64,000 nucleotides of DNA from Methanobacterium sp. (lineage in GTDB: Archaea; Methanobacteriota; Methanobacteria; Methanobacteriales; Methanobacteriaceae): positions 33,941 through 97,940 of the forward strand of contig PLXT01000115.1 in NCBI GenBank assembly GCA_003151535.1, in the 5' to 3' direction. Shown here in pieces: positions 1-64,000 of the stretch. The notes below the pieces were generated by a model. It was not told the origin of the DNA, made no database searches, and saw nothing but the letters and a program-made list of their open reading frames with translations. How positions within the stretch are numbered: the first letter of the stretch is position 1; each line of letters starts with the position of its first letter. Both the position numbers and the translations under genes were made by a program.

Positions 1-34
1 ATAGGCTTAATGAAATAATGTATATAAGTCTCAT
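1..34 (-). CDS. 5' end (start codon plus about 10 signal-peptide codons, MRLIYIISLSL) of a paralogue of gene 291..563; the body lies off-window
   Basis: nt 1-45 are a near-exact direct repeat of nt 531-575, which contain the start codon and N-terminal codons of 291..563. Confidence 0.35.
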   Translation of the reverse strand, partial: MRLIYIISLSL

Positions 35-45
35 GATATTATGTT

Positions 46-285
46 TTATTTATACAAATCTAGCCAAAAATCATGTGAAGTTTCCCAATGATCTGGGAAG
101 TCGCCAGTAAATTGACCTACTGTTCTTTCATCTACTTCAATCCAATCGGATGTCTCCCATCTTTCATCATATCCAGAATCGTTATACTCCTGTAAAATAT
201 AATGTCTATTACGAGATTTTACGTAAAAACCATAAACCCATTGGTTATTATCTTTACTTTTGCCTCTAAATTTAATAGCTATCAC
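46..285 (-). CDS. hypothetical protein (79 aa)
   Basis: ORF in co-directional dense array; Trp/Asp-rich; no recognisable motif. Confidence 0.4.
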   Translation of the reverse strand: MIAIKFRGKSKDNNQWVYGFYVKSRNRHYILQEYNDSGYDERWETSDWIEVDERTVGQFTGDFPDHWETSHDFWLDLYK

Positions 286-290
286 AATAT

Positions 291-563
291 TTAATTTGAT
301 TTTTCATATGCGTCATATGCGTCATATGCTTCACAAGGTTCAATCGCAAATTGAATAGGGGTATTAACCTTTACCCCATACAGACTTAACCCAGTTCTTT
401 TTCTAATACTACCGTCATCGCATTTTATGGTGGTCTCATGGTATACACCATCATTTTTAGTGTATATAATATCGTGACCCACAACGATACCTGTTATAAC
501 CTTGTACTTACCACAATTACAGCCCCATAATAGGCTTAATAAAATAATGTATATAAGTCTCAT
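291..563 (-). CDS. small secreted/lipoprotein-like protein with C-terminal (AYD)3 repeat
   Basis: N-terminal hydrophobic signal (MRLIYIILLSLLWGCNCG); 9-bp tandem repeat catatgcgt x3 at 303-330 encodes AYDAYDAYE; TAA stop. Confidence 0.5.
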   Translation of the reverse strand: MRLIYIILLSLLWGCNCGKYKVITGIVVGHDIIYTKNDGVYHETTIKCDDGSIRKRTGLSLYGVKVNTPIQFAIEPCEAYDAYDAYEKSN

Positions 564-582
564 GATATTATGTTAAAGGGCT

Positions 583-612
583 AAAATAGCCCCAGAATAA
601 CTCTGGGGCATG
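583..612 (-). terminator. rho-independent terminator downstream of 616..951
   Basis: perfect 7-bp stem GCCCCAG/CTGGGGC (nt 590-610), followed on the minus strand by a U-rich tract. Confidence 0.5.
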
Positions 613-615
613 GTT

Positions 616-951
616 TTATTTATTCATACATTCTTGCAAAAAAGCGGCCATATCAATATCTTCGATTTTATTCTTATCGAAGTTGGCAAATGATTGTCTA
701 ACATTGGCTTCAATAGCAGCCTTATCATCCTTACTGGCTGTTACCCACTCATGATGACGATTAACCAATTCCTGCCTTTTGCCTTCCACGTATGATTGTG
801 TTTGTTCGAACACATGACGCTCAGCATTTTGCTGGGCTTTGCCTACCGTGTTGGTGTAACCAACGTTTATCCAACCCATGCCGAATCCAAGTCCTATAAA
901 AGCGGCGATTCCAAGAATAAAAATTCCAATAATTGCAAATGTTTGTTTCAT
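616..951 (-). CDS. membrane-anchored protein (N-terminal TM helix, charged C-terminal domain)
   Basis: hydrophobic N-terminus FAIIGIFILGIAAFIGLGFGMGW, then a helical charged region. Confidence 0.45.
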   Translation of the reverse strand: MKQTFAIIGIFILGIAAFIGLGFGMGWINVGYTNTVGKAQQNAERHVFEQTQSYVEGKRQELVNRHHEWVTASKDDKAAIEANVRQSFANFDKNKIEDIDMAAFLQECMNK

Positions 952-1169
952 ATTTATTTTTTTTTTAATCTAAAAGCAAATAGATCTTTCTCTTATTCCT
1001 CTGTTACTACAACACAATATTTCTTTGGTACTTTTACGATATAAGACCCCATTCTGCTACAGAACAATCCTTTATAATGTTTTTTAAGTTCTTTAACGTC
1101 TTGTAGTACTGTACCTTCAAATAGATAACTGTCAACATCGTAATCTTCCTTGAGTCTTACTTTCATATA

Positions 1170-1685
1170 CTAATTTATTACCAAAGGGAAAGGGCTTACA
1201 ATAACTCGTGGTTCAATATAGACAGGGTGAGGTTCGTTATTTTTATCCAATAGCATTACCCATGTACCTTCTGCAGTTGCTGGCATAAATAAACCATTGG
1301 GTTCAGCTTGGGGTAATGAACCGAAACCGCGCTGATAGCCTCCTCCGTATACTTCTTTTTCTGGGTTTGAGTATTGGGTCGCATATGGTATACCATAACC
1401 CATACATTTTCCTAAAAATACCAGCTTGCCTTGCATTTCATTATAGAGGTATGCGTAGTTAATGATTTTCTCATCGTCTCGCAATTCGTAAATCATTTTC
1501 AATAATTTCTTTTCTTGAAAATTTAAAATTGCTGGCATACCTGCTTGACGCTGCGCTTGCTGAAGCGCTTGTTCCTGTTTTTGTTGATCTATTTCATCTG
1601 CCGATTGGGTGGTGACATTATTACAAGCAGTAAAAATAAAGGTCATTACAAATATACCGATAAAAAGAAATCTTGACTTTTTCAT
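1170..1685 (-). CDS. lipoprotein (171 aa)
   Basis: signal peptide plus lipobox-like MKKSRFLFIGIFVMTFIFTAC; TAG stop. Confidence 0.55.
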   Translation of the reverse strand: MKKSRFLFIGIFVMTFIFTACNNVTTQSADEIDQQKQEQALQQAQRQAGMPAILNFQEKKLLKMIYELRDDEKIINYAYLYNEMQGKLVFLGKCMGYGIPYATQYSNPEKEVYGGGYQRGFGSLPQAEPNGLFMPATAEGTWVMLLDKNNEPHPVYIEPRVIVSPFPLVIN

Positions 1686-1912
1686 TTATTTTTTGGTTTA
1701 AATTTGAATCACAAAGATATGTGAAATTAGTATAACCTCCAAGTTTATGTTATGAATATTTTAATCCTATATAAACTGCGTATAGCGAACATAAAAAGAC
1801 AGTTACACTGCCATGTGATCCCCAAATTAAATCCACTATTGAAACTATCCCTAACACATGTATTGCTCTAATATTCATAAAATTAATTTATCGCGGTTCT
1901 AGAGAAAGAGTT

Positions 1913-2095
1913 TCATTTTCTTACCATAGTAAGAACGTTTTTATTAGTACCCATAACCACTCTAATAATATATTTATGCATGTACCGAGTGGCCCCATTA
2001 TTATATCTATTGGCACCGCGCAACCATTTTAAAGAAACCATAATAGGCTTTCCTTCGTTAAATGTAACTGGTATATTAGGAGTGTGAATGTTCAT
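1913..2095 (-). CDS. hypothetical protein (60 aa)
   Basis: ORF only; abuts neighbouring ORF. Confidence 0.3.
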   Translation of the reverse strand: MNIHTPNIPVTFNEGKPIMVSLKWLRGANRYNNGATRYMHKYIIRVVMGTNKNVLTMVRK

Positions 2096-2388
2096 TTTCT
2101 TCTTACTACGTTAATTGTGGGATTAGTAACCGCTCCTGATCTTTCCATTATTAACCCATTTTTATTTAAACAAGCGTACAGATCAGTTGATGACAATTTA
2201 CCAAATGGATTAGTGTGAATTTCTTTAACCAAATCTTCTATAGCGCTTTTAAACGATTCATCTTTATCAGCAGATATCGATTCAAGGGCTTCGATGTATT
2301 TTGTGATCTTTTTATAGTCAGTCAATTTAAGGGTCACTGTAGCTTCAATGCTATCTAGGAAGTTATCTTTACTCATCTCTCCACTCAA
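2092..2388 (-). CDS. hypothetical protein (98 aa)
   Basis: ORF with 4-nt overlap to neighbours (operon-like). Confidence 0.4.
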   Translation of the reverse strand: MSGEMSKDNFLDSIEATVTLKLTDYKKITKYIEALESISADKDESFKSAIEDLVKEIHTNPFGKLSSTDLYACLNKNGLIMERSGAVTNPTINVVRRK

Positions 2389-2881
2389 TTTTTGGACAAT
2401 ACTTATTATATTTAGCTTTAATGAATTCTATTGTAAGGTTTGGTGTCTGAACATAGCTTTTTCTTTTGCGATTTTTAAAATGTTCTATAACTCTAGCAAC
2501 TGACCAAAATAAAAGAATTATTACGCCCATTAGAGCTTCAGCAATCCCAACAGTCATTAACGCTACTAGAGGGGAGTTTTTTGGGAAGTGAATGAATATT
2601 CCCGTAGCACTTACCAATAAGCAAATCGCACCCCAAAGCACAGCCCAAACTGCGATTCCTCTAAAAAATCTAGTACCTGTATCTTCATAGTTGAAATCAT
2701 CTTCACCCGTAAATTTATCCACAATAAGTAAACTTACAGTGACCAAGAAATATGGTACTATAAAAATATACATAATTATAGACTTCCAAAAATATGGGCA
2801 TAAGTTGGTTGGCAGATAGGTGCTATAAAACCATTTGTACAATCTTGCCGATACTGATTTTGCGCTGGGTGTAAGTGTCAT
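2369..2881 (-). CDS. integral membrane protein (about 4 TM helices)
   Basis: multiple hydrophobic segments. Confidence 0.45.
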   Translation of the reverse strand: MTLTPSAKSVSARLYKWFYSTYLPTNLCPYFWKSIIMYIFIVPYFLVTVSLLIVDKFTGEDDFNYEDTGTRFFRGIAVWAVLWGAICLLVSATGIFIHFPKNSPLVALMTVGIAEALMGVIILLFWSVARVIEHFKNRKRKSYVQTPNLTIEFIKAKYNKYCPKIEWRDE

Positions 2882-3117
2882 CTTTTTATTTCTTTATTTG
2901 ATAGTTTAATAAGTTCTTCGAAGTTTACATGAGGGTTAAAAAGGATAATACCATCCACTTTAAATCCTTCCATAATTTCATGCTTTACCGCCGCTTCAAA
3001 CGCTGCATAACAAGTTTTCATAATCTCGTCATCCAGCATATATTCACTCAGGTACCACTTTCTTCCACGCCATTCATCATCATGATCATCTTTGGTGCAA
3101 GGGCATGCGAATTGCAT
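2878..3117 (-). CDS. hypothetical protein (79 aa); overlaps the 3' end of tnpB by about 70 nt
   Basis: ORF; the overlap makes its first codons or the tnpB tail uncertain. Confidence 0.3.
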   Translation of the reverse strand: MQFACPCTKDDHDDEWRGRKWYLSEYMLDDEIMKTCYAAFEAAVKHEIMEGFKVDGIILFNPHVNFEELIKLSNKEIKR

Positions 3118-4358
3118 TTGTATGTATACCCTAGATCCATTAATCTTGTCTGTCCCAATGAACTACCCACCCACACCAAAGGCGATGGATGAGCTTCGGG
3201 TTTCATAGAGTATGCTTTGTCACCAAAGTCTGATTTCCTCTCCACCTTTGTAATCGCCAGTTCCTGACGATATATTTTTAATCCTTCTTTAAGAATGTTC
3301 TTTGCAGCGTTTAAATCACGGTCTAATATGTGTCCGTTTTTACAAGTCCATTCTCTTATTGAAAGATTTAAGTCTTGATTTACCCAACCACACTCACAAC
3401 AGGTTTTAGAACTTGGATACCAGCGATTGATTTTAACAATTTGTTTGTCGTTCCAATCTGCCTTGTATTCCAATAGCCTTACAAAAGTTCCCCAACTTGC
3501 ATCTGATATGTGTTTGGCAAGTTTATGGTTCTTGACCATTCCTTTTACATTCAAATCTTCTAATGCAATTATATCGTAATCAGTTACTAATTTGTGAGAC
3601 ACTTTATGCAAGTTATCCATTCGTGAGTTGGTTATCTTTTCGTGAATTAAGGCTGTTTTTCGTCTTTGTTTTTCAAACGAATTACTACCTTTTCTTTTAC
3701 GAGAAAGATGTTTTTGTGCTTTTGCTAACTTTCTTTCATATTGTTTTGTGTATTTGTTGTTTTTAAATTTTATTCCATCAGATGTTATTGCGAAATCTTT
3801 TAATCCTAAGTCAATTCCACATACAGCACCAGTCTTTTCTTTTGGTTGATACTGTTCTTCGCAAAGAATAGACACAAAATATTTACCTGTTGGTGTTTTG
3901 CTCAAAGTACACTTTCCTATTTCGCCTTTTACTTCACGATGAACATTCACCTTTATTCCTTCTTTAAACTTTGGTGCGTAAAATTTATCTGCTTCCAGTT
4001 TTGCAAATTGTGGGACAGTAAATGTATTCTTCTTTTTCCTCGATTTAAATCTTGGGAACTTTGCATTTCCACGAAAAAAGTTCACGTAGGCAGTATCCAA
4101 ACATCTTAAAGCAAATTGTAATGATTGGCTATTAACTTCTTTAAGCCAAATAGTTTTATCTTTTCTTTTTAATTCTGTTAAAGTCGCTGCTTGTGCATAG
4201 TAATTATCAGACTTTTCATCTGCTTGATACTGTTCTTTACGCTCATTCAGAAAATGATTATAGACAAATCGGATACATCCAAAATACTTATCCAACAGCG
4301 TTTTCTGCTCTTGGTTTGGCATTAATTCAAATTGATATGTCCGAAATATTGTCTTCAT
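3048..4358 (-). CDS. tnpB: IS200/IS605-family transposase accessory protein TnpB (OrfB, RuvC-like RNA-guided nuclease family)
   Basis: RuvC motifs CGIDLG, ALEDL and RDLNAAKNIL; zinc finger CCECGW...CKNGH; HTH-like N-terminus; long C-terminal tail may be read-through into the RNA region. Confidence 0.85.
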   Translation of the reverse strand: MKTIFRTYQFELMPNQEQKTLLDKYFGCIRFVYNHFLNERKEQYQADEKSDNYYAQAATLTELKRKDKTIWLKEVNSQSLQFALRCLDTAYVNFFRGNAKFPRFKSRKKKNTFTVPQFAKLEADKFYAPKFKEGIKVNVHREVKGEIGKCTLSKTPTGKYFVSILCEEQYQPKEKTGAVCGIDLGLKDFAITSDGIKFKNNKYTKQYERKLAKAQKHLSRKRKGSNSFEKQRRKTALIHEKITNSRMDNLHKVSHKLVTDYDIIALEDLNVKGMVKNHKLAKHISDASWGTFVRLLEYKADWNDKQIVKINRWYPSSKTCCECGWVNQDLNLSIREWTCKNGHILDRDLNAAKNILKEGLKIYRQELAITKVERKSDFGDKAYSMKPEAHPSPLVWVGSSLGQTRLMDLGYTYKCNSHALAPKMIMMMNGVEESGT

Positions 4359-4552
4359 TCTTACTATTAAATAGTTTTGAGTTATGCAAAGATACTACTT
4401 TTTGTAAATCCGCTATATCCCTCGTTTGTCTATTGCTCAAATTATCCGTGGGTTAAAACAAGAATCCACACGTCAAATTTAGTTATTACACCCATCTACG
4501 CTTCGTAAGCAATATTGGTATCAGAAGCTACTTTGGTCAGATGGCTACTTCG
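3048..4552 (-). mobile_element. IS200/IS605-family element carrying only tnpB (IS1341-like), approximate ends
   Basis: tnpB without a Y1 tnpA; structured GC-richer 3' segment (about 3140-3250) where an omega/re RNA would map; sub-terminal hairpin-like sequence at 4425-4452; ends not determined. Confidence 0.45.
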
Positions 4553-4780
<228 letters not shown>

Positions 4781-4798
4781 GATTTTAAATATATTAGT

Positions 4799-5008
4799 CT
4801 ACTTATGTTGAAGAATATATACGATACTACCATATCTACTAGTACTAGAACCACTTGTAGTATGAGGAACGGTAACATTATATACAACATAACCATCATT
4901 TAAATAACGTTCCAACTCTATTAATTTTTTCTCGGGTTCGTATTCATCAAAGTTTACCCTAATCACTTTATACATTTTTTTTACGTTTAATATAGTTAAA
5001 GACTTCAA
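4799..5008 (-). CDS. hypothetical protein (69 aa)
   Basis: ORF only. Confidence 0.35.
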   Translation of the reverse strand: MKSLTILNVKKMYKVIRVNFDEYEPEKKLIELERYLNDGYVVYNVTVPHTTSGSSTSRYGSIVYILQHK

Positions 5009-5213
5009 GATAAACTGCTCTTATAGCCCCGATTAAGACAAAAATTGCTATTGAGTAAATTATTGCGAGAAATACAATTCTTGAATAATTAACTATTGCC
5101 CATAGTACTCCACATAAAAATGCAATAAATAATATTACTATGAGAATTGTCCAAATTATCGCCTTAAATCTTATTTTGAGGAGTTTATTTTCCATTTTTA
5201 TTATGTTTATCAT
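4968..5213 (-). CDS. small membrane protein (81 aa)
   Basis: two hydrophobic helices. Confidence 0.35.
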   Translation of the reverse strand: MINIIKMENKLLKIRFKAIIWTILIVILFIAFLCGVLWAIVNYSRIVFLAIIYSIAIFVLIGAIRAVYLEVFNYIKRKKNV

Positions 5214-5469
5214 CTTTAAAAATACAATACAAGTCTTGCGTTGTTACGAATTCACGTATCCTAATAACATGTTGCCAATTATTCTCACCACTTGGTGTAT
5301 ACAAGCAATATGGACCTTGTCTCCAATTTTCGAAAGCTATGATCTCTTGGATGGTGTTCATATTCATGGCCTCCAGTATCCTATCCAAGCTGGGATTTAA
5401 AGTAATTGCTAACTGAAGTTCATCTAAATCAGTATCAAATACCTGCATTAATATATCTTCAGGTGTCAT
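5185..5469 (-). CDS. hypothetical protein (94 aa)
   Basis: ORF with 4-nt overlap to the next gene. Confidence 0.4.
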   Translation of the reverse strand: MTPEDILMQVFDTDLDELQLAITLNPSLDRILEAMNMNTIQEIIAFENWRQGPYCLYTPSGENNWQHVIRIREFVTTQDLYCIFKDDKHNKNGK

Positions 5470-5711
5470 AACTTACTAGCGATTAAATTAATTATTTCTT
5501 CGTCTTGTTTGGATAAAGAATAACTACCTTGTAATAATTTAACAAGACTCTTTTGAAACTTTTGACTATCATAACCTCTTTCACTGTTAAGTATCAAAGT
5601 CGAAGGGTCGTATCCGTCCTGACTTAATACCTCCAATAATTTTAGCTTTTCACGTGTATTACATGCAGATACAAATTCGTCTATGTTAATATCAATATCA
5701 ATGTTTGGCAT
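5466..5711 (-). CDS. hypothetical protein (81 aa)
   Basis: ORF only. Confidence 0.4.
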   Translation of the reverse strand: MPNIDIDINIDEFVSACNTREKLKLLEVLSQDGYDPSTLILNSERGYDSQKFQKSLVKLLQGSYSLSKQDEEIINLIASKL

Positions 5712-5721
5712 ATTCTTAATG

Positions 5722-6024
5722 TTATGGCTTAGCGAATGTTACATACACTAGGCTATCGTACTTATTTGTGTAGTAGCCAACGCTGTCTAACAATCGTTTT
5801 TCTGTTTTTGGGTCGGAAGCTTTTTTATATAAAATAGCAAAATGATTAAATCTTGATATATAATAAGCCAATTCTTTTTGCCTCTTTAATTTTAAAGTGT
5901 CTTGTGAAGGTATCGTTTGTGATTTCGATACAACTGAAATCAATAAAAAAACAACTCCAATTATTAACGTTCTTGCCACCATCGTATAAATTATTTGATA
6001 ATATCGTAACCGTGTTGTGCCCAA
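5722..6024 (-). CDS. membrane-anchored protein (100 aa)
   Basis: N-terminal TM segment. Confidence 0.4.
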   Translation of the reverse strand: MGTTRLRYYQIIYTMVARTLIIGVVFLLISVVSKSQTIPSQDTLKLKRQKELAYYISRFNHFAILYKKASDPKTEKRLLDSVGYYTNKYDSLVYVTFAKP

Positions 6025-6311
6025 AATTTATATGCATTATATCTAGCAGTGATCATTTCATCCTGAGCAACAGGATTTGCACTGTGTATAAGAATTTGTG
6101 GTATTGGTCTGATTGTATTATTATAGGCTTGTTCTTCAATCCATTTTAATACCTCACGACCTTCTAGGAAACCCTCCCCCAAATCATTATCCAATGAAAC
6201 ACATTGAACTTGCCCATCATTCTGAAGTATAAGTTCAATGGTTTCTTCAACCGTATATGTTCTTATGTAATCATCTGGCGTTGGCCGTGTATCGTCAAGA
6301 TATATTCTCAC
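5991..6311 (-). CDS. hypothetical protein (106 aa)
   Basis: ORF only. Confidence 0.4.
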   Translation of the reverse strand: MRIYLDDTRPTPDDYIRTYTVEETIELILQNDGQVQCVSLDNDLGEGFLEGREVLKWIEEQAYNNTIRPIPQILIHSANPVAQDEMITARYNAYKFWAQHGYDIIK

Positions 6312-6847
6312 TGAGAATCATATGATGACGACGAATCTGAAGATGAATCTGAAGACGAATCATCGTTGCTCTGTGTATCGTTGCTCTGTGTATCGTTGCT
6401 CTGTGTATCGCTTTGCACATTGTCTTGTACATCGCTATCTTGTGTAATAACGTCAGAGCTATCTAAATTATTTTGATTTATCTCATCGGCTAATATGCTA
6501 CCAATCTCAGCGCCCAATAAATTACCACCAATTAAGGCACCTGAGTCAACACCAAGAGTTGCGCCCAATATCGCGCTAGTTACAAAATCGCCGCTATTAT
6601 CCTCTTCCAAAATAGGTCTGGGTCTACCATAAACAAAATTATTGATATTATCTTGACCATAAATAATTGCATGGTGATATGGCATATCAGCATGTGGTAT
6701 ATCGGCACGTAGATGTGATTCAGGTATTACAGATACGGGTGTGTTATGAATATCTGGGTAGTGAGTAGGTGTAGTACTTTCTATAGAAAGCTTTTGATCC
6801 TGAACGGGAATATTTTTTTTCTTGCGACGAAACCAATTAAATAACAT
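6308..6847 (-). CDS. protein with Ser/Asp/Thr/Gln-rich low-complexity C-terminus (SDTQSND and SSSD repeats)
   Basis: 15-bp tandem repeat atcgttgctctgtgt x3 (6362-6406) plus 12-bp imperfect repeats lie inside the ORF. Confidence 0.45.
   Translation of the reverse strand: MLFNWFRRKKKNIPVQDQKLSIESTTPTHYPDIHNTPVSVIPESHLRADIPHADMPYHHAIIYGQDNINNFVYGRPRPILEEDNSGDFVTSAILGATLGVDSGALIGGNLLGAEIGSILADEINQNNLDSSDVITQDSDVQDNVQSDTQSNDTQSNDTQSNDDSSSDSSSDSSSSYDSQ
6362..6410. repeat. 15-bp tandem repeat x3 (coding, in 6308..6847)
   Basis: direct reading of sequence. Confidence 0.85.
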
Positions 6848-6900
6848 ACAATATATTTTTTGTAATCAAACTTACAAAAAAATTGTTATAAAACAAATTT

Positions 6901-7203
6901 CTAGTGAAGAAATGTCATTTTAAATAGCCATCCCAATAGCAGTGTAATCCATGGCCCTATGATGAGCATAAAGGTTTCAAGATTAACGTCTCGGTATTCC
7001 CTTTTAACAGTTAAACTGGAACTTCTGAATATACAAGATAAAAATAAAAAAATACCAATGAATTGGATAACACTAAAAAAAGGAAACATGGGGAAAAGAG
7101 GCATTATAAACCAAGTATAGAATTTAAACGTTACATAGCCCCATGAAAATGAACCATATACTAAAATAGCTAAAAAGATAATGATTCCGATAATTACTGT
7201 CAT
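6901..7203 (-). CDS. integral membrane protein (100 aa)
   Basis: 3 hydrophobic helices. Confidence 0.4.
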   Translation of the reverse strand: MTVIIGIIIFLAILVYGSFSWGYVTFKFYTWFIMPLFPMFPFFSVIQFIGIFLFLSCIFRSSSLTVKREYRDVNLETFMLIIGPWITLLLGWLFKMTFLH

Positions 7204-8054
7204 TATTTCATTTTTATAACAAAGATTATTCTATCGAAGCTATCTTTAATATTATCACTACATAATTGATGAAACCTTACTATTGAATGAAACTCCAAAT
7301 AACGAGTTTTTAAAATCCTACTTTCACGTAGTTCATCATCCAAATACACTGTTAAATCCATCCTCTGGTCACGATTTTTTAAAAATCTTTCGGCAGAAGA
7401 TGTATCCTCGCTTGTTAATATTTTTATTCTTATTATTACAATTTTGAGATCGCTTTACGTTTAGACAACACAACCCATCCCCAAAGGTTGTTGTTTCTTA
7501 CAATGGCTACATTCATGTAAGTTGCTATAACAAATCATCTCACCTTCTTTTGGATTTGGCTGTGGACTTTTATCAATATTAATCCATTTATGAAGACCAA
7601 AATAACATTTGAGTTTAATTATAAAATTATTCATAATAAAAATTTTTTCCTACAGCACTTTTATTATTTAAAGTTGTTTCAATGTTTAAGCAAATTAAAA
7701 TACCTGTCGCACCACTACCAATAGTGCAAATACTGTTAGCCTTAGGTTATCCTAGAGTAAGGCATAATGTAATATCTCTAGCCTAGATTTACCATTTATA
7801 TGGTATCTGTCCACAAACAACTTCATTGGTGTGAATAGCAATAAAGGATAGATTATTATCCTGACCCACGACATTTATAGTGGTACGATGTTACTTCACC
7901 GTATTTATTGCTTGTTTGCTTATCAGCAGGTATTTTAAAGAACTTTAAAATTTGATTGTGAATTAGCTGTGCATTCTTTTGTACACACCCCCATGTATAT
8001 CTGGGCTACTTCCAGCGGATTATGCTCATCCTTTTAACTCACAATCGTTAAATG
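7204..8054. other. about 850 bp without any ORF of 60 aa or more; contains a short gene remnant with a GxGxxG dinucleotide-binding-like N-terminus on the minus strand (about 7628-7760)
   Basis: minus-strand translation gives IGSGATGILICLNIETTLNNKSAVGKNFYYE without a Met and bounded by stops. Confidence 0.3.
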
Positions 8055-8854
8055 TTATTTATTTTTAAAAATTTCAAACCACCTTGTTTTTAATAAGGAA
8101 ACATATATATCTGGTGAAAGCCCATATGGACCTATACTCCACATATCCTGAGCTTCTATCAATTCAGTAGTACGCTTAACGCCAAATGTTCCACCTATTG
8201 TGTATGTCTGACGTGTTACAGCAAAATCCAATGAATAAGCATAAGGTGCTGATCTGAAATCCGAAATCGCGCTTTCTATAATTTCTATTTTTGGAAAAAT
8301 AGTATGATCACCTTGATAGTGTTTAATTCCTACCAATTCTCCTTTCTTCACAAAGCATCGATATTCACTCAGCATGTCTACTACTTCAGAAGTCATTACG
8401 ATCATATCTTGATCCAAAGGCTTGTTATCATATGTAGTATTAAACAACTCCTTTCGTGAAGAAGCGTTTCTTATTACACCAGAAGGAAACCCCTTGAACT
8501 TAGAATGTGGTTTCACAAAAACTGGAAGTGTAGTTTCTTTCTTAAACTCACTCAACGGCTTATACTCAAAACTTCTATGGACATAGCTTTCTAATTCTCT
8601 CGGAATATCTATTGGTGTTGGAACTTCAATCCCACAATTAGAAAGAAATCGAGATGTTTCTTCAACATATGCAATAACAATTGGTGGGTGACCTTCCGCA
8701 TCTTTGTTTGTGGTATTTCATCTATATTTTCTCCTTCAAAAAAGAATATGTCACTCCCTAATTGAGAAAACCCATAAAACGCAGTGGACATAATATCGCT
8801 AGGAAATTGCTTTCCATATGATGCTGTCTTTTCTTGTTGAATATAAACTCGCAT
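8055..8854 (-). CDS. ATP-grasp family enzyme (RimK/glutathione-synthetase-like), apparently interrupted by a frameshift (ORFs 8609..8854 and 8055..8555)
   Basis: motifs LPVFVKPHSKFKGFPSGV and EYRCFVKKGELVGI; the upstream ORF continues in another frame with about 100 nt where both frames are open (8612-8715); the 8055..8555 ORF starts at TTG only because of the break. Confidence 0.45.
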
Positions 8855-8892
8855 AACTACTCGCTTAAATGTTTTGGTAACTATATACTTAT

Positions 8893-9525
8893 TTACCCTT
8901 GAATAAATGTTTCACCAATATACTTCGTGTACGCAGGTGGTATGCATTCTTTCAGTCCATTAAAATCCATCCAATCTATACCGTATGCTTGTATTGAATT
9001 TTTGACAGTCTTAGGCTGCATACCTAACTTAAACCTCTTCTCCCTACTTGCTTTACTTGCTGTCGTTACGAGTAATGGTAATTCTGAATGGTTGCAAATA
9101 CTTGGTGCTGATATTTTAAAATTGCACTCAAAGAATCTATGCCTTTGCGTTCTAAGCCCGAACATTGAGCCACAAAGCATTATTGGATTTATTAACTCTT
9201 TTTTTGCGCCTGCGACATTTTCAATGCAAAAAGGTTTTTTCAACTTTATAAGCTCATCCCGTATTATGCTTATCAATTTTTCGTGATTTCCCTTATGCGC
9301 TGTCGGTGTTAAATTGCTATATCCTTGACAAGGTGGTGATGCGTGTATGAAATCGAATAAATGACCATTCTCATGGAGATATTGTACAGCATCTGCCTGT
9401 ATAAACGGGAAAGGATATTTAGGCTGTGGATGTAAGTCAATTCCCAAAATATCAAATCCTGCTAAATTATAGCCCATACCCGCACCACCTTGACAGCAAA
9501 ACAAATCTAAAAGTTTCATTTTCAT
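8893..9525 (-). CDS. short DNA (cytosine-5) methyltransferase-like protein (210 aa)
   Basis: motif I DLFCCQGGAGMG, motif IV PPCQ, ENV motif CIENVAG; truncated relative to typical Dcm enzymes. Confidence 0.6.
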   Translation of the reverse strand: MKMKLLDLFCCQGGAGMGYNLAGFDILGIDLHPQPKYPFPFIQADAVQYLHENGHLFDFIHASPPCQGYSNLTPTAHKGNHEKLISIIRDELIKLKKPFCIENVAGAKKELINPIMLCGSMFGLRTQRHRFFECNFKISAPSICNHSELPLLVTTASKASREKRFKLGMQPKTVKNSIQAYGIDWMDFNGLKECIPPAYTKYIGETFIQG

Positions 9526-9575
9526 ATTTTATAATTTTACTTTTTAGGGTGAATAGGTATATAGTTACCAATGTT

Positions 9576-10337
9576 TTAACTCACAGCCGTTTGCAAATAT
9601 ACGCCTTTATTTTCACGTATGAAAATTTTGTCCAGAGTTTTTAAAAGAATAATATTAATATTTGGCCCGTTATAACGATTCCCACCACTTACACTGCTTC
9701 TATAATTAATGAAGTGTTCACGACCAAATTCTAACCCAGTATTATGATAATATGTATGAGCTTCTCTATCGGTCTCAAAATTTTTTTCAACTAGGCTCTT
9801 TTCTTCTAGGTATCTTTTGTATATTAATAAAATTTTGGGTTGTTGGCTTCCAAAGCATGTCCTTATAATGTTTTCCATAGTATCCATAGAATCAGCTGGA
9901 AAACATGTAGAATAACACGTCATAGTGTTAAGAGCCTTATCTTTAGCGCGATAATTTAAAACAACTACTTTAATACCGTGAATATAAACATATCCTATTT
10001 TCTTACAACTGTTACGGCAATATAATGGGTTGTAATTATCACCCTTATTTTTACATAAATCATTGTACTCGTCAAAGGTTATATCCAAATCATATCGCTC
10101 CTTTAATCTTAAAATAAAATGTTCTGCGTGTTGTTCGAATGTTTTTATGGGGTTACCATCTTTTGTTAAATGTACCCTATCATATTTTATACGTGGATTT
10201 TTAATGTTTATGATCATACTATTTAAGACCTTAATTTTTCTCAAAAGACTACGATTTTTGGAATTATCCCCAAACTTAGTATTTAGATATGCTATCCTTT
10301 TTTCCAGTTCTGGTATCGTTATAGGTGTATGAGACAT
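9576..10337 (-). CDS. hypothetical protein (253 aa)
   Basis: ORF; Cys-containing; no confident family. Confidence 0.4.
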   Translation of the reverse strand: MSHTPITIPELEKRIAYLNTKFGDNSKNRSLLRKIKVLNSMIINIKNPRIKYDRVHLTKDGNPIKTFEQHAEHFILRLKERYDLDITFDEYNDLCKNKGDNYNPLYCRNSCKKIGYVYIHGIKVVVLNYRAKDKALNTMTCYSTCFPADSMDTMENIIRTCFGSQQPKILLIYKRYLEEKSLVEKNFETDREAHTYYHNTGLEFGREHFINYRSSVSGGNRYNGPNINIILLKTLDKIFIRENKGVYLQTAVS

Positions 10338-10351
10338 AAATTATTTATGTT

Positions 10352-10378
10352 TACAAATATACACAATTTATTATAAAC
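10352..10378 (-). promoter_or_regulatory. putative promoter (-7 TATATTTG box) for 9576..10337
   Basis: reverse complement of acaaatata 9 nt upstream of the start codon; -33 element weak. Confidence 0.3.
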
Positions 10379-10598
10379 CTCCAAAATTATTTTCTGGTAA
10401 CATATCTGTATTAATACCATTACTAACGTTCCTATACACCTCAAATCTAATCTGAACATTAATAGTATGCTTAATAAGATTATCACTTAAAAAAGAAAGC
10501 GCATGCTGATGTTTTTGGTGTAACACAACTCGCTGATATATTGGTTTCTCAAAATTAAATAATATAAATGTTTCGATTTGAGCATGAATATTTTTCAT
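10371..10598 (-). CDS. member of small paralogous ORF array (75 aa)
   Basis: shares Ile/Asn-rich IxxxxW(D/E)TI-type pattern with neighbours. Confidence 0.35.
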   Translation of the reverse strand: MKNIHAQIETFILFNFEKPIYQRVVLHQKHQHALSFLSDNLIKHTINVQIRFEVYRNVSNGINTDMLPENNFGGL

Positions 10599-10607
10599 AC
10601 ATTAAAT

Positions 10608-10782
10608 ATTATCTACTATATTATTTTCGATTTCACTACCAGTATTAGCCCATATTTCAATTTGTATTTCACTAAAAATGGTATCCCACAGAGTAATATG
10701 AAAATCACTTCCTACTAGATTGGTTGGATATAATTTTTCAGTATAAGATATAATTTGATTTCTAATATTTTTCATACATTAA
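10608..10782 (-). CDS. member of small paralogous ORF array (about 57 aa, below the ORF-track cutoff)
   Basis: the 5' sequence atgtatgaaaaatatt is repeated at 10584-10607 and 10757-10782. Confidence 0.3.
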
Positions 10783-11021
10783 ATGATTAGATGTTCCTAA
10801 TATAAGGATATTAATATTATTAGAAATACTCTCCTTATACTTAACATTTACTGAAAATCGTTTCATAAATATTTACTTCAATAGTTTCATGAATGTTACT
10901 AGTACTAATAAAAATAGAATACCAAACGTCAACTTCAACTTGTTTCCAAGGGCTATTTATAAGATATTTATATGCAAGACTGAATTGACTCGCCGCATTA
11001 GCATGAATAATTATCATAGAC

Positions 11022-11204
11022 TTAATGTAATATATTATTATATAAGTTGTCTTCTATCTCATTAGTGATATTACTATTTATAATGTCTGGTATTTCGCCA
11101 ATAATGGTCTCCCACATAGTTCCAAAAATATTCGTTATTATTATGTTCTTTTTGTATATATTATCCTCAATATAGAGCCCAATATCATATCTACTATTTT
11201 CCAT
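11022..11204 (-). CDS. member of small paralogous ORF array (60 aa)
   Basis: similar composition and motif (FGTMWETIIGEIPDI). Confidence 0.35.
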   Translation of the reverse strand: MENSRYDIGLYIEDNIYKKNIIITNIFGTMWETIIGEIPDIINSNITNEIEDNLYNNILH

Positions 11205-11209
11205 AATCT

Positions 11210-11458
11210 TTAGTGTTTGTATTTTATTTTAAAAAAAAGATTAAGCCGTAGTCTGTCAAATATATTATCACGGATTATAGTGTTTATGTCTACTCTAATT
11301 TCATTATCCAAATTATATATAATATAATTTTTAACGTTAGCATTCATGATATCTGTTGATGTAGCCCATACCCAAATAATACCGTTAAGATTTTTCATAA
11401 ACCATTTTATGCGAAATATTTGCATTAATAGTTCGACGAATAGAAGAAGGGTTTTCAA
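11210..11458 (-). CDS. member of small paralogous ORF array (82 aa; true start may be internal)
   Basis: IIWVWATSTDIMNANV motif; overlaps next ORF. Confidence 0.3.
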   Translation of the reverse strand: MKTLLLFVELLMQIFRIKWFMKNLNGIIWVWATSTDIMNANVKNYIIYNLDNEIRVDINTIIRDNIFDRLRLNLFFKIKYKH

Positions 11459-11597
11459 TTAAAGAGGTGTCATAAATAATGCTTGTGAGTGCATCAATTC
11501 TACAATACCATTCACTGAATGCACCGTATACAATATCATAATAAATTGGTCCTTTAATTTCAGTATATATCCTTATTTTATTAGCGATGTTAACCAT
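11385..11597 (-). CDS. member of small paralogous ORF array (70 aa)
   Basis: similar composition; a TATATTTG -7 box lies just upstream (about 11625-11640). Confidence 0.3.
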   Translation of the reverse strand: MVNIANKIRIYTEIKGPIYYDIVYGAFSEWYCRIDALTSIIYDTSLIENPSSIRRTINANISHKMVYEKS

Positions 11598-11646
11598 TAT
11601 AGTTATATTAAAAATTATTTGAATACAAATATACGGTGTTTTTAGC

Positions 11647-13251
11647 TTAGGATGCTAATTTTTTCAAGGCTTTATTTAGCTCTCCATGTGACAAACCTTG
11701 TGAAGTTTTGATTTGTATAAATTCTTCTGGGAAATACTCGTAATCATCATAAGCGTTATCATCCAGAATAACGAAGTTTCGTGGCCTGCCATTCCTTTCA
11801 AACCATGTGTTGATTTGCTCAGCTCTCAATTTTTTATCAATATTTATAGTTTTACCCATAATATTACCTGTAACACCAGCATCGCGTAATAAGGTTTTTA
11901 GTTCCTTGAACTTCATTTGATTTTTGCAATCAGATATAATTACAATACTAGCCTTGGTGCGATCTGTGAGTTGATTCAAATTGTTTATACAATCTTTATC
12001 CCAGCCATAGTTGCAATCATGATGTCCATTACTAGCATTTCGAATGTCCGTTATAAGAACACCATGAATATCCAAAAATATAATGCTTTTTTGTGAATCT
12101 AATAGCTCATGATCTTTATGCTCGTAATCAAACTCTTTCAGTATTGTTTTTATTGAATTCAATATGCCACCCAGTTTATCATCTGAATTCACAATGTTCC
12201 AAGGAATATCCTCATGATGGGTTTCCTTTAAAAGCCTATCAATATATGGTGTAAGCTTATCCCAGTTTTCCAAAATATCTCCATCATTTTTGGAGAACTT
12301 CCAGTATCTTAACGGATCTCTCTTCCTTAATTCAAATCTAACCTTTTGTTTGGCTTTATCGATATCCAGCCACATCTTAACGAGAAGAATGCCATTCTTT
12401 AATAGATTCCTTTCCCAATCACATACACTACCCATAAACGCCTCATATTGCTCTGTATCACAATAGCCCATAGCTGGTTCAATAACACCACGATTATACC
12501 ATGATCTATCAAAGAAGACTAATTCACCTTCTTTGGGTAATGCTTTCTCGTATCTCATGAACCAATTCTTCTTTTCCTCTGGAGTGGGTACACCAAACGT
12601 TTCAACACGATAATGCTTGGGATTTAAGAATTCAGTAACGCTTTGAATATTACTACCCTTACCTGCAGCATCACGACCTTCAAATATTACCAACACCTTT
12701 TTATTAGTCTTTACTACCCACTCTTGAAGCTTTAATAGCTCAATTTGGAGGTAATACTTTTCTTTTAAAAACTTATTGTAGGTTATCTTATCTGTGTCAT
12801 CATTAACACTATTGATAATTTCGTACTTTTTATCGGTCTTTATCCTTTCCTTGTACTTTTCAACAATACTCTTAATATTGCTTCGGACCTCTAATAGATA
12901 ATGAGTAACGGCCTTTTCTTGGTCATGGCCGTTAAAAAGCTTTTTAAGGAGCTTTATAAGCCCCAATTCTTTTAGAAGGCTTTCATCGTATTCTGCTTTA
13001 AGATCTAATATAGCCTTCCTTAACGCCTCTGGCGAGGGTTTATCGTACTTGAAGTGGACGAGGGAATCAATTAGCTTATTAGCGAAGAAATTTAGCTTAT
13101 ATTTATACTTGACAGTGTAGCGCAGATTAATCAGCAGATCTTTAACGTTTTCAACTACATCATCCAGTATTGTATCCTTCTGAGTAAAGTAGTTTTCGTT
13201 TAATAATCTTCTTCTTAGTTTCTGAGCCAATAAGCCTTTGATAGAATTCAT
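11647..13251 (-). CDS. polyphosphate kinase 2 (PPK2) family enzyme fused to a C-terminal HAD-like (DxDG) domain, with about 190-aa helical N-terminal extension
   Basis: PPK2 Walker A FEGRDAAGKGS plus downstream PPK2 lid region (FFDRSWYNRG); C-terminal IIFLDIHGVLITD...ILDDNAY HAD-type motifs. Confidence 0.7.
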   Translation of the reverse strand: MNSIKGLLAQKLRRRLLNENYFTQKDTILDDVVENVKDLLINLRYTVKYKYKLNFFANKLIDSLVHFKYDKPSPEALRKAILDLKAEYDESLLKELGLIKLLKKLFNGHDQEKAVTHYLLEVRSNIKSIVEKYKERIKTDKKYEIINSVNDDTDKITYNKFLKEKYYLQIELLKLQEWVVKTNKKVLVIFEGRDAAGKGSNIQSVTEFLNPKHYRVETFGVPTPEEKKNWFMRYEKALPKEGELVFFDRSWYNRGVIEPAMGYCDTEQYEAFMGSVCDWERNLLKNGILLVKMWLDIDKAKQKVRFELRKRDPLRYWKFSKNDGDILENWDKLTPYIDRLLKETHHEDIPWNIVNSDDKLGGILNSIKTILKEFDYEHKDHELLDSQKSIIFLDIHGVLITDIRNASNGHHDCNYGWDKDCINNLNQLTDRTKASIVIISDCKNQMKFKELKTLLRDAGVTGNIMGKTINIDKKLRAEQINTWFERNGRPRNFVILDDNAYDDYEYFPEEFIQIKTSQGLSHGELNKALKKLAS

Positions 13252-13290
13252 GTATATAAATATTAAGAATTCTATTCAAAATAACCTATT

Positions 13291-13542
13291 TCAATCATTT
13301 TTAAACTTTTTGAATTTATAATCAACCCATAGCTCAACTTCGGCAAACAAATCAGGATGATTTATTTTAAACTCTGTATAGATTTTTTCGTTCTCAATAT
13401 CTTCAGGGCTATCGGCTTTGGTGTGAACATAAATGTAGTAGTTATAGGTGATATAATCACCGATATCGGTGATTATATCTTTATCTCCATCTACAGCCAT
13501 TTGAATGGCTTCTTTTAATTGTGCTGGTGATTTTATATTCAT
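13291..13542 (-). CDS. hypothetical protein (83 aa)
   Basis: ORF only. Confidence 0.4.
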   Translation of the reverse strand: MNIKSPAQLKEAIQMAVDGDKDIITDIGDYITYNYYIYVHTKADSPEDIENEKIYTEFKINHPDLFAEVELWVDYKFKKFKND

Positions 13543-13544
13543 AA

Positions 13545-14054
13545 TTACTCGTACAATCCGTAACCAAATGAACTATTTAAATTTGGGTTCCACCATCCAT
13601 TGATGGCTGGAATGTCTTTTACTTCTGATTTCTTGAAGGATGCTTCTTCCAATTCTAAATCTGGTAAAGACAGCTTAACGAATTTAAGCCACAAGTCTAT
13701 GAAATGGGTTACTCCATCTACTGGTGCGTTTTCACCTTCTTCGAATGCGGTTAAATCAAATCCTTCCCACACATCAATACCATGCGCTTTTAGTATTTCT
13801 TCCGCCAATTTGGAAATTTCACTATCTTGATATTTAACTGCGATTTTCCTAGCTTCGAACTCTGGATGATTCCAATGTAACTCAAGCCCAGTGTAATCTT
13901 CACCACCGTTAAACGAAAGACCTGTTAACTTACAAGAATCTTTATAAGCTTGTTGAATCTCTTCAACAGTCTTATTACTTTCATATACGAATACCTCGTA
14001 GTGATTATGACCATCTTCAGACCAATCCCCAATGGTTAACTTTAACTTATTCAT
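13545..14054 (-). CDS. hypothetical protein (169 aa)
   Basis: ORF only. Confidence 0.45.
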   Translation of the reverse strand: MNKLKLTIGDWSEDGHNHYEVFVYESNKTVEEIQQAYKDSCKLTGLSFNGGEDYTGLELHWNHPEFEARKIAVKYQDSEISKLAEEILKAHGIDVWEGFDLTAFEEGENAPVDGVTHFIDLWLKFVKLSLPDLELEEASFKKSEVKDIPAINGWWNPNLNSSFGYGLYE

Positions 14055-14469
14055 GCGTAGATTTTTGTTTATACTCTCTTTGTAAAATATTTTCTCTTGT
14101 GAACTTGCAATACATATAGGACATATAACGGATAATTCGATTAAGAATGTCTTGATCTTCTTGCAAGCTACGTTTTGCTCTTTCTAGCATATCACGGTAT
14201 ATCAATCCGCTCAAATATCTTTTATTTTTTTCATCCAAACATTTAATTACTAATAATTTATTATGTAGTGTTTTAATTAAATTGTCAGATTTACCAAAAT
14301 ATTTATATCTATCTACTTTGAGCAAATATTCAACAATAGCATTGGCCCCTTTGTATTTTCGGTCAAGAAAAGAGTCTCTCCATTTCCTGAATGAATTACT
14401 TGTTGGATCACTTGCATTTATTAAATGTTCTTCAAAGAATTCATGCAGTGTTCTGATGTTCCAATTCAT
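14047..14469 (-). CDS. hypothetical protein (start trimmed to the MNWNIR... Met to avoid a 140-nt overlap)
   Basis: the ORF-track start (14625) lies inside the upstream gene; the internal Met gives a 4-nt-type junction. Confidence 0.4.
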   Translation of the reverse strand: MNWNIRTLHEFFEEHLINASDPTSNSFRKWRDSFLDRKYKGANAIVEYLLKVDRYKYFGKSDNLIKTLHNKLLVIKCLDEKNKRYLSGLIYRDMLERAKRSLQEDQDILNRIIRYMSYMYCKFTRENILQREYKQKSTHE

Positions 14470-14485
14470 AGTTATACTTTTAAAC

Positions 14486-15229
14486 CTACCAAATAAACAA
14501 TGGGAACAACCAAAAATCTGGCACATAATATGGATCATAATATGATTCATACGTGATATATTCCTCAACCTCAACTTCGTCGGTGTCATTGCCGATTGTT
14601 GTTTGCAACAGTTTCTCTCTCTCAACTTCTTTTTTAAGAAGTTCTACCATTAGCTTGCTACCTTGCTCTATGATATCCAAAAGTGTGGATTCGCCCAATT
14701 GTTCTGGGGTAATAGCTGTATTGACAATATTATCAATTTCACTCCAAATATTGTCTGACAATAACTCGACCTGCCAACCAGTTGAGGCAGTGTCAAACCT
14801 ATTTTCGTTGACAAAGGACATGAAAACAATTTCATGGGGATTTAATTTCTTGAATAGACCAACCGCTATTCTAACATCATCAAATCTTGGGTTAACCTTG
14901 AATTGATCCCAGTCAGAATCCGTGTTGAAATCATAATACTTGGCAAATGCAAATTCACCAGCTTCCAGATCAACAAAGGAGAAAACATCAAATACTTTCA
15001 GATACTCAGTATATCTGTCCATAAAGTTATTGAAAGTGTTCACACCTTTTGTGGTTTCAACATAACGGCCAGCAGTTATCTGAATATAGCCTTTAGAAAG
15101 AAGGTCAATAAATAGGGGCTCTAACATCGCATCCGCACCATTAAAAATTGTTGCAAAGACACGATGATTGATAATTAATTCGTTTAGAATTATGATAGAC
15201 TTAAACGATTTGATATCATTTGGGCTCAT
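14486..15229 (-). CDS. hypothetical protein (247 aa)
   Basis: ORF only. Confidence 0.45.
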   Translation of the reverse strand: MSPNDIKSFKSIIILNELIINHRVFATIFNGADAMLEPLFIDLLSKGYIQITAGRYVETTKGVNTFNNFMDRYTEYLKVFDVFSFVDLEAGEFAFAKYYDFNTDSDWDQFKVNPRFDDVRIAVGLFKKLNPHEIVFMSFVNENRFDTASTGWQVELLSDNIWSEIDNIVNTAITPEQLGESTLLDIIEQGSKLMVELLKKEVEREKLLQTTIGNDTDEVEVEEYITYESYYDPYYVPDFWLFPLFIW

Positions 15230-15291
15230 GAGTGTAGTTTATAAAAACAATTACGAAGCATTTCTACTTCGTAATTGCTAAGGTTAAAAAA

Positions 15292-15990
15292 TTACTTTGT
15301 GCGTTGTCTTTTCAATTCTTCCAAGGCAGACGTGGGAGAATCAGTGGTCAGGACTTTATCGATTTGCTCTTGGGTAGATAACGTTGAATTATCCACTTCA
15401 GCATAAGCTTGCGCTCTAAACTCAGTTGCTGATACTTTTTCTTTCATACGTGCCATTGTTTGGACAAGGCCATCGGTATCCACGGAAGACATGGCTTTAT
15501 TGATCTTTTCAGATGCGTCAGCCGTTTTTTGCTGTGATCTAATGAGTTCAACATCATTTTTGGTCTTGTTAATGTTGTCTCGCAGTGATGTCAATTTTTG
15601 ATCCATCACTTTCAGGGCGGCATCTTCACGATCAGCGTTACCACCAGCTTGATCAGCTTGGGCTTGAAAGTCTTTGTTGTACTGTGCTGATTGTGCAGCC
15701 AGATTGTTCAAATTCGCTTTGGTGATTGGATCGGTTTCGGCTTCAGCCTTATCCAAAAGTGTGTAGGTTTTACCCTTCCATTTTTCCGCTTGGTCCAAGT
15801 TGCTTTTTTGATCAGCCCTGTGACCCAAGGCAATTGCCTTAATTTCTGCTTCTGATTCAATACCCTTCTGAAGTTGTTCATTCAACTCCCTTAAAATCTG
15901 TTGGGACATTTCAACTGGATCTTCCAGCTTATCAACTACTGTGTTTGCTTTAGCAGCGCCCACTCTGAATAATCTATCTAATATACTCAT
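15292..15990 (-). CDS. pspA: PspA/IM30 (phage-shock protein A / Vipp1) family protein
   Basis: N-terminal MSILDRLFRVGAAKANTVVDKLEDP and long coiled-coil typical of PspA/IM30. Confidence 0.65.
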   Translation of the reverse strand: MSILDRLFRVGAAKANTVVDKLEDPVEMSQQILRELNEQLQKGIESEAEIKAIALGHRADQKSNLDQAEKWKGKTYTLLDKAEAETDPITKANLNNLAAQSAQYNKDFQAQADQAGGNADREDAALKVMDQKLTSLRDNINKTKNDVELIRSQQKTADASEKINKAMSSVDTDGLVQTMARMKEKVSATEFRAQAYAEVDNSTLSTQEQIDKVLTTDSPTSALEELKRQRTK

Positions 15991-16013
15991 AATACTTTTT
16001 TAATGTTATTTAA

Positions 16014-16784
16014 TTAACGTCTACGTCCACCGCCGCCACCGAAACTGCTTCTACTACCTCCGAAACTACTCCTGCTGCTGCCTCCGAAACTGCTTCCACT
16101 AGAGCTAGACGTATGGCTTGAACCAAATCCGCCACTTCTAACTGGCGCAGATGAATTTCTTGATTCAAAGGATCTTTGACTTGTAGTTGGGCTTGATAAT
16201 GAGCTTCTGGATGGCGCTGAATTTACACTACGAGATTGGCTAGATCTTCCTGATGGGCTGTAGCTTCGTCTTACGATTGTAGTCTGGTGGTAAGATGATG
16301 GGTAATAACCGTAGTGATATAAAGGGGTATAGTAATGATGTGGGGCTAAGAGGTAAGACATCATTAAATAGTCTCCCACACTAAAATGAGATTGGTAACT
16401 ATAATCATTACCACAATAGGTCTGATTACCGTTAATGCTTAGAGTATTGCTTTGTTGATTAATATTCATAGTAGCTACAACTGCTGACTGTGTGCTGGAA
16501 TAATCATCGACCACTTGTAGTGTACCATTTTGCTGTTCAACGACTTTTACGTAATCTACCTTACCATCGTTATTTAGGTCCAAGTTGTTAATGCTGTTGT
16601 TTGGTGCATTAAGAGCTTGCTCAAGACTTTGTGGGTCTTTGGTAGTCTTTAATAGTTGCGCAAAATTGCTAACATTAAACCCTTGTACATTGCTGGGGGT
16701 TACGTCAATATTGACATCGTTTTGCTGTGGTTGAGAACAGCCTACTGTCAATAAAAATAGTAATGGAATAATAAATTTTTTCAT
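16014..16784 (-). CDS. lipoprotein with disordered Ser/Gly/Arg-rich C-terminus
   Basis: MKKFIIPLLFLLTVGCSQ lipobox; C-terminus SSGSSFGGSSRSSFGGSRSSFGGGGGRRR. Confidence 0.6.
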   Translation of the reverse strand: MKKFIIPLLFLLTVGCSQPQQNDVNIDVTPSNVQGFNVSNFAQLLKTTKDPQSLEQALNAPNNSINNLDLNNDGKVDYVKVVEQQNGTLQVVDDYSSTQSAVVATMNINQQSNTLSINGNQTYCGNDYSYQSHFSVGDYLMMSYLLAPHHYYTPLYHYGYYPSSYHQTTIVRRSYSPSGRSSQSRSVNSAPSRSSLSSPTTSQRSFESRNSSAPVRSGGFGSSHTSSSSGSSFGGSSRSSFGGSRSSFGGGGGRRR

Positions 16785-16844
16785 GTTGTATGTGTTTGTT
16801 TTGTTAGACTACAAATCTACAATAAGTTTTAACATTTCCAAACT

Positions 16845-17144
16845 TTATTTTTTTAAAGTGAACAAAATATAACCTTCTTGAATATCTATTGATTCAATTA
16901 ATCTATTAGTAGAATCATTAAAAAACTCCACTAAATTATCGCCTAATAAGATATAAGGACCACCGCTAGGGTCTATCATGGTGATTTTTCGCCCACCTTC
17001 TAGCTCTTCAAAGCCATACCTCATACCTAATTCAAAATAACCACTCATTCTAACTGTGTTATCTAAATCCTCAAAAGTAATTTTGTCTCTGTCTCTATTG
17101 CTGTAAACTATCTTCATATTAATGTCTCTCTTTTTTAACTTCAA
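16845..17144 (-). CDS. hypothetical protein (99 aa)
   Basis: ORF only. Confidence 0.4.
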   Translation of the reverse strand: MKLKKRDINMKIVYSNRDRDKITFEDLDNTVRMSGYFELGMRYGFEELEGGRKITMIDPSGGPYILLGDNLVEFFNDSTNRLIESIDIQEGYILFTLKK

Positions 17145-17344
17145 TTCTCATAGCTGGGCTGAGGTATTTTTTTCTAAAATTAGTTAAATTTTTTGCCCAG
17201 CCCCATAGTTTAAAACGTATACAAGTATTCAGTACTTTGCTAGTTAATTTTAATACTCCATCGTAATAATATCTCTTCATTTATTTATTTAAAAAATAAA
17301 TATCAAAAAATAATTTTACAATTATACACAATGCTATGGCTAAA

Positions 17345-17375
17345 AACAATAAAGCCCAAAAATTTTTGGGCTTTA
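17345..17375 (-). terminator. rho-independent terminator
   Basis: perfect hairpin AAAGCCCAAAAATTTTTGGGCTTT followed by T-rich tract on the minus strand. Confidence 0.55.
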
Positions 17376-17392
17376 AATTTTAATCTGGATAA

Positions 17393-17614
17393 TTAAACTG
17401 TTGTTCCTGAAAGTGGCGTAGGAGGTGTAGGAGGTGTAGGGGATGGCTTACTAACGATTGACCATATTGCACCAACTACTGTTATAATACCACCAATGAT
17501 TTGAGTTTCAAGGGCGCTGCTAATAGTACCTTCTGCAACCAAAATACCACCACCAAAGGTTAAGACGTGTCTAAGAATACCCAGAACTTGAATTTCTGTT
17601 AACTTAAGTTTCAT
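17393..17614 (-). CDS. small membrane protein, holin-like (2 TM, Gly-rich), Pro/Thr-rich tail
   Basis: start trimmed to MKLKLTEIQV...; hydrophobic helices LGILRHVLTFGGGILVAEG and IIGGIITVVGAIWSIV. Confidence 0.35.
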   Translation of the reverse strand: MKLKLTEIQVLGILRHVLTFGGGILVAEGTISSALETQIIGGIITVVGAIWSIVSKPSPTPPTPPTPLSGTTV

Positions 17615-17633
17615 AATGATTTTCTTATAAATA

Positions 17634-18116
17634 TCATCTGAAAACCTTAAAATCACTCCTCATATCAAAAAAACTCTTAAAAATTTGCATACTATCATAC
17701 AACGGAATGTTATACCTATTACAGAAAATATCCACATTAGCTTTTCTAGCATATCCTTCAGGACACACAACCGATATTTTGTTATAATGTGAAAATCTAC
17801 CCAATTCTAACATTGTTATAATACTATCCGTTTCTGGTAAGAAATTAAACAAAATAAAATCAGCTTTCTCCAAGGCATCCAATTCCCAATTAACCTGTTG
17901 AAACATTGCTGGGTTTTCAAACTTTTGTTCCAGTTTAGCATTCCAATCTTTTCGACGTGGGTTAAAAACACCCCAACCTTTACATAAGAAGAAATCTTTT
18001 GCTTGAAGCTGCCAATCAATAGAATTTCCCTGTTCTATCGTACCTGCTAAGAAAACGAATTGTTTATCAATACTTCTATTAGAAATATTCATGGGCGGCT
18101 CAAAGTAATTATTCAT
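17634..18116 (-). CDS. nucleoside 2-deoxyribosyltransferase-like (Rcl/DNPH1-fold) protein
   Basis: N-terminal FVFLAGTIEQGNSIDWQ motif typical of the family; paralogue at 60701..61123. Confidence 0.4.
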   Translation of the reverse strand: MNNYFEPPMNISNRSIDKQFVFLAGTIEQGNSIDWQLQAKDFFLCKGWGVFNPRRKDWNAKLEQKFENPAMFQQVNWELDALEKADFILFNFLPETDSIITMLELGRFSHYNKISVVCPEGYARKANVDIFCNRYNIPLYDSMQIFKSFFDMRSDFKVFR

Positions 18117-18128
18117 TAATCTATTAGT

Positions 18129-18644
18129 TTATTTATTGTATATGACGATTGTTACATCGCAATCTTTTAATTCAGCTTCGATTATTTTTTTTATAGTAGC
18201 CCAAGAACCACCCGCAAGCCCTGCGCCTATTTTGGGTAACCCAATGCGCTTACCTTTAAAAATATTATTTATCTTTCTCATACACAATGTCAGGGCTTCA
18301 TAATCCAGTGGTTTCTTAATACCATCAGAATGATTCTGACCATATTTGTATTGAGTGTAGCAATTAACCACCGTCAATTCAGGTTCATCCTCTGTATTAT
18401 CTGCATCATACAGATCCCACATGGCGTTTGATCCAAGAACAAATGTGTGATAATCTATACAACCCAATTTTTCAATAGTTTCGCCCCAAGTTTCCATCTC
18501 AAATACATCGCAACCAAAAGCCTTGGCCATTTGTGGTGCTATACCCGCACCCATCTTGGAGAAGCAGTTGCAGCCGTGGCCTATTACATCGAAAGCCCCG
18601 TTTCGCCCCAAGACAATTAGATCCCCATCTATTTCTTTATACAT
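18129..18644 (-). CDS. macro-domain protein of the TARG1/OARD1 type (ADP-ribose processing)
   Basis: GHGCNCFSKMGAGIA and LPKIGAGLAGGSW and VTIVIYNK align with the TARG1 pattern AHCISEDCRMGAGIA / MPRIGCGLDRLQW / ITVYTL. Confidence 0.55.
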   Translation of the reverse strand: MYKEIDGDLIVLGRNGAFDVIGHGCNCFSKMGAGIAPQMAKAFGCDVFEMETWGETIEKLGCIDYHTFVLGSNAMWDLYDADNTEDEPELTVVNCYTQYKYGQNHSDGIKKPLDYEALTLCMRKINNIFKGKRIGLPKIGAGLAGGSWATIKKIIEAELKDCDVTIVIYNK

Positions 18645-18734
18645 AAAGTTATTTTTGTTTCCTTAAACATTCCTGTACCCATTCAAGATTTCGTTGCTCC
18701 TATTTTTCTATGGCATCGCCTTTAGCCATAGTTC

Positions 18735-19067
18735 TTATTTAATTTCGTCAAACCAAACGACGCCATTTAATAATGTTCTTTCCATCCTAATATGACCACC
18801 AATACCATATTCCCAATATGAAAAACGATACCCACCATCTGATCCATATGTCGAAACATCTGTGTAGATGGGAAGCTTATATGTAACAGTCTTAACACTT
18901 CCGTTCACCAATTCAACCCTAAAGGTTCTTTTAACCATTGTATGGTCATAATTATTCCATTGTTCGGCTATTACGGTAATTAGTGCTGCTAGGGTAAGTA
19001 ACATTATAATTGATAATGTCGAAGATATCGAAAATATAAATTTCATAACGCTTACGATTTTAAACAT
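18735..19067 (-). CDS. membrane-anchored protein (110 aa)
   Basis: N-terminal TM segment. Confidence 0.4.
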   Translation of the reverse strand: MFKIVSVMKFIFSISSTLSIIMLLTLAALITVIAEQWNNYDHTMVKRTFRVELVNGSVKTVTYKLPIYTDVSTYGSDGGYRFSYWEYGIGGHIRMERTLLNGVVWFDEIK

Positions 19068-19260
19068 TTATCTTTTAAATCCATACCTATTTGCATCCAG
19101 GTGCTTCTTCTACCAATAGTATATCCATTTTCACTATTTATAAGTAAGAACATCCCTATAACACTAGCAACTAAAAATAAAGTGGCGAACATCCAAATAA
19201 TAAAAACTACGTATTTCATAAAGTATTTTTTTTATGCCATTCAATATTGTTTTTCGTCCA

Positions 19261-19608
19261 TCAGACAGGTATTATTAATTCACGTTTATTCTCCAAGTCA
19301 AACTCCAAATTCCAATCGCAACTATTTGGAGTATTATCTTGCCAACTTCTTAGTACTATATCACACACGTACACCTTCTCTTGTTCTTCCATATTACTAC
19401 TCACTACACCTAAATTATTGTTATTATCAAGATCCAATATTTCATTTAATGTGATAGTCTTTTCAATTATCTCATTACTCGTCTCATCACGTAGAAGCTT
19501 ATCAATTCCAGTTAAACGTAATACTACATTACTACTTTCTTTGATTAGGATGCCCTCGCCATTACCCAGTATTGCAACAATACAATCCTTATAAGTAGCA
19601 GTTGTCAT
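19261..19608 (-). CDS. hypothetical protein (115 aa)
   Basis: ORF only. Confidence 0.4.
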   Translation of the reverse strand: MTTATYKDCIVAILGNGEGILIKESSNVVLRLTGIDKLLRDETSNEIIEKTITLNEILDLDNNNNLGVVSSNMEEQEKVYVCDIVLRSWQDNTPNSCDWNLEFDLENKRELIIPV

Positions 19609-19613
19609 GATAA

Positions 19614-21164
19614 TTAGATTATGAGTTTCTTGCGAATTTCTTCAAAAGTAGTGATATTCTCAAACTCACCGTCCCTATACAATACTTTTAATGCACCCTC
19701 TTTTTCTTCGGCCATACTAACTTTTTCAATCAGTTCGTAAGTACCGCTTTCCCCAATCACTTTTCCCAATCCTGTTGCTGATTTTTTAGTACCGTCATCA
19801 GTTATGGGATCTTTGAATATTTCACGCTCTTCACCGTTTACGATGACGAAAGTAGCCTTCATCGCAAACCCAAAGGTGTCACGTGTATTAAACTGATATG
19901 TAAAGCTACCCACACCCAATACAATATTGGTGCTAGCGAAGCCTTTATCTGCTAAGCGCTGACAAATTTCTTCGGCACGTGCAATCGTGATAGAATCTCC
20001 GTACAAAGCCCCAATGTGCGTATCTAAGACTTTATAACCTTGGTCATTAATAGTGCCGCCGAAGACTTCCCATAGCAATTCAATAACTCCTTTGCATGCT
20101 GGGATATCTTTTTCTTCGATAAGCCTATCTGGCATGAATCTATTATCTAGGGTATAATATTTACCGTCAACTATAGTAAACTCTTTGTGACCACAAATTA
20201 TATCAACAGGATTACCACTGTCAGGACGTAAAACCAATTTACCATCACGAGCTAAAATTTCATTCTTCAGTGTACGAACATGCTGGGTACAGACTTTCCA
20301 TAAATCCCATGTGTCAGCTACAACACCCAATATACCTGTAGGATATATAGTGAACAGTCTGCGGATTGTTTCTACTTCATCATCTTTTTTACCTGCGCAC
20401 ATTACGCTGTGTTCAGTTGCAGGTACGGTACCAATAACTTGACCTTGTGCATTATAGTATTTTCTAGCACCATTAATAACTGGCAGTGTATCAGATCCCA
20501 TGAATGATGTGGCATGACCCAATCCAGAAGTTATTGATGGTCCAATGCCATCCATTCCACGCATGCTGAAATCATGCGCCTGCCAATCCACAAACCACGC
20601 TCTTCCTATGTCAGTTTTTTGCTGCCAATAAGACAAAAGTTTACGATAAGAATGTGCAATAGTTGCAGAAGTCATTGGCTTCCACAGCAAGTTAGAGATG
20701 ATTGTTTCAAGGAAGTTTGTAACCCAAAAAAAATCTGGGTGTGTATTTTTTATCGTTAATACTGGAACGCGAATTGGAACCAATGTACCTTCTTCCAATA
20801 TTTTCACTTCAATGGGTAGATACCCTAAGTCATGTAACCGTTCAATACGACTTACATCATAATTAACACCCAAAAGCAAAGAATATTCTCTTTTGATCTC
20901 TTGGCAAACTACATTCTTTGGTTTACTAAAAAACCCATACTGGAAGAGAGAATGTATTTCAATCATTGTCATTTGTTGACCAAATGACACTACTTGTTCA
21001 CAACCTTGTGGAGCATACTTATTACTTCTGGGCGTAAAGTTTGAACACACAAATGTTGTACCATCAGGATATTGAGGGGGGTGAGAAGTTTTGTACCCAT
21101 CACATAATAAAAATGGGTTAATAATGTCTGACACTAATTGCCAATTAATAGATTGATTGCTCAT
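19614..21164 (-). CDS. nicotinamide phosphoribosyltransferase (NAMPT/NadV) family enzyme; alternatively a NARP1-type nicotinamide ADP-ribose transferase
   Basis: LLCDGYKTSH, HDFSMRGMDG, GSDT, ATEHSV, RPDSGNP, GDSI and FKDPI motifs align along the whole NAMPT sequence. Confidence 0.85.
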   Translation of the reverse strand: MSNQSINWQLVSDIINPFLLCDGYKTSHPPQYPDGTTFVCSNFTPRSNKYAPQGCEQVVSFGQQMTMIEIHSLFQYGFFSKPKNVVCQEIKREYSLLLGVNYDVSRIERLHDLGYLPIEVKILEEGTLVPIRVPVLTIKNTHPDFFWVTNFLETIISNLLWKPMTSATIAHSYRKLLSYWQQKTDIGRAWFVDWQAHDFSMRGMDGIGPSITSGLGHATSFMGSDTLPVINGARKYYNAQGQVIGTVPATEHSVMCAGKKDDEVETIRRLFTIYPTGILGVVADTWDLWKVCTQHVRTLKNEILARDGKLVLRPDSGNPVDIICGHKEFTIVDGKYYTLDNRFMPDRLIEEKDIPACKGVIELLWEVFGGTINDQGYKVLDTHIGALYGDSITIARAEEICQRLADKGFASTNIVLGVGSFTYQFNTRDTFGFAMKATFVIVNGEEREIFKDPITDDGTKKSATGLGKVIGESGTYELIEKVSMAEEKEGALKVLYRDGEFENITTFEEIRKKLII

Positions 21165-21173
21165 GTTTTGGGG

Positions 21174-21941
21174 TTAAAAAAGTTTTATTATTGTAAGATT
21201 GTTTAAATCGTATTCGTCATATTTGCTATTGGTACAAAATACCGTTTCGTATAATGTCTCCAACTCTTTATTGGGATTCTTAACTGTCATATGACTTACA
21301 GCTAGATATAATTTACCCACGTTGCGATCCTTAAGCATCTTTGCAAGGCCCAAAAACGTCCCTCCAACCACGCATATGTCATCCGCAATTAAAATGTCTT
21401 TACCTTGGAAATCTTGCCGATCAATAACTTGTGTGAGCTTATGCGTGTGAGGATCACGGGCTTTATTGGCTCCATATACCTCACCATCGAATGATATAAT
21501 ATCGGCTAGCTTATTGATCCATTTGTAAGATCCTGCGTCCGTGGAAAGCAAAATAGGTTTTGGTGGTATTTCTGAAAGAACAGTTTTGATAAATTTGCTA
21601 TTATCAATAATTCGCACATTGTTTAGAAGTGCTGGTGTGATATCGCTATGAGGATGGAAAACATGTACCTTACCAAAGTTACAAGAGTTTATGAAATCAC
21701 ATACCAATTTCAATTCAAAGGATTGGTTGTCTGAAAACCTACGATCATGCTGTTGCTGAAACATACACGGAATTCTCAATTCAACATCTTTAATTCCGTT
21801 ATAATCACAACTGTCTTTCAGTGATTTTACAAAAAATAGATCTTCGTAGGAATTTATTTTTTCTGTAATTATGGGGTTGGTAAAATCATCAATACTGGCA
21901 TACACGCCGTTATCAGGGTATCGGTTTCTTTTATACTGCAT
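21174..21941 (-). CDS. truncated ribose-phosphate pyrophosphokinase (Prs)-like enzyme, 255 aa (candidate ADP-ribose pyrophosphokinase of NARP1)
   Basis: PRPP/phosphoribosyl-binding loop ILIADDICVVGGT and Prs C-terminal half similarity; the N-terminal Prs half is missing. Confidence 0.6.
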   Translation of the reverse strand: MQYKRNRYPDNGVYASIDDFTNPIITEKINSYEDLFFVKSLKDSCDYNGIKDVELRIPCMFQQQHDRRFSDNQSFELKLVCDFINSCNFGKVHVFHPHSDITPALLNNVRIIDNSKFIKTVLSEIPPKPILLSTDAGSYKWINKLADIISFDGEVYGANKARDPHTHKLTQVIDRQDFQGKDILIADDICVVGGTFLGLAKMLKDRNVGKLYLAVSHMTVKNPNKELETLYETVFCTNSKYDEYDLNNLTIIKLF

Positions 21942-22009
21942 TTTAATAAATTTAATTTAACTTTTTAGTATAGCCTCAAAAACCTCCTCTATGTTTCATA
22001 ATTTAATTA

Positions 22010-22942
22010 TTATGCTGGGCAATGAATAATTTCTTTTCCGCGACCAATACTTGGCTTAGCTTTATCTGGGTTATTTCTCATCCATTCTTGGACAAACCAT
22101 AATTGCCCACAGCCTCCGCCTATATCGTCCTGACCTGCTGGATTAAAGACACGAGTAGAAAAACCTCTATTAGCCAATTCAGTTGTAAAATCAAGCGCCA
22201 ATTCTTCTTGCCTTTTATTGGCTGCAGCAATATGTTCATCACGTTCACATATTACAGATATAGTGGCTTCCCAGTGAGTTGGGTTAAATAATTCCAATAA
22301 TCTATCGGCATCCTCTTGGGTGTTATTTTTCTCATGCACACAATAGTTAAAAAATGCTTTTCGGCCTGTAGTAGAATGAAACTTTGTACCCACTTCAGCT
22401 ATCTTACTTAAAGTTAATTTTTTAGCAAAAGGAATGAGTTTATTCCGAGCTTCATCGGAAGATTCATGTACGGAAAATTGTAGACCAATTTTAGGTATTT
22501 CTACCGATAACGAAATTAGCTCATCGTATGAATCTACATCAGGCCCAGATGTGCTTATTAATAGTGCTGCGTTGGGATACAGTTCATGAAGTTTGTTAAG
22601 AGCAATTTTAAGATTCTTGAAGTTAAGGAAAGGTTCCCCCATACTCATAAACATAATTTGAAGTCTACCTATATCCTTAACGTCAACGTTAGTAGTTTCC
22701 AGAAGGTGAACTGGTTGTGAAATTATTTCTTCACTTGTTAAAGACCTTACAAAGTTATCTCCAGCGCCACAGAATCTGCATCCCACTGGACAACCACTTT
22801 GAGTACTACAACAAATAACTGTTCTGTCCTCATATGTTGGATATTTGTATAACACTGACTCGGCAACTGCTGAATCTTTAGTGAAGACAAATTTCTTAAC
22901 ATTAGTATCAGTACTTTGAATTTCTTTAATATCGCTCCACAT
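22010..22942 (-). CDS. radical SAM methyltransferase of the RlmN/Cfr family (310 aa)
   Basis: CPVGCRFCGAG cluster (CxxxCxxC), MGEPFLN, ISTSG and C-terminal GQDDIGGGCGQL motifs parallel RlmN (MGMGEPLLN, LSTSG, GDDIDAACGQL). Confidence 0.65.
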   Translation of the reverse strand: MWSDIKEIQSTDTNVKKFVFTKDSAVAESVLYKYPTYEDRTVICCSTQSGCPVGCRFCGAGDNFVRSLTSEEIISQPVHLLETTNVDVKDIGRLQIMFMSMGEPFLNFKNLKIALNKLHELYPNAALLISTSGPDVDSYDELISLSVEIPKIGLQFSVHESSDEARNKLIPFAKKLTLSKIAEVGTKFHSTTGRKAFFNYCVHEKNNTQEDADRLLELFNPTHWEATISVICERDEHIAAANKRQEELALDFTTELANRGFSTRVFNPAGQDDIGGGCGQLWFVQEWMRNNPDKAKPSIGRGKEIIHCPA

Positions 22943-22973
22943 AAGAAGGGTTTTTAATTAATAAATAAATTAT

Positions 22974-23516
22974 TTAAATATTCAAACATTGGTTGGAATG
23001 GTGTTTTGCCTCGCCGAATCCCAACTTTGAGATAAAGTGTGCGTTTTCTTTTTGATACGTAGTAAACATTTTACTTTTTGTCATCTTGGAATATTGCACA
23101 TTTGCAATTCTATCACATAACTTAACGAACACAGCGGCATTGATCTTAACTATCCCAGCATAATATTTATCATTGGCTCTTTCTTCACGAGTTTTACCTT
23201 TCTCATTAGAGACTGCGTATATTATATCAGCGGCTTCTTCACCCAAATGGCCAAACACATCATTGTAAGACACCCTGCAATCCTCAATTAAATCATGGCC
23301 CCAGCATGCACGTATAATTATTTCCCTGTTATATTCTCGTTTCTCCCGATTATAATTTATACCAGACAGAGTACTATCCAAATACAAATCGATAAAATCT
23401 TTTGCGACATTTACAACCATACGCAAATGAAATTCGTATGGCAAGTATTCAGAATACATGTAACATGTTCTTACATGTTGTTGGATACACCAGTTAGAAA
23501 TTAGCTCTTGTGTCAT
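22974..23516 (-). CDS. HD-domain phosphohydrolase
   Basis: H...HD motif (WGHDLIEDC) with downstream His/Asp residues. Confidence 0.55.
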   Translation of the reverse strand: MTQELISNWCIQQHVRTCYMYSEYLPYEFHLRMVVNVAKDFIDLYLDSTLSGINYNREKREYNREIIIRACWGHDLIEDCRVSYNDVFGHLGEEAADIIYAVSNEKGKTREERANDKYYAGIVKINAAVFVKLCDRIANVQYSKMTKSKMFTTYQKENAHFISKLGFGEAKHHSNQCLNI

Positions 23517-23577
23517 AACGCTTATTTGATTAAATATACTAAATATTTTTGGTTAAATATCAAAACAAATCCTTTAT

Positions 23578-23745
23578 TTTACCATAAAATATCTTAACGG
23601 CTATACTTAGTATGATAGCAATAAACGATACTAACCCCAGTATTTGCATTGTTTGCCAAAAATGAAACAGTAACACGTACACGGCAAATAAAACACACAA
23701 TGTTTTACTGATATTTTTAATTTCAGACGTAGACATTATAAAATT
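23578..23745 (-). CDS. small membrane protein (about 55 aa, below the ORF-track cutoff)
   Basis: minus-strand ORF MSTSEIKNISKTLCVLFAVYVLLFHFWQ... filling the gap between neighbours. Confidence 0.3.
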
Positions 23746-24249
23746 CTATTTTAATCCCTTTGTTAAAACTAAATCTTCTTTATCTTCAAAGTACTCAATC
23801 GGTAAACCATTTTCCTTTGTATATTCTCCTACTGTAGAAGCATCAATAAATCCATTCTTGTGATAGAAGTTTAACGGCTTTTTATTTTTATCGATATAAA
23901 CACATAGTTCAGTGCAATTTTCCTTTATTGCTTTTTCTTCCAATTGATTGAGAACAAGAGTACCTAAATTTTTGTTTCTATATTCATCTAAAACACCAAA
24001 CCACCCTAGCCACAATTGATCTGTAGATCCTGGGTGCAATGAATAAAGGCCACATATCCCTATTGTCTTTCTTTTATATTTGATAATGAAAACTTCCCAA
24101 AAATGTTCTGATTTATCTCCCTTATCTAGCACTCCGCACCACGATAAAATAGCATGATAATAAGTATAACCAAAATCTAAAATAAAGCCCTCTAATATAG
24201 GGCGATAGGCTTTCAGTCGTCGTGTCTGAACTAATGAAATTAAACACAT
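23746..24249 (-). CDS. GNAT-family N-acetyltransferase
   Basis: acetyl-CoA-binding-like segment GVLDEYRNKNLGTLVLNQLEEKA. Confidence 0.5.
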   Translation of the reverse strand: MCLISLVQTRRLKAYRPILEGFILDFGYTYYHAILSWCGVLDKGDKSEHFWEVFIIKYKRKTIGICGLYSLHPGSTDQLWLGWFGVLDEYRNKNLGTLVLNQLEEKAIKENCTELCVYIDKNKKPLNFYHKNGFIDASTVGEYTKENGLPIEYFEDKEDLVLTKGLK

Positions 24250-24314
24250 TAAATAGTCTTTATGGAATGAACTTATAAGTCTGGTTGCTCTTTTTTGTTA
24301 TTTTTTATATTAGT

Positions 24315-24602
24315 TTAAATTGGCAACCATTTTATTTTCCAAAATTCATACCATTTCCTTTTAGCCTGTAACTTACACTCACTAAAAGGATTTGTTCCGA
24401 AAGATACTTTGTTGTAATATTTGGCTGTTAATACATTTATGAATACTTCATGATAGTTTGGTGGTATGCTGGCAAAATCTGATATTATATCCACTGTCAA
24501 ATCTATTGGGCCTTCTTGGGTTATCACAGTTAATACTTCCGACATTCTAACAATCGTGGATGCCTTAACATTAAGGACATCTGATTGAAGGTTATATTCC
24601 AT
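24315..24602 (-). CDS. hypothetical protein (95 aa)
   Basis: ORF only. Confidence 0.4.
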   Translation of the reverse strand: MEYNLQSDVLNVKASTIVRMSEVLTVITQEGPIDLTVDIISDFASIPPNYHEVFINVLTAKYYNKVSFGTNPFSECKLQAKRKWYEFWKIKWLPI

Positions 24603-24638
24603 AATTAAAATTTAATTGATTTCACGAGTTAAAGGTGA

Positions 24639-25580
24639 TTAGAAGCGAATCCCCTTGATATATTCTATATGTTCCTCGGACATTGGTGCCCCAGTGAAAT
24701 TGAGGGTTAAAAAAGTGGTCAACACATCCTCCTCGCTTGCAGACTCAGATAATTCACCCACGGTCAAAGCATCGTAGTTTAAAAACCTTCTTTGAGCATT
24801 TGCTGATAAATCCTCAAAAAAGTTTCCATATTCGTCAGGGAATTTATTCTGTACAAATTCTAATATAGCGTGAAACCGTTGTTTGCCATCTACACAATCG
24901 AAATTAAAGCCATGCCCTGTCTCGATGACTTCTTTTTCGATGTGCGCCCAAGCATGATATTTAAATAAGAATTTACCTATTTCAATACCATTGTATATAC
25001 TGGAGATTAGAAGCTGTTTTTCATGTTTCGTCCATACCAATGGTCTTTGATAATACTTTACACCTTCTGATGTCGTAACATATGGGTTGAAATTAATTCC
25101 TCCATACGTCTTACCAAAATGATCTCCGTCCTCTTTCTTGTCGAAATGATTATAATCTGGGGTGTTAAATAAATCACTTTTTCTACCATATCCACCACGG
25201 CTCAATATACTTTCAATTGAGTTGTTATAAAATCTAACATCAACGGTTCGTTTAAATGGATTTGCACCGCATGCGAATGTGTTTTGTTTAACAAACTCAG
25301 CCTTAACAACTTTATCATCATATTCATAACCTTTTAAAGCAATTTCAGAAGGTATACTGTGACTGTAACTCTCAATGTCATAACATAATCCATGAACTGG
25401 GCTATCGATAATTTTTAGTATATCGCCACTAAGATAAAACACAGTATCCGTAGATGTCTGAACAAATTTACCCTTAACCTTAACCGAACCAATTTTCTTA
25501 TATGGCACCCTAACATCTACATAATCACCAACTTTAATGGGTTTCTGTAATTGGGCTTGTATTTCTTGACTCTTGCTCAT
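24639..25580 (-). CDS. protein with C-terminal ParB/DUF262-like (DGQQR-type) domain
   Basis: FDCVDGKQRFHAILEF resembles the DGQQR motif of DUF262/ParB-like nucleases. Confidence 0.35.
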   Translation of the reverse strand: MSKSQEIQAQLQKPIKVGDYVDVRVPYKKIGSVKVKGKFVQTSTDTVFYLSGDILKIIDSPVHGLCYDIESYSHSIPSEIALKGYEYDDKVVKAEFVKQNTFACGANPFKRTVDVRFYNNSIESILSRGGYGRKSDLFNTPDYNHFDKKEDGDHFGKTYGGINFNPYVTTSEGVKYYQRPLVWTKHEKQLLISSIYNGIEIGKFLFKYHAWAHIEKEVIETGHGFNFDCVDGKQRFHAILEFVQNKFPDEYGNFFEDLSANAQRRFLNYDALTVGELSESASEEDVLTTFLTLNFTGAPMSEEHIEYIKGIRF

Positions 25581-25752
25581 GTTTTAAGGTGTTTATTTTT
25601 GTTATCAGTTCGTTTAAGACTCTATCAAGTTCTCTCCTTTTTGGTGTTTCTGGACTATAAATCAATGCTAAGTCCTTAGAGTATTTGAAATGTTCCCAAT
25701 AATTAAATTGAAGTATTTCTAACTGGATTGTCATCGAGTGCAAATATAACAA
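25534..25752 (-). CDS. hypothetical protein (72 aa)
   Basis: ORF only. Confidence 0.3.
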   Translation of the reverse strand: MLYLHSMTIQLEILQFNYWEHFKYSKDLALIYSPETPKRRELDRVLNELITKINTLKHEQESRNTSPITETH

Positions 25753-25781
25753 AACTTCTTTACTATAGCAAAACTTATTTA

Positions 25782-26300
25782 CTATAACTCGTTAGAGTTA
25801 AGTATTTTACCGTTATTTAAAATTTTTTTTGCTTGAAAAACATTTCCCATTGTTAGTCCTACAAATCTATCAATCAAAAGGAAATTATTCCTTTGCCAAT
25901 ATAACATATCAGAATCATCATCCAATATGACATATTCAGTGAATTGATAATAGGGACCGACCAACGCTTCATTATCTTTAACCCAAGTTAATATCTCATT
26001 GCCTCTAAGACAATTATCACTACGTAAATTTGGTGTGATATCCAATATTTCTCCTTTGAATTTGTGAAATTCAAGTGCGTTTCTGCACTGCTCAATACCA
26101 TCACTTCTCCATGTTGAAGAAATTACAATCTTTGCTTGGGTGTCCTTGCACAAGGAGTTTAGATTTTGAACGCATTCTGGATCAATTTGCGAAAATCTAT
26201 GTGGTAAATTATCGAATGTTTTGTTCTTTTTTATATGGCGTTCTTTATAAAATCTTTCATGATTTAAGACACCATCGATATCCAGAAATATTATCTTCAT
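25782..26300 (-). CDS. HAD-superfamily phosphatase (172 aa)
   Basis: motif I IIFLDIDGVLN, motif II ISSTWR, motif IV ILDDDSD. Confidence 0.55.
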   Translation of the reverse strand: MKIIFLDIDGVLNHERFYKERHIKKNKTFDNLPHRFSQIDPECVQNLNSLCKDTQAKIVISSTWRSDGIEQCRNALEFHKFKGEILDITPNLRSDNCLRGNEILTWVKDNEALVGPYYQFTEYVILDDDSDMLYWQRNNFLLIDRFVGLTMGNVFQAKKILNNGKILNSNEL

Positions 26301-26304
26301 GGTG

Positions 26305-26973
26305 TTATAGTTCTTTTATAGGTAGTTCTCTACCCAGCAAAGCAAAATATAAATTCTGCAGCTGATGTAAATAATGAACTATATTAATATTAACCTTAAA
26401 TTGTTCATTTCCATTATCTCTACTAAGCCACATTCCTAGTGCATCCTTATCTGTGTATTGGCCTTCTGTAGGTGCCCATAAAAATGAAATTTCATCCCCA
26501 GCTGGGTTGCTTATCAATTCCATAGCGCCATCATCTCCAGCTTCACTACCTTCTTGGGTAAATCCGCACTTTTCTAATATGCTTACGGTTAGCACAATTG
26601 GCTCATAATGTTTGACATCTACAGCATCAATTTCCAGACGTTCTGTATTGAAATTGTATCCAATTACATCTTTAATCCTTCTTATTGGATTTTCCGCAAA
26701 TGTAGATAGCTTCAATATATTACCAATTCTTAACTCTTGTATTGTTAACGTTGGGGTTGGGGTTGGTACGACTAATGCTACCTCGTTTTTGGTTAGTAAT
26801 ATTCCATCAATGGGATGCCATTCTTTTTGATTCACAAGATGTGTGCCGCCTGAGTAATCTCCTTCAAGCTCAACTTGGGTTTCTCTTAATCCCACAATCT
26901 TCATCTCTTCACGGCCCCAATAAATATCCGAGTGATAAACAATTTGACCTAGTTTCAATTTACTAACTTTCAT
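26305..26973 (-). CDS. hypothetical protein (222 aa)
   Basis: ORF only. Confidence 0.45.
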   Translation of the reverse strand: MKVSKLKLGQIVYHSDIYWGREEMKIVGLRETQVELEGDYSGGTHLVNQKEWHPIDGILLTKNEVALVVPTPTPTLTIQELRIGNILKLSTFAENPIRRIKDVIGYNFNTERLEIDAVDVKHYEPIVLTVSILEKCGFTQEGSEAGDDGAMELISNPAGDEISFLWAPTEGQYTDKDALGMWLSRDNGNEQFKVNINIVHYLHQLQNLYFALLGRELPIKEL

Positions 26974-26994
26974 ATTTTATTTTAATTTATTTAT

Positions 26995-27219
26995 TTAGCT
27001 GATAGATTTTTGAAAGGTTTTCAGTTCTTCCAATGTTTCAAAGTCATGACTTCCAAACATATTTGAATGAATTGACTTGGTGGTAAACATATCTGTTTTA
27101 CCATTTGTGTATTTTATCTCCAAAGCATATTGGCCCATGTATTCTGTAAAGTCATAAGGAATTATTTCTTTAATAAACATCTTATCTTGGCTTAATTTAG
27201 GCTCTACTTTATGTGTCAT
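26995..27219 (-). CDS. hypothetical protein (74 aa)
   Basis: ORF only. Confidence 0.35.
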   Translation of the reverse strand: MTHKVEPKLSQDKMFIKEIIPYDFTEYMGQYALEIKYTNGKTDMFTTKSIHSNMFGSHDFETLEELKTFQKSIS

Positions 27220-27221
27220 TG

Positions 27222-27782
27222 TTAATATTTTTTATCAAACCAAGCATAAAAAGCTATGTCAGCCTTATGCACACTACCTCTGACGAATGCCTCATAAGCT
27301 ATGGCTTTTACTTGTTCTCTATTCCAACTATCCTTTACAGGAAGGATTATAACTTGACCTGTATAAGCGTTTCCTAGAACTAAACTAATGTTACCATCAT
27401 TATGTAGTTCAATATATACATCCTTAATCTCCCCTTGCTTTCCTATCCATTCGTCCTCTAGCCATGTGGTAGGTATGAGAGGTAGACCAAGTGAAGGATC
27501 TGTAGTGGCTTCTAGTCTCTTCATTTTATTACTAACAAACCCCCACAAATTTTCATCGTGTGATGGTTTAGCTAACGATTTACTATCAAACATTGCCCAA
27601 TCATTATAACCAATTTTTCTATCAGAAACTAAATATAGGTGTTGGTTCCCTTCTGTTTCTATTTCATTATCGGTATTCAAATTTAACTTCTTATCGAAAT
27701 AAGGGTTATTCTCTTCCTTAAAGAAGGGGGGGCGATCATTAGTAGGAAGCATTACAGGATAGCAAAGTAATTTGTTTTCCAT
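27222..27782 (-). CDS. hypothetical protein (186 aa)
   Basis: ORF only. Confidence 0.45.
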   Translation of the reverse strand: MENKLLCYPVMLPTNDRPPFFKEENNPYFDKKLNLNTDNEIETEGNQHLYLVSDRKIGYNDWAMFDSKSLAKPSHDENLWGFVSNKMKRLEATTDPSLGLPLIPTTWLEDEWIGKQGEIKDVYIELHNDGNISLVLGNAYTGQVIILPVKDSWNREQVKAIAYEAFVRGSVHKADIAFYAWFDKKY

Positions 27783-27783
27783 A

Positions 27784-27972
27784 TTATGTCACTTTATGTA
27801 TTGTACAAACGTATGGCTGTAAGCATTTGTTGATATACTCTTCTGCCGACGACATTGAGTTAAAAGTAATTAGAGTACTCCACCAACTAAAAATAATAAG
27901 ATTGAGATCTACTTGTACATGATAAAAATGGTAAAACCCATTTTTCTCTTCTAAAACTCTATACTGTGCCAT
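27784..27972 (-). CDS. hypothetical protein (62 aa)
   Basis: ORF only. Confidence 0.3.
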   Translation of the reverse strand: MAQYRVLEEKNGFYHFYHVQVDLNLIIFSWWSTLITFNSMSSAEEYINKCLQPYVCTIHKVT

Positions 27973-27981
27973 AATTACAAA

Positions 27982-28305
27982 TTATAATTGAGCTAAAATT
28001 GTTTCTTCCACTATTTTATAGTTTCCTTCTACCATACCATTGGCAGTATCATAATAATTTATAAAATTAAGAAGTATTCTTACCAACAATACGTCATCAT
28101 ACTCCAGTTTTTTTATTTTTTTATCAAATGAAATATTATCACCAGTATCAGTGATGGTAAAAAATAATGTTCCTTTCGTTTCTTCACGCCAACAATCATT
28201 ATTGGATGCGAATATATCAAATCTTATTACCGTATCTTTAGTTACAATAATATTATATTCATGATCCCCTTCCGATGTTAATACTCTAAATGTTTCAGTT
28301 TCCAT
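27982..28305 (-). CDS. hypothetical protein (107 aa)
   Basis: ORF only. Confidence 0.4.
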   Translation of the reverse strand: METETFRVLTSEGDHEYNIIVTKDTVIRFDIFASNNDCWREETKGTLFFTITDTGDNISFDKKIKKLEYDDVLLVRILLNFINYYDTANGMVEGNYKIVEETILAQL

Positions 28306-28514
28306 TATATTTTTTTTAAAAATACAAACCTATATACTTCATAGCCCAATAATAAGAAGAAAAATATGTTCTCAACACCCAACAAAATTCGCATTGATCG
28401 TGGCCATTGAAATACATTTTCTATAGGGATTAAGAGAGGTATTGATAACAACAATAAGTAAAAAAATTGTCGCGTTCTTGTCATTCTATTCCAAGGAGCC
28501 ATTAATTTTTTCAT
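28305..28514 (-). CDS. small membrane protein (69 aa)
   Basis: hydrophobic ORF. Confidence 0.35.
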   Translation of the reverse strand: MKKLMAPWNRMTRTRQFFYLLLLSIPLLIPIENVFQWPRSMRILLGVENIFFFLLLGYEVYRFVFLKKI

Positions 28515-28515
28515 A

Positions 28516-29316
28516 TTATTTATTTTCTGGTATTCTATTATCTAAAAATGTTTTTTCTTGTGTGAAAATAGGGCACTCAACACTGACCCACTTATTTCTA
28601 ACTGTATCAGTTAATGCTATTTCTTGATTTGGTATATCTCTTACATCCTGTCCATTCACAAAGGTGATCCTTTCGATAAACCCACCTCTTTTCTTCCTAG
28701 CTGGATAATCATTCCAATTAATGCCTTTCTGAAAAATTAATTCTTGTTTTGCCTCAGAATTAACTCCATGTAATTCTTTGTGAGGATATAAGGATTGGGC
28801 AACGCTGGAAATACTATTCCTAGTACAATCTTGCTGCCGCCAAATAAAATAGTTACTAACCTCAACCCTTTGAGGGATAATAAAAATACGAGCATCGAAC
28901 ATGGCTAGTTTTGGCTTTTGGACATATCTATTATCGAAAGCGTCTCGTGTTAAAAACCTTTGGCTTCTTAGTTCATTAAAAATGGCTGTTGCCGTGGATG
29001 CAGCTACGCTAACCATTTTTTGTACGTTGTTATCAAACCATGCTTGGGTTCCAATAGCATCGAAATCAGTTAACAATATACTGATTTCATCTGATTGAAC
29101 ATATGCAAATTTAGCACCGCTTAAATTCTTACATAAATACTTAGCAGTTTCATCCATGTCTTGAATAAGATCATTATCAAAAGGTCTATCCAAGCCTTTA
29201 GTCCACGTATGAAAGGATTTTCCGTCAATTCTCAGGATTGCATATGTCCTTCTAGGTAATTTAATCCTATAAGCTGTTTCATATTCCTTAATTCTATCAC
29301 CTAATGAATCTTTCAT
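28516..29316 (-). CDS. tRNA-His guanylyltransferase (Thg1)-like protein
   Basis: YAILRIDGKSFHTWTKGLDRPFD and AKFAYVQSDEISILLT match the Thg1 catalytic core. Confidence 0.75.
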   Translation of the reverse strand: MKDSLGDRIKEYETAYRIKLPRRTYAILRIDGKSFHTWTKGLDRPFDNDLIQDMDETAKYLCKNLSGAKFAYVQSDEISILLTDFDAIGTQAWFDNNVQKMVSVAASTATAIFNELRSQRFLTRDAFDNRYVQKPKLAMFDARIFIIPQRVEVSNYFIWRQQDCTRNSISSVAQSLYPHKELHGVNSEAKQELIFQKGINWNDYPARKKRGGFIERITFVNGQDVRDIPNQEIALTDTVRNKWVSVECPIFTQEKTFLDNRIPENK

Positions 29317-29675
29317 AAATCAATTTTAACTTCAATATCTTGGTAGTATGATTTCTTAGTAACTATAAACCCTAACCGATCCCCATAATGAAACCCTGAC
29401 ATAATACGCATACATATGGCTTCAACTTCCTCTTCCTCTTCAGGGTCCAACTCTTCATCATCTTCCTCTTCGTCAGGTTCCCAATCTTCATTTTTACATT
29501 CGAGTATAGTCCAAACTCTATTCTCTTTTTGGGCTAATTCAAAGCAATACAATAATTCATCATCAAAAATTTCGTACAATATGCCATCCCAACTAGCAGT
29601 ATCGTCTAGATGATTTTTCTGAGGTTTATATTTTTCATAAAACTCATCCTTTGTTATTAGTAAAGTAGTTTCCAT
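29313..29675 (-). CDS. acidic protein (Glu/Asp-rich tail)
   Basis: ORF; poly-acidic EEEDDEELDPEEEEE. Confidence 0.4.
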   Translation of the reverse strand: METTLLITKDEFYEKYKPQKNHLDDTASWDGILYEIFDDELLYCFELAQKENRVWTILECKNEDWEPDEEEDDEELDPEEEEEVEAICMRIMSGFHYGDRLGFIVTKKSYYQDIEVKIDL

Positions 29676-30193
29676 TATTTTAATGTTGTATCCTTCTTCA
29701 AGTAGTCAATCAATTCCTCTTTACTCAAATCTTTAGCCTTGTCCAAAAAATTTTCCTTATTAGTTTTGGGGGCAATACCTATGACTTCTCTATCAGAATT
29801 ACTTAAATCACTAACATATTTTTCAAGACGTAAGTGCAAAAATTTTGTAATATCAGAAGGAATTTGTTTGCTAGATGAATCACTCGTTATGAAATTACCT
29901 ACACTGCCACCAGCAATTATAAGCATTGTATCTGTTTTTGAGGGTGTAAGAATATACATTGCCCAAAATAAAATCATAAATGGATAGGCCCACCACATCC
30001 ATTTTTTAGATCTTTCGCCAAGACCATCTTTTGGGCATTCCATACATTCGTCACGACCTACTATAAAACAAATAGTCGCAAGTACAGAAATTACAGTGAA
30101 AATAGTAATAAAAGTAATAAAGAAATCTCTTGCGTTATCAGCTATGCTTAACCAATAAAAAATACTGTACCAGTTTACATTAATAAGTTTCAT
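29675..30193 (-). CDS. membrane protein, paralogue of 31015..31389
   Basis: shared motif PSK..M.I.AGG...NF..SDSS.SKIP...TK with 31015..31389. Confidence 0.45.
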   Translation of the reverse strand: MKLINVNWYSIFYWLSIADNARDFFITFITIFTVISVLATICFIVGRDECMECPKDGLGERSKKWMWWAYPFMILFWAMYILTPSKTDTMLIIAGGSVGNFITSDSSSKQIPSDITKFLHLRLEKYVSDLSNSDREVIGIAPKTNKENFLDKAKDLSKEELIDYLKKDTTLK

Positions 30194-30213
30194 TTTTTTA
30201 TTTTATATTAATA

Positions 30214-30606
30214 CTAAGCTTTTCTAAATCGTTGAATCGATGGATATGGGCGGTAGCCTTTAATTTCCTTTGTAAATTTTTTATGCGCAGTCACTATAAC
30301 ATTGCTAGAAAAACTTTTTATTACTTTTGTAGTGGTTTGATTATTGATCTTTTCACGACAAATAGATAGATATCTTCTTGCAATGTCAGCCATAATTTTT
30401 TTATCATTCATTTTACTTACTTGTCCTAATATTTTGGAATAATGATCAATCACCCTTAAACAACAAAAATAATTGAGACCTCTTTCTAATTCTTTTTCTA
30501 ACTCTCTCATTAATTCTTGCGCAGCTTTTTCAGACCCCACAGTGTTCAAGTATGTTTGATACGCTAATGGGAACTCCTTACTTGGTATACAGCGAGTTTT
30601 TATTGA
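30214..30606 (-). CDS. hypothetical protein (start trimmed to MSIKTRC...)
   Basis: the ORF-track start overlaps 30620..30964 by 110 nt; the internal Met gives a 4-nt-type junction. Confidence 0.4.
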   Translation of the reverse strand, partial: SIKTRCIPSKEFPLAYQTYLNTVGSEKAAQELMRELEKELERGLNYFCCLRVIDHYSKILGQVSKMNDKKIMADIARRYLSICREKINNQTTTKVIKSFSSNVIVTAHKKFTKEIKGYRPYPSIQRFRKA

Positions 30607-30619
30607 CATATGAAGACGA

Positions 30620-30964
30620 TTAAATAAACTGTAAGAATTTGGAGGGTAAGAAATGCTCACCAGTGGATGATTCGATATTTCTTTCTGAAACGCCTTGGCT
30701 TTTGAGTTCTTTATGATATTCAGTTTCAAAGCCGTTGATTAATCTCTTAGCGACAGCTTTACTGCTTTCGTTACGTAGATCAGTCTTATAATTATCACTG
30801 GCCATGAATTCGATTAACTCCATAATAAGCCTAAATGATGACTGTTGGAGAGTTCGATGCTGACGAGAAAATCCTTCAATAAATTCTTTACTCTTGTCCC
30901 TATTTGAGGTGTTTACAAAATTCCCCAATATTTCAGCTAACTCAATGCCAGTAGTGTTTTCCAT
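30620..30964 (-). CDS. hypothetical protein (114 aa)
   Basis: ORF with promoter 10 nt upstream. Confidence 0.45.
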   Translation of the reverse strand: MENTTGIELAEILGNFVNTSNRDKSKEFIEGFSRQHRTLQQSSFRLIMELIEFMASDNYKTDLRNESSKAVAKRLINGFETEYHKELKSQGVSERNIESSTGEHFLPSKFLQFI

Positions 30965-30977
30965 GTATTTTGTTTAG

Positions 30978-31015
30978 GTTGCAAATATACAAACTTGTTC
31001 GGAAAAATCAAACTT
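30978..31015 (-). promoter_or_regulatory. Bacteroidetes-type promoter (-33 TTTG, 20-nt spacer, -7 TATATTTGC) for 30620..30964
   Basis: reverse complement of gcaaatata (30981-30989) and caaa (31009-31012); start codon about 10 nt downstream of the predicted TSS. Confidence 0.5.
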
Positions 31016-31389
31016 TATTTATCCTCCTTCTTCTTCATATCTTCCAAGACCTTATCCATGTAATCAGATACAAGCTTTGTTGCTTGATAAGGTATTTTGG
31101 ATATTGAAGAATCCGATTGTAGAAAATTCAATGTCTTTCCACCAGCCATTATTACCATTGCTTCCTGTTTGGATGGAATCAAACAAGTAACTATAACCGA
31201 TATACAGAAAAGGCTTATTACGGCAATTCTAGGTATAGTTGAGCTTAATATAGTGATTTTACCCCTAGGATAATCATCTTCAAGGATTTTGATAATGAAC
31301 CAATTTATAATATGGCATACGATTAATATTCCAGAATAACGTCTACAGCAAAGAACATTGCTTGGATATAATCCAATCTTGTGAACCAA
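31015..31389 (-). CDS. membrane protein, paralogue of 29675..30193
   Basis: shared motif as above. Confidence 0.45.
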   Translation of the reverse strand: MVHKIGLYPSNVLCCRRYSGILIVCHIINWFIIKILEDDYPRGKITILSSTIPRIAVISLFCISVIVTCLIPSKQEAMVIMAGGKTLNFLQSDSSISKIPYQATKLVSDYMDKVLEDMKKKEDK

Positions 31390-31518
31390 TACAATTTTAA
31401 ATAATTACTCATAAAAAGATTTAAAACAAACATACAAAATATTATTTAAAATTCCAACTATTCTATGTCGGTTCTAGAACTTAGTAAATAGTTGACATAT
31501 TTATATATAAAGGAATAA

Positions 31519-32433
31519 ATGGAAAAAACGTATTATACTCTTTATCAAATAACGAATAAATTAAATGGTATGATTTATATTGGGTCTCACAAAACAACTA
31601 ATATTAATGACGGATACTATGGATCTGGAAAGAATATAAAAAAGATGATAAAAGAATTAGGAAAAGATAGTTTTGAGAAGAAAATTTTGACATATTACGA
31701 TACTAATGAGGAAATGTTAATTGCCGAAAAAATAATGGTTAATAGGGAATTTATAGAAAGGAACGACACGTATAATCTTATTATAGGAGGTGGTTGTAAT
31801 AGTGCTGATACTGTTTTAGTTAAAAATGATCAAGGTAAACATTTTAGAGTTCATAAAAATGACCCAGATTATTTATCTGGTAAATTAATAACCCCAAATA
31901 AAGGAAAAATGATGTTTAAAGATTCAAACGGTAAATATTATAGGCTAGATAAGAATGATCCGATTATCATATCTGAAAACCTAATTCCAGCTGGTAAAGG
32001 TAAAACATTAGTTTTTAATGAAACTAATAATAAAATTTGGGTCTCTGTAGACAATCCAAAATTCATTGATGGAACATATAAACACATCACAAAGGGAATT
32101 GCTAGAAAAAAAGAATCTAATATAAGATTAAGTGAAACAAGAAAGAAGAATAATCTTGCCAAAGGAGTGAACAATCCTAACTATGAAAAAACATTCATTT
32201 ATAATAAAAATTCTAACGAAATAAAAACTATAAAAAAAGAAACATTAAATTATTGGTTAAATATAGGGTGGGTGATTGGAAGACCTATTGAAAAACGTAA
32301 CAACCAGAACGGAACTAGATGGTTGACAAATGAAAAACTAAAATTAAATAAACAAATAAAATTTGACGAAATAAGCACTTTTTTAAATATAGGGTGGGAA
32401 ATAGGAAGGGTTTTCTATAAAAAAGCCTCTTAG
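31519..32433 (+). CDS. free-standing GIY-YIG homing endonuclease with C-terminal repeated NIGW DNA-binding modules
   Basis: YYTLYQITNKLNGMIYIGSHKT...YYGSGK (GIY-YIG); repeats YWLNIGWVIGRP and FLNIGWEIGRV; one of only three plus-strand genes. Confidence 0.75.
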   Translation: MEKTYYTLYQITNKLNGMIYIGSHKTTNINDGYYGSGKNIKKMIKELGKDSFEKKILTYYDTNEEMLIAEKIMVNREFIERNDTYNLIIGGGCNSADTVLVKNDQGKHFRVHKNDPDYLSGKLITPNKGKMMFKDSNGKYYRLDKNDPIIISENLIPAGKGKTLVFNETNNKIWVSVDNPKFIDGTYKHITKGIARKKESNIRLSETRKKNNLAKGVNNPNYEKTFIYNKNSNEIKTIKKETLNYWLNIGWVIGRPIEKRNNQNGTRWLTNEKLKLNKQIKFDEISTFLNIGWEIGRVFYKKAS

Positions 32434-32460
32434 AATTAATTCTAAGAGGCTTTTTTTATA
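32425..32460. terminator. bidirectional rho-independent terminator between convergent genes
   Basis: hairpin AAGCCTCTTAGAATTAATTCTAAGAGGCTT flanked by A-run and T-run. Confidence 0.65.
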
Positions 32461-32471
32461 ATGAGAATAAA

Positions 32472-34274
32472 TTATAAGACTTCTTTATTTCCATCCTTTA
32501 TTTTTTTAAGTAGTTCAAACCCCAATAAGCCTGTTATAGGATTGGAATTATTCCCATCTCCATTAAAAATAATCTCTGGGATTATTTTAATTTTGCCCTC
32601 TGCTATTTTTTCAATTATTTTCAAATTACCAAATTGTGTGCTTCCCATTGCTTCAACTTGTAATGTAAACGATTGAGCCGTTGCTTTACCTATTGCCTCA
32701 ATTTTTGAAGCCTCCGCATCACCTAATAACATTATTTGTTTAGCATCCGCTTCTGCCAATAAAATTTTTGCTTTTGCGTCTCCCTCAGACTTTTTAACAA
32801 TTGACTCGGCTTCTCTCTGAGCAATTTCAACAGATTGTTGAGCTGTAACCATTTTAATCTGAATATCAGATAGCGATTTAGCAGCTTCTAAATTTTTACG
32901 TTCATTCTGAGCTTCGCATTCAATTGTATATGTTAATTTCTGTTCTTGAGCAATTTTACGGTCAGTTAATGTTTTCATCAAATCTGATGGAGGTGTAATA
33001 TCCCCAATTAATGTATCAACAGCATGAACATTATATTGTTCAACAACTCTTCCAATCATTTCTTTAGCATCAGCTTGTCTTTCTTGGCGAGTTCCTAGGA
33101 ATGCGATTACATCGCTGTTTTGAGCACTATTACGAAAATAATTACCGATGAGGGGTTCAAGCACTTGAGAAACCAAGTTTTGAATGCTACCAAAACGAGC
33201 AATTACTTTTGGCGCTTCAGTGGAAGGAATATGTATGATCTGACTTACATCCAAGTTGAATGTAAAACCATCCTTAGAGCGCACTGTTATAGTGCTTAAA
33301 TTCTTATCCAAATTATGCGCTTCGCTACGACCTGTAGCCCAGTTCAACACAAGATTTGTGGTTGGCACAATTTGCATCTTGGTTGTTTGAGGATTGATAG
33401 GATATTTTCCTGGGTCTAACGGCGTATCCCATACACCCTTCTGACCTCTCTTAACAATGTTACCGTGCTTAAAATCACTACCTGTTACATCTTCACCTTC
33501 ATCTCCTACATAGGAGATAATAATGCCCACATTACCGATTGGAATTTCAGTCATGGGTACAGTTTCAAGTTTAACAGCCCATGGATTAATTGTGTAAGAA
33601 CCTGCAAGAATGAATTGTGTCTGTAATCCCTTTTGTCCACCATTTTCCAAAAACTTTTCAAAATTTTGAAAATTGTTATGGCCGTCAACAGGTTTACCTG
33701 CAATTTGTCCATCTTGTAGTGGTACACCATCCAATGTAGTTATAACGCCTACTTGACCATCTTCGATGGCCGTTACATCAGCTAACGTAACTTCGAACAA
33801 AAGAGTATTAATACGATATACACCAGTATTCAAATACTTGGTTTGTTTACCTTTTTGTCCACCATTTTTCATGAACGCTCTTGAATCCTGATAGTTATCA
33901 CATTCAACACTAGGCGCTAGGATGTGCCCGTTTGGTAATTGTGCCCCATCTTTAGCGGAAATTAAACCTATTTTACCTTTACCTACGGCAATGAACCCTT
34001 GTAGTTCTATTTTATACTGCCAAATCCATTTAGCCCAATGTAACCCTGGGGGTAGTGGATCGATCTGATAACCTGCTTCACCATTGGATGCTATGATGCG
34101 TCCGTCAGGTAAAGATTTATTACCGACCAATACAAATTTCTTGGTCACAAGACCAATCTTGTCTTCGGGTATGATAATCATACCAAATAAAACTCTTAAA
34201 ATACGTTTATGTAATAAAATTACTAGGATGGGAATAAGAACCCACCAATAAGCCAATAAACTTTGTGCAGTCAT
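32472..34274 (-). CDS. flotillin-like SPFH/band-7 protein (YqiK-like, 600 aa)
   Basis: N-terminal TM anchor, SPFH core and long Ala/Glu/Lys-rich coiled coil (EAESIVKKSEGDAKAKILLAEADAKQ). Confidence 0.65.
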   Translation of the reverse strand: MTAQSLLAYWWVLIPILVILLHKRILRVLFGMIIIPEDKIGLVTKKFVLVGNKSLPDGRIIASNGEAGYQIDPLPPGLHWAKWIWQYKIELQGFIAVGKGKIGLISAKDGAQLPNGHILAPSVECDNYQDSRAFMKNGGQKGKQTKYLNTGVYRINTLLFEVTLADVTAIEDGQVGVITTLDGVPLQDGQIAGKPVDGHNNFQNFEKFLENGGQKGLQTQFILAGSYTINPWAVKLETVPMTEIPIGNVGIIISYVGDEGEDVTGSDFKHGNIVKRGQKGVWDTPLDPGKYPINPQTTKMQIVPTTNLVLNWATGRSEAHNLDKNLSTITVRSKDGFTFNLDVSQIIHIPSTEAPKVIARFGSIQNLVSQVLEPLIGNYFRNSAQNSDVIAFLGTRQERQADAKEMIGRVVEQYNVHAVDTLIGDITPPSDLMKTLTDRKIAQEQKLTYTIECEAQNERKNLEAAKSLSDIQIKMVTAQQSVEIAQREAESIVKKSEGDAKAKILLAEADAKQIMLLGDAEASKIEAIGKATAQSFTLQVEAMGSTQFGNLKIIEKIAEGKIKIIPEIIFNGDGNNSNPITGLLGFELLKKIKDGNKEVL

Positions 34275-34325
34275 TTTTATATAATTTTTGAAAACAAATC
34301 TACTAAGAGATTATGAAGAAAGAAA

Positions 34326-34604
34326 CTAATTCAACGAAAATCTCGCATATTTAGTAGATTCAAATAATGCACATTCTTTTTCATCTATTACACCTTTAAC
34401 AACATCGATATTGTGGGTAATACAATTTAATCTTTTTTGAATATCCTCTAGAACTTCTGACTCTCCCTTCATGAGTTTGTCAGCATACAACATGTCTAAA
34501 ATAAAAACACCTCTTGTAAGATTTTCTTTAAGCTTAATTAATTGTGGCAGAGTATGCCCTTTAAAGAACTGGGGGTTACTTAAATCTTGGTCTGATTTGA
34601 ACAT
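34326..34604 (-). CDS. hypothetical protein (92 aa)
   Basis: ORF only. Confidence 0.4.
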   Translation of the reverse strand: MFKSDQDLSNPQFFKGHTLPQLIKLKENLTRGVFILDMLYADKLMKGESEVLEDIQKRLNCITHNIDVVKGVIDEKECALFESTKYARFSLN

Positions 34605-34607
34605 GGC

Positions 34608-35135
34608 TTATTTTTTTGTTATGTATTTTAACTTCTTTTGCAATGTAGAAACACTAGCTGCAATATTCCTGTAATCTTCTTTTGTAAGTATTGGGAGGTG
34701 GGATGTTTTATCAATTATACACTTTCTTCTTAGCCTTGCAGTAATATTTCTAAGATCATTTATTGCAAAGAGGGCGTGATCCAAATCTGTTTTTTTACCA
34801 GCCTTTATAATGTCTTTGAGGATTTTTTCTTTACCATAGTACTTAGAGGGTTTTGGAGCTATTTTTTTGAGATTCAATTCCACATATTTTTCCAGCATTT
34901 TACTATTCTCTTTAATAATGCTGTCAAAAATGTTTTGGCTAATTTCTAGAACTTTAGGTTCTAGGGAAGCATCTTTAGCCATTATTCTTAAACTGTTATA
35001 TGATAAGTCGGGGTAGTAGCCCTTAAAGATCTTATTCAAATCTTTATTATGTTCTATTATATACAGTGTTTTTAGGATGTTAAATTTAACTTCTTCCAAA
35101 AGTTCCATTCTAGCAGGTTTAACACAAATATACAA
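34608..35135 (-). CDS. hypothetical protein (175 aa)
   Basis: ORF only. Confidence 0.45.
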   Translation of the reverse strand: MYICVKPARMELLEEVKFNILKTLYIIEHNKDLNKIFKGYYPDLSYNSLRIMAKDASLEPKVLEISQNIFDSIIKENSKMLEKYVELNLKKIAPKPSKYYGKEKILKDIIKAGKKTDLDHALFAINDLRNITARLRRKCIIDKTSHLPILTKEDYRNIAASVSTLQKKLKYITKK

Positions 35136-35154
35136 ATAATTTTGGAATAAAAAT

Positions 35155-35182
35155 ATAAAAGACCCTATGGGTCTTTTATATG
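35155..35182 (-). terminator. rho-independent terminator after 35193..35591
   Basis: hairpin AAAGACCC-TATG-GGTCTTT followed by T-rich tract on the minus strand. Confidence 0.5.
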
Positions 35183-35192
35183 TTTGAATTAA

Positions 35193-35591
35193 TTATTTAA
35201 TATCCATTGCCGATCTAACCTTTGCTAATTCTTCATCATCGAATTGATAATATGATCCAGTCTCAACGTTTTTAATTTGCTTGACTTTCTTTCTGAATAA
35301 AGAACGATTTACACCCTTTTCGTCATCTTCTATACCAATCAATTTCATGATATCAACCATGGAGGGTCCACCCAACTTTTCGAAACCTCTTTTTACATCA
35401 GCATACTCTTTTTTCCCAGAAGTATTCTCAGTGTGTTTTTTGATATTTTTATTTTTTTCATGGCCATCCTTACCCCCATTATGGTTAAGCCTATTATTAT
35501 GCCTATGTTTTTGCTTTTCATTAATATTGAATAATTCATCTATGGCTTCGCGTAGTTTAATTTTTATATTTTCTTTGCTCATATAATACAT
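35193..35591 (-). CDS. basic Lys-rich protein (132 aa)
   Basis: ORF only. Confidence 0.4.
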   Translation of the reverse strand: MYYMSKENIKIKLREAIDELFNINEKQKHRHNNRLNHNGGKDGHEKNKNIKKHTENTSGKKEYADVKRGFEKLGGPSMVDIMKLIGIEDDEKGVNRSLFRKKVKQIKNVETGSYYQFDDEELAKVRSAMDIK

Positions 35592-35658
35592 ATTATACTA
35601 TATAAATATCTTACAATAAGAAAAAATATACTTTAGAGGTATGGTTTTGGGGGGTATT

Positions 35659-36519
35659 CTAATAAAGGATCTTCCTAACGCCTATTTTTAGTTTTTCTAA
35701 GGAGGAAATTTTTATTTGTCTAATCATTTCCCTAGTCAGACCAACTTCTTGTGACACTTGGTCAAGCGTCATGGGTACACTGCCATTGAGCCCATAAATA
35801 TTGATCATTATCTTTTTATCCCTAGGTTTCAACACATTCAATAAGGTATCTAACTCTTTTTGAACGTCTTTTTGAGTTAAAGAAAAATCAGGTGACCTCA
35901 TACTTTCATCCATAATTACATCATACAACGATGTTTCGTTATCACCATGAGAAAACACTCCGTCTAACGAATCGACTTTGAGATTCAGGAATTTTTCAAA
36001 ATTCTTAATTTCTTGGGGTGGTACCATACCTTCCAGTTCTTCCAGTACTTCGATAGCATCCACATGTCTACCACGTTGTTGTTCCAATTTATCCATTTTG
36101 AGGTTGAACTTAGATATGCTAGATACCTTATTACAGGGTATCCTGATCATCTTGGATGTATTGGAGATATATTCATATATAACCTTTCTAACCCAATACA
36201 CAGCATAGCTAATGAATTTAAAGCCAGTCTTTGCATCATATCTATCTGCGGCCAATATCAATCCGATATTACCCTCATTTACCAAATCTTCCAACGGCAA
36301 GTTTGTTGTTTCAAATTTTTTAGCAATCGTTACTACAAACCGTAGGTTCTTTTTGATAAGCTCTTCTTTAGCCCTTTTATCGCCATTGGCGACCTTCAAG
36401 CAACATTCATTTTCTTCATCCAGCGTAAACAATGGGATACTTGCAATATCATTAAGATATTGTTTGAATGACTGGGTGGATTTGTTTGTGATTTTCTGGG
36501 AAACTCTTAATGATCTCAT
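35659..36519 (-). CDS. RNA polymerase sigma-70 family factor
   Basis: region 2 (EGNIGLILAADRYDAKTGFKFISYAVYWVRK) and region 4 HTH (LTLDQVSQEVGLTREMIRQI). Confidence 0.8.
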   Translation of the reverse strand: MRSLRVSQKITNKSTQSFKQYLNDIASIPLFTLDEENECCLKVANGDKRAKEELIKKNLRFVVTIAKKFETTNLPLEDLVNEGNIGLILAADRYDAKTGFKFISYAVYWVRKVIYEYISNTSKMIRIPCNKVSSISKFNLKMDKLEQQRGRHVDAIEVLEELEGMVPPQEIKNFEKFLNLKVDSLDGVFSHGDNETSLYDVIMDESMRSPDFSLTQKDVQKELDTLLNVLKPRDKKIMINIYGLNGSVPMTLDQVSQEVGLTREMIRQIKISSLEKLKIGVRKILY

Positions 36520-36535
36520 AAGTCATTGAATTGAT

Positions 36536-36970
36536 TTAATTGTTATCTAACTGTCTTTTAATATCCCTCTCCTTAATACTCTCTTTCCGATCTGGCGCAT
36601 TTTTCCCTTTGGCAACGCCTATTTCTATTTTAATGAAAGAAGTGTCAGAAATTAAAACGTTCAAGGGTATGATGGTTAGGCCCTTTTCCTTGATCGCCTT
36701 TGAAAGCTTATTGAGTTCACCTTTGCGTAAGAGTAAACACCTATCCCTGCTGGGCACATGATTTGTATACTTGATATTAGCATACTCACTAACATGCATA
36801 TTTCGTATGAATAAGTCACCACCCGTAAAAGAACAAAAAGCTTCGTTTATTGATGCTTTTAATTGCTTTATTGATTTAACCTCAGTTCCAGTGAGTTGAA
36901 TACCAGCAGTATATCTATCTGTAATGAAGTATTCATGGCTGGCCTTTTTGTTTCGGATGATAATCTTCAT
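36536..36970 (-). CDS. smpB: SsrA-binding protein SmpB
   Basis: KKASHEYFITDRYTAGIQLTGTEVKS..., RDRCLLLRKGELNKL and basic C-terminal tail match SmpB throughout. Confidence 0.8.
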   Translation of the reverse strand: MKIIIRNKKASHEYFITDRYTAGIQLTGTEVKSIKQLKASINEAFCSFTGGDLFIRNMHVSEYANIKYTNHVPSRDRCLLLRKGELNKLSKAIKEKGLTIIPLNVLISDTSFIKIEIGVAKGKNAPDRKESIKERDIKRQLDNN

Positions 36971-37141
36971 TAAACGAATTGAGGATAGTTATGCGCAAAA
37001 GTGTGGAAAAAAAGCAACTAATTCTTAGAGATCACTATGAAATACGCTGGCGTACTTATTGCATGAGATAATCTACTGAGAACTAAAGCGTAGACAAATA
37101 TACACAGTGTGTGGAAGAAAAACAACTAATTCTAAAAAGAA

Positions 37142-37792
37142 TTATAAATAAAATGATATAGGCTTATTTCTATATCTGTAGCTCTCTCCCAAGGAGCTAG
37201 CATTAACAAAGGTAGTACCATCCATAATTTTAGTCCCATAACTATGATGAACATGGCCACAGACGTGATATCTTGGCTTAACTTCTACAATTTTCTTATA
37301 TAATTCCTCACAGCCAACCCTTAGTCCAGCGTAAGTGTTATCCAGTATGCCATATAGTGGTCCGTGGGTCATAACTATATCCATACCTTGTGGTATAGTC
37401 TCCCATTTCTTTGCAATGGCGGCTCCCCTGTCCACATTAAACGCCCAATCATTAAATCTAGGCTGCCAAGGGCTACCGTATATCTTTATACCATTCAATT
37501 CAACCATTTTATCCATAAGATACACAATACCCATATCCTGGAACATTGGTGCGATCTCATGGTTATCCTCAAACGCCCAATCGTGATTACCAGCAATGAA
37601 GCATTTATAGCGACATTTTAAATTGCCAAACCAAGTTAAAAAGCTTACAATTTCCTTTGTTTTACCCTGCATAGTAATATCTCCAGCATGTAAAACTATT
37701 GTATTTTCATAATCCGTTATGAGAGAGGCTAAGTCTTTTGATAACTCATAATGTCGATTATGGGTGTCACTAATAGTAATTATTTTTATCAC
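37142..37792 (-). CDS. calcineurin-like metallophosphoesterase
   Basis: DTH, GD, GNHD and GH motifs (ISDTHNRH, AGDITMQG, AGNHDWAFE, CGHVHH). Confidence 0.6.
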   Translation of the reverse strand: MIKIITISDTHNRHYELSKDLASLITDYENTIVLHAGDITMQGKTKEIVSFLTWFGNLKCRYKCFIAGNHDWAFEDNHEIAPMFQDMGIVYLMDKMVELNGIKIYGSPWQPRFNDWAFNVDRGAAIAKKWETIPQGMDIVMTHGPLYGILDNTYAGLRVGCEELYKKIVEVKPRYHVCGHVHHSYGTKIMDGTTFVNASSLGESYRYRNKPISFYL

Positions 37793-39693
37793 ATCGCAAT
37801 CATTAAATTGATATTTTTACGTTCAATATCAACGCTGGTTACTTGGACAAGAACTTCATCGCCCAATCGTATAACACGCCCAGTATTATGTCCTTTCACA
37901 CAGTAGTGCTTCAGGTCAGTTATATAAGTATCCCCTTGTATTTCGCTAACTCTTACCATACCATCAACCTTGTTTTCAATCAATTCGACGAATACACCAT
38001 ATTCTGTAATGCTTGTTATTATACCCTTATATAAGAACCCAATTCTTTGACTCATATACACACTCTGCATATATTTAATACTCTCCCGTTCAGCCTTTTG
38101 CGCTTTGAGTTCACAATTGCTTAAGTATAAAGCCCAATGTTCCAATTGTTCAATACTGGGTGTGGGCTTTTGGGTTAAAAATCTATTTAAGAGTCTGTGT
38201 ACTATAATATCAGGATATCTTCTAATGGGGCTTGTAAAATGAGCATAATCTTCAAACCCCAATCCATAATGCCCCATATTTTTTGTAGTATAAAAAGCTT
38301 TTTGCATTGTTCTAACAACCAAATTAGAAACTAGATTTTCTTCAGTCTTACCCTTAACATCCACCAATAATTTATTCAAAGATTTTGCAATTTCTTGAGG
38401 AGAGGTTATCCTAATGTCATAATCAAACTCTTTTATAAATTTTTTCAAATCTAAAAGCTTTTCAGTGCTTGGTTCTTCGTGAACCCTACTGATAACAGGA
38501 TAGCTGTTATTTTTTAAAATACGTGCAACGGCTTTATTAGCCAAAAGCATAAATTCTTCAATCAACTTATTAGCATCTTTACTAGTCTTGAATATTATAT
38601 CAGTAGGCTTACCATCTACTAATTTAAATCTTATTTCATCTTTATCGAACGTTAGAGAACCATCTTTTAACCTATCCTTCCTTAACTTATTCGCTAGAAC
38701 ATTCAAGTCGATAATACACTTATCAGTACCATATACACTTGAATTATCTTCAATAACCATTTGTGCTCCTTCATACGTATACCTATGATTGGAATGGATA
38801 ATTGTCTTGCCAAACCACTCATGTAGAATATTAGCATCTTTATCCATTGTAAATATAACCGAGAAACACAACTTATCTTCATACGGCCTTAAGCTACATA
38901 GTTCATTGGATAGCCTCTCTGGTAACATAGGGACAACACGATCCACTAAATACACGCTAGTACCTCTGCGATAAGCCTCTTTATCTAAATCAGTGTCTGA
39001 TTTTAGATAATGCGATACATCAGCGATATGTACGCCAACTTGTATATTTCCATCAGCCCATTCCACAGATAATGCATCGTCAAAATCTTTAGCGTCTTCA
39101 GGATCAATTGTAAATGTTGTAACATTACGCATGTCTTTACGGCTTAAAATTTCATCTTCCGTTATTTCGGCAGATATAGATTTTGCTTCAGCCAAAACAT
39201 CATATTCGAAATTATACGGTAAACCATATTCATGTAGTATTGAATGAATTTCAGCATCATTATTGCCAGCATCCCCCAAAACCTGTATAACTTGTCCGTG
39301 TGGATTTTTACTATTTTTAGCCCAGTATTTTATCCTAACAATAGCTTTTTGACCATCTTTAGCTTTATTTAATTCGTTTAAAGGAATAAAAATATCCACG
39401 AGCAATTTATTACTATCAGGAATTAAATATGCACCAGTGGAAACCATGTTAATTGTACCAACATAGTCTTTTTTTGTCCTCCCAACTATTTTTGTAACAA
39501 CACCCTCTATATTTCTCCCGCCACCTTTAACTATAAGCACTTTAACAAGATCCAGATGTAATGCGTGATTAGTATTAGCTTTACTGATATATATCTCTTT
39601 AGGTAGCTTATCACTCTGAAGATAAGCGCTACCACTGGAATTAAAATTAATCGTACCTTTCAAAACATCTCCAATATTAATCATGTCGCCCAC
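37789..39693 (-). CDS. RNase R / RNase II-family 3'-5' exoribonuclease (RNB domain plus C-terminal S1 domain)
   Basis: RNB catalytic motif DPEDAKDFDDALS, cold-shock-like N-terminus, S1-like C-terminus (GIITSITEYGVFVEL). Confidence 0.8.
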   Translation of the reverse strand: MGDMINIGDVLKGTINFNSSGSAYLQSDKLPKEIYISKANTNHALHLDLVKVLIVKGGGRNIEGVVTKIVGRTKKDYVGTINMVSTGAYLIPDSNKLLVDIFIPLNELNKAKDGQKAIVRIKYWAKNSKNPHGQVIQVLGDAGNNDAEIHSILHEYGLPYNFEYDVLAEAKSISAEITEDEILSRKDMRNVTTFTIDPEDAKDFDDALSVEWADGNIQVGVHIADVSHYLKSDTDLDKEAYRRGTSVYLVDRVVPMLPERLSNELCSLRPYEDKLCFSVIFTMDKDANILHEWFGKTIIHSNHRYTYEGAQMVIEDNSSVYGTDKCIIDLNVLANKLRKDRLKDGSLTFDKDEIRFKLVDGKPTDIIFKTSKDANKLIEEFMLLANKAVARILKNNSYPVISRVHEEPSTEKLLDLKKFIKEFDYDIRITSPQEIAKSLNKLLVDVKGKTEENLVSNLVVRTMQKAFYTTKNMGHYGLGFEDYAHFTSPIRRYPDIIVHRLLNRFLTQKPTPSIEQLEHWALYLSNCELKAQKAERESIKYMQSVYMSQRIGFLYKGIITSITEYGVFVELIENKVDGMVRVSEIQGDTYITDLKHYCVKGHNTGRVIRLGDEVLVQVTSVDIERKNINLMIAM

Positions 39694-40198
39694 TTTTTAT
39701 TTCTGTTATATCAAAGGCGATATCCTTCGATGCACCCCAAACTTTAAATTCGGCAATGTGTAGTTCACGGTCTTCAAACATGTGAATAGTTTCAATCTTT
39801 GGGCACTTACTAATTAACCCTTCTAAATAATTTAATTTAACTTTCAATGTCTCTCCACCAGTGTTATACAAATATGTATCAAAAGTTAGATCGTAATGCT
39901 CTAATAATTTTTCAACCTCTGGAGACAATTTTTTTAGTCTCCCAGTCATCATTACCATAAGAGTATTTGGAGCATCCTTTTCTTTTATATAAGCAGCTAT
40001 TGTCTCTGGGATGACTGGCATTTCAAACATGTTAAAATCCAAACTCTGGGCGATTGACCACCACCCCTTGTGAGGCCATTTTTTTCCTGTTTTTTCCTCA
40101 TACTCTTTGCGGCCAATAGCAGGCATTGGCGTGTCGATGAGTGTCCCATCTAGATCAAATATCGCCAACCTATCTATTTTATTTAATTCCTTACCCAT
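39677..40198 (-). CDS. HAD-superfamily hydrolase (173 aa)
   Basis: motif I LAIFDLDGTLIDT. Confidence 0.5.
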   Translation of the reverse strand: MGKELNKIDRLAIFDLDGTLIDTPMPAIGRKEYEEKTGKKWPHKGWWSIAQSLDFNMFEMPVIPETIAAYIKEKDAPNTLMVMMTGRLKKLSPEVEKLLEHYDLTFDTYLYNTGGETLKVKLNYLEGLISKCPKIETIHMFEDRELHIAEFKVWGASKDIAFDITEIKSGRHD

Positions 40199-40518
40199 TT
40201 TAATATTCTTTTTATAAAACTATTATCCTCTTCCAAAGTATCTTTTTCCATTACAGAACCGTATATACGCTTTGTTGCTGAACTTACAAATTGCATCGTT
40301 ATTGCACCATGTGCGTCTATTGTTTGCTTTAAGGCACCATTTATTTTACGTAAAGTTACAACTTTTTTTCGGTTTAGTTTGTTTATCGTGATTAAATTAT
40401 TTTTTTCATACTCATCCACATACAATAAAATATTATTAATGTCAGGCTGAGCTTGATATAGCTCACGTATGATTTTATTTTTTAGCTTCTGTTTTCTAGT
40501 TCTAAAAGGTCTAGACAT
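40183..40518 (-). CDS. hypothetical basic protein (111 aa)
   Basis: ORF only. Confidence 0.4.
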   Translation of the reverse strand: MSRPFRTRKQKLKNKIIRELYQAQPDINNILLYVDEYEKNNLITINKLNRKKVVTLRKINGALKQTIDAHGAITMQFVSSATKRIYGSVMEKDTLEEDNSFIKRILKWVRN

Positions 40519-40545
40519 ATTATACGTTATTTTAATCCGTTAGGC

Positions 40546-40917
40546 TTAAACGATTTGAGGAGTTTGAAGCATTAGTATATACGGAGCATACACTGTAGGT
40601 GCTAACATGGGTTGTACTGGGACAAGGTGATTAGGGATAGGCTGATAAAAACGAGAGTTAATATTTTTATTACCCAATGGTCTTGGCCTCCAAAAATAAT
40701 CAAAGTTAAAACCTTTGTTTTGCTTATAGCACCAACTTTTAACGTACCATTTTATTTCTTTTCTTTTTAAATTGAAAATTTTTTCAAGTTCAAAACACAA
40801 GCTAAACTGGCTTTTACTATAGTTTAAGGAGAAGGAGTTAGATGCATTCTTATTAACAATTTCACCATCTTTAACAATGAAATTTTGTGTTAAATAATTA
40901 TGAATGAGTCGTTTCAT
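40546..40917 (-). CDS. hypothetical protein (123 aa)
   Basis: ORF only. Confidence 0.4.
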   Translation of the reverse strand: MKRLIHNYLTQNFIVKDGEIVNKNASNSFSLNYSKSQFSLCFELEKIFNLKRKEIKWYVKSWCYKQNKGFNFDYFWRPRPLGNKNINSRFYQPIPNHLVPVQPMLAPTVYAPYILMLQTPQIV

Positions 40918-41105
40918 TAATTTAAATTAAATGGTTGATCATCTTCTTTATCATCTTCGTCTTCAACCTCATCATCGCTATTTCGCACATTAATCGATTC
41001 TATTATATCACCACCTTCATCATATACCTCAACATCCAAATCACTATTATTTTCGTTGTAGTTAATAATTATAACATATTCTTTAAGATCGATTGTTTTT
41101 CGCAT
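40917..41105 (-). CDS. small acidic protein (62 aa)
   Basis: ORF only. Confidence 0.3.
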   Translation of the reverse strand: MRKTIDLKEYVIIINYNENNSDLDVEVYDEGGDIIESINVRNSDDEVEDEDDKEDDQPFNLN

Positions 41106-41377
41106 AGCTTTAATTTTTCTGGTCTACTTAACTGCTTTATTCGATATTCTTCTTTAGCTGCTAAACTTCTATTTTCAGCGAAGAAAAACGCAGCAAGTTT
41201 AACTGGTCTTCTTATTCTAGTATACTTAGCCCCTTTACCAGCATTGTGTTGCTTAATCCTTCTATTAATATCGTTTGTAATACCAGTATATAATGAATGA
41301 TCTGAACATTGTAGGATATAGACATACCATTCACGTATACAATTATTTTGCTTTTCGTTCATTAATCTTCTTTTCAA
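41069..41377 (-). CDS. GIY-YIG nuclease-superfamily protein (YhbQ/UPF0213-like, 102 aa)
   Basis: WYVYILQCSDHSLYTGITNDINRRIKQH...GKGAKYT. Confidence 0.6.
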   Translation of the reverse strand: MKRRLMNEKQNNCIREWYVYILQCSDHSLYTGITNDINRRIKQHNAGKGAKYTRIRRPVKLAAFFFAENRSLAAKEEYRIKQLSRPEKLKLCEKQSILKNML

Positions 41378-41817
41378 TCTTTTTCATTAATCTATCCAAT
41401 TGTTCTAAAGCTAACATTTGTGCAGTGTGCAGCATGGGTTTAGCCTCCTTCAAAGTAGCCCATCTATAGCCATCCATTTCTGGGAAGCCTCCCTTCTCAG
41501 GGGCCACATTTGAATTACATTTCAATTCAAACGATTCGAAATCAAAATTATTCTGGGTTTCAAATACTGCATAACAATACAGTATTTTTTTATCCGTTTC
41601 ATATTCTATAGGGTCCAAATTATGCATCACCTTCCATTCAGCCAAATCTACATTGGTCTCTTCGAATGTTTCCCTTAGAGCACTATCTAATAACTCCTCA
41701 CCCTTATCCACACGGCCTTTCGGTATGCTCCAAAAATTTGGACTATGTTTCGTTGGATGACATAATAGAATTTTATTATCTTTTCTAACTAAGAAAATCC
41801 CTGCTATTTTAACCATT
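41343..41817 (-). CDS. Nudix hydrolase (start trimmed to MVKIAGIFLV...)
   Basis: Nudix box GRVDKGEELLDSALRETFEETNV. Confidence 0.65.
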
Positions 41818-41818
41818 T

Positions 41819-43420
41819 TTACGGTTTTAAAGTTGTGTATTGTCCATTTATAAAGAAAATATGCTGTGCTTTTCCATCTTGATGTATGATAACATGTGCA
41901 TGTAACCAAGAACTAGCACCATTATTATAACCCAATCTAAGTTTGGTTGTTGTACCAACACATAGGGCACCGTCTTTGCGTTGAGGCGTATGCGAATGTG
42001 CGACTACAATCTTAGTATTTAAGCCCCTAAATTGAATGAATGTGCCTCTGCTGCCATTTTTACCAATATGTCCATGCTGGCCCAGTTCCCAATTTTTGAC
42101 TTTATAAGAATCATTTAAACCTAAGCTTTTAAATGAAGGATGATGCTTTTTTATTATTTCAGGTAACACACCCTTAACACCATCATTAACATCAACATGT
42201 TGTTTTAATAATAATGTACTATATTCCATATACACCATTGAATTCTTTGGCGTGGGTTGCTTTCGCCAATCTTCATTCGCCAACCAACGGTCTATAAAAT
42301 CATCATGATTACCCCTGGAAATAACGACATTTTCAAAATCATTAAAAGGTTTTAATCCTTCGATCAAAGCATCTATTTCCCCTTGTACGGAATTAGTACC
42401 ATTAATTTCTTTAGCGTATTGAACAAACGGATTTTTCATCTCATGATGATTAATTGATGCCCCATCAAATGCATCATGTATCACGACATGCTTTGGTTTT
42501 AAAAGACTAGTCAATTCAAACGTTTTATTTAAAACATCTTCATCATGTTGGCCATAATGTAAATCACCCATTATTAAAGCTTCGCATTCATTTATCGTTT
42601 GGACTTTACCTTCTTCCACTTTGAAGTAAAGGTCGGTGAAGGCACCAGTGACATCATCTGCAGTTACTTGTCTAACAAAAAACATTTTATCATCCTTTAT
42701 CTCAACAACTACAAATCCAAACGTATGGTGAAACTCGCCCTTTTTACCTGCTTTACTGTCAGTATAATTTATTAATGTTACAGCACCTGTGGTTAACATC
42801 ATTTTAGGATAATTACCTTGAAGAACTGGAATCATTTCCATTTGTACCTTGGGGCTACCAAAAATACAAGAATTCATTCCGCTCATTGCTTGTAGACCAC
42901 TCATTGGGTTAGTTGCAGTGGGTTGAATTTTAATATCACTCATGACCGATAAATATTTATGTATGTCATGACGATTAGCATCTAAATATGGTAGAACTTC
43001 ATCGACCCAAAAATCAGAATCAACATCAGTAAAAACACTTGTTGGATTCTTGTACCTTCCAGCTATTATATGTAAGCCAGCATCCAAAAAATTTGTGTAT
43101 GCCAATATATTTTCAAAAAATGCTTTATGTACGGGCGTATTATTCTGGGCGAAAGTAATAATGAATCTTTTTTTAGTAGTGTCAACAACCTTTATCTTAG
43201 CCAACTTATAATGTTCAGATTCAACATCTTTTTTTTCTTTTAGACCCATATTTTCGTTGGTCCATTTTCTCATTGTGCGCTGAGTAACACCAAATTCATT
43301 AGCCAATTTAGACGCGCGATCTTCCCAAGAACCATTCTCCTTATCAAAATATACTTTTTTAATATAGTCAATATCTTTTTGTTTTAAATCTTTAAATTTT
43401 TTAACCTTTCTTTTGCTCAT
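41819..43420 (-). CDS. metallophosphoesterase-domain protein with basic N-terminal HTH-like segment (533 aa)
   Basis: DLHYGQ, GNHD-like (RGNHDDFIDRW) and GH-type motifs; function unknown. Confidence 0.35.
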   Translation of the reverse strand: MSKRKVKKFKDLKQKDIDYIKKVYFDKENGSWEDRASKLANEFGVTQRTMRKWTNENMGLKEKKDVESEHYKLAKIKVVDTTKKRFIITFAQNNTPVHKAFFENILAYTNFLDAGLHIIAGRYKNPTSVFTDVDSDFWVDEVLPYLDANRHDIHKYLSVMSDIKIQPTATNPMSGLQAMSGMNSCIFGSPKVQMEMIPVLQGNYPKMMLTTGAVTLINYTDSKAGKKGEFHHTFGFVVVEIKDDKMFFVRQVTADDVTGAFTDLYFKVEEGKVQTINECEALIMGDLHYGQHDEDVLNKTFELTSLLKPKHVVIHDAFDGASINHHEMKNPFVQYAKEINGTNSVQGEIDALIEGLKPFNDFENVVISRGNHDDFIDRWLANEDWRKQPTPKNSMVYMEYSTLLLKQHVDVNDGVKGVLPEIIKKHHPSFKSLGLNDSYKVKNWELGQHGHIGKNGSRGTFIQFRGLNTKIVVAHSHTPQRKDGALCVGTTTKLRLGYNNGASSWLHAHVIIHQDGKAQHIFFINGQYTTLKP

Positions 43421-43430
43421 AATTTTAATT

Positions 43431-43649
43431 TTACCAAGAATCGTAGTCTGTTATGTTTTCATCCAATTCAGGAACGTCTGATCTACCTACTATTATAATA
43501 CATCCAATTCCTGTTGGAATGAATTTAAACCAATGACCTCCACCAGCAGCCCCAAAATGACCTGCGGATATTTGTGGGAGTTTATTTAACCACTTATTAT
43601 ATTTTTCCTCTTCCGAAGGAGACAAATCAAAATTATACGACATCTTCAT
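43431..43649 (-). CDS. hypothetical protein (72 aa)
   Basis: ORF only. Confidence 0.3.
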   Translation of the reverse strand: MKMSYNFDLSPSEEEKYNKWLNKLPQISAGHFGAAGGGHWFKFIPTGIGCIIIVGRSDVPELDENITDYDSW

Positions 43650-43986
43650 TTTTTTTCCATAACCGAATATTGTATTTAGTTTTATAATGGCCTAAATCAA
43701 AACTGCCAGTATATAGTAGAATATCCAAAGCTGTTGGTAATTCAGATAATAAGAGATCCCAACCAGCTTTTTGTTCTGGCGTGTAATCTCTGAAATCAGA
43801 TGGGTCAAAAATTTCAGGCTTACCATTTAATATTAAATCAACTTCTTCATAAATATTAATCAAATCCTGTGTTTCATTTTCCCCAAATTGCGATACATAC
43901 AAAGTATTAGCATATTGAAGATTCCACCTCAGCTTGGTTAATAGTAAAATGTGTTCTTTTTTTAACTCAAATGTAATTACACTCAT
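43633..43986 (-). CDS. hypothetical protein (117 aa)
   Basis: ORF only. Confidence 0.4.
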   Translation of the reverse strand: MSVITFELKKEHILLLTKLRWNLQYANTLYVSQFGENETQDLINIYEEVDLILNGKPEIFDPSDFRDYTPEQKAGWDLLLSELPTALDILLYTGSFDLGHYKTKYNIRLWKKNEDVV

Positions 43987-44000
43987 ATTATTAACGGATT

Positions 44001-44417
44001 TTATGAAAATCCTTTTCCTAGTTTTTTCTGCCTTATTTTTTCAAGTTTTTCATCAACACGTTTCTGAACCTCTTCATTAAACTTTCTAGTTAACAATTTT
44101 TCGCATAATTGTTCCGCTATCGTGTCAAACTTATAATTAACGTAAGCTTCTAGTTCTTTTTCAAGTCTATGTATTTTATCAACTAAAATATTCTCAATTC
44201 TTTTGCGTTCAAGAATAAGTGTATCATCTTCTCTTAAATTGCCAATCTCGGCTCTAATAAATTCGCGGATCACAAGTATTGTTTCTTGTTTTGTAACAAG
44301 AAGAATATCACCATTATTATTCTCAATTGGCAAATAATCACCACTATCCGCTTTTTTTAATCTGCGAGGTAGTGGTTTTTGGTTTAAAGACGTTACATTT
44401 ATCCCTACTGCTGGCAT
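44001..44417 (-). CDS. hypothetical coiled-coil protein (138 aa)
   Basis: ORF only. Confidence 0.4.
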   Translation of the reverse strand: MPAVGINVTSLNQKPLPRRLKKADSGDYLPIENNNGDILLVTKQETILVIREFIRAEIGNLREDDTLILERKRIENILVDKIHRLEKELEAYVNYKFDTIAEQLCEKLLTRKFNEEVQKRVDEKLEKIRQKKLGKGFS

Positions 44418-44451
44418 AAAATCAATATATTAAAAAATAAGAAAAAGAAAA

Positions 44452-44925
44452 CTATTTTCCTTCTTTAATTAGATCCTCACGTACCTTTGTGACTATTTCA
44501 CCCAACCAATTTGTTCCTTGCCATTGGCTTTTATCTTGGATTCTACTATCGGTTTCACCTAAACCAATACCCCAAATTTTATCAACAGGAGAAGCTTCAA
44601 CCAGTTCGGTACCAATAGTTTCCATAAGACTATTATAGAAACTTTTATTTTGCGTGAACTTTGCATAATTACCCTTATACACAATGTCCTTACAAACTGC
44701 TTCCCATTTCTCTTTATTAAACCCACGGATTTGGCGACCAAGTGCTTTCTGTTCTGCTGGATTTTTCGTTGCCAGTATTTTTTTGAATATCTCACGGTCT
44801 TCAAAAAGCAAAGCCTTTTGTGCCATCATGAATTGTTCCGCTGTTCCATAACCAATGCCGTCAACAACGAAACTTGAACGAGCCCATTGACTGAACGGAC
44901 CACCGTAGAAAAATGTGTATTTCAT
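44452..44925 (-). CDS. NADAR/YbiA-family (DUF1768) protein, putative ADP-ribose/N-glycoside hydrolase
   Basis: FFYGGPFSQWARSSF...DGIGYGTAEQFMMAQKA...W.G.N.LG pattern of the YbiA/NADAR family. Confidence 0.6.
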   Translation of the reverse strand: MKYTFFYGGPFSQWARSSFVVDGIGYGTAEQFMMAQKALLFEDREIFKKILATKNPAEQKALGRQIRGFNKEKWEAVCKDIVYKGNYAKFTQNKSFYNSLMETIGTELVEASPVDKIWGIGLGETDSRIQDKSQWQGTNWLGEIVTKVREDLIKEGK

Positions 44926-44926
44926 A

Positions 44927-46225
44927 TTACCCTATTTTAAAACCCATTGAATTACCTACTAAATTTTGACTAGAATAAAACCCTTTATAAGACTCAGTAA
45001 TCAAACTTATAGTATCTTCCAACGACCAATTTGGATCATCCTCGGACATTTCCTTAATATTATCGGCCAAGTTTGCAATAAAAGCCCCTGTGATATCAGC
45101 TTTTTTACCATTAATCCTATCATTTAACGCAGCATATACTTCCTTGATGTGATACTTTACAGGTAGATGAATTTGACACACTTTTTCAATCTGCTCAGGA
45201 GTTAAGAATGTATAATCTAATGTCATGTTGAAACGCCCTGGTCTTTCAGCGGCCTTATCTACTAAACCCTTATCATTCGTGGATGCCAATAAACTGATTT
45301 TTCTCTTTTTAACACCATCAAAGAATGATAAAAATTCACCCAGTAATTTGGTATAACTACCATTATCCCTTGACCCCAAATACAGATCAATATCATCCAT
45401 TATAATTACACCTCTTTCAAAGATCTCACACGCTTCAAGTATTACACTTAAATCATCACACGTGGTAAAATCTGGTATTATAAAAGTAACTTGTGGAGTT
45501 AATACTTTAATAATATCTCGTATACTTTGGGTTTTGCCCGTTCCAGGCGCACCATTTAATAGATACCTAGCACTACTACCCCTTTTCACACGATTAACGA
45601 AATGATCAATATATTTTCTCTGTACGTCACTTAATATGAGTTTGGAATCATCCTTTTTGAATTCAATAATTTCAATACCCCTGAATCTACCCTCTTTTAA
45701 CTTAACCTTAATACACTTTCCACAATACTCGGAATTGTTGAAAGCTAATTTTTTTAACTCCTTTAATTTATTACCCAATGCATCGGCTGTAACCCCTTCT
45801 TTCACACTTATATGTATTTCAGTAATAAGCTCCTTAGTGTTATCTAGAAAAATTTTAGTGGAGATAATATAATCATTATCATCATTATCAAACTTTCCGC
45901 CAAACCACCAACCATCATTAGCATTAAAACTACCACCATGATTAATTCTACCTACATCGTCCGTATAACCATAGGATGTTACGCTTATTGGTGGTACCGA
46001 TTTACGATACATAGAATATAGATACTTATTTATAATAGCAAATTCTATAAAACTTATAGGAAACGTGCAACTCCTACTGTCATATATATCATTATCTATG
46101 TCTAGATCTTCACCATCATAAGTCTCTTCCAAACCAAGCATTTCTTTTATCTTATCAAAAGCCTCAATATCATATTCACTAGGTTGTTCTGGAGATCCAG
46201 TTTTAAGATTGTTTTTTCTTAACAT
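44927..46225 (-). CDS. AAA+ ATPase-domain protein (432 aa)
   Basis: Walker A LLNGAPGTGKTQS, Walker B VIIMDDIDLY. Confidence 0.6.
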   Translation of the reverse strand: MLRKNNLKTGSPEQPSEYDIEAFDKIKEMLGLEETYDGEDLDIDNDIYDSRSCTFPISFIEFAIINKYLYSMYRKSVPPISVTSYGYTDDVGRINHGGSFNANDGWWFGGKFDNDDNDYIISTKIFLDNTKELITEIHISVKEGVTADALGNKLKELKKLAFNNSEYCGKCIKVKLKEGRFRGIEIIEFKKDDSKLILSDVQRKYIDHFVNRVKRGSSARYLLNGAPGTGKTQSIRDIIKVLTPQVTFIIPDFTTCDDLSVILEACEIFERGVIIMDDIDLYLGSRDNGSYTKLLGEFLSFFDGVKKRKISLLASTNDKGLVDKAAERPGRFNMTLDYTFLTPEQIEKVCQIHLPVKYHIKEVYAALNDRINGKKADITGAFIANLADNIKEMSEDDPNWSLEDTISLITESYKGFYSSQNLVGNSMGFKIG

Positions 46226-46823
46226 TCGTTTTTATATTTTTAAATCTACTAATTATTTCTTTATACGAAATGGGTGTATAGTTTATTACATTGCAACCCA
46301 CATCAATTACTCGCCTGTTTTTATAATAATCTGCAGATTCACCATGATGTAAGTTACCGTGAGAGTGGCCATGAATATGAGAACTACCATGATGCATTCT
46401 ATTCCATGAATAGATAGGATAATGCATAAGAACAAAATGCTCATTCGGATGTTCTGGATCTCCATCAATATTCAAATCCACATAATCATTCACGCTTTCA
46501 AATCTTTTATAATCCACAACATCGTTGTACTTATCGTGATTACCAATAATATAATGAATCTTACCCCTCAAAGCAAAAATAACACTGTTAGCCCACTCCT
46601 TTCTTCCGAAAACTAAATCACCCAAATAAAAAACAATATCATTATCACCCACTGTATCATTCCAATTTTTTATTATTGTTTGATGCATTGCCAATACATC
46701 TGGATTACCAGCTTCATCTAAAAAAGGTCTATTATCAAATCCTATTACATTCTTATGCCAAAGATGAAAATCGCTTATAAAGAATATATTCTTCCCATCA
46801 CTCACATCAACTTTTATTTTCAT
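46203..46823 (-). CDS. calcineurin-like metallophosphoesterase (206 aa)
   Basis: FFISDFHLWH, LGDLVFG, GNHDKY and GHSH motifs. Confidence 0.6.
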   Translation of the reverse strand: MKIKVDVSDGKNIFFISDFHLWHKNVIGFDNRPFLDEAGNPDVLAMHQTIIKNWNDTVGDNDIVFYLGDLVFGRKEWANSVIFALRGKIHYIIGNHDKYNDVVDYKRFESVNDYVDLNIDGDPEHPNEHFVLMHYPIYSWNRMHHGSSHIHGHSHGNLHHGESADYYKNRRVIDVGCNVINYTPISYKEIISRFKNIKTNVKKKQS

Positions 46824-47197
46824 CCAGCATTCTTTAAAAGATAAAATGTTATAAACAATTGAGCGAAGTGTAGATACTGATCAGCGCCGATGCTTACAAA
46901 AAAATTATGGATATCCCCTTTAGCGTATAATTTTGAATTCAATCTACTAGTAAAATAATCAGTTACCCAATGACACCCAAACGTTATTAACGCAAAAAAC
47001 TCCATGTTATAATTTTGAGTAACTATTGTATATGCATTTGCAAAGAAAAACCACACTAAAGAATATGTTGCAACATGTTGCGTTAATGCCGCATTGCTTT
47101 TACTTTTATTTTTTGCTTGTTCATCTGATTGAAGAACAAAGTCTGAAAACCAATGTATTAAAAGAATAACTAAGATCTCTGGTAACGTAATACTCAT
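46820..47197 (-). CDS. integral membrane protein (125 aa)
   Basis: 4 hydrophobic helices. Confidence 0.4.
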   Translation of the reverse strand: MSITLPEILVILLIHWFSDFVLQSDEQAKNKSKSNAALTQHVATYSLVWFFFANAYTIVTQNYNMEFFALITFGCHWVTDYFTSRLNSKLYAKGDIHNFFVSIGADQYLHFAQLFITFYLLKNAG

Positions 47198-47493
47198 TTT
47201 TTCGTATTTAAAATCAAATAATAATGCATACCCACGTTATTATCAACCGCATAATAAACCCATTTCAATTCTTTCTTTGCAACCCTTTCACCTAATTCTC
47301 TGAATTTTTCTTGAGGTTCATTTTCAGCAATACGTACATATTTTTTACTATCAAACCTAGGAGCCTTTGTATCAACAGGTGGTAACGTTTCTATACCGTT
47401 TTTAGTTATTTTTAACCTTGGCGGTAATTTATTCACCACTTTCTTTTTGTTTATTGTTTTTTTAAAACTTTTTTTCTTTTTCATATAAAACAA
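47194..47493 (-). CDS. basic protein (99 aa)
   Basis: ORF; a TAGATTTG -7-like box about 12 nt upstream. Confidence 0.4.
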   Translation of the reverse strand: MFYMKKKKSFKKTINKKKVVNKLPPRLKITKNGIETLPPVDTKAPRFDSKKYVRIAENEPQEKFRELGERVAKKELKWVYYAVDNNVGMHYYLILNTKK

Positions 47494-47534
47494 TAAACTT
47501 TTACAAATCTACTAAGTAATTATTGTAGATGCAA

Positions 47535-48086
47535 TTACTGTAGATTATAATTTTTCTTAGTACCATCCGATTTAGAATATATAAAATTTTTAATTTCAGG
47601 ATTGGTTAGCTTCACACCTGAAAATTCCTTGATGTATTTCTTCGCTGTACCCTTCTTCAGATAGGCTATCGTACAATGTGGATGATAATTAGGAAACTGA
47701 CAAGTATGTGGTAATTTCTTGAAGAGTTTATTTAATTTGACTAAATCAGAACTCTCAATATCAAATTTTAAGACATCGAAATCATCATTAGTAAAAGAAG
47801 TAATGCTACCAAACTCAATAAGAGGCTCCTTAATCGTTTCAATTAAGTCTTCAACATCCTTGTCAGGTACATCGGTGTGAATACCGTATAATACTGTTAT
47901 GTGTGGGTTCATCTCACGACCAGCACCAGTTTCATAAGCGCTTATATCCTCATCAGATATTTTACTTTGAAACTCTTTCCATTCGTCCGAATCAACTTTA
48001 AGGATAACAGCTACATTATTGTAATCATACACCCTTTTGGCTTCTAATAAAGCTTGTCTTAATTTATCCTTTAGATTCATCTTCAT
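47535..48086 (-). CDS. hypothetical protein (183 aa)
   Basis: ORF only. Confidence 0.45.
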   Translation of the reverse strand: MKMNLKDKLRQALLEAKRVYDYNNVAVILKVDSDEWKEFQSKISDEDISAYETGAGREMNPHITVLYGIHTDVPDKDVEDLIETIKEPLIEFGSITSFTNDDFDVLKFDIESSDLVKLNKLFKKLPHTCQFPNYHPHCTIAYLKKGTAKKYIKEFSGVKLTNPEIKNFIYSKSDGTKKNYNLQ

Positions 48087-48357
48087 TGATTTTATCTGGA
48101 GCGCTAAGGATACTTGAAATGCTGTGAATGCAAGTTGCTACTAAGCTTTCTTTATCACCATATTCATTATGGTTAGCCATCAAGATTAAAACACTCAATG
48201 CTTCTGAGATACAAGCAATGTCATCTAAAATCATGGTCTTTGCTTCTTCTTTGTTACTGGGTGGAGCTATCGATGCTGGTTTGCTAAATGAAATGGGGTT
48301 TTCCCTTTCTGTATCGATATCAATGTAAATTGCGTTTTTCATATAATTTTTGAACAA
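48064..48357 (-). CDS. hypothetical protein (97 aa)
   Basis: ORF only. Confidence 0.4.
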   Translation of the reverse strand: MFKNYMKNAIYIDIDTERENPISFSKPASIAPPSNKEEAKTMILDDIACISEALSVLILMANHNEYGDKESLVATCIHSISSILSAPDKINEDESKG

Positions 48358-48433
48358 TTATACTAAAACAAAATAATAAAATCAAGTGTAGTTATACTAC
48401 TAAATGAAAAAAGACGCTGAGAACGTCTTCTAG

Positions 48434-48504
48434 AGCAGCTAGATGGGCTCGAACCATCGTCCTCGATTCGGCAAACCGATGCACTACCACTGTGCTATAA
48501 CTGC
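48434..48504 (-). tRNA. tRNA-Gly (anticodon GCC)
   Basis: manual cloverleaf: acceptor GCAGTTA/TAGCTGC, T-loop GGTTCGAGCC, anticodon loop TTGCCGA. Confidence 0.6.
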
Positions 48505-48588
48505 GAATGAATTGAAACTGTTAACTATTTAGCCAGCCTAAGCTGTTTCTAGTTATTACCACGTAGAGGTAAGTTAACATTAATAACC

Positions 48589-48660
48589 AGCGGCATTTCG
48601 GTCTCAAACCGAACCCCTCAGCTTGGAAGGCTGACATGCCATCAACAACACCTATGCCGC
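48589..48660 (-). tRNA. tRNA-Gly (anticodon TCC), non-canonical T-loop
   Basis: perfect acceptor GCGGCAT/ATGCCGC; anticodon stem TCAGC/GCTGA, loop CTTCCAA; T-loop TTTGAGA. Confidence 0.5.
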
Positions 48661-48915
48661 ATTTTAATAAATATTAAGAAAGTAAGATAGCCACGATTTT
48701 GTGTTTAAACTCATCATTTATCTAAAGATATTTCTATCAATCGGAGCCTAACGGCTACCGCGCACCAACCCGAAATCTTAGGGAACCAGACACCCTCATT
48801 CTGTTTGGCTTGCTACTTCTTTGGTATAACAACTTCACAATTGGTATTGTGTCATTTTCCAAATTATGGTTTGTAGTCGTGAACTTCCTCTGTTACCAGC
48901 GATGAGTTCTTTTTC
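48661..48915 (-). ncRNA. 255-bp non-coding interval between the tRNA-Gly pair and the next gene; candidate structured RNA or leader (unassigned)
   Basis: no ORF; GC-richer internal segment (cggagcctaacggctaccgcgcaccaacccgaaatcttagggaaccagacaccc); no tRNA cloverleaf found by hand. Confidence 0.2.
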
Positions 48916-49155
48916 TTAATAATTATTATGTTTTATTTTTTGAATATACTTATCTGTAACCAATTTTCCATTACGTCCAACATGGTATTTACCACAAATA
49001 GCACATCTATACGCTACAGCTTTGGTTAACTGATTATCCTTTAAGTTAAGACTCTTAGCCGCTGTTATAGCCTCATCCTGTGTGTTAAATTCAAATTTGG
49101 GTTTGTATACTCGTTGCCCATCTAAACCAATATGCGAAAATGTTTGACATTTCAT
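48916..49155 (-). CDS. small zinc-ribbon protein (start trimmed to MKCQTF...)
   Basis: CxxC-type pair CAICGKYHVG plus upstream Cys; predicted promoter immediately upstream. Confidence 0.4.
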   Translation of the reverse strand: MKCQTFSHIGLDGQRVYKPKFEFNTQDEAITAAKSLNLKDNQLTKAVAYRCAICGKYHVGRNGKLVTDKYIQKIKHNNY

Positions 49156-49176
49156 ATATAAAAATTTAACAGTTTT

Positions 49177-49205
49177 ACAAATATACAAAAATATATTCAA
49201 AAAAT
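49177..49205 (-). promoter_or_regulatory. putative promoter (-7 TATATTTG box) for 48916..49155
   Basis: reverse complement of acaaatata; -33 spacing suboptimal. Confidence 0.3.
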
Positions 49206-49231
49206 ATTTTCTTCAAAGAACTAATTATCGG

Positions 49232-49319
49232 TCCCCCCGACAGGATTCGAACCTGTGATGGTGATTTCTCACATCTGATTAAAAGTCAGGACCGTTCGGC
49301 CAACTACGGATACGAGGGG
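49232..49319 (-). tRNA. type-II (long variable arm) tRNA with atypical anticodon loop CUUUUAA (formal anticodon UUU)
   Basis: acceptor CCCCTCG/CGGGGGG, T-loop GGTTCGAATCC, variable-arm hairpin GTGA-GAAA-TCAC, discriminator A; Leu/Ser/Tyr-like architecture does not fit the anticodon. Confidence 0.45.
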
Positions 49320-49328
49320 TTGTGTTAG

Positions 49329-49402
49329 TTCCTCCTGCGGGACTCGAACCCAGCAACCCAACGTTTAAGAAACGCTTACTCTACCAATTGAGCTAAGGAG
49401 GA
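49329..49402 (-). tRNA. tRNA-Lys (anticodon CTT)
   Basis: acceptor TCCTCCT/AGGAGGA, D-arm GCTC/GAGT, anticodon loop TTCTTAA, T-loop GGTTCGAGTCC. Confidence 0.6.
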
Positions 49403-49493
49403 ATGTGCATATATCTCCCCTTATCTCAAAGAGGAGGTTATCGTTTATATTTTCGCTTAATAGTCATACAATACTTTTTATTAATTTAAAAAT

Positions 49494-49570
49494 TGGAGCC
49501 TCTTGAGTTACTCGAAAACTCTCTATTCCTCATTACAAGTGAGGTGCTCTACCATACGAGCATAAGAGGC
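49494..49570 (-). tRNA. tRNA-Thr (anticodon TGT), CCA encoded
   Basis: acceptor GCCTCTT/AAGAGGC, anticodon stem CCTCA/TGAGG, loop CTTGTAA, genomic 3' TCCA. Confidence 0.6.
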
Positions 49571-49637
49571 AAATTTTGAATTTTCTATATACCTTACCGT
49601 AACAGGCAGTTTATGCAAATTCTAAACAGTTCCAAAG

Positions 49638-49722
49638 TGGGGCTGATAGGACTCGAACCTACTAAGCCTTTTGAGCAGAAGTTTTACAGACTTCCCATAC
49701 ACTCCAACGTATGCGCATCCCC
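49638..49722 (-). tRNA. tRNA-Tyr (anticodon GTA), type II
   Basis: 85 nt; acceptor GGGGATG/CAGCCCC (A5.G68 mismatch), anticodon stem GAAGT/ACTTC, loop CTGTAAA, long variable arm. Confidence 0.55.
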
Positions 49723-49745
49723 ATTAATATCAAACAATTCCAAAG

Positions 49746-49833
49746 TGGGACTGATAGGACTCGAACCTACTAAGCCTTTTGAGCCTCTGATAAAAGCCAG
49801 AGATTACACTTTCCAACAGTGTACACCATTCCC
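49746..49833 (-). tRNA. tRNA-Tyr-like paralogue with disrupted anticodon arm (8-nt loop GCUUUUAU); possible pseudo-tRNA or non-canonical decoder
   Basis: 3' half (T-arm, variable arm, acceptor) nearly identical to tRNA-Tyr at 49638..49722; anticodon stem CTCTG/CAGAG encloses an 8-nt loop; 3 nt between D- and anticodon stems. Confidence 0.35.
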
Positions 49834-49857
49834 ATTATATCAATCTTCTAATACTAG

Positions 49858-49930
49858 TTGTTCTGTCTGGACTTGAACCAAAACTAATCCACCTTCAGAG
49901 GATGGTGTGCTTGCATTACACTACAGAACA
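49858..49930 (-). tRNA. tRNA-Gln (anticodon CTG)
   Basis: U1-A72 acceptor TGTTCTG/CAGAACA, anticodon stem CCATC/GGTGG, loop CTCTGAA. Confidence 0.5.
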
Positions 49931-49991
49931 ATACATGAATTTCTACGCTTCCTTCCAATACGTTCTATGAAATTCTAACAGTCTCCTGCAG

Positions 49992-50062
49992 TTCCCCCCG
50001 AAGGACTTGAACCCTCACCCAATGCGCTCAAAACGCAAGATACTACATTATACTAAGGGGGA
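49992..50062 (-). tRNA. tRNA-Gln-like (anticodon TTG) with weak D-arm and one anticodon-stem mismatch
   Basis: acceptor TCCCCCT/GGGGGGA, anticodon loop TTTTGAG, T-loop GGTTCAAGTCC; D-stem GTAT/GTAT is wobble-only. Confidence 0.4.
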
Positions 50063-50068
50063 ATATTG

Positions 50069-50139
50069 TTGCCCCACTAGGATTCGAACCCAGACAAACA
50101 GAGTCAAAGTCTGTCGAACTACCATTATTCTATAAGGCA
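50069..50139 (-). tRNA. tRNA-Gln (anticodon TTG)
   Basis: acceptor TGCCTTA/TGGGGCA, D-arm GAAT/GTTC, anticodon stem ACAGA/TCTGT, loop CTTTGAC, T-loop GGTTCGAATCC. Confidence 0.5.
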
Positions 50140-50144
50140 ATATG

Positions 50145-50233
50145 TCAGGATGACAGGGCTCGAACCTGCATAAGATTTTTAAGGTCCATTCTCCGTTCCA
50201 AGCGGAGTCGTCTTCCATTGACTACACATCCTG
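50145..50233 (-). tRNA. atypical 89-nt tRNA (anticodon loop CUUGGAA, formal UGG) with 21-nt variable region lacking a clear hairpin
   Basis: perfect acceptor CAGGATG/CATCCTG, T-loop GGTTCGAGCC, anticodon stem CTCCG/CGGAG; 3-bp D-stem. Confidence 0.4.
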
Positions 50234-50258
50234 ATTATTTTATTCAAAGAACTTAAAG

Positions 50259-50330
50259 TCTAACTGACAGGGTTCGAACCTGCGTGGTCTACATCCCAAA
50301 TGTAGTGCCTAACCATTCGGCCACAGCTAG
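50259..50330 (-). tRNA. tRNA-Pro (anticodon TGG)
   Basis: acceptor CTAGCTG/CAGTTAG, anticodon stem CTACA/TGTAG, loop TTTGGGA, T-loop GGTTCGAACC. Confidence 0.55.
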
Positions 50331-50336
50331 AAAATA

Positions 50337-50365
50337 AAAAACCCCAATTTTTACAAACTGGGGTT
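50337..50365 (-). terminator. hairpin plus U-tract between the promoter/small-ORF unit and the tRNA cluster (terminator or processing element)
   Basis: AACCCCAG-loop-TGGGGTT followed by TTTTATTTT on the minus strand. Confidence 0.4.
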
Positions 50366-50387
50366 AAATTGTTATTGTTAGTATTTT

Positions 50388-50480
50388 TTATAAATCGTTA
50401 AAATACAACATACCCAGTCCATTAAGAGGTGTGCCCCCTTGTGGTTTTTGTTTCGGTTGATATGTGGTATACGTTGTCAT
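50388..50480 (-). CDS. small ORF (about 29 aa, MTTYTTYQPKQKPQGGTPLNGLGMLYFNDL) in the leader unit upstream of the tRNA cluster
   Basis: ATG about 11 nt downstream of the predicted TSS of promoter 50498..50536; followed by hairpin 50337..50365. Confidence 0.25.
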   Translation of the reverse strand: MTTYTTYQPKQKPQGGTPLNGLGMLYFNDL

Positions 50481-50497
50481 TGTTAATATAAATATAA

Positions 50498-50536
50498 GCA
50501 AATATACAAAAGATTTTTTAAAAAGCAAATATTTTT
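50498..50536 (-). promoter_or_regulatory. Bacteroidetes-type promoter (-33 TTTG / -7 TATATTTGC) built on a doubled GCAAATAT motif
   Basis: reverse complement of gcaaatata (50498-50506) and caaa (50526-50529), 20-nt spacing. Confidence 0.55.
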
Positions 50537-50555
50537 AAAGATTTTTTTAAAAATA

Positions 50556-50713
50556 AAAAAGTGGGGATTTATTTGCCTCCCCCATAGCTAGTTAACCATT
50601 TATATTAACGCCAGTGGCATCTGCTTTTTTCATTCTTTGTTACTAGTTAGTTAGCGATGCTAACCAAGAATTCTGTATGACGATATCCATACACCCATTA
50701 CTGGGAGGACCAT
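50556..50713 (-). ncRNA. candidate small transcript (about 150 nt; contains a 17-codon ORF) from promoter 50726..50757 to a terminator hairpin
   Basis: promoter upstream; hairpin GGGGAGGCAAATAAATCCCCAC plus U-run at 50556-50590; no long ORF. Confidence 0.35.
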
Positions 50714-50725
50714 GTGCAGTCCGAT

Positions 50726-50757
50726 GCAAATATACGAAAGGTTTTATTAAAATCAAA
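50726..50757 (-). promoter_or_regulatory. Bacteroidetes-type promoter (-33 TTTG / -7 TATATTTGC)
   Basis: reverse complement of gcaaatata (50726-50734) and caaa (50754-50757), 20-nt spacing. Confidence 0.5.
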
Positions 50758-50953
50758 TAGCTTTCGTAATTTTTTTATGTTTTAGTTGTTTTTCAGCAAC
50801 TGTTGAAGCTTCTTTGGTTTCTTGTTTACTTTTGCCGCGTACTTGTTCTTTCCACAAGCTTTTAGGTACATACTTCCAAGCAGAGCCGACTTTAGTATCA
50901 GCAACTTCATTACTAACTCTTTGAATCTCGTTATCCTTTTGGATTGTTTTCAT
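50753..50953 (-). CDS. small basic protein (66 aa)
   Basis: ORF only. Confidence 0.3.
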   Translation of the reverse strand: MKTIQKDNEIQRVSNEVADTKVGSAWKYVPKSLWKEQVRGKSKQETKEASTVAEKQLKHKKITKAI

Positions 50954-51341
50954 CTTTTGGTGTGTTTAGTTTATTAATTTTGTCTCTCAATATAATAGCC
51001 GTTTCAAAATCTTCTATCTCCAAAGCATCTTTAAGTTGCTCATCCAATGTTGTCTCTGAAGGTGTTTCAGCTAATTCGGTAGCGATTTTTACAAACTGTC
51101 CTTGTGGTGTGTTCCAAACGGATTTTTTATATACGTAGCCTTCTTCTGTGCTTTCTTCAATTCTATCTGGTGGGCCCAATTCTTTTTCAATTGAATTACC
51201 CAAATTTTCTTCAATTCCCATGTGTCGGAAATTTTGAAGGGCTTCAATAATTTTATTTAAACCCAAATTTTCTTGTCCTTGTTGGCTAGGTTTTTTGTTA
51301 TTAAAGAACTCATTAAAGAGATCATCAAATGTTTTTCCCAT
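50931..51341 (-). CDS. acidic protein (136 aa)
   Basis: ORF only. Confidence 0.4.
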   Translation of the reverse strand: MGKTFDDLFNEFFNNKKPSQQGQENLGLNKIIEALQNFRHMGIEENLGNSIEKELGPPDRIEESTEEGYVYKKSVWNTPQGQFVKIATELAETPSETTLDEQLKDALEIEDFETAIILRDKINKLNTPKDENNPKG

Positions 51342-51594
51342 TTTTAATTAATTTTAAACGGCCAGTTATTTTTTTTGCATTGTTATGCAAATGTCTAAAA
51401 GGATTTATTCTTAAAAATATAAAAGCAAATATAAAGAATAGGGCCGCAAATACATATAACAAAAGCATTGTAATCCAATAGCTTTTCGTTAATTGCGTCA
51501 GCTCGTAAACTAATATATCGTAGCCAAAGGGATTTAAAAAAATGGCTATCATAAAACAAATTGTGCCTAACCTTTTTCTCAGTTTCTCGGTCAT
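51325..51594 (-). CDS. small membrane protein (89 aa)
   Basis: hydrophobic ORF; alternative frame 51395..51604 also open. Confidence 0.3.
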   Translation of the reverse strand: MTEKLRKRLGTICFMIAIFLNPFGYDILVYELTQLTKSYWITMLLLYVFAALFFIFAFIFLRINPFRHLHNNAKKITGRLKLIKNGKNI

Positions 51595-51736
51595 CGCTAC
51601 TCATTGGTTGTTAATTAAAAACAACAATATTACACAGATGTCCACATGTAATATTGTTCTTATCCTTTCAAATTTTATACCAACGTATAAAAATAAGGTA
51701 AAATATGCCTTTATATCAAAAAGCTGAAATTATGTC

Positions 51737-52201
51737 TTAGTTATTAAAGTTGATGGTAGTACCAAGCAAAAAGAATGTTTGTCTTTGCATAAGATCATAA
51801 CCATAACCCACAGTGACTAAATTATTCAATATACCAACAGTAGCTGCATAAGATAGGCTAAACGCATTTCCGTTGACATTAACGCCAGTTAATACAGTTA
51901 GAGGTGATATGCTCACGATTGAATTCCAACGGCCTGTACTGTCATCAAATTTAAGATACTGCAATGCAATACCCCCACCAACTGTTACAGTTGAAAACTG
52001 TCCGTTTTGATATCTACCTAGAGGAACAACAGCAATTGGTCTCCAAGACCACATCGTGATTGGGGTTGTTAGTGGTGCAACAGCCGTAAGCTTAGTTGAT
52101 TTTGTCTTATAGCTCTCTGGCTTAGCGATTGGCTTAATAAGCTGTCCGAATGATAATTCTGCTGCAAATAAAAGGGTTAAACCTAAAAATAGTTTTTTCA
52201 T
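51737..52201 (-). CDS. secreted, beta-rich protein with signal peptide (start trimmed to MKKLFLGLTLLFA...)
   Basis: the ORF-track start overlaps the tRNA-like gene at 52253..52322; the internal Met gives a classical signal peptide. Confidence 0.45.
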   Translation of the reverse strand: MKKLFLGLTLLFAAELSFGQLIKPIAKPESYKTKSTKLTAVAPLTTPITMWSWRPIAVVPLGRYQNGQFSTVTVGGGIALQYLKFDDSTGRWNSIVSISPLTVLTGVNVNGNAFSLSYAATVGILNNLVTVGYGYDLMQRQTFFLLGTTINFNN

Positions 52202-52252
52202 AAATGTTTTTTTGTATATTATTATAAATATCTCAAAATTTTGAAATATCTG

Positions 52253-52322
52253 TGTAGGGGGTTGGACTCGAACCAACGACACAAGGTTTTCACGCTTTGT
52301 TCTACCACTGAACTACCCCTAC
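52253..52322 (-). tRNA. tRNA-like gene with canonical acceptor, D- and T-arms but a non-canonical anticodon arm (possible pseudo-tRNA; Phe/GAA-like loop)
   Basis: acceptor GTAGGGG/CCCTAC, D-arm GTTC-AGTGGTA-GAAC, T-loop GGTTCGAGTCC; anticodon region AAAGCGTGAAAACCTTGTGT cannot form a 5-bp Watson-Crick stem. Confidence 0.35.
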
Positions 52323-53071
52323 AAATTAAATCTAATTTTATCCGCTTTTTCTCTCAAGTGAGAAAAAGTCCAACGATCTGCAGCTTGTCCAATGTCCAAG
52401 GTAACTTTGGGGATATTACCGTACTTAGCAATTTCAGGGCCGATTATTTTACTAGCAGGACCAGCACTGTATACTACAAGAGGTGCATCAATCTTATGCG
52501 CCTTTTTAATTACATCATCTGCTTGGCTCCAATGTGATAACGCCAAATAAGTTACTTTAACATTTAATGCATATTTCGCCCTTATTTGCATTGCATCTGC
52601 TGTGTGAAGATTTCTGTGTATAAAAAGAACATGTCCAGCTTTTTTAAATAAATTTTCTTTCATCGGTTCATCCCATTGGTTAGGGAAAAAATTATCAACA
52701 TAGAAACCGCGTGGAGAGAATTCATCCACATTGTACTGCGGAAATTGTATTCCTGCTAGTGATGCAGCAAAATAATCTGAATTCTTGGCCGCTGATAATA
52801 ACCGTTCTTTTAATGTACTTATTGGAATATCTGAAACACCAAAATTTTTCAACCATTCAGCACTGAACTGTTCAGTGGGCTGAATAAACTCATTGTCATG
52901 GTTTTTGTTACAAAGATCTAATAACAGTTTTTCTCCATCAGCCATTCTGACAATACTCAGACTTTCTTTCCTAGAAAGCGCATTTCCAACTAACATGTAA
53001 AATGTGTGACTACTAATAGTATTTAAACATCTTAATATCTCGTTACTATTTAATGATTTTAACTCCCACAT
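52319..53071 (-). CDS. hypothetical protein (250 aa)
   Basis: ORF only. Confidence 0.45.
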   Translation of the reverse strand: MWELKSLNSNEILRCLNTISSHTFYMLVGNALSRKESLSIVRMADGEKLLLDLCNKNHDNEFIQPTEQFSAEWLKNFGVSDIPISTLKERLLSAAKNSDYFAASLAGIQFPQYNVDEFSPRGFYVDNFFPNQWDEPMKENLFKKAGHVLFIHRNLHTADAMQIRAKYALNVKVTYLALSHWSQADDVIKKAHKIDAPLVVYSAGPASKIIGPEIAKYGNIPKVTLDIGQAADRWTFSHLREKADKIRFNL

Positions 53072-53350
53072 TTATAAATGTTTTTTACGCCACTCAACAT
53101 ACTTTTTAACATCTGGATGATTCAAAAGTAATTCTAACGTATTATACTCTTTACCCATATCTTTTTCCGATATGAACTTATGTATTTGACTATGACAAAA
53201 GTGCCTACAAATCAAAACACCATGACTAACTAAATAATCGTGATCAAAATTCTTCTTAAAATATTTGTTGGAATGTAGCGTTCTAGGTATAAGATGATGA
53301 AAATTTAAAACGTCATTCTCAGACCCACATAACTCACATTTGTCAGCCAC
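53072..53350 (-). CDS. HNH endonuclease (92 aa)
   Basis: CELCGS...HHLIP...HSQIH HNH/zinc motif. Confidence 0.6.
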   Translation of the reverse strand: MADKCELCGSENDVLNFHHLIPRTLHSNKYFKKNFDHDYLVSHGVLICRHFCHSQIHKFISEKDMGKEYNTLELLLNHPDVKKYVEWRKKHL

Positions 53351-53352
53351 AG

Positions 53353-53562
53353 TTAATATTTTAAAATCAATTTAATACCCTTTATAATGCAATACAGGGG
53401 TACAAATAACCCACCGCCTAATACGGCAAATAACATTGCAAAGTTTGGTGTATTACCAATGACCCCATCTATAGAGATTTTTTCGTTCTGCTTGGTAAAA
53501 ATATATACTGTAATTGGTATACAAATCAACCAATATATAACTAAAATTGTTGCAATGTTCAT
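53353..53562 (-). CDS. small membrane protein (69 aa)
   Basis: 2 TM helices. Confidence 0.35.
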   Translation of the reverse strand: MNIATILVIYWLICIPITVYIFTKQNEKISIDGVIGNTPNFAMLFAVLGGGLFVPLYCIIKGIKLILKY

Positions 53563-53597
53563 CTGATTCGATTTAAATCAAATATACACAACGAATT

Positions 53598-53795
53598 TTA
53601 AAAATCAAACTTTTCTGAATTATTTTCTGGTTCCTCTCGTAGTTGAGTAGTTCCCCTTATTGAAGCGATGAAAGGGCAATGACGACATTGGTTTCCGCAA
53701 CAAAATGCTCTTCTCATGAGATAACGTCCTGTATAGACTACAAGACCATTCTCTATATAATAATCAACCCCTTCAATAAATTCTCTTTTCGCCAT
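53598..53795 (-). CDS. small Cys-rich protein (CCGNQCRHC)
   Basis: ORF with Cys cluster. Confidence 0.35.
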   Translation of the reverse strand: MAKREFIEGVDYYIENGLVVYTGRYLMRRAFCCGNQCRHCPFIASIRGTTQLREEPENNSEKFDF

Positions 53796-53816
53796 TCAAG
53801 TTTTTAAATAAATATC

Positions 53817-54452
53817 TTATATTTTAACTTGTTTCATTTCTTGATTATATGACTCGGGGTCTTTATTCCTCAATCTTTCAAACCAATCATTTGTTTTTAT
53901 CTTACAGTAGTATAACTGACTGGTTTTTTTTGTTTGAACGGTTCCCTTGCAGATCACACCTTCGCTCAATCCAAACTCATTTTCTTTTACACGGCTAACA
54001 AACTCTTTATTTAAATTACCATTGTAGACTACTCTAGGAATACCAGCTTCACCAAAATTATTCATAAACTCTTTTGGCGCTATTAAACCTTTTTTATATC
54101 TAGAAATATCAAATAAGGTAATATCAAACGTATCGTTTATAAAATCATGCTGCCCAAAAGAAGATCTAATACCCAGCAATTCTGCGAAACACACAAACGA
54201 TAATGAATCACGATATTCTTTAGATTTGAATATTCGAGTTAACTTCTCTTCGTACTTGTCCTTGAATAGTTTAATTGCAAAGCCCCATGTCTCATGGTTC
54301 TCATCAATCATCATATTTCTCGTACCGAATTTATAAAACCCTCTTTTAGGGGAGTATTCCACCCTTATGTTTGATCCATCTAGCTTATCAAACGCAACAA
54401 TGGGGATACCCCAGTTATCCCCATAATAATCTATAGTATTATATGCTTTCAT
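53817..54452 (-). CDS. RNA ligase, Rnl2-like nucleotidyltransferase domain (211 aa)
   Basis: motif I KLDGSN (lysine adenylyltransferase KxDG) near the N-terminus and downstream Rnl2-like conservation. Confidence 0.55.
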   Translation of the reverse strand: MKAYNTIDYYGDNWGIPIVAFDKLDGSNIRVEYSPKRGFYKFGTRNMMIDENHETWGFAIKLFKDKYEEKLTRIFKSKEYRDSLSFVCFAELLGIRSSFGQHDFINDTFDITLFDISRYKKGLIAPKEFMNNFGEAGIPRVVYNGNLNKEFVSRVKENEFGLSEGVICKGTVQTKKTSQLYYCKIKTNDWFERLRNKDPESYNQEMKQVKI

Positions 54453-54453
54453 A

Positions 54454-54861
54454 TTAACAATATGGTAAAACCAAAGGATCTTCTGGTTTGCCGCTTAAAT
54501 ATTTATCTTTAACTCTAATTGTTTCTGCCTCAAGAAGTTTATTGGTAACTTCTTCATCTAATGTAGCAAAATGAGAATAACCCCATAAATCTCCTTCACC
54601 ACTACCATATCCACTATCGAGACTATGCGTTTTACCTTCTTCTATATCAACTTCATAAGGAGAGTCGTTAATAATGTACTTATTAAATTGCACTATTTCT
54701 TTTGTGCCGTCAGTACTATAATACGTCCTTTCACCTTTCTTTATCTCATTTATTATGATTTTTCTAAGCGTAGCACCAGTCCTATCTGAATGGATAATAA
54801 ACATTGTACCCAAGTTTGGTTTAATTAAACCCTTCTTTAACATATAGTCTTGCTTATTCAT
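54454..54861 (-). CDS. hypothetical protein (135 aa)
   Basis: ORF only. Confidence 0.4.
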   Translation of the reverse strand: MNKQDYMLKKGLIKPNLGTMFIIHSDRTGATLRKIIINEIKKGERTYYSTDGTKEIVQFNKYIINDSPYEVDIEEGKTHSLDSGYGSGEGDLWGYSHFATLDEEVTNKLLEAETIRVKDKYLSGKPEDPLVLPYC

Positions 54862-54878
54862 TATACAAATATATAAAT

Positions 54879-55358
54879 TTATTTTGTATTACCAAGTTTT
54901 TGCTTTTCGTATATCCTATTATTAAAATCATCCAATAAGCTTTGAGGAATTTTAATCCTCCTGGAATCAAACTCATTCAATATTTCTTTCTTTGTAAAGC
55001 TACCTTCGACAATTCCATCGGTCCATTGATTTAACCATAAGCCCCAGCTCTTTTTACCTGTAATAACACCTCTGATAATATTGGGATGTCTGGTAATGAT
55101 CGAATTAATTTTATACTTCCCATTTTCAAATTCTTTGAATGTAAGTTTACCTTCTGGGCCATTAATATCAAAATCAATATCTATTTGGCTTCCACAAAAT
55201 GTAAGTATTCCAGATCTATATGATGTAAGAAAAAATGAGAATATCTCATTAAAATTGTCGGAGTATTTTTTCCTTTGTCTGGTACCCAGTGAGTTTTTTC
55301 TTATTTCACTGGGTAGAATGCGTCCTGCTGTTTCATGTTGCTCAATTTTGTAAAGCAT
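54879..55358 (-). CDS. hypothetical protein (start trimmed to MLYKIEQ...; overlaps the tRNA 3' end by a few nt)
   Basis: the ORF-track start lies within the tRNA at 55351..55420. Confidence 0.4.
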   Translation of the reverse strand: MLYKIEQHETAGRILPSEIRKNSLGTRQRKKYSDNFNEIFSFFLTSYRSGILTFCGSQIDIDFDINGPEGKLTFKEFENGKYKINSIITRHPNIIRGVITGKKSWGLWLNQWTDGIVEGSFTKKEILNEFDSRRIKIPQSLLDDFNNRIYEKQKLGNTK

Positions 55359-55420
55359 GCTGGATTCGAACCAACATTGCCCGCTAAACGCGGGAGTTCT
55401 AGCCATTAAACTAATGCTTC
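55351..55420 (-). tRNA. tRNA with anticodon TTA (UUA; would read UAA) - candidate ochre-suppressor tRNA
   Basis: canonical cloverleaf: acceptor GAAGCAT/ATGCTTT, D-arm GTTT-AATGGCTA-GAAC, anticodon stem CCCGC/GCGGG with loop GTTTAGC, T-arm GTTGG-TTCGAAT-CCAGC. Confidence 0.45.
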
Positions 55421-55652
55421 TAACTGTTAGTATCACATCGGCAAACATAATACTAACAGAAAGGACTTCAGCCTTTAATGAGATTGCCGCCTCATGTATA
55501 GCTATACCTTTTTTGTGGAGGATAAGAAATATGATTTCTTCTGTTCTTCCTGATTGCAAATCAGGTGACCACACCTAGCAGTCCCATCCCCCATATTAAA
55601 ATGGTCCAATAAGTGATTAATTTATTGTTCGGTCATCAACCAACCATATTAG

Positions 55653-55726
55653 TAGCCCCACACGGAGTCGAACCGAAATTTACTCATGGAAAGTGAGTCG
55701 TCCTAAATCCATTAGACGATAGGGCC
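55653..55726 (-). tRNA. tRNA-Glu (anticodon TTC)
   Basis: D-arm GTCT...AGGAC as in bacterial tRNA-Glu; anticodon stem ACTCA/TGAGT, loop CTTTCCA. Confidence 0.5.
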
Positions 55727-55786
55727 ATATGATGTGTTAGGGCCAGCAACTAGCCCCATTCTCGGTGGACACATCAACCACACCTG

Positions 55787-55858
55787 TGGTACGGGTGAGA
55801 CTTGAACTCACAACGCCAGCCTCTTCAGGGCTGCGCTCTACATTGGAGCTACCGCACC
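55787..55858 (-). tRNA. tRNA-Phe (anticodon GAA)
   Basis: acceptor GGTGCGG/CCGTACC, D-arm GCTC/GAGC, anticodon stem CAGCC/GGCTG, loop CTGAAGA, T-loop GAGTTCAAGTCTC. Confidence 0.6.
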
Positions 55859-55996
55859 ATATAACGAAGGCATATCGGTCGTTCCCATTTTACTTTAACC
55901 CCTGCCATACTTTCTAAGTCGCTAAACTTATATCCTTTGAGATGTTAAAAATGATAAACAAATAATCTGCACACAATCATTTATTTATTTCGTTAG

Positions 55997-56067
55997 CGGA
56001 ATATCACGGATTCGAACCGAGAACATCTGATAGACAATCAGAGATTATACCATTTCACTAATATTCC
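55997..56067 (-). tRNA. tRNA-Asp (anticodon GTC)
   Basis: perfect acceptor GGAATAT/ATATTCC, discriminator G, anticodon stem TCTGA/TCAGA, loop TTGTCTA, T-loop GGTTCGAATCC. Confidence 0.5.
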
Positions 56068-56074
56068 ATTAAAA

Positions 56075-56110
56075 CAAAAAACCCTTCAACTTTTAGGCTG
56101 AAGGGTTAAT
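56075..56110 (-). terminator. hairpin plus U-tract between the promoter/small-ORF unit and the tRNA cluster
   Basis: 7-bp stem CCCTTCA/TGAAGGG followed by TTTTTTGTTTT on the minus strand. Confidence 0.45.
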
Positions 56111-56126
56111 CATTAGTTATATTCCG

Positions 56127-56210
56127 TTAACTTTTGACAAAACTCAGCCTTCTGGGACGATCCGCCTCAGTTGCAAAATTAAATTCAAATATGTTGTTAA
56201 CGTTTGTCAT
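56127..56210 (-). CDS. small ORF (27 aa, MTNVNNIFEFNFATEADRPRRLSFVKS) in the leader unit; N-terminus MxNxNNI shared with 60541..60618
   Basis: promoter 36 nt upstream; terminator-like hairpin downstream; conserved start with a second unit. Confidence 0.3.
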   Translation of the reverse strand: MTNVNNIFEFNFATEADRPRRLSFVKS

Positions 56211-56252
56211 TGTTTAATTGTTGTGAGACTATGTCTCGGTTTATAAATATAT

Positions 56253-56285
56253 GCAAATATACGAAAAGTTTCTATAAAAGCAAAT
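56253..56285 (-). promoter_or_regulatory. Bacteroidetes-type promoter (-33 TTTG / -7 TATATTTGC)
   Basis: reverse complement of gcaaatata (56253-56261) and caaa (56281-56284), 20-nt spacing. Confidence 0.55.
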
Positions 56286-56300
56286 ATTTTTTAAGTTTTT

Positions 56301-58091
56301 TTAATTTAAAAGATTCATTAAGGAATCCTTTGATAAGTTGGTTAAATCGATATCAGCATTTTCTTGGACTATATCAAACCCAGCATCTAATAATAGAATA
56401 TCCAATGGCAAGTAACAATCCAATGTTGATAATGCGTATTCTGTATACAGATCAGTTACATTATTGGTTGACACACGACCTTTACCAGTTCTGAACTGCG
56501 CCAATATAAACTTATTATTCGTAATAACACCCAAGCTTTTTTCCTTGGAATCCATTTCACAATCAACCATTACTAATACGTTGTTTGGGTCAACCATGTA
56601 ATTCCTTGATATGTTAATAATCTTTTCCTTGGCCAAGAAGAATTTGAATTTGCTGTTAGGCTGTCCATAATACAAATTAACTTTAACGATGCAAGGACCA
56701 AAATTATTGGATGTATAAAACAATTCTGTAGCTTCTGGTTCAGCAGATGTCATATCACCAGAATAAACGATGCTGCTATTAGCATTTTTATATGCCGAGT
56801 CCCATCCGTATTTCTGGCCATCTATTGACATCAAGCTCAAATCCAAGTCTCTCGCACCGTCCTTACCTTTCCAATTAATCCCAACGATGGCATCTTGATC
56901 AGCTAAGTCAAAGGAAGTACCTAATGGGTAGTTTCCAATGAAAGATTTTTCACTTGTTGGAAGCGTTAAGTTAACACCTTTTGGTAATGTTACTGAGCAA
57001 GCCTTCTTACTTAAGCTCTTAACCAAATCATTATAAATGAGCCAATACACACTTTTCAAATAAGACTCGTTATGCGTATTCTTCTGGACCTTGATATATA
57101 ATTTCTGGTTTCTAACCAAATATGCATTAATTTCCAATTCCTTTAACCTGATATTGATTGTTTGTAACAACAAAATCTTTTTAAAGTTTGTAATCTTGAG
57201 CAATTCCTTGTTTACATCACTTAGAGGTCTCTGATTTGTTAATAGACTTTCAAAAAAACCAACTTCCATTGGTTCATGAAATTTAACTGCTAACTTGCGT
57301 AATTTATTAATTATTTTAATATTGGATTTGTTAGCGCTCTTAAATGCAAGGAATAAAGGCTTGAACCTGTAAAACACGCTGGCTAAGTCTTCTACACCGA
57401 AGACAATAATAAATGTAGATACATCTAAACCAGAAAGTTTAATTTTACCTATTGTCGCTTTATCCTTAATCAATAAGGTTTTATCGGTGCATAGATACAC
57501 TAAAAAGCGAACAAGTTCAACGGCTTCTTTTGGAAGCGTAGCAGTTGTCTTATGTAAGAACATTTTTGCTTCCTTATTCTTAACTTTATTAATATCTGTT
57601 CTATGATTAAGCCAGTTTAAAATTGTTAAGATGTCCTCGATAGTTTCTTGTTTTAACGCAATACCACTACAAAGCATTTTTTCACAACGAACAATTAAAT
57701 CGCTCTTAGTGATAGGTGAAATCACTTTAAAAGTTGTAAACGCTGGAACATCAGCAATTTCAGTTGGAATATATGGCTCACCAGTGAAATTAGTGCCATA
57801 TGTCGAAGCATAATGCATCAACTGATCTTCAAATAATTCAAACCTACTTTTGCTGATAACTGAACTCCATTTCTTGTAAAAGGTAGAGCTATAATCAACA
57901 GCTTGTGATTTTAAATAATCTAAAATCACTGCGTTACACAACGCAGAGTGTACTAAATAACCAAGTTTAACAGCCTCTTTATTTACACCTGCAAAATCTG
58001 TTTTAGCATTATCTGGTACAGCTGAGTTAAACAGCTTAATTGTCAATGCGGAAATAGAAGTGTTGGTCGTAGTTAAAGCAGTCTTAGCCAT
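56301..58091 (-). CDS. large hypothetical protein (596 aa)
   Basis: long ORF with its own promoter and a 130-nt leader carrying direct repeats. Confidence 0.5.
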   Translation of the reverse strand: MAKTALTTTNTSISALTIKLFNSAVPDNAKTDFAGVNKEAVKLGYLVHSALCNAVILDYLKSQAVDYSSTFYKKWSSVISKSRFELFEDQLMHYASTYGTNFTGEPYIPTEIADVPAFTTFKVISPITKSDLIVRCEKMLCSGIALKQETIEDILTILNWLNHRTDINKVKNKEAKMFLHKTTATLPKEAVELVRFLVYLCTDKTLLIKDKATIGKIKLSGLDVSTFIIVFGVEDLASVFYRFKPLFLAFKSANKSNIKIINKLRKLAVKFHEPMEVGFFESLLTNQRPLSDVNKELLKITNFKKILLLQTINIRLKELEINAYLVRNQKLYIKVQKNTHNESYLKSVYWLIYNDLVKSLSKKACSVTLPKGVNLTLPTSEKSFIGNYPLGTSFDLADQDAIVGINWKGKDGARDLDLSLMSIDGQKYGWDSAYKNANSSIVYSGDMTSAEPEATELFYTSNNFGPCIVKVNLYYGQPNSKFKFFLAKEKIINISRNYMVDPNNVLVMVDCEMDSKEKSLGVITNNKFILAQFRTGKGRVSTNNVTDLYTEYALSTLDCYLPLDILLLDAGFDIVQENADIDLTNLSKDSLMNLLN

Positions 58092-58140
58092 AAGAAGATT
58101 TTTAAAAAAGGCGAATAGTAAGTTTACATTTAAATTGTTT

Positions 58141-58215
58141 GATAGGAACTATTTATGCCTTTATGTTGATTAACGAATAGTAAATTTCCAATTTTGATAG
58201 GAACCATTTATGTCA
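58141..58215. repeat. two about 22-bp direct repeats (tttgataggaacNatttatg) in the leader of 56301..58091
   Basis: direct reading; possible operator/regulatory sites. Confidence 0.5.
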
Positions 58216-58222
58216 ATCGTTT

Positions 58223-58256
58223 GCAAATATACAAAGTCTTTTTATTAAAAGCAAAT
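58223..58256 (-). promoter_or_regulatory. Bacteroidetes-type promoter (-33 TTTG / -7 TATATTTGC) for 56301..58091
   Basis: reverse complement of gcaaatata (58223-58231) and caaa (58252-58255). Confidence 0.5.
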
Positions 58257-58277
58257 ATTTTATTTTAAAAGTGAGAA

Positions 58278-59099
58278 TTAATTAAAATAATCTTCCAAGG
58301 AGCCGATTAATTTAACCATGTTGCAATTATAAAACCCAGCACTATTAATATTATTAATTTCAATAATTTTTAATTCATCATTGGCTAAACAAATATCCAT
58401 TACAAATGCTTCGGCTGGTTTATACTTATCAACCATTTTTTGAGCAAAGTCAATAAAAAATAGCTCATCGTCATAGTTCTTATAAACAATACGTGAACCA
58501 ATTTTATAAGAACTAGCTGTAACAACTTTACCACCAACAACCCAGCATCTTATCTCTTGTTGAATGTCTTTAACTGGGCTCACCAATACTTTTGTTTCTT
58601 CAGAAATTACCTTAACAAGATCGTTATCATTGCATAGTTTAATATAATCACCCCATTGTTTTTTAGAAAAAACAGTTCCAGAAAATACTTTACTATCTAA
58701 TGTTGGTCTAGAAAAAAAATGTTCATCGTCAAAGGGAATGGGATCAGTAAGATTAATTATATACCCATCACCATTTAACATATTTTCAAGACCATATTTT
58801 GACGCATAGATATTAAAATCATGATTTTCATTCAGCATCGAGCCTGGCTTCCAATTTCTCTTTGTAGCAGCAACTGACATTCCAACAGCACCAAAACAAA
58901 AAACATTATTATGAGTTGTTTCGTAAACTTTCAATACATGCTCTTTAGATGTGTCAGCTGAATCATACCATTCATAGATGTCCTCTGCAAAGGGGAGATA
59001 TTTCACTATATCATATTCAAACTTGAAACGATTCATTATATCTAACAGAAGTTCATAATGATGCTCCTTAAAAAGATTTTCTTGTATGACGTAAAACAT
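58278..59099 (-). CDS. ATP-grasp family enzyme (start trimmed to MFYVIQENLF...), paralogue of 8055..8854
   Basis: EIRCWVVGGKVVTASS matches the RimK-type ATP-grasp motif; the ORF-track N-terminus overlaps tRNA-Leu. Confidence 0.55.
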   Translation of the reverse strand: MFYVIQENLFKEHHYELLLDIMNRFKFEYDIVKYLPFAEDIYEWYDSADTSKEHVLKVYETTHNNVFCFGAVGMSVAATKRNWKPGSMLNENHDFNIYASKYGLENMLNGDGYIINLTDPIPFDDEHFFSRPTLDSKVFSGTVFSKKQWGDYIKLCNDNDLVKVISEETKVLVSPVKDIQQEIRCWVVGGKVVTASSYKIGSRIVYKNYDDELFFIDFAQKMVDKYKPAEAFVMDICLANDELKIIEINNINSAGFYNCNMVKLIGSLEDYFN

Positions 59100-59111
59100 A
59101 ATATTATTTTG

Positions 59112-59195
59112 TAGCCGCGAAAGGACTCGAACCTTCACGCTTTTAAGGGCGGCAGATTTTGAGTCTGCAGTGGCTACCAATTACACCACGCGGCC
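59112..59195 (-). tRNA. tRNA-Leu (anticodon CAA), type II
   Basis: 84 nt; acceptor GGCCGCG/CGCGGCT, D-loop AATTGGTAG, anticodon stem GCAGA/TCTGC, loop CTCAAAA, long variable arm. Confidence 0.55.
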
Positions 59196-59396
59196 ATTTA
59201 TTATTACAATGATTTCACGTGGTCTTACCAACGTTGCCTTTCCTGTAATTTCTTCTATTCTTTTCTTCGGAATATCATAATGATCTTTATGAAACCAGCA
59301 TTTCTTGATATTCAAATCATTTGCCATTACATGCAAATTTTCAATTGAATAAGGTTTACACACCAAATGTCTCATAGTATCATAATAATACTCCAT
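59181..59396 (-). CDS. small hypothetical protein (about 72 aa, start trimmed to MEYYYDTMRHLV...) between two tRNA genes
   Basis: the ORF-track N-terminus overlaps tRNA-Leu(TAG). Confidence 0.3.
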   Translation of the reverse strand: MEYYYDTMRHLVCKPYSIENLHVMANDLNIKKCWFHKDHYDIPKKRIEEITGKATLVRPREIIVIINGRVV

Positions 59397-59398
59397 AG

Positions 59399-59480
59399 TG
59401 ACCCTGACAAGCATCGAACTTGCATGCCTTGCGGCCTCCGTTTCTAGGACGGAGCTGTATCCCAATTCCAGCACAGGGCC
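59399..59480 (-). tRNA. tRNA-Leu (anticodon TAG), type II
   Basis: acceptor GGCCCTG/CAGGGTC, anticodon stem TCCGT/ACGGA with loop CCTAGAA (C33), variable-arm hairpin GCC-GCAA-GGC. Confidence 0.45.
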
Positions 59481-59484
59481 ATTG

Positions 59485-59608
59485 AGAAGGAAGCAGGTGT
59501 CGAACCTGCACAAGAACTAAGCGGCTAGCCCATTGCTGGGTTCAGGATGATAGTTACTCCCTCTTTTAACCGTCCACTGCGTGTACCAATTCCGCCATTC
59601 CTTCCTTC
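59485..59608 (-). ncRNA. 124-nt tRNA-like RNA: perfect 7-bp acceptor (GAAGGAA/TTCCTTC) and canonical T-arm enclosing a large non-canonical insert (intron-containing or aberrant tRNA, unassigned)
   Basis: T-arm GCAGG-TTCGACA-CCTGC; D-loop-like AATTGGTA near the 5' end; no canonical anticodon arm; packed 4 nt and 2 nt from neighbouring tRNA ends. Confidence 0.35.
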
Positions 59609-59610
59609 AG

Positions 59611-59722
59611 TAGGGCGAGAGGGAGTCGAACCCTCACGGGCATTTCTGCCCAATAGATTAACGGAGCGACGAATAGAAGACCCCGTTAAGTCTATCTCGG
59701 CTACCAATTACGACACCGCCCC
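59611..59722 (-). ncRNA. 112-nt tRNA-like RNA (Leu-like type II features; anticodon stem ATAGA/TCTAT enclosing a 13-nt loop CTTAACGGGGTCT and an extra 21-nt segment)
   Basis: acceptor GGGGCGG/TCGCCCT, D-loop AATTGGTAG, variable-arm hairpin GGGCA-GAAA-TGCCC, T-arm GAGGG-TTCGACT-CCCTC; too long for a standard tRNA. Confidence 0.35.
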
Positions 59723-59724
59723 AT

Positions 59725-60006
59725 TTACCAAATAATTTCTTGGTATGTATAGTTTCTAGAAGTATACTTCGTTATTTTAAACTTCAATGGTTTTTTCATC
59801 CATTGTTTTTTATTTTTAGAAACTAACTTCCAACTTGGATATTTAATATCCGCTTTACCGTTATATTCAGCTATACGGTAATAATTTTGTTTTTCTCTCT
59901 TAGAACATTTTATACAACATCCTGTAACACATTTAATGTGTAGAATGTTATGTGTTCTTCTGTGTGTGGTTTCATTTATAAAACCACGTTGTGTGTCTTT
60001 TCCCAT
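59725..60006 (-). CDS. Cys-containing basic protein (93 aa)
   Basis: ORF only. Confidence 0.35.
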   Translation of the reverse strand: MGKDTQRGFINETTHRRTHNILHIKCVTGCCIKCSKREKQNYYRIAEYNGKADIKYPSWKLVSKNKKQWMKKPLKFKITKYTSRNYTYQEIIW

Positions 60007-60052
60007 ATTGTATTAAGCATTTGAGCTTATTACAATTGGTCGGTAATCTTTT

Positions 60053-60268
60053 TCATTTGTGTTGTGTTTTACGATTATGTTTCCAAGAACGATACATTCG
60101 AACTTGGTAATTTAAAATTTGTTTCTTTTTCCATTTAGCTAATCCTCTAGACTTATGGTATACCATACCTTCATCCCAATAGGGGTCTAAAAAATTATCA
60201 TTTGTAACAATCCTGTATTCCTTATTACAAGTTGTTCTTTGGCTAATCTCACCTTTGAATGGTCGCAT
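60053..60268 (-). CDS. basic protein (71 aa)
   Basis: ORF only. Confidence 0.35.
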   Translation of the reverse strand: MRPFKGEISQRTTCNKEYRIVTNDNFLDPYWDEGMVYHKSRGLAKWKKKQILNYQVRMYRSWKHNRKTQHK

Positions 60269-60316
60269 ATATTAGGGTTTTTAACCTAATGCATGTCAAA
60301 CAATTTTTTCATGATG

Positions 60317-60388
60317 AATTTTTAGTAGTCCCTGAGAATTCTGAGATCTCGACCCTCGCCATGTAAAGACGATGCTCTTCCTCTGAGC
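60317..60388 (-). tRNA. tRNA-Val (anticodon TAC) with non-canonical T-loop
   Basis: acceptor GGTCCCT/AGGGACT, D-arm GCTC-AGAGGAA-GAGC, anticodon stem TCGTC/GGCGA, loop TTTACAT; T-loop CTCAGAA lacks TTCGA. Confidence 0.4.
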
Positions 60389-60405
60389 TAAGGGACCATA
60401 TTATT

Positions 60406-60476
60406 TTATACGTGAACTGGGTGTAATAATCGAAATTACGTAGCAAGATTTGCAGTCTTGAGCCTAACCACTCGGC
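60406..60476 (-). tRNA. tRNA-Cys (anticodon GCA)
   Basis: acceptor GCTGGGT/ACCCAGT, discriminator U, 3-bp D-stem GCC/GGC, anticodon stem CAAGA/TCTTG, loop CTGCAAA, T-arm GTAAT-TTCGATT-ATTAC. Confidence 0.5.
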
Positions 60477-60494
60477 CAACCCAGCATATAAACG

Positions 60495-60525
60495 AAAAAC
60501 CCAGCCTTTTAGAGCTGGGTTTTTA
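60495..60525 (-). terminator. hairpin plus U-tract between the promoter/small-ORF unit and the tRNA-Cys/Val pair
   Basis: AACCCAGC-loop-GCTGGGTT followed by TTTTCG on the minus strand. Confidence 0.45.
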
Positions 60526-60540
60526 ATTAGTTTGTATTAA

Positions 60541-60618
60541 TCAAACAAATAGCCCAGCAGTGCCTAGTAACACTAGTACACATAAACTAAGGACCAATAT
60601 GTTGTTAAAATTTTTCAT
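60541..60618 (-). CDS. small hydrophobic ORF (25 aa, MKNFNNILVLSLCVLVLLGTAGLFV) in the leader unit; N-terminus MxNxNNI shared with 56127..56210
   Basis: ATG about 9 nt downstream of the predicted TSS; terminator-like hairpin downstream. Confidence 0.3.
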   Translation of the reverse strand: MKNFNNILVLSLCVLVLLGTAGLFV

Positions 60619-60633
60619 TTCTAATAAATATAA

Positions 60634-60666
60634 GCAAATATACAAAAGGTTTTTTAAAAAGCAAAT
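60634..60666 (-). promoter_or_regulatory. Bacteroidetes-type promoter (-33 TTTG / -7 TATATTTGC)
   Basis: reverse complement of gcaaatata (60634-60642) and caaa (60662-60665), 20-nt spacing. Confidence 0.55.
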
Positions 60667-60700
60667 ATTATTTCAATAAATATTTACATGTTTTATTGAA

Positions 60701-61123
60701 ATGAGTATTTTAAATAAAAACATGAAAAAAGTATTTTTAGGTGGAACAACCAACAACTCTAACTGGAGGGACGAATTAATTAAAGATATAAAGATAGATT
60801 ATTTCAATCCTGTTGTTTCAAATTGGAATGAAGCCGCCCAAGAAAAGGAGATCGAAGAACGTAAGACGTGTGACTACGTATTGTACGTTATAACGCCCAA
60901 AATGGAAGGCGTCTATAGCATTGCAGAAGTTGTTGATGATTCAAATAAGCGCCCAGAAAAGACTCTATTTGCCTATATAAAGGAAGATGATAAGGAGTTC
61001 AGCAAACACCAAATTAAATCATTGGATATGGTTGGCAAAATGATTAAAGAGAATGGTGGAAAATGGTTTAAGAGTTTGGGTGAGGTGGCCGATTATTTAA
61101 ACTTTAAAAAAAATGAGCGTTAA
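60701..61123 (+). CDS. nucleoside 2-deoxyribosyltransferase-like protein (paralogue of 17634..18116)
   Basis: N-terminal VFLGGTTNNSNWRDELI resembles VFLAGTIEQGNSIDWQ of 17634..18116. Confidence 0.4.
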   Translation: MSILNKNMKKVFLGGTTNNSNWRDELIKDIKIDYFNPVVSNWNEAAQEKEIEERKTCDYVLYVITPKMEGVYSIAEVVDDSNKRPEKTLFAYIKEDDKEFSKHQIKSLDMVGKMIKENGGKWFKSLGEVADYLNFKKNER

Positions 61124-61440
61124 GGGATACGTATACCTATTGGTTGAAATAGATCATGAAGGCCAAGAAAACATAAAATAGGAATCAGCAAGAATCATCC
61201 AGACGAGCGCGTAAAGCAGTTAGCTACAGGAAACCCTAACGAAATTAGAGTTTTAAATTTTTATGAGAGTTTTGAATATAAGAAAATAGAAAAGATCTTA
61301 CACGCCAAATACAAAAGGCAACAAACCCTAGCCGAAAATGAGTGGTTTAAATTGTCAGACCCCCAAGTTTTATCTTTTATTGAAGAATGCAAAAAAACAG
61401 AAGGTGTTGTTAATGTTTTAAAAGATAATCCATTCTTTTA
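61113..61440 (+). CDS. T5orf172 / GIY-YIG-like domain protein interrupted by a -1 frameshift near 61178-61195 (pseudogene, recoding site or sequencing error)
   Basis: frame a gives MSVKGYVYLLVEIDHEGQENIK then a stop; the -1 frame continues KIGISKNHPDERVKQLATGNP...EWFKL...; the joined product matches the T5orf172 domain; A-rich run at the junction. Confidence 0.45.
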
Positions 61441-61539
61441 AATAAAACGACTAACTTTCTCAGCAATGTCTGCAGCTTTAACTAGTTCAACTAGGTCAGT
61501 TATTCCCACCTTATTATCAGCACCTGTGATTGTTAATTT

Positions 61540-61895
61540 ATTTATTTTCATAATATATCAATTAGTTTGTCCTGATGTTTCTATAGATGCTATCACTGAT
61601 AATTTTCATAATATCTCAATTAGTTTGTCATGATATCACCCTGATGTTATTATAGATGTTATTCTCGATGATATTACTGATGTTAATACTGATGTTAATA
61701 CAGGTATTAGCCCTGATGTTATTATAGATGTTATTCTCGATGTTAATACTGATGTTATTACTGATGTTAATACAGGTATTAGCCCTGATGTTATTCCAGA
61801 TGTTATTAGTGATGTTATCCCTGATGTTATCACTGATGTTATTCCAGATGTTATCACTGATAATTTTCATAATATCTCAATTACTTTACCGTAAA
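61540..61895. repeat. 12-bp tandem repeat array (about 19 units of NNtgatgttaNN with about 72-bp higher-order periodicity) flanked by three copies of an about 30-bp repeat (tgataattttcataatatctcaattagtttg)
   Basis: direct reading; the period is a multiple of 3 and is translated as tetrapeptide repeats. Confidence 0.85.
61628..61870 (-). CDS. tetrapeptide-repeat protein (NNIx)n encoded by the 12-bp repeat array (alternative frame gives (ITSG)n)
   Basis: ORF begins 4 nt inside the end of 61867..62181; which frame is expressed is unresolved. Confidence 0.3.
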   Translation of the reverse strand: MKIISDNIWNNISDNIRDNITNNIWNNIRANTCINISNNISINIENNIYNNIRANTCINISINISNIIENNIYNNIRVIS

Positions 61896-62181
61896 CTTGT
61901 TTTGTCCAACCATTAATGTGGCCTTTATTATTACCAATCTGACAACCCTTCACATCATTCTTAGCTTTAACCAAATGTGTAAAAAAACGTCCTCGACATT
62001 TACAATACACGATGTCACCTACCTCAACTTGTTCCCAAGTAGCTGGTGCCAACTTATGATCTTGTCCAGATTTTATAAGCGGCACCATTGAATTACCCTT
62101 CTCACTAGTAACAATGGTTTCTCCATTATTGAGCTTCTCTAATTTCCAATTCATGTTCAAACTTATTTTGAATATTATCAT
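61867..62181 (-). CDS. S24/S26-type peptidase-fold protein (LexA/UmuD/signal-peptidase-like, 104 aa)
   Basis: GNSMVPLIKSGQ (Ser nucleophile region) and VGDIVYCKCRGRFFTHLVKAK (Lys region). Confidence 0.45.
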   Translation of the reverse strand: MIIFKISLNMNWKLEKLNNGETIVTSEKGNSMVPLIKSGQDHKLAPATWEQVEVGDIVYCKCRGRFFTHLVKAKNDVKGCQIGNNKGHINGWTKQVYGKVIEIL

Positions 62182-62359
62182 TCATATCATCAAGAAAAAC
62201 ATCAAAGGTGTTATAAAGGATAAAATTAATAGAAGCAAAGGTTATATCTTTAATATGATCACTAATGTCATCGTATATATTAGATTCGACACTGATATAA
62301 ATTCTACCCGCTTTAAGCCTAATCCTTTTCATACACACTATTTTTAAGATATGTTTCAA
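62126..62359 (-). CDS. hypothetical protein (77 aa)
   Basis: ORF overlapping neighbours. Confidence 0.25.
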   Translation of the reverse strand: MKHILKIVCMKRIRLKAGRIYISVESNIYDDISDHIKDITFASINFILYNTFDVFLDDMNDNIQNKFEHELEIREAQ

Positions 62360-63329
62360 AGTCTTGATAAATCTCTGTCATATCTGTTTGAATAATATAT
62401 TCATCAAATGTTCTATTTAAACTAATATATGCTTTAAACCCATTTATCTTATCACCCAATTTTTTACCTTCAAGGCCATATGTTCTCATTATATCCCCAC
62501 CATTGAACTTAGCTTGAATATACAGCTTCTTGCATTCAAGGTACTCCAATCCTCTGATTTGTCTAACCATGTTCGCTTCAGGGAATGTCTTATTGATTAG
62601 CTCAAAATAAATTGACTTATCATCCACGAATTCAAATTCATGATTTTCATCGGCGACATTTTTATCTATCCAAGCTAGTAGGCTTAGATATGATGCTCTC
62701 TTTTTATTTCTATCCCTGTTTATTTTATTCAATTCAACCAACTGAAATTTCTTCCAATTGAAATATGGGGATTGAGCAACAAATTCAAAAATATCCTCCA
62801 GTTCGTCAAACCCTTCTTCAAAGCGTTTATGCGATAGACCCAAGAAATTAAGGATCTTTGGGTAGTCCTCAGATATGATTATTTCACCGATACTGCTACC
62901 CTTAAAACGATAGTTCAAGCATAACCCATTTTGGCCATATTTTAATCCCAAGGCGTGAGCCAAGCGACCCACCATATTACCTAGATCCGAATTTCCCATA
63001 TATTGCAGTGTTGACCTAAAATGTTTATCATCTGTTATTATTAAATCAACCTGAGTTTCTTTATAGTCAAATGACCAACAATTTCCATTGTGGAATATTT
63101 CATTCGGGGCAAAATTATTGATTATATATTCTCTAATATCAGCGTTTATATTAGTTGTGGATACTATTATATCAATATCACCAAAAGATTCTTTGTTCTT
63201 GAAAAATACAGGGATATCGAAGTGTATGAATGTTTTACTAATTACATTTATTATTTCACTTGAAATAGTGTCGAATTCAAGACGATTAATTCTTTTTGTA
63301 TATGTATTTTTTAATGCTTTGCCACCCAT
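62319..63329 (-). CDS. nucleotidyltransferase-fold (Pol-beta superfamily) protein (336 aa)
   Basis: G[SG]x(n)DhD-type segment KESFGDIDIIV; substrate unknown. Confidence 0.35.
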   Translation of the reverse strand: MGGKALKNTYTKRINRLEFDTISSEIINVISKTFIHFDIPVFFKNKESFGDIDIIVSTTNINADIREYIINNFAPNEIFHNGNCWSFDYKETQVDLIITDDKHFRSTLQYMGNSDLGNMVGRLAHALGLKYGQNGLCLNYRFKGSSIGEIIISEDYPKILNFLGLSHKRFEEGFDELEDIFEFVAQSPYFNWKKFQLVELNKINRDRNKKRASYLSLLAWIDKNVADENHEFEFVDDKSIYFELINKTFPEANMVRQIRGLEYLECKKLYIQAKFNGGDIMRTYGLEGKKLGDKINGFKAYISLNRTFDEYIIQTDMTEIYQDFETYLKNSVYEKD

Positions 63330-63331
63330 AA

Positions 63332-63925
63332 TTATAAATTTATGTAATGGTAATACTTTTCTTGCGATATTTTCATTATTTTAACTATTTCACGTATTGA
63401 TTTATGATCTTCAAATCTTAATTTTTTCAACTTACTTATGTCCTCATCTGTAAGTTTTTTGAACAGTGGGCTATCCTCACCAGTTAAAATTACTCTATTT
63501 TTAATAACGCTATTTATATGCTCCCTTGTTTTTGGATAGTCATAACCTCTAAATACAACATTATTTTTCCTCAAAATAGCCCTAACAATATTAAAAGAGA
63601 TTGAATATTTTTCTTTAATCGTTCTTATAGATAAACCATTATTATAATCAATTGTCATTTTATTTACTATCTCCTCTGAAATTTCTAATTTATTTATTGG
63701 TGGTTTTCTAATCGGAATTATATTGTTTTCAATCAATACACTCTTAATCTTTAGTTCATTTAAATTTAACTTTAATGCGATATGTTTTAAATACTCACCA
63801 TTTTTGTATAATAATATTATTTTTTTAACAATTTCATCATCTAATTTTTTATAGTTATTTGGTGGTTTTCCGTCTATGACTATATTTGTTAAAGGCCCAG
63901 TATTATTACATCTTCTGCCTATCAA
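63332..63925 (-). CDS. DNA-binding protein with three to four tandem helix-turn-helix-like modules
   Basis: repeated segments IVKKIILLYKNGEYLKHIALKLNL, IVNKMTIDYNNGLSIRTIKEKYSIS and KKLRFEDHKSIREIVKIMKIS. Confidence 0.4.
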   Translation of the reverse strand: MIGRRCNNTGPLTNIVIDGKPPNNYKKLDDEIVKKIILLYKNGEYLKHIALKLNLNELKIKSVLIENNIIPIRKPPINKLEISEEIVNKMTIDYNNGLSIRTIKEKYSISFNIVRAILRKNNVVFRGYDYPKTREHINSVIKNRVILTGEDSPLFKKLTDEDISKLKKLRFEDHKSIREIVKIMKISQEKYYHYINL

Positions 63926-64000
63926 TTTTATTAATTTTGATTCTATATCATAAGCCTCTGATTCAAATAAATCAACTTTAATTTTAATTATTATAGGTTT

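What the first reader, a model, noticed from the sequence alone, without database searches (positions are those of the whole stretch)
35659..39693. Phage-encoded trans-translation module: sigma factor, SmpB, metallophosphoesterase and RNase R, with no tmRNA found
SmpB (144 aa, conserved along its whole length including the basic C-terminal tail) and an RNase R-type exoribonuclease (RNB plus S1) are encoded 170 nt apart on the same strand, downstream of a sigma-70 family factor. In bacteria SmpB-tmRNA recruits RNase R to non-stop mRNAs. A virus carrying both partners, but no ssrA that I could find, suggests it either boosts or redirects host ribosome rescue using the host tmRNA. A possible purpose is clearing ribosomes stalled by anticodon nucleases, mRNA interferases or late-gene stop-codon suppression. 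Phage smpB genes are rare, and pairing with RNase R is to my knowledge unusual.
Basis: partly seen in the sequence, partly recalled or inferred. Interest (0 to 1): 0.8.

Follow-up and report, generated by a model that had tools for sequence, protein, structure and literature searches.

The report
Huge-phage SmpB beside tail-less RNase R
A 348-kb phage of Bacteroidota carries real copies of the ribosome-rescue protein SmpB and the RNA-degrading enzyme RNase R close together and no rescue RNA (tmRNA) in the parts I could read, but this block is shared by a known group of huge phages and the two genes look like neighbours in an RNA-repair island, not a dedicated pair.

Summary
The genes are real. 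On the minus strand, in the direction of transcription, lie a HAD_SAK_1 phosphatase, RNase R, an MPPED2-type metallophosphoesterase, SmpB and a sigma-70 factor. SmpB and RNase R both pass NCBI's equivalog cut-offs, and the RNB Asp cluster is intact.

Two details in the finding are wrong. The ~170-nt gap separates SmpB from the phosphoesterase; RNase R ends 818 nt upstream of smpB. The sigma gene lies downstream of smpB, not upstream.

I found no tmRNA in the window or about 18 kb of flanks, using Rfam, ARAGORN and nhmmer. That covers only about 24% of the 348-kb genome.

The block is not rare.
- It is colinear in at least 27 IMG/VR contigs.
- It occurs in the published Mahaphage RTP_PHAGE_33_21.
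- Al-Shayeb et al. 2020 already reported SmpB and tmRNA in huge phages.
- A sister clade carries a tmRNA directly upstream of smpB.
- One complete relative with both genes shows no detectable tmRNA.

Three results argue against a dedicated SmpB–RNase R pair.
- The phage RNase R lacks the Lys-rich tail that E. coli needs for SmpB-tmRNA recruitment.
- smpB-sigma appears to have its own host-type promoter.
- RNase R, SmpB and the phosphoesterase each occur widely without the others.

Best reading: SmpB probably uses host tmRNA, and RNase R is a general exonuclease within a tRNA and RNA-repair island. This is a new member of a known kind, of moderate interest.

The parts
39677..40198 (-). HAD-superfamily phosphatase (HAD_SAK_1 type), 173 aa. 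It overlaps the RNase R start by 8 nt. Candidate RNA 3'-phosphate end-healing enzyme.
   Evidence: PF10307 HAD_SAK_1, E 4.6e-10. phrog_415 'polynucleotide kinase', E 6e-9. Found directly upstream of RNase R in 37 of 40 clade-A loci.
37789..39684 (-). RNase R core enzyme (CSD1-CSD2-RNB-S1), 631 aa from the ATG at 39684; the ORF extends to a GTG at 39693. It lacks the N-terminal HTH and the C-terminal Lys-rich domain.
   Evidence: TIGR02063 at 676 bits against a cut-off of 598, covering model positions 67-709 of 711. The E. coli-type model NF008648 matches positions 83-723 of 813. B. subtilis RNase R (8cdu) aligns over residues 70-707 of 779. Asp197/203/205/206 and SPIRRYPD are invariant. The protein ends ...ERKNINLMIAM, directly after S1.
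37142..37792 (-). MPPED2-family calcineurin-like metallophosphoesterase, 216 aa, with all five metal-binding and catalytic motifs. It overlaps the RNase R stop by 4 nt.
   Evidence: Pfam Metallophos and Metallophos_2. PDB 3rl4 (MPPED2), E 1e-43. Motifs DxH, GD, GNHD, H and GHxH are invariant in 15 phage homologues.
36971..37141 (-). Spacer between the phosphoesterase gene and smpB. It holds a ~30-nt direct repeat (copies starting at 37129 and 37021). After the distal copy comes a Bacteroidota-type promoter: TTG, 20 nt, then TATATTTG at 37102-37095. It is not a tmRNA remnant.
   Evidence: Folding z-score is -1.28. No Rfam or nhmmer tmRNA signal.
36536..36970 (-). smpB, 144 aa, of Bacteroidota type (YTAGIQLTGTEVKS). 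The tail is GKNAPDRKESIKERDIKRQLDNN.
   Evidence: PF01668 at 170 bits. NF003843 at 169.6 against 130, and TIGR00086 at 162 against 119. Aligns end to end with solved SmpBs. 55-58% identical to Bacteroidota SmpB.
35659..36519 (-). Phage sigma-70-family factor, 286 aa, 16 nt downstream of smpB. This is the most tightly conserved neighbour pair in the block.
   Evidence: Pfam Sigma70 r1.2, r2 and r4. phrog_351. Follows smpB in 23 IMG/VR loci and in RTP_PHAGE_33_21, where it is 43% identical.
35153..35181 (-). Strong intrinsic-terminator-like hairpin (13 bp plus a T-run) downstream of the 132-aa gene at 35193-35591 that follows sigma. Probable end of the smpB-sigma unit.
41343..43420 (-). Upstream conserved neighbours. 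One is a 533-aa protein resembling the T5 A1 'DNA transfer protein', with metallophosphoesterase motifs (41819-43420). The other is a NUDIX hydrolase with RppH-like hits below cut-off (41343-41909 as a maximal ORF).
   Evidence: phrog_1745, E 8e-147. NUDIX by NCBIfam and Pfam. Colinear in clade A.

Best explanation
This is a conserved early-gene block of a ~348-kb huge phage that infects Bacteroidota. The phage belongs to the Mahaphage lineage, close to the published RTP-BML1 group. The block sits inside a ~60-kb island of tRNA genes and RNA-repair enzymes.

**Shown**
- smpB is a full-length, conserved orthologue of Bacteroidota smpB.
- The gene annotated as RNase R is a catalytically intact core enzyme without the HTH and Lys-rich domains.
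- No tmRNA gene lies in the 82 kb examined, or next to smpB in any relative of this clade.

**Inferred**
- SmpB is made early, together with the phage sigma factor, from a host-type promoter.
- SmpB binds the host's tmRNA. This keeps trans-translation running, and so ribosome supply, while mRNAs are being cut during infection by host defence RNases or by phage-driven RNA turnover.
- The tail-less RNase R acts as a general processive 3'->5' exonuclease on host or damaged RNA.
- The adjacent HAD_SAK and MPPED2-type phosphoesterases may assist it by converting 3'-phosphate or 2',3'-cyclic-phosphate ends to 3'-OH.
- RNase R is not recruited to ribosomes by SmpB-tmRNA in the E. coli manner.
- The two genes are neighbours because both belong to the lineage's RNA-maintenance island, not because they form a dedicated two-gene system.
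For: **Gene identities:**

**Phage identity and genome size**
- The exact SmpB and RNase R proteins sit on ENA scaffold WOOD18-1...scaffold_55, 348,046 bp.
- RTP_PHAGE_33_21 (338,752 bp, Mahaphage) has SmpB at 53% identity followed by a sigma factor at 43%.

**Bacteroidota host**
- All 80 best bacterial SmpB relatives are Bacteroidota.
- The -7 box TAnnTTTG occurs 80 times on the coding strand against 36 on the other strand and 38±6 in shuffles. The full consensus TTTG-N19-TAtaTTTG precedes the tRNA arrays and smpB.

**No tmRNA**
- Window.
- About 18 kb of flanks.
- nhmmer with tmRNA profiles found every positive control but nothing in the window or any clade-A locus.
- 0 of 40 clade-A RNase R loci contain one.
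- The complete Mahaphage LR756502 has SmpB and RNase R. ARAGORN and nhmmer find no tmRNA genome-wide, and Rfam finds none in the 150 kb holding smpB and 44 of its 46 tRNAs.

**Trans-translation is what these phages select for:** sister-clade phages place a tmRNA (Rfam 67-86 bits) about 60 nt upstream of smpB.

**Separate transcription units**
- HAD_SAK, RNase R and the phosphoesterase genes overlap one another.
- In the closest relatives a terminator hairpin plus TAT(A/C)TTTG separates the phosphoesterase gene from smpB.
- smpB and sigma are 16 nt apart.

**No recruitment domain:**

**RNA-repair island**
- Found in or beside the window: T4 Rnl1, two other RNA ligases, a LigT-like 2H phosphoesterase, a Thg1-like protein, HAD_SAK_2, a PPK2-HAD_SAK_2 fusion, and about 20 tRNA genes counting both finders.
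- Sources.
Against: - About 76% of the genome could not be read, so a phage tmRNA elsewhere is not excluded.
- Nothing here tests binding of the phage SmpB to host tmRNA.
- Pro126 replaces the His136/Tyr position that contacts G530 and C1400 of 16S rRNA, and Asn124 replaces Lys134. Function could be altered.
- In Bacteroidota genomes smpB and rnr are not neighbours (1 of 80). The phage therefore brought them within 1-10 kb independently, in the same order as the Gram-positive secG-rnr-smpB cluster. This hints at some functional tie.
- The promoter and terminator calls are consensus matches only.
- The end-healing role of the two phosphoesterases is inferred from family membership alone.
- The MPPED2-type enzyme occurs in at least 575 viral loci, almost always without SmpB or RNase R.
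Confidence: 0.55

Rival explanations
1. Dedicated trans-translation module. Phage SmpB, with host tmRNA, rescues stalled ribosomes and specifically recruits the phage RNase R to destroy the non-stop mRNA. The adjacency reflects that partnership.
For: - Both genes are conserved within 0.8-9.5 kb and in the same order in at least 27 phage contigs.
- The same order, rnr then smpB, is a co-transcribed cluster in Gram-positive bacteria.
- The arrangement is not inherited from Bacteroidota hosts, where only 1 of 80 genomes has rnr near smpB.
Against: - RNase R lacks the Lys-rich domain, the only known determinant of recruitment to tmRNA-rescued ribosomes. E. coli RNase R truncated at residue 723 is defective, and the phage enzyme ends at the equivalent position.
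- A terminator and a promoter lie between the units in close relatives.
- The spacing is variable and filled with unrelated genes.
- A second large phage RNase R clade (40 loci) has no SmpB. SmpB clades such as the tmRNA-bearing one and the Lak-like phages have no RNase R nearby.
- In three huge-phage genomes of about 640 kb the two genes lie about 92-294 kb apart.
Confidence: 0.15
2. The phage is self-sufficient. It encodes its own tmRNA in the ~266 kb not examined, as its sister clade does next to smpB.
For: - Sister-clade huge phages carry a tmRNA directly upstream of smpB.
- Al-Shayeb et al. 2020 report tmRNAs in huge phages.
- Only about 24% of this genome was read.
Against: - No tmRNA at the syntenic position in any of 27 clade-A loci that include smpB.
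- None in or near the tRNA arrays of the window.
- The complete genome LR756502, which has both genes, shows none.
Confidence: 0.2
3. Antagonist. The phage SmpB is a decoy that sequesters host tmRNA or blocks tagging, which protects phage proteins from tmRNA-directed proteolysis.
For: - No cognate tmRNA was found.
- The tail deviates at two ribosome-contacting positions: His136 to Pro126 and Lys134 to Asn124.
Against: - The rest of the tail is conserved: Gly hinge, D-R-K, and Lys/Arg spacing.
- Close relatives keep Y/F/H at the variable position.
- The protein scores above both equivalog cut-offs.
- The sister clade pairs a similar SmpB with a tmRNA that has a plausible tag ending in ...VAA or ...VVA.
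Confidence: 0.07
4. Artefact. The genes are bacterial DNA mis-assigned to a phage, for example a prophage boundary at ssrA, where smpB and rnr are often swept in.
For: Many 'phage' database records with adjacent rnr-smpB or smpB-ssrA are of exactly this kind. Examples are Listeria, Staphylococcus and Enterococcus records, and IMG/VR contigs with smpB at the contig edge next to a bacterial tmRNA.
Against: - Here the genes lie mid-way in a one-strand phage gene array on a 348-kb scaffold. That scaffold carries Gp23, a holin, T4 Rnl1 and a T5 A1-like gene.
- Relatives are 200-385-kb viral contigs.
- Bacteroidota smpB neighbourhoods look entirely different.
Confidence: 0.02

Closest known systems
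Mahaphage huge phages of Al-Shayeb et al. 2020, group RTP-BML1 (RTP_PHAGE_33_21, BML_PHAGE_34_18, LP_PHAGE_31_18)
   Same: - Genome size of about 330-350 kb and about 33% GC.
- Same order: RNase R, then SmpB, then a sigma factor 50 nt after smpB.
- SmpB is 53% identical and sigma 43%.
- The paper's text already lists SmpB and tmRNA among huge-phage translation genes.
   Different: - This is a different species-level genome. Its closest database relatives have SmpB at 68-70% and RNase R at 74% identity.
- RNase R and SmpB are only 0.8 kb apart here, against 5.5 kb in RTP_PHAGE_33_21.
- The published paper does not discuss RNase R, the gene pairing, or which SmpB phages lack a tmRNA.
E. coli trans-translation with RNase R non-stop mRNA decay
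   Same: Orthologous SmpB (with DKR-type tail motif and Gly hinge) and an orthologous RNase R catalytic core with CSD and S1 domains.
   Different: - No tmRNA gene found.
- RNase R lacks the HTH and the Lys-rich domain (E. coli residues 723-813; key residues 735-750) required for recruitment to rescued ribosomes.
- SmpB has Pro where E. coli has His136.
Gram-positive secG-rnr-smpB(-ssrA) gene cluster (S. pneumoniae; Moreira et al. 2012)
   Same: rnr lies upstream of smpB on the same strand.
   Different: - In the phage a phosphoesterase gene and a promoter-bearing spacer lie between them.
- There is no secG and no ssrA.
- The phage genes are of Bacteroidota type, and Bacteroidota genomes do not cluster rnr with smpB.
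- The bacterial RNase R keeps its Lys-rich tail.
Sister clade of huge phages with a tmRNA-SmpB cassette (for example IMGVR_UViG_3300002835_000001, 297 kb)
   Same: SmpB is 46-50% identical. A homologous MPPED2-type phosphoesterase (37-42% identical) lies upstream of smpB, and tRNA arrays are nearby.
   Different: - That clade has a tmRNA about 60 nt upstream of smpB and a GOLLD RNA upstream of the phosphoesterase gene.
- It has no RNase R, HAD_SAK or sigma factor within 10 kb.
T4-type RNA repair (Pnkp plus Rnl1) against anticodon nucleases
   Same: The island around the block encodes a T4 Rnl1-type ligase, further RNA ligases, HAD-type phosphatases matching the phage polynucleotide kinase family, a PPK2-type kinase fusion and a 2H phosphoesterase.
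   Different: SmpB and RNase R are not part of the T4 pathway. Their link to repair is inferred from location only.

Membership tests
SmpB (SsrA-binding protein) | Sequence scores above the curated family cut-offs over the full length | tested here: met
   PF01668 at 170 bits against 27. NF003843 at 169.6 against 130. TIGR00086 at 162 against 119. Residues 2-142 are covered.
SmpB (SsrA-binding protein) | C-terminal basic tail with Gly hinge and D-K-R motif | tested here: met
   G122; D127-R128-K129 (K and R swapped); K133; R135; 15 residues follow the motif. Deviations: His136 equivalent is Pro126 and Lys134 equivalent is Asn124.
SmpB (SsrA-binding protein) | Binds tmRNA and supports peptide tagging | not testable with these tools
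   Needs EMSA or complementation.
Complete trans-translation system (SmpB plus tmRNA) | A tmRNA (ssrA) gene in the same genome | tested here: inconclusive
   None in 82 kb (window plus flanks) by Rfam, ARAGORN and nhmmer. About 266 kb of the scaffold could not be read.
RNase R (TIGR02063) | Equivalog score, CSD1-CSD2-RNB-S1 architecture and four catalytic Asp residues | tested here: met
   676 bits against a cut-off of 598. The RNase II models stay far below their cut-offs. Domains. D197/D203/D205/D206 are invariant.
RNase R (trans-translation-competent form, E. coli type) | C-terminal Lys-rich domain needed for recruitment to tmRNA-rescued ribosomes | tested here: not met
   The protein ends directly after S1, with 6 K+R in its last 40 residues. 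It aligns to positions 83-723 of the 813-position E. coli-type model. A Bacteroidota RNase R does have a basic tail. The requirement is documented in PMC3949413.
RNase R (trans-translation-competent form, E. coli type) | N-terminal helix-turn-helix domain | tested here: not met
   The TIGR02063 match starts at model position 67. The B. subtilis alignment starts at residue 70.
rnr-smpB operon (Gram-positive type) | rnr immediately upstream of smpB and co-transcribed with it | tested here: not met
   A phosphoesterase gene and a 171-nt spacer with a promoter-like site lie between them. Close relatives show a terminator hairpin plus a -7 box there. Transcripts were not measured.
MPPED2-type metallophosphoesterase | Sequence similarity to MPPED2 and the five calcineurin-like motifs | tested here: met
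   PDB 3rl4, E 1e-43. Motifs are invariant in 15 phage homologues. The substrate is unknown.
Mahaphage huge phages (Al-Shayeb 2020) | Orthologous gene content and order with a named member | tested here: met
   RTP_PHAGE_33_21 has RNase R, SmpB (53% identical) and sigma (43%) in the same order. The clade was defined by a terminase phylogeny, which was not tested here.

The most novel reading that the evidence does not exclude
A whole clade of ~350-kb Bacteroidota phages has kept smpB but dispensed with its own tmRNA, while a sister clade keeps tmRNA beside smpB. These phages would then load the host's tmRNA with a phage-made SmpB.

A tail-less RNase R and two RNA-end phosphoesterases would work with it. 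Together they would form a counter-defence unit. It would rescue ribosomes and clear the 2',3'-cyclic-phosphate-ended RNA fragments produced by host anticodon nucleases and toxin RNases.
Probability: 0.2. Interest if true: 0.6.

Novelty: new member of a known kind. Interest (0 to 1): 0.35.

Why it matters
If the phage SmpB does work with host tmRNA, it would be a clear case of a virus supplying the protein half of a ribonucleoprotein rescue machine and borrowing the RNA half.

The contrast between the tmRNA-bearing and tmRNA-less sister clades gives a natural experiment on what trans-translation does for a phage. The block also marks a large tRNA and RNA-repair island, useful for studying how huge phages withstand RNA-targeting defences.

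As it stands, it adds one more genome to a published pattern of translation genes in huge phages, together with a caution. 'SmpB plus RNase R' should not be read as a coupled pair when the RNase R lacks its recruitment domain.

Tried and rejected
1. **tmRNA remnant in the 171-nt spacer.** No Rfam hit at E<=10, no nhmmer hit, and folding z-score -1.28. Rejected; the spacer is a duplicated promoter region.
2. **Short, tag-less tRNA-like tmRNA, as in mycobacteriophage DS6A.**
   - A scan for T-arm plus G3:U70 acceptor elements found nothing credible.
   - The two 'tRNA-Sec-like' sub-threshold hits are a long-arm tRNA-Tyr and an odd 109-nt tRNA-like RNA without alanine identity.
No tmRNA signal.
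4. **Genome-wide tmRNA test by cross-matching IMG/VR contig names.** I scanned with a generic tmRNA 3'-end pattern.
5. **Walking along the 348-kb scaffold.** Look-ups are restricted to window-encoded proteins, so only about 9 kb was gained on each side.
6. **The MPPED2-type phosphoesterase as a dedicated SmpB partner.** It flanks smpB in both clades, which suggested this. Rejected: at least 575 viral relatives exist, and 79 of the 80 best loci have no SmpB, RNase R or tmRNA.
7. **Stop-codon recoding.** All three stop codons are used and there is no suppressor tRNA in the window.
8. **Direct megablast of the block against GenBank phages.** No match.
9. **Single-protein search of IMG/VR with SmpB.** Nothing found; an alignment query was needed.
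10. **The Burroughs and Aravind RNA-repair paper.** Not held in the library. The SAK family meaning rests on the Pfam description and my own knowledge.

Full report
**1. What is in the sequence**

Window 35659-40198 holds five intact genes, all on the minus strand. In the direction of transcription they are:
- a HAD_SAK_1 phosphatase (39677-40198);
- RNase R (37789-39684; the ORF runs back to a GTG at 39693);
- a metallophosphoesterase (37142-37792);
- SmpB (36536-36970);
- a sigma-70-family factor (35659-36519).

The family assignments are far beyond chance.
- SmpB scores 170 bits on PF01668 and passes both NCBIfam equivalogs.
- RNase R scores 378 bits on RNB and 676 bits on TIGR02063 against a cut-off of 598. 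The RNase II models fall far short of theirs.
- The catalytic cluster TIDPEDAKDFDDAL and the SPIRRYPD motif are present, and they are invariant in 24 relatives.

Two descriptive points in the finding are wrong.
- The ~170-nt gap lies between smpB and the phosphoesterase gene. RNase R ends 818 nt upstream of smpB.
- Sigma lies downstream of smpB, not upstream.

**2. Finer anatomy of the two key proteins**

The SmpB is of Bacteroidota type. Its YTAGIQLTGTEVKS motif is shared by all phage and Bacteroidota relatives.

I mapped it onto the E. coli residues described in the cryo-EM work of Guyomar et al. (PMC8363625).
- Kept: His22, Tyr24, the Gly132 hinge, a D-R-K version of the DKR motif, and the Lys143/Arg145 equivalents.
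- Changed: Pro126 stands where E. coli has His136 (most relatives have Tyr, Phe or His), and Asn124 stands where E. coli has Lys134.

The RNase R is a core-only enzyme.
- It aligns to residues 70-707 of the 779-aa B. subtilis enzyme, and to positions 83-723 of the 813-position E. coli-type model.
- It ends directly after the S1 domain.
- It therefore lacks the N-terminal HTH and the C-terminal Lys-rich domain.
- A Bacteroidota RNase R (Chitinophaga, 690 aa) does carry basic N- and C-terminal extensions.

**3. What genome this is**

The exact SmpB and RNase R proteins sit on a 348,046-bp ENA scaffold, WOOD18-1_SAMN07125042_METAG-scaffold_55.

Relatives of both proteins lie on contigs of 200-385 kb.

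The neighbourhood is phage-like. Genes run on one strand. There are Gp23 capsid-family hits, a holin, T4 Rnl1, a T5 A1-like protein and tRNA arrays totalling about 20 genes across the two finders.

In the supplementary GenBank files of Al-Shayeb et al. 2020, RTP_PHAGE_33_21 shows the same layout.
- It is 338,752 bp and belongs to clade Mahaphage, group RTP-BML1, together with BML_PHAGE_34_18.
- Its RNase R has a near-identical N-terminus.
- 5.5 kb further on it has SmpB at 53% identity, followed 50 nt later by an RpoD-family sigma factor at 43% identity.

The host is almost certainly a member of Bacteroidota.
- All 80 best bacterial SmpB relatives come from that phylum.
- The Bacteroidota -7 box TAnnTTTG is enriched on the coding strand: 80 occurrences, against 36 on the other strand and 38±6 in shuffles.
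- The full TTTG-N19-TAtaTTTG consensus sits in front of the tRNA arrays.

**4. The tmRNA question**

The window has no tmRNA by any method.
- Rfam at gathering score, and Rfam at E<=10 including the permuted and organellar models.
- ARAGORN.
- nhmmer profiles built from 12 tmRNAs, five of them from phages.

I gained about 9 kb beyond each end of the window. Those stretches are negative too.

That makes 82 kb, or about 24% of the genome. The rest could not be fetched.

Indirect evidence:
- 0 of 40 related RNase R loci, 27 of which include smpB, contain a tmRNA.
- I fetched the complete, curated Mahaphage genome LR756502 (642 kb) in full. It has both SmpB and RNase R.
- In LR756502, ARAGORN and nhmmer find no tmRNA anywhere. 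Rfam finds none in the 150 kb that holds smpB and 44 of its 46 tRNAs.

The methods do detect phage tmRNAs. In a sister clade (SmpB 46-50% identical) a tmRNA of 67-86 Rfam bits lies about 60 nt upstream of smpB in all eight loci. ARAGORN alone missed three of those eight.

**5. How special is the pairing**

SmpB in huge phages is stated in the main text of Al-Shayeb et al. 2020. It also forms a PHROG family of 'unknown function'.

In IMG/VR the RNase R has at least 146 relatives.
- The 40 closest (at least 55% identical, plus one at 49%) show one colinear order: T5 A1-like, NUDIX, HAD_SAK, RNase R, phosphoesterase, SmpB, sigma.
- Among them the RNase R-to-SmpB spacing varies from 0.8 to about 9.5 kb and is filled with unrelated genes.
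- The next 40 (46-51% identical) have RNase R alone.

SmpB occurs without RNase R in the tmRNA-bearing clade and in Lak-like phages. In three huge-phage genomes of about 640 kb both genes are present but about 92-294 kb apart.

The MPPED2-type phosphoesterase flanks smpB in both clades. It is nonetheless a very common phage gene: at least 575 relatives, and 79 of the 80 best loci lack SmpB, RNase R and tmRNA.

In Bacteroidota genomes smpB is next to neither rnr (1 of 80) nor ssrA (0 of 80). In Gram-positive bacteria, secG-rnr-smpB is a co-transcribed cluster (PMC3534368).

Many 'phage' database records with adjacent rnr-smpB or smpB-ssrA are prophage-edge artefacts of that bacterial arrangement. 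This window is not one of them.

**6. Transcription units**

- HAD_SAK, RNase R and the phosphoesterase genes overlap one another by 8 and 4 nt.
- smpB and sigma are 16 nt apart.
- Between the two groups lies a 171-nt spacer. It holds a duplicated ~30-nt segment and a TTG-N20-TATATTTG promoter-like site.
- In the five closest relatives the same position has a terminator hairpin followed by TAT(A/C)TTTG, about 25 nt before the smpB ATG.
- A strong terminator-like hairpin follows the small gene after sigma.

This points to an smpB-sigma unit read by host RNA polymerase, separate from the RNase R unit. It rests on consensus matches, not on transcripts.

**7. Mechanism**

In E. coli, RNase R is recruited to tmRNA-rescued ribosomes through its Lys-rich domain. 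[quoted passage not shown] SmpB binds that region (PMC3534368). The phage enzyme stops at the equivalent position.

The reading I favour (about 0.55):
- SmpB is an early protein that loads host tmRNA and keeps ribosomes recycling.
- The core RNase R is a general 3'->5' exonuclease for host or damaged RNA.
- The flanking HAD_SAK phosphatase matches the phage polynucleotide-kinase family. The MPPED2-type phosphoesterase is related to a cyclic-nucleotide phosphodiesterase. Either may prepare 3' ends for the exonuclease.
- All of them sit together because the lineage gathers RNA-maintenance genes in one island.

That island includes three RNA ligases, a 2H phosphoesterase, a Thg1-like enzyme, HAD_SAK_2, a PPK2-HAD_SAK_2 fusion and the tRNA arrays.

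Rivals:
- a truly coupled module (0.15);
- a phage tmRNA elsewhere in the genome (0.2; compatible with most of the above);
- an antagonist SmpB (0.07);
- a bacterial artefact (0.02).

**8. Verdict**

The case is a new member of a known kind: a Mahaphage-type huge phage with translation and RNA-repair genes.

My comparison adds four points:
- the split between smpB phages with and without a tmRNA;
- the loss of the recruitment domain from the phage RNase R;
- the tight smpB-sigma pairing;
- the evidence that the RNase R-SmpB proximity is lineage synteny, not a dedicated system.

Interest is moderate (0.35). The most novel reading still open is a clade-wide hijack of host tmRNA tied to clearance of defence-damaged RNA. 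I give it about 0.2.

Noticed in passing
window 48520-48588 (-): A sub-threshold match to the HDV-like ribozyme family RF02682 (33.3 bits against a gathering score of 44; E 0.022). It exactly fills the gap between tRNA-Gly(GCC) and tRNA-Gly(UCC). It resembles the tRNA-associated 'theta' HDV-like ribozymes described in gut phages (PMC10879173), here without any suppressor tRNA.
   Followed up: partly
window 59613-59721 (-); 49639-49722 (-); 60326-60397 (-): Three tRNA-like genes that ARAGORN missed.
- A 109-nt element with a normal acceptor and T-arm but a greatly extended anticodon arm. Its identity is unknown.
- A long-arm tRNA-Tyr(GUA).
- A 72-nt tRNA seen only by Rfam.
   Followed up: partly
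window 61639-61861: A tandem array of about 18 copies of a 12-nt unit (CTGATGTTATTA, with a 72-nt higher-order period) in a gene-poor stretch. Two independent assemblies end inside it: ENA scaffold_55 and a 96-kb ENA contig. The window therefore spans the ends of the 348-kb scaffold, which suggests a circular or circularly permuted genome. The array could be iterons, an origin or a packaging site.
   Followed up: partly
window 11647-13251, 25782-26300, 28516-29316, 47535-48086, 53817-54452; L060 586-6303: A dense RNA-repair gene set.
- In the window: a PPK2-HAD_SAK_2 fusion, HAD_SAK_2, a Thg1-like protein, a LigT-like 2H phosphoesterase (with a faint Acb1 hit) and an RNA ligase (PF09414).
- Just beyond the right end of the window: a T4 Rnl1-type ligase, a 462-aa ligase-like protein, a 406-aa metallophosphoesterase and another RNA ligase.
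   Followed up: partly
L022 7137-7541; L015 7383-7791; L274 38685-39091 (LR756502): GOLLD RNA (RF02032, 275-316 bits) in huge phages. In the sister clade the order is tRNA array, GOLLD, MPPED2-type phosphoesterase, tmRNA, smpB. No GOLLD was found in this window.
   Followed up: no
window 60642, 58231, 56261, 53586, 50734, 50506, 30989 (minus-strand start positions of the -7 box): A strongly conserved promoter-like consensus, ATATTTGCTTTT-N8-10-TTTTGTATATTTG. This is the Bacteroidota -33 TTTG / -7 TAnnTTTG type. It recurs mainly in front of tRNA arrays.
   Followed up: partly
window 3048-4358 (-): An IS200/IS605-family TnpB (OrfB_IS605, Cas12f1-like TNB domain), 436 aa, inside the phage genome.
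   Followed up: no
window 19614-21941, 44452-44925 (-): NAD-salvage and ADP-ribose genes: NAPRTase (516 aa), a phosphoribosyltransferase (255 aa) and NADAR. A close relative (L002) also has a SIR2 protein inserted next to NADAR.
   Followed up: no
window 41819-43420 (-): A 533-aa protein with no Pfam or NCBIfam hit. It matches phrog_1745 'DNA transfer protein' (T5 A1-like) at E 8e-147 and carries metallophosphoesterase motifs. It is conserved upstream of the block in most clade-A loci.
   Followed up: partly
L014, L027, L030 (IMG/VR sister-clade loci): A point of method. ARAGORN missed 3 of 8 phage tmRNAs that Rfam (67-81 bits) and nhmmer detect. Surveys of tmRNA in huge phages based on ARAGORN alone, as in Al-Shayeb et al. 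2020, probably undercount.
   Followed up: yes

What the first reader, a model, noticed from the sequence alone, without database searches (positions are those of the whole stretch)
50337..50757. Recurrent unit upstream of each tRNA cluster: Bacteroidetes-type promoter, 17-29-codon ORF and terminator-like hairpin
The same architecture appears four times: 50498-50536 -> 50480..50388 -> hairpin 50337-50365, then the tRNA cluster; 50726-50757 -> about 150-nt transcript -> hairpin 50556-50590; 56253-56285 -> 56210..56127 -> hairpin 56075-56110, then tRNA-Asp and others; 60634-60666 -> 60618..60541 -> hairpin 60495-60525, then tRNA-Cys/Val. Two of the small ORFs share the N-terminus M-x-N-x-N-N-I. 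The arrangement resembles attenuator or leader-peptide control, or small protein genes whose transcripts read through into the tRNA arrays. It looks like a conserved, previously unannotated regulatory module for phage tRNA expression.
Basis: seen in the sequence. Interest (0 to 1): 0.65.

Follow-up and report, generated by a model that had tools for sequence, protein, structure and literature searches.

The report
Leader-peptide attenuators controlling phage tRNA arrays
In front of each tRNA gene array this phage has a tiny gene whose peptide spells out the amino acids served by the tRNAs behind it, followed by a switchable terminator, which most likely lets the phage make more of a tRNA only when that tRNA runs short, a kind of control I found no report of for tRNA genes.

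Summary
Each has a Bacteroidota-type promoter, a 25-30-codon ORF and a strong intrinsic terminator, and the first tRNA starts about 10 nt later with no room for a promoter of its own. The fourth unit (50556-50757) is a separate small structured RNA.

U1 residues 2-18, TTYTTYQPKQKPQGGTP, precede tRNAs Pro, Gln, Tyr, Thr, Lys and Gly.

In 65 non-redundant units from viral and metagenome contigs, four peptide classes match four tRNA sets that together cover all 20 amino acids (59/65 concordant). The signal exists only in the ORF frame.

Two cultured phages group their tRNAs differently, and their peptides follow. In Cellulophaga phage phi4:1 this holds down to Arg and Leu isoacceptor codons.

ORF codons ~19-26 pair with the terminator's 5' arm, with compensatory changes. 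This is an antiterminator that a ribosome translating past it would disrupt.

Best reading: ribosome-mediated attenuation that feeds back on phage tRNA supply. No Rfam family matches and eight literature searches found no report. It is a new variant of a known mechanism. No expression data exist.

The parts
50488..50542 (-). U1 promoter: -33 TTTG (50526-50529), -7 TATATTTG (50499-50506), conserved start of transcript CTTATATTTAT (50488-50498)
50388..50480 (-). U1 leader ORF, 30 codons: MTTYTTYQPKQKPQGGTPLNGLGMLYFNDL. Regulatory run is codons 2-18 (50427-50477), every residue in {T,Y,Q,P,K,G}.
   Evidence: run of 17; set frequency 0.31
50413..50422 (-). U1 region 2 (ATGGACTGGG, codons 20-23), complementary to the terminator 5' arm; proposed antiterminator strand
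50331..50365 (-). U1 intrinsic terminator: AACCCCAGTTT-gtaa-AAATTGGGGTT plus T-run (-14.5 kcal/mol); tRNA-Pro begins at 50330
49230..50330 (-). tRNA array behind U1: Pro(tgg) x2, Gln(ttg) x2, Gln(ctg), a Tyr-like paralogue (49742-49832), tRNA-Tyr(GTA) at ~49638-49722 (missed by ARAGORN), Thr(tgt), Lys(ctt), Lys(ttt)
48433..48660 (-). tRNA-Gly(tcc) and tRNA-Gly(gcc), distal end of the same group, separated from the rest by a promoter-like site and a ~90-aa ORF; terminator-like hairpin at 48409-48431 closes the array
56243..56297 (-). U3 promoter: -33 TTTG (56281-56284), -7 TATATTTG (56254-56261), conserved start of transcript CATATATTTAT (56243-56253)
56127..56210 (-). U3 leader ORF, 27 codons: MTNVNNIFEFNFATEADRPRRLSFVKS. 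Regulatory segment is codons 8-17, FEFNFATEAD (56160-56189).
   Evidence: Not significant on its own; assigned by homology to class C leaders FEFNFDAAEAD in L004/L005
56143..56150 (-). U3 region 2 (AGGCTGAG, codons 21-23), complementary to terminator 5' arm and loop (CTTCAGCCT)
56070..56107 (-). U3 intrinsic terminator: AACCCTTCAGC-ctaaaa-GTTGAAGGGTT plus T-run (-15.6 kcal/mol); tRNA-Asp begins at 56067
55350..56067 (-). tRNA array behind U3: Asp(gtc), Phe(gaa), Glu(ttc), Lys(ttt); only a weak tRNA-Ala(tgc) candidate at 55515-55592
60624..60678 (-). U4 promoter: -33 TTTG (60662-60665), -7 TATATTTG (60635-60642), conserved start of transcript CTTATATTTAT (60624-60634)
60541..60618 (-). U4 leader ORF, 25 codons: MKNFNNILVLSLCVLVLLGTAGLFV. 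Regulatory run is codons 8-18, LVLSLCVLVLL (60565-60597), using Leu codons TTG, CTT, TTA and CTA.
60553..60558 (-). U4 region 2 (GCTGGG, codons 21-22), complementary to terminator 5' arm CCCAGC
60490..60521 (-). U4 intrinsic terminator: AACCCAGCT-ctaaaa-GGCTGGGTT plus T-run (-14.0 kcal/mol); tRNA-Cys begins at 60485
60326..60485 (-). tRNA-Cys(gca) 60414-60485 and tRNA-Val (anticodon TAC read by eye; Rfam 43 bits, missed by ARAGORN) 60326-60397
59111..59722 (-). Further tRNAs of the Cys/Val/Leu group after two small ORFs: two tRNA-like genes with ~25-nt inserts (59610-59722, 59484-59604), Leu(tag) 59398-59480, Leu(caa) 59111-59195
50556..50757 (-). NOT part of the attenuator family: promoter 50726-50757, ~170-nt structured transcript, hairpin ~50562-50584 plus T-run; probably a small stable RNA of unknown function
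   Evidence: (z = -2.8)

Best explanation
U1, U3 and U4 are most likely ribosome-mediated transcription attenuators that gate the phage's tRNA arrays.

Proposed sequence of events:
1. Transcription starts at a strong Bacteroidota-type promoter.
2. The first 25-30 codons are translated.
3. A run of about 10-20 codons in this leader ORF consists almost only of codons for the amino acids whose tRNAs lie downstream.
4. Directly after the run (codons ~19-26) lies a segment, region 2, that can pair with the 5' arm of the intrinsic terminator standing 19-32 nt after the stop codon.

When one of the needed aminoacyl-tRNAs is scarce:
- The ribosome stalls in the run.
- Region 2 stays free and pairs with the terminator's 5' arm, so the terminator cannot form.
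- RNA polymerase reads on into the tRNA genes, which start about 10 nt after the T-run and have no promoter of their own.

When all the tRNAs are plentiful:
- The ribosome runs over region 2 to the stop codon.
- The terminator forms and transcription ends.

The result is demand-driven negative feedback on the phage's own tRNA supply, one sensor per array.

Shown here: the anatomy, the match between peptide and tRNAs, the two alternative pairings and their covariation, and conservation. Inferred: that the ORF is translated, that stalling decides between the two structures, and the direction of the response.
For: 1. Anatomy in the window.
- Promoter, ORF and terminator are in place, and the tRNA follows directly.

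2. Peptide-to-tRNA match.
- The promoter/transcript-start motif found 45 IMG/VR loci and 107 metagenome stretches, of which 80 were returned as loci.
- ARAGORN gives four downstream tRNA sets: {P,Q,T,Y,G,K}, {C,V,L}, {D,F,E,A} and {W,H,S,I,N,R,M}. Together these are all 20 amino acids.
- Peptides have unbroken runs of own-set residues of 14-23, 5-10, 3-8 and 17-20, against set background frequencies of 0.31, 0.16, 0.23 and 0.30.
- Class assigned from tRNAs equals class assigned from peptide composition in 59 of 65 non-redundant units.
- The own-set fraction is 0.59 in the ORF frame and 0.27 and 0.22 in the other two frames.
- Residue order differs between homologues while composition is kept, for example TYTTYQPKQKPQGGTP, TYTYYQPKTQGGKTP and TTKTYQTKQYQPKGGTPQGTTG.

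3. Natural experiments where tRNAs are grouped differently.
- Cellulophaga phage phi4:1, first leader: MKIQRLHLQELEQPIISGGTGV precedes Pro, Glu, Gln, His, Leu(tag), Leu(taa), Arg(acg). All 11 codons of the run can be read by those tRNAs.
- phi4:1, second leader: ..TKTGITVIDKTKGARAY.. precedes Ala, Lys, Ile, Gly, Met, Asp, Thr, Val, Arg(tct), Met, Tyr.
- The Arg codon is CGT in the first leader and AGA in the second, matching the Arg isoacceptor of each array.
- Phage Lbo-JY46: MKITRQHTQFWFPTGTGLGML precedes Pro, Thr, Phe, Gln, His.

4. Terminator.
- 62 of 65 units have a hairpin of -11.5 to -18.4 kcal/mol within 60 nt of the stop codon.
- In classes A and B the first tRNA mostly starts 10-12 nt after the T-run begins.

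5. Antiterminator.
- With the 3' arm left out, the minimum-energy fold of all three window leaders pairs the 5' arm with codons 20-23.
- Duplex energy of each leader with its own terminator arm averages -12.3 kcal/mol, against -9.4 for arms of other units.
- None of 20,000 within-class permutations reached the own-arm value.
- Region 2 always begins right after the regulatory run.
- RNAalifold on class A and class C leaders cut before the 3' arm predicts only this helix: 9 pairs and 6 pairs, 3 compensatory pairs in each.
- Covarying examples: AGGCTGA:TCAGCCT (window), GGTCGAG:CTCGACC, AGTCGAG:CTCGACT, ATGGGTT:AACCCAT, GGCTGGG:CCCAGCC.
Against: - There are no expression data of any kind. Translation of the ORFs, termination at the hairpins and regulated read-through are all inferred.
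- Window U3 alone is not significantly enriched (9/26 residues, p = 0.12). It is assigned by homology.
- Its array also holds a tRNA-Lys, and no confident tRNA-Ala was found.
- Class D antiterminators are weak (-7 to -12 kcal/mol, z about -1).
- phi4:1 unit 1 does not show the pairing in its minimum-energy fold.
- Individual shuffle tests pass p <= 0.05 in only 23 of 57 units.
- Relatedness of the sequences inflates the permutation statistics.
- In classes A and D the stop codon lies 6-9 codons beyond region 2, so a terminating ribosome would not sit directly on it.
- No clear anti-antiterminator (1:2 pairing) was established, so the state without translation is unclear.
- phi4:1 leader 2 has no ATG; only GTG or ATA are available in frame.
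- Class B peptides also look like a plain hydrophobic helix.
- Transcription-translation coupling has not, to my knowledge, been demonstrated for these hosts.
Confidence: 0.8

Rival explanations
1. The leader is translated and does sense the listed tRNAs, but the output is not the classic choice between antiterminator and terminator. Ribosome position might instead control Rho access, RNase processing or stability of the precursor. Alternatively the logic could be reversed, with stalling lowering tRNA output.
For: - Class D and phi4:1 unit 1 have only weak region 2 pairings.
- In classes A and D the stop codon lies well beyond region 2.
- No 1:2 pairing was established (one search shows only a possible one in U1).
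Against: - A canonical terminator is present in 62 of 65 units.
- The complementary segment sits in a constant place right after the regulatory run.
- Compensatory changes occur in that helix.
- All of this is what the classic scheme predicts, and none of it is needed for the alternatives.
Confidence: 0.1
2. The small ORFs are ordinary genes for small proteins, for example a membrane peptide for U4. Each is its own promoter-gene-terminator cassette, and the tRNAs are expressed simply by leaky read-through.
For: - The cassette architecture looks like a phage moron.
- Class B peptides are hydrophobic, and the N-termini are conserved.
- Phage T5 also has many small ORFs among its tRNAs.
Against: - It does not explain why four peptide classes, and three differently grouped leaders in two cultured phages, each list the amino acids of the tRNAs behind them.
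- It does not explain why residue order is free while composition is fixed.
- It does not explain why the conserved C-terminal part coincides with a segment complementary to the terminator.
- T5 small ORFs show neither a terminator before the tRNA nor a composition match.
Confidence: 0.05
3. The codon run is read directly by tRNA anticodons on the naked RNA, as in a T-box, without translation.
For: Codons in the run are complementary to the downstream anticodons.
Against: - The run is always in frame with a start codon and a stop codon 22-34 codons apart, and the signal exists in that frame only.
- No T-box or other Rfam family matches.
- There is no Stem I or T-box motif.
- One RNA would have to bind 10-20 tRNAs.
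Confidence: 0.03
4. Chance resemblance: AT-rich intergenic DNA with a repeated promoter, spurious short ORFs and ordinary terminators.
For: Window U3 alone is not statistically enriched.
Against: - There are runs of 17 own-set residues at a set frequency of 0.31, about 1e-9 per start position.
- 59 of 65 units are concordant.
- The frame control is clean.
- The pattern recurs independently in phi4:1 and Lbo-JY46.
Confidence: 0.01

Closest known systems
Multivalent leader-peptide attenuators of amino-acid biosynthesis operons (ilvL of ilvGMEDA; also thrL, hisL, trpL, leuL, pheL) in Enterobacteria (from established knowledge)
   Same: - A short leader ORF with a run of regulatory codons.
- An intrinsic terminator before the first regulated gene.
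- An antiterminator that shares the terminator's 5' arm.
- Ribosome position decides between the two structures.
- Several amino acids are sensed at once, as in ilvL (Leu, Val, Ile) and thrL (Thr, Ile).
   Different: - The regulated genes are tRNA genes, not biosynthetic enzymes.
- The product sensed (aminoacyl-tRNA) is made directly from the regulated genes, so the loop is much shorter.
- Up to 7-10 different amino acids are listed in one leader.
- The elements are phage-encoded and use Bacteroidota-type promoters.
- There is no sequence similarity, and no Rfam leader family matches.
pheM leader / pheST attenuator of E. coli (from established knowledge)
   Same: A leader peptide rich in one amino acid controls, by attenuation, a gene of the decoding apparatus (Phe-tRNA synthetase) in response to the supply of charged tRNA.
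   Different: - It controls a synthetase, not tRNAs.
- It senses a single amino acid.
- It is a cellular gene.
T-box riboswitches (Rfam RF00230)
   Same: A transcription attenuator that reports on the state of a particular tRNA through a codon-like element.
   Different: - A T-box binds uncharged tRNA directly to a structured leader, without translation.
- T-boxes have one specifier codon.
- They regulate synthetase, biosynthesis or transport genes.
- No T-box match was found here.
Small ORFs and stable RNAs in the tRNA region of phage T5 (record NC_005859)
   Same: Promoters, short ORFs of 27-60 codons and small stable RNAs of unknown function are interspersed with tRNA genes. The U2 RNA may be comparable to the T5 stable RNAs.
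   Different: - T5 small ORFs are not followed by a terminator before the tRNA.
- Their composition does not mirror the downstream tRNAs.
Short ORFs acting as amino-acid-responsive attenuators in other phyla, for example the polycysteine leaderless ORFs of mycobacteria (bioRxiv 10.1101/834739, listed)
   Same: Short ORFs enriched in one amino acid regulate the genes downstream in an operon.
   Different: - They sense a single amino acid.
- They regulate metabolic genes.
- The mechanism is not tied to a terminator placed directly before tRNA genes.

Membership tests
Ribosome-mediated (leader-peptide) transcription attenuators | Short ORF with start and stop codon in the 5' leader of the regulated transcript | tested here: met
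   Window ORFs have 30, 27 and 25 codons. ORFs of 22-34 codons (up to 41 where an upstream in-frame ATG extends the called ORF) are conserved in 65 non-redundant units. phi4:1 unit 2 lacks an ATG and has only GTG or ATA in frame.
Ribosome-mediated (leader-peptide) transcription attenuators | Cluster of regulatory codons for the amino acid(s) tied to the regulated genes | tested here: met
   Own-set runs of 17-23 (A, D), 5-10 (B) and 3-8 (C) residues. 59 of 65 units concordant, and the signal is frame-specific. Isoacceptor-level match in phi4:1. Window U3 is weak on its own.
Ribosome-mediated (leader-peptide) transcription attenuators | Intrinsic terminator between the leader ORF and the first regulated gene, with no promoter after it | tested here: met
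   The three hairpins are the three best minus-strand terminator-like sites in 46-64 kb. 62 of 65 units have one, at -11.5 to -18.4 kcal/mol. The tRNA mostly starts 10-12 nt after the T-run begins.
Ribosome-mediated (leader-peptide) transcription attenuators | Mutually exclusive antiterminator that uses the terminator 5' arm and lies where ribosome position can decide | tested here: met
   Shown by the folds and by own-versus-other duplex energies with within-class permutation. Region 2 sits right after the run. RNAalifold finds the helix with compensatory pairs in classes A and C. It is weak in class D and in phi4:1 unit 1, and the class B alignment failed.
Ribosome-mediated (leader-peptide) transcription attenuators | Read-through rises when the cognate charged tRNA is limiting | not testable with these tools
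   Needs Term-seq, reporter assays or in vitro coupled transcription-translation.
Ribosome-mediated (leader-peptide) transcription attenuators | Usual target class: amino-acid biosynthesis or aminoacyl-tRNA synthetase genes | tested here: not met
   The regulated genes are tRNA arrays. This is where the element departs from the known kind.
Rfam leader families (Trp_leader, His_leader, Leu_leader, Thr_leader, PyrG_leader etc.) | Match to the covariance model at gathering score | tested here: not met
   Only tRNA passes the gathering score. The best leader-like hits are far below threshold: PyrG_leader 25 bits against 65, Trp_leader 13 against 41.
T-box riboswitch | Stem I with specifier loop and the conserved T-box sequence in the antiterminator | tested here: not met
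   No T-box hit even at E <= 10 on the leader.
Bacteroidota sigma-A-type promoter (-33 TTTG / -7 TAnnTTTG) | TTTG and TAnnTTTG separated by about 19 nt, upstream of the transcript | tested here: met
   Spacing is 19 nt in U1, U3, U4 and U2, and similar sites stand before other genes on the same strand. Function as a promoter was not tested.
T5-type small ORFs of phage tRNA regions | Short ORFs interspersed with tRNA genes, with their own promoters | tested here: inconclusive
   The layout is superficially similar. T5 ORFs lack the terminator before the tRNA and the composition match, so they are not the same device.

The most novel reading that the evidence does not exclude
The leaders may be codon-by-codon sensors of the infected cell's decoding capacity. 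On this reading the phage carries a complete back-up set of tRNAs, in four arrays that together cover all 20 amino acids. It switches on only the array whose tRNAs have become limiting. Limitation could come from mismatched codon usage, from host shut-off or degradation, or from host anticodon nucleases and other tRNA-depleting defences. That would make these the first attenuators found to control tRNA genes. It would also give a built-in alarm that couples tRNA-targeting immunity to the phage's countermeasure.
Probability: 0.35. Interest if true: 0.95.

Novelty: new variant of a known kind. Interest (0 to 1): 0.88.

Why it matters
- Phage tRNA genes are usually treated as passively expressed cargo, explained by codon usage or by escape from tRNA-cleaving defences. 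A leader peptide that enumerates the downstream tRNAs implies that supply is measured and corrected, array by array. In phi4:1 this reaches isoacceptor resolution.
- Leader-peptide attenuation, a textbook mechanism, would be extended to RNA genes and to a direct product-feedback loop.
- It would be evidence that transcription and translation are coupled closely enough for attenuation in Bacteroidota.
- It explains why tRNAs are grouped as they are in these genomes.
- It gives a simple rule for annotation: the peptide predicts the tRNA content, including tRNAs that search programs miss, such as the Tyr gene here.
- It offers compact natural sensors of the availability of specific tRNAs.
- The module is present in a cultured phage-host pair (Cellulophaga baltica and phi4:1), so it can be tested directly.

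Tried and rejected
- Close or distant DNA relatives of the window among deposited phages: none, apart from tRNA matches.
- Synteny through the neighbouring 596-aa protein: three distant loci from 300-500 kb contigs, with no unit next to that gene.
- Rfam at gathering score and at permissive thresholds on the leaders and on U2: nothing.
- RNAalifold on class B: MAFFT put the terminator arms out of register, so no consensus helix came out. Class B support therefore rests on the duplex analysis.
- U2 as a fifth leader: rejected. It has no conserved ORF. Its single relative (L033) keeps the hairpins but not the frame, and there it abuts a tRNA-Asp.
- Special codon choice in the leaders, such as a preference for slowly read NNT codons: no consistent departure from the phage's own codon usage.
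- T5 as a known precedent: its small ORFs do not fit.
- phi4:1 gp076 as a third unit: no promoter, terminator or match.
- Lbo-JY46 unit Y (Leu, Leu): only a weak match.
- Eight literature searches for leader-peptide or attenuator control of tRNA genes or phage tRNAs found nothing relevant. The library is incomplete, so this is absence of evidence only.
Full report
**1. What is in the window**

All relevant features lie on the minus strand. ARAGORN finds 18 tRNA genes between 48.4 and 60.5 kb. Rfam adds a tRNA at 60326-60397.

Three places share one architecture:
- a promoter of the Bacteroidota type, with TTTG, 19 nt, then TATATTTG;
- a conserved transcript start, C(A/T)TATATTTAT;
- an ATG ORF of 30, 27 or 25 codons;
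- 19-22 nt after the stop codon, a G+C-rich hairpin with a T-run;
- the first tRNA of an array about 10 nt after the T-run begins.

The 20-nt motif GTATATTTGCWTATATTTAT occurs only at these three places, against 0.11 expected. The three hairpins are the three best minus-strand terminator-like sites in 46-64 kb. There is no space for a promoter between the T-run and the tRNA. The tRNAs must therefore be transcribed through the terminator.

The bare promoter consensus is also found before ordinary genes.

The window looks like part of a large phage genome:
- It encodes NAMPT, a PPK2-HAD RNA-repair-type protein, an RNase II/R-like protein, ATP-grasp R2K and TnpB.
- It has no close relative among deposited phages.
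- One of its proteins is also on record on a contig in the 0.2-1 Mb size bin.

**2. The fourth unit is something else**

The stretch 50556-50757 has a promoter and a hairpin with a T-run. It lacks the conserved transcript start, and it is followed by the U1 promoter rather than by a tRNA.

Its ~170-nt transcript folds well (z = -2.8). Its only relative, in L033, conserves the hairpins with compensating changes but not a reading frame. There it lies directly before a tRNA-Asp.

No Rfam family matches it. I treat it as a small stable RNA of unknown function.

**3. The key observation: each peptide lists the downstream tRNAs**

U1 reads M-TTYTTYQPKQKPQGGTP-LNGLGMLYFNDL. The array behind it holds tRNAs for Pro, Gln, Thr, Lys and Gly. 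It also holds a type-II tRNA-Tyr(GTA) at ~49638-49722 that ARAGORN missed. That gene aligns with the Tyr tRNAs of related contigs. So residues 2-18 all belong to the six amino acids served downstream. The set has a background frequency of 0.31, giving about 3e-9 for such a run.

U4 (..LVLSLCVLVLL..) precedes Cys, Val and, further on, Leu tRNAs.

U3 (..FEFNFATEAD..) precedes Asp, Phe, Glu and Lys. U3 is not significant on its own.

**4. Relatives**

Scanning IMG/VR and the metagenome collection for the 20-nt motif returned 45 loci and 80 loci. The first ATG ORF after the motif falls into four peptide classes, each followed by its own tRNA set as called by ARAGORN:

| Class | Example peptide | Downstream tRNA set |
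|---|---|---|
| A | TYTTYQPKQKPQGGTP | Pro, Gln, Tyr, Thr, Gly, Lys |
| B | ILVLCLCVLVL | Cys, Val, Leu |
| C | FEFNFDAAEAD | Asp, Phe, Glu, Ala |
| D | INRHMNSINWIIRSNSN | Trp, Ser, His, Ile, Met, Asn, Arg |

- The four sets partition all 20 amino acids.
- Class D is not in the window. Gene order in relatives (Met, D, B, C, A) suggests it lies beyond 64000.
- For 65 non-redundant units, the class assigned from tRNAs agrees with the class assigned from raw peptide composition in 59.
- Four of the six exceptions, including window U3, are class C leaders whose flanks are rich in N, S and R.
- The own-set fraction is 0.59 in the ORF frame and 0.27 and 0.22 in the other frames.
- Between homologues the order of residues changes while the composition is kept, and synonymous codons vary freely.
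- Selection therefore acts on which codons are present in frame, not on a peptide sequence.

**5. Natural experiments in cultured phages**

Cellulophaga phage phi4:1 (NC_021788.1) keeps its tRNAs in one long row split by two copies of one promoter.

- The first leader, MKIQRLHLQELEQPIISGGTGV, is followed by a terminator. Then come Pro, Glu, Gln, His, Leu(tag), Leu(taa) and Arg(acg). The run QRLHLQELEQP contains only those six amino acids.
- In that run the two Leu codons used are TTA and CTA, and the Arg codon is CGT.
- The second leader (..TKTGITVIDKTKGARAY..) is followed by a terminator. Then come Ala, Lys, Ile, Gly, Met, Asp, Thr, Val, Arg(tct), Met and Tyr. Its Arg codon is AGA.
- The match therefore holds at the level of isoacceptors.

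Phage Lbo-JY46 has MKITRQHTQFWFPTGTGLGML, a terminator, then Pro, Thr, Phe, Gln and His. A second unit in that phage, before two Leu tRNAs, matches only weakly.

When the grouping of tRNAs changes, the peptide changes with it.

Phage T5, which also has small ORFs among its tRNAs, shows neither the terminator nor the match.

**6. Two alternative structures**

- 62 of 65 units have a hairpin of -11.5 to -18.4 kcal/mol within 60 nt of the stop codon.
- With the 3' arm left out, as in the nascent RNA, the minimum-energy fold of all three window leaders pairs the terminator's 5' arm with ORF codons 20-23.
- Across 57 unique units, the best duplex between the distal ORF and the unit's own 5' arm plus loop averages -12.3 kcal/mol. 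Against other units' arms it averages -9.4.
- None of 20,000 within-class permutations did as well.
- The pairing segment always starts one to three codons after the regulatory run.
- RNAalifold, given class A or class C leaders cut before the 3' arm, predicts this helix and nothing else, with three compensatory pairs in each class.
- Covarying examples: AGGCTGA:TCAGCCT (window U3), GGTCGAG:CTCGACC, AGTCGAG:CTCGACT, AGGTCA:TGACCT, ATGGGTT:AACCCAT, GGCTGGG:CCCAGCC.
- This also explains why the C-terminal parts of the peptides (GLGM.., TG..M.) are conserved.

The support is uneven:
- Class D and phi4:1 unit 1 are weak.
- The class B alignment failed.
- Related sequences inflate the permutation result.

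**7. Mechanism**

The anatomy is that of a leader-peptide attenuator.
- A ribosome stalled in the run, for lack of any of the listed aminoacyl-tRNAs, leaves region 2 free. Region 2 then takes the 5' arm, and polymerase reads into the tRNA genes.
- A ribosome that moves on over region 2 lets the terminator form.
- The outcome is negative feedback on tRNA supply.

All of this is inference from sequence. Translation, termination and regulated read-through have not been observed.

Open points:
- what happens without translation, since no firm 1:2 pairing was found;
- the 6-9 codons between region 2 and the stop codon in classes A and D.

**8. Comparison with known systems and novelty**

The device works like the multivalent attenuators ilvL and thrL and like pheM-pheST. 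It meets their structural criteria. It matches no Rfam leader or T-box model, and its targets are tRNA genes.

Eight full-text searches found no description of leader-peptide or attenuator control of tRNA genes or phage tRNAs.

I rate it a new variant of a known kind. It is well supported as a conserved feature and is testable in a cultured system.

Noticed in passing
window 48520-48588 (-): An HDV-like ribozyme candidate (Rfam HDV-F-prausnitzii, 33 bits against a gathering score of 44, E = 1e-4 in a local search). It starts exactly one base after the 3' end of tRNA-Gly(tcc) and lies before tRNA-Gly(gcc). The position matches the 'theta ribozymes' described next to phage tRNAs (PMC10879173).
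   Followed up: partly
Its hairpins are conserved with compensating changes in one related contig, where it abuts tRNA-Asp. No Rfam match. It may be comparable to the stable RNAs of unknown function in the T5 tRNA region.
   Followed up: partly
window ~49638-49722 (-) and 49742-49832 (-): A type-II tRNA-Tyr(GTA) that ARAGORN missed. Next to it is a paralogue with the same T-arm and acceptor end but a rebuilt anticodon arm, possibly with an 8-nt loop (..CTCTGGCTTTTATCAGAG..).
   Followed up: partly
window 50144-50233 (-), 49230-49319 (-); L005 8505-8592, 2973-3060, 1998-2085, 7842-7927: Many tRNA species come in two versions, a normal one of ~73 nt and a long one of 86-90 nt (Pro, Lys, Cys, Asp, Glu, Val). 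These tRNAs do not normally have a long variable arm. Not examined further.
   Followed up: no
window 59484-59604 (-) and 59610-59722 (-): Two tRNA-like genes with an insert of ~25 nt in the anticodon-loop region. ARAGORN calls them Asn(gtt) and Val(aac) with introns; Rfam gives a weak tRNA-Sec-like hit. Their identity is uncertain.
   Followed up: no
L013, L025, L031, L036, L041, L047 (class D units): In class D the terminator is followed by a conserved ORF of ~60-65 codons (MSEERYKKLG...) before the first tRNA (Trp). That attenuator would therefore also control a small protein gene.
   Followed up: no
L015, L016, L027, L029, L036 (872), L041 (4173), L111, L137: The same promoter motif also stands before tRNA-Met genes, at 160-400 nt distance and without a recognisable listing ORF. 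A separate Met array seems to have a different leader.
   Followed up: no
L002, L003 (21041-21112), L016, L022, L027, L029: Related contigs carry a tRNA with anticodon CTA (an amber suppressor, called 'Pyl' by ARAGORN). Some relatives may therefore reassign TAG.
   Followed up: no
window 3048-4358 (-); L018, L038, L062, L071, L086, L129, L134: A TnpB / IS605 OrfB gene lies in the window. In other contigs the same 20-nt promoter motif sits 5 nt before TnpB-like ORFs (MLKAFKYK..). The motif is therefore not exclusive to tRNA leaders.
   Followed up: no
window 49177-49217 (-), ORF 48916-49200 (-): A promoter-like site with two overlapping TAnnTTTG boxes and a ~90-codon ORF separate the Lys tRNAs from the two Gly tRNAs. 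A terminator-like hairpin at 48409-48431 closes the array.
   Followed up: no
window 11647-13251, 19614-21164, 37789-39693 (all -): Auxiliary genes typical of very large phages: PPK2 fused to a HAD domain of RNA-repair proteins, a nicotinamide phosphoribosyltransferase, and an RNase II/R-like exoribonuclease.
   Followed up: no
L160 (phage Lbo-JY46, PP438436.1): This phage is deposited as a Leptolyngbya (cyanobacterial) phage. It has leaders, promoter-like boxes (TTTG ... TAnnT..) and a tRNA-Pro 88% identical to those of the window. Either the module crosses host phyla or the relationship deserves a closer look.
   Followed up: no
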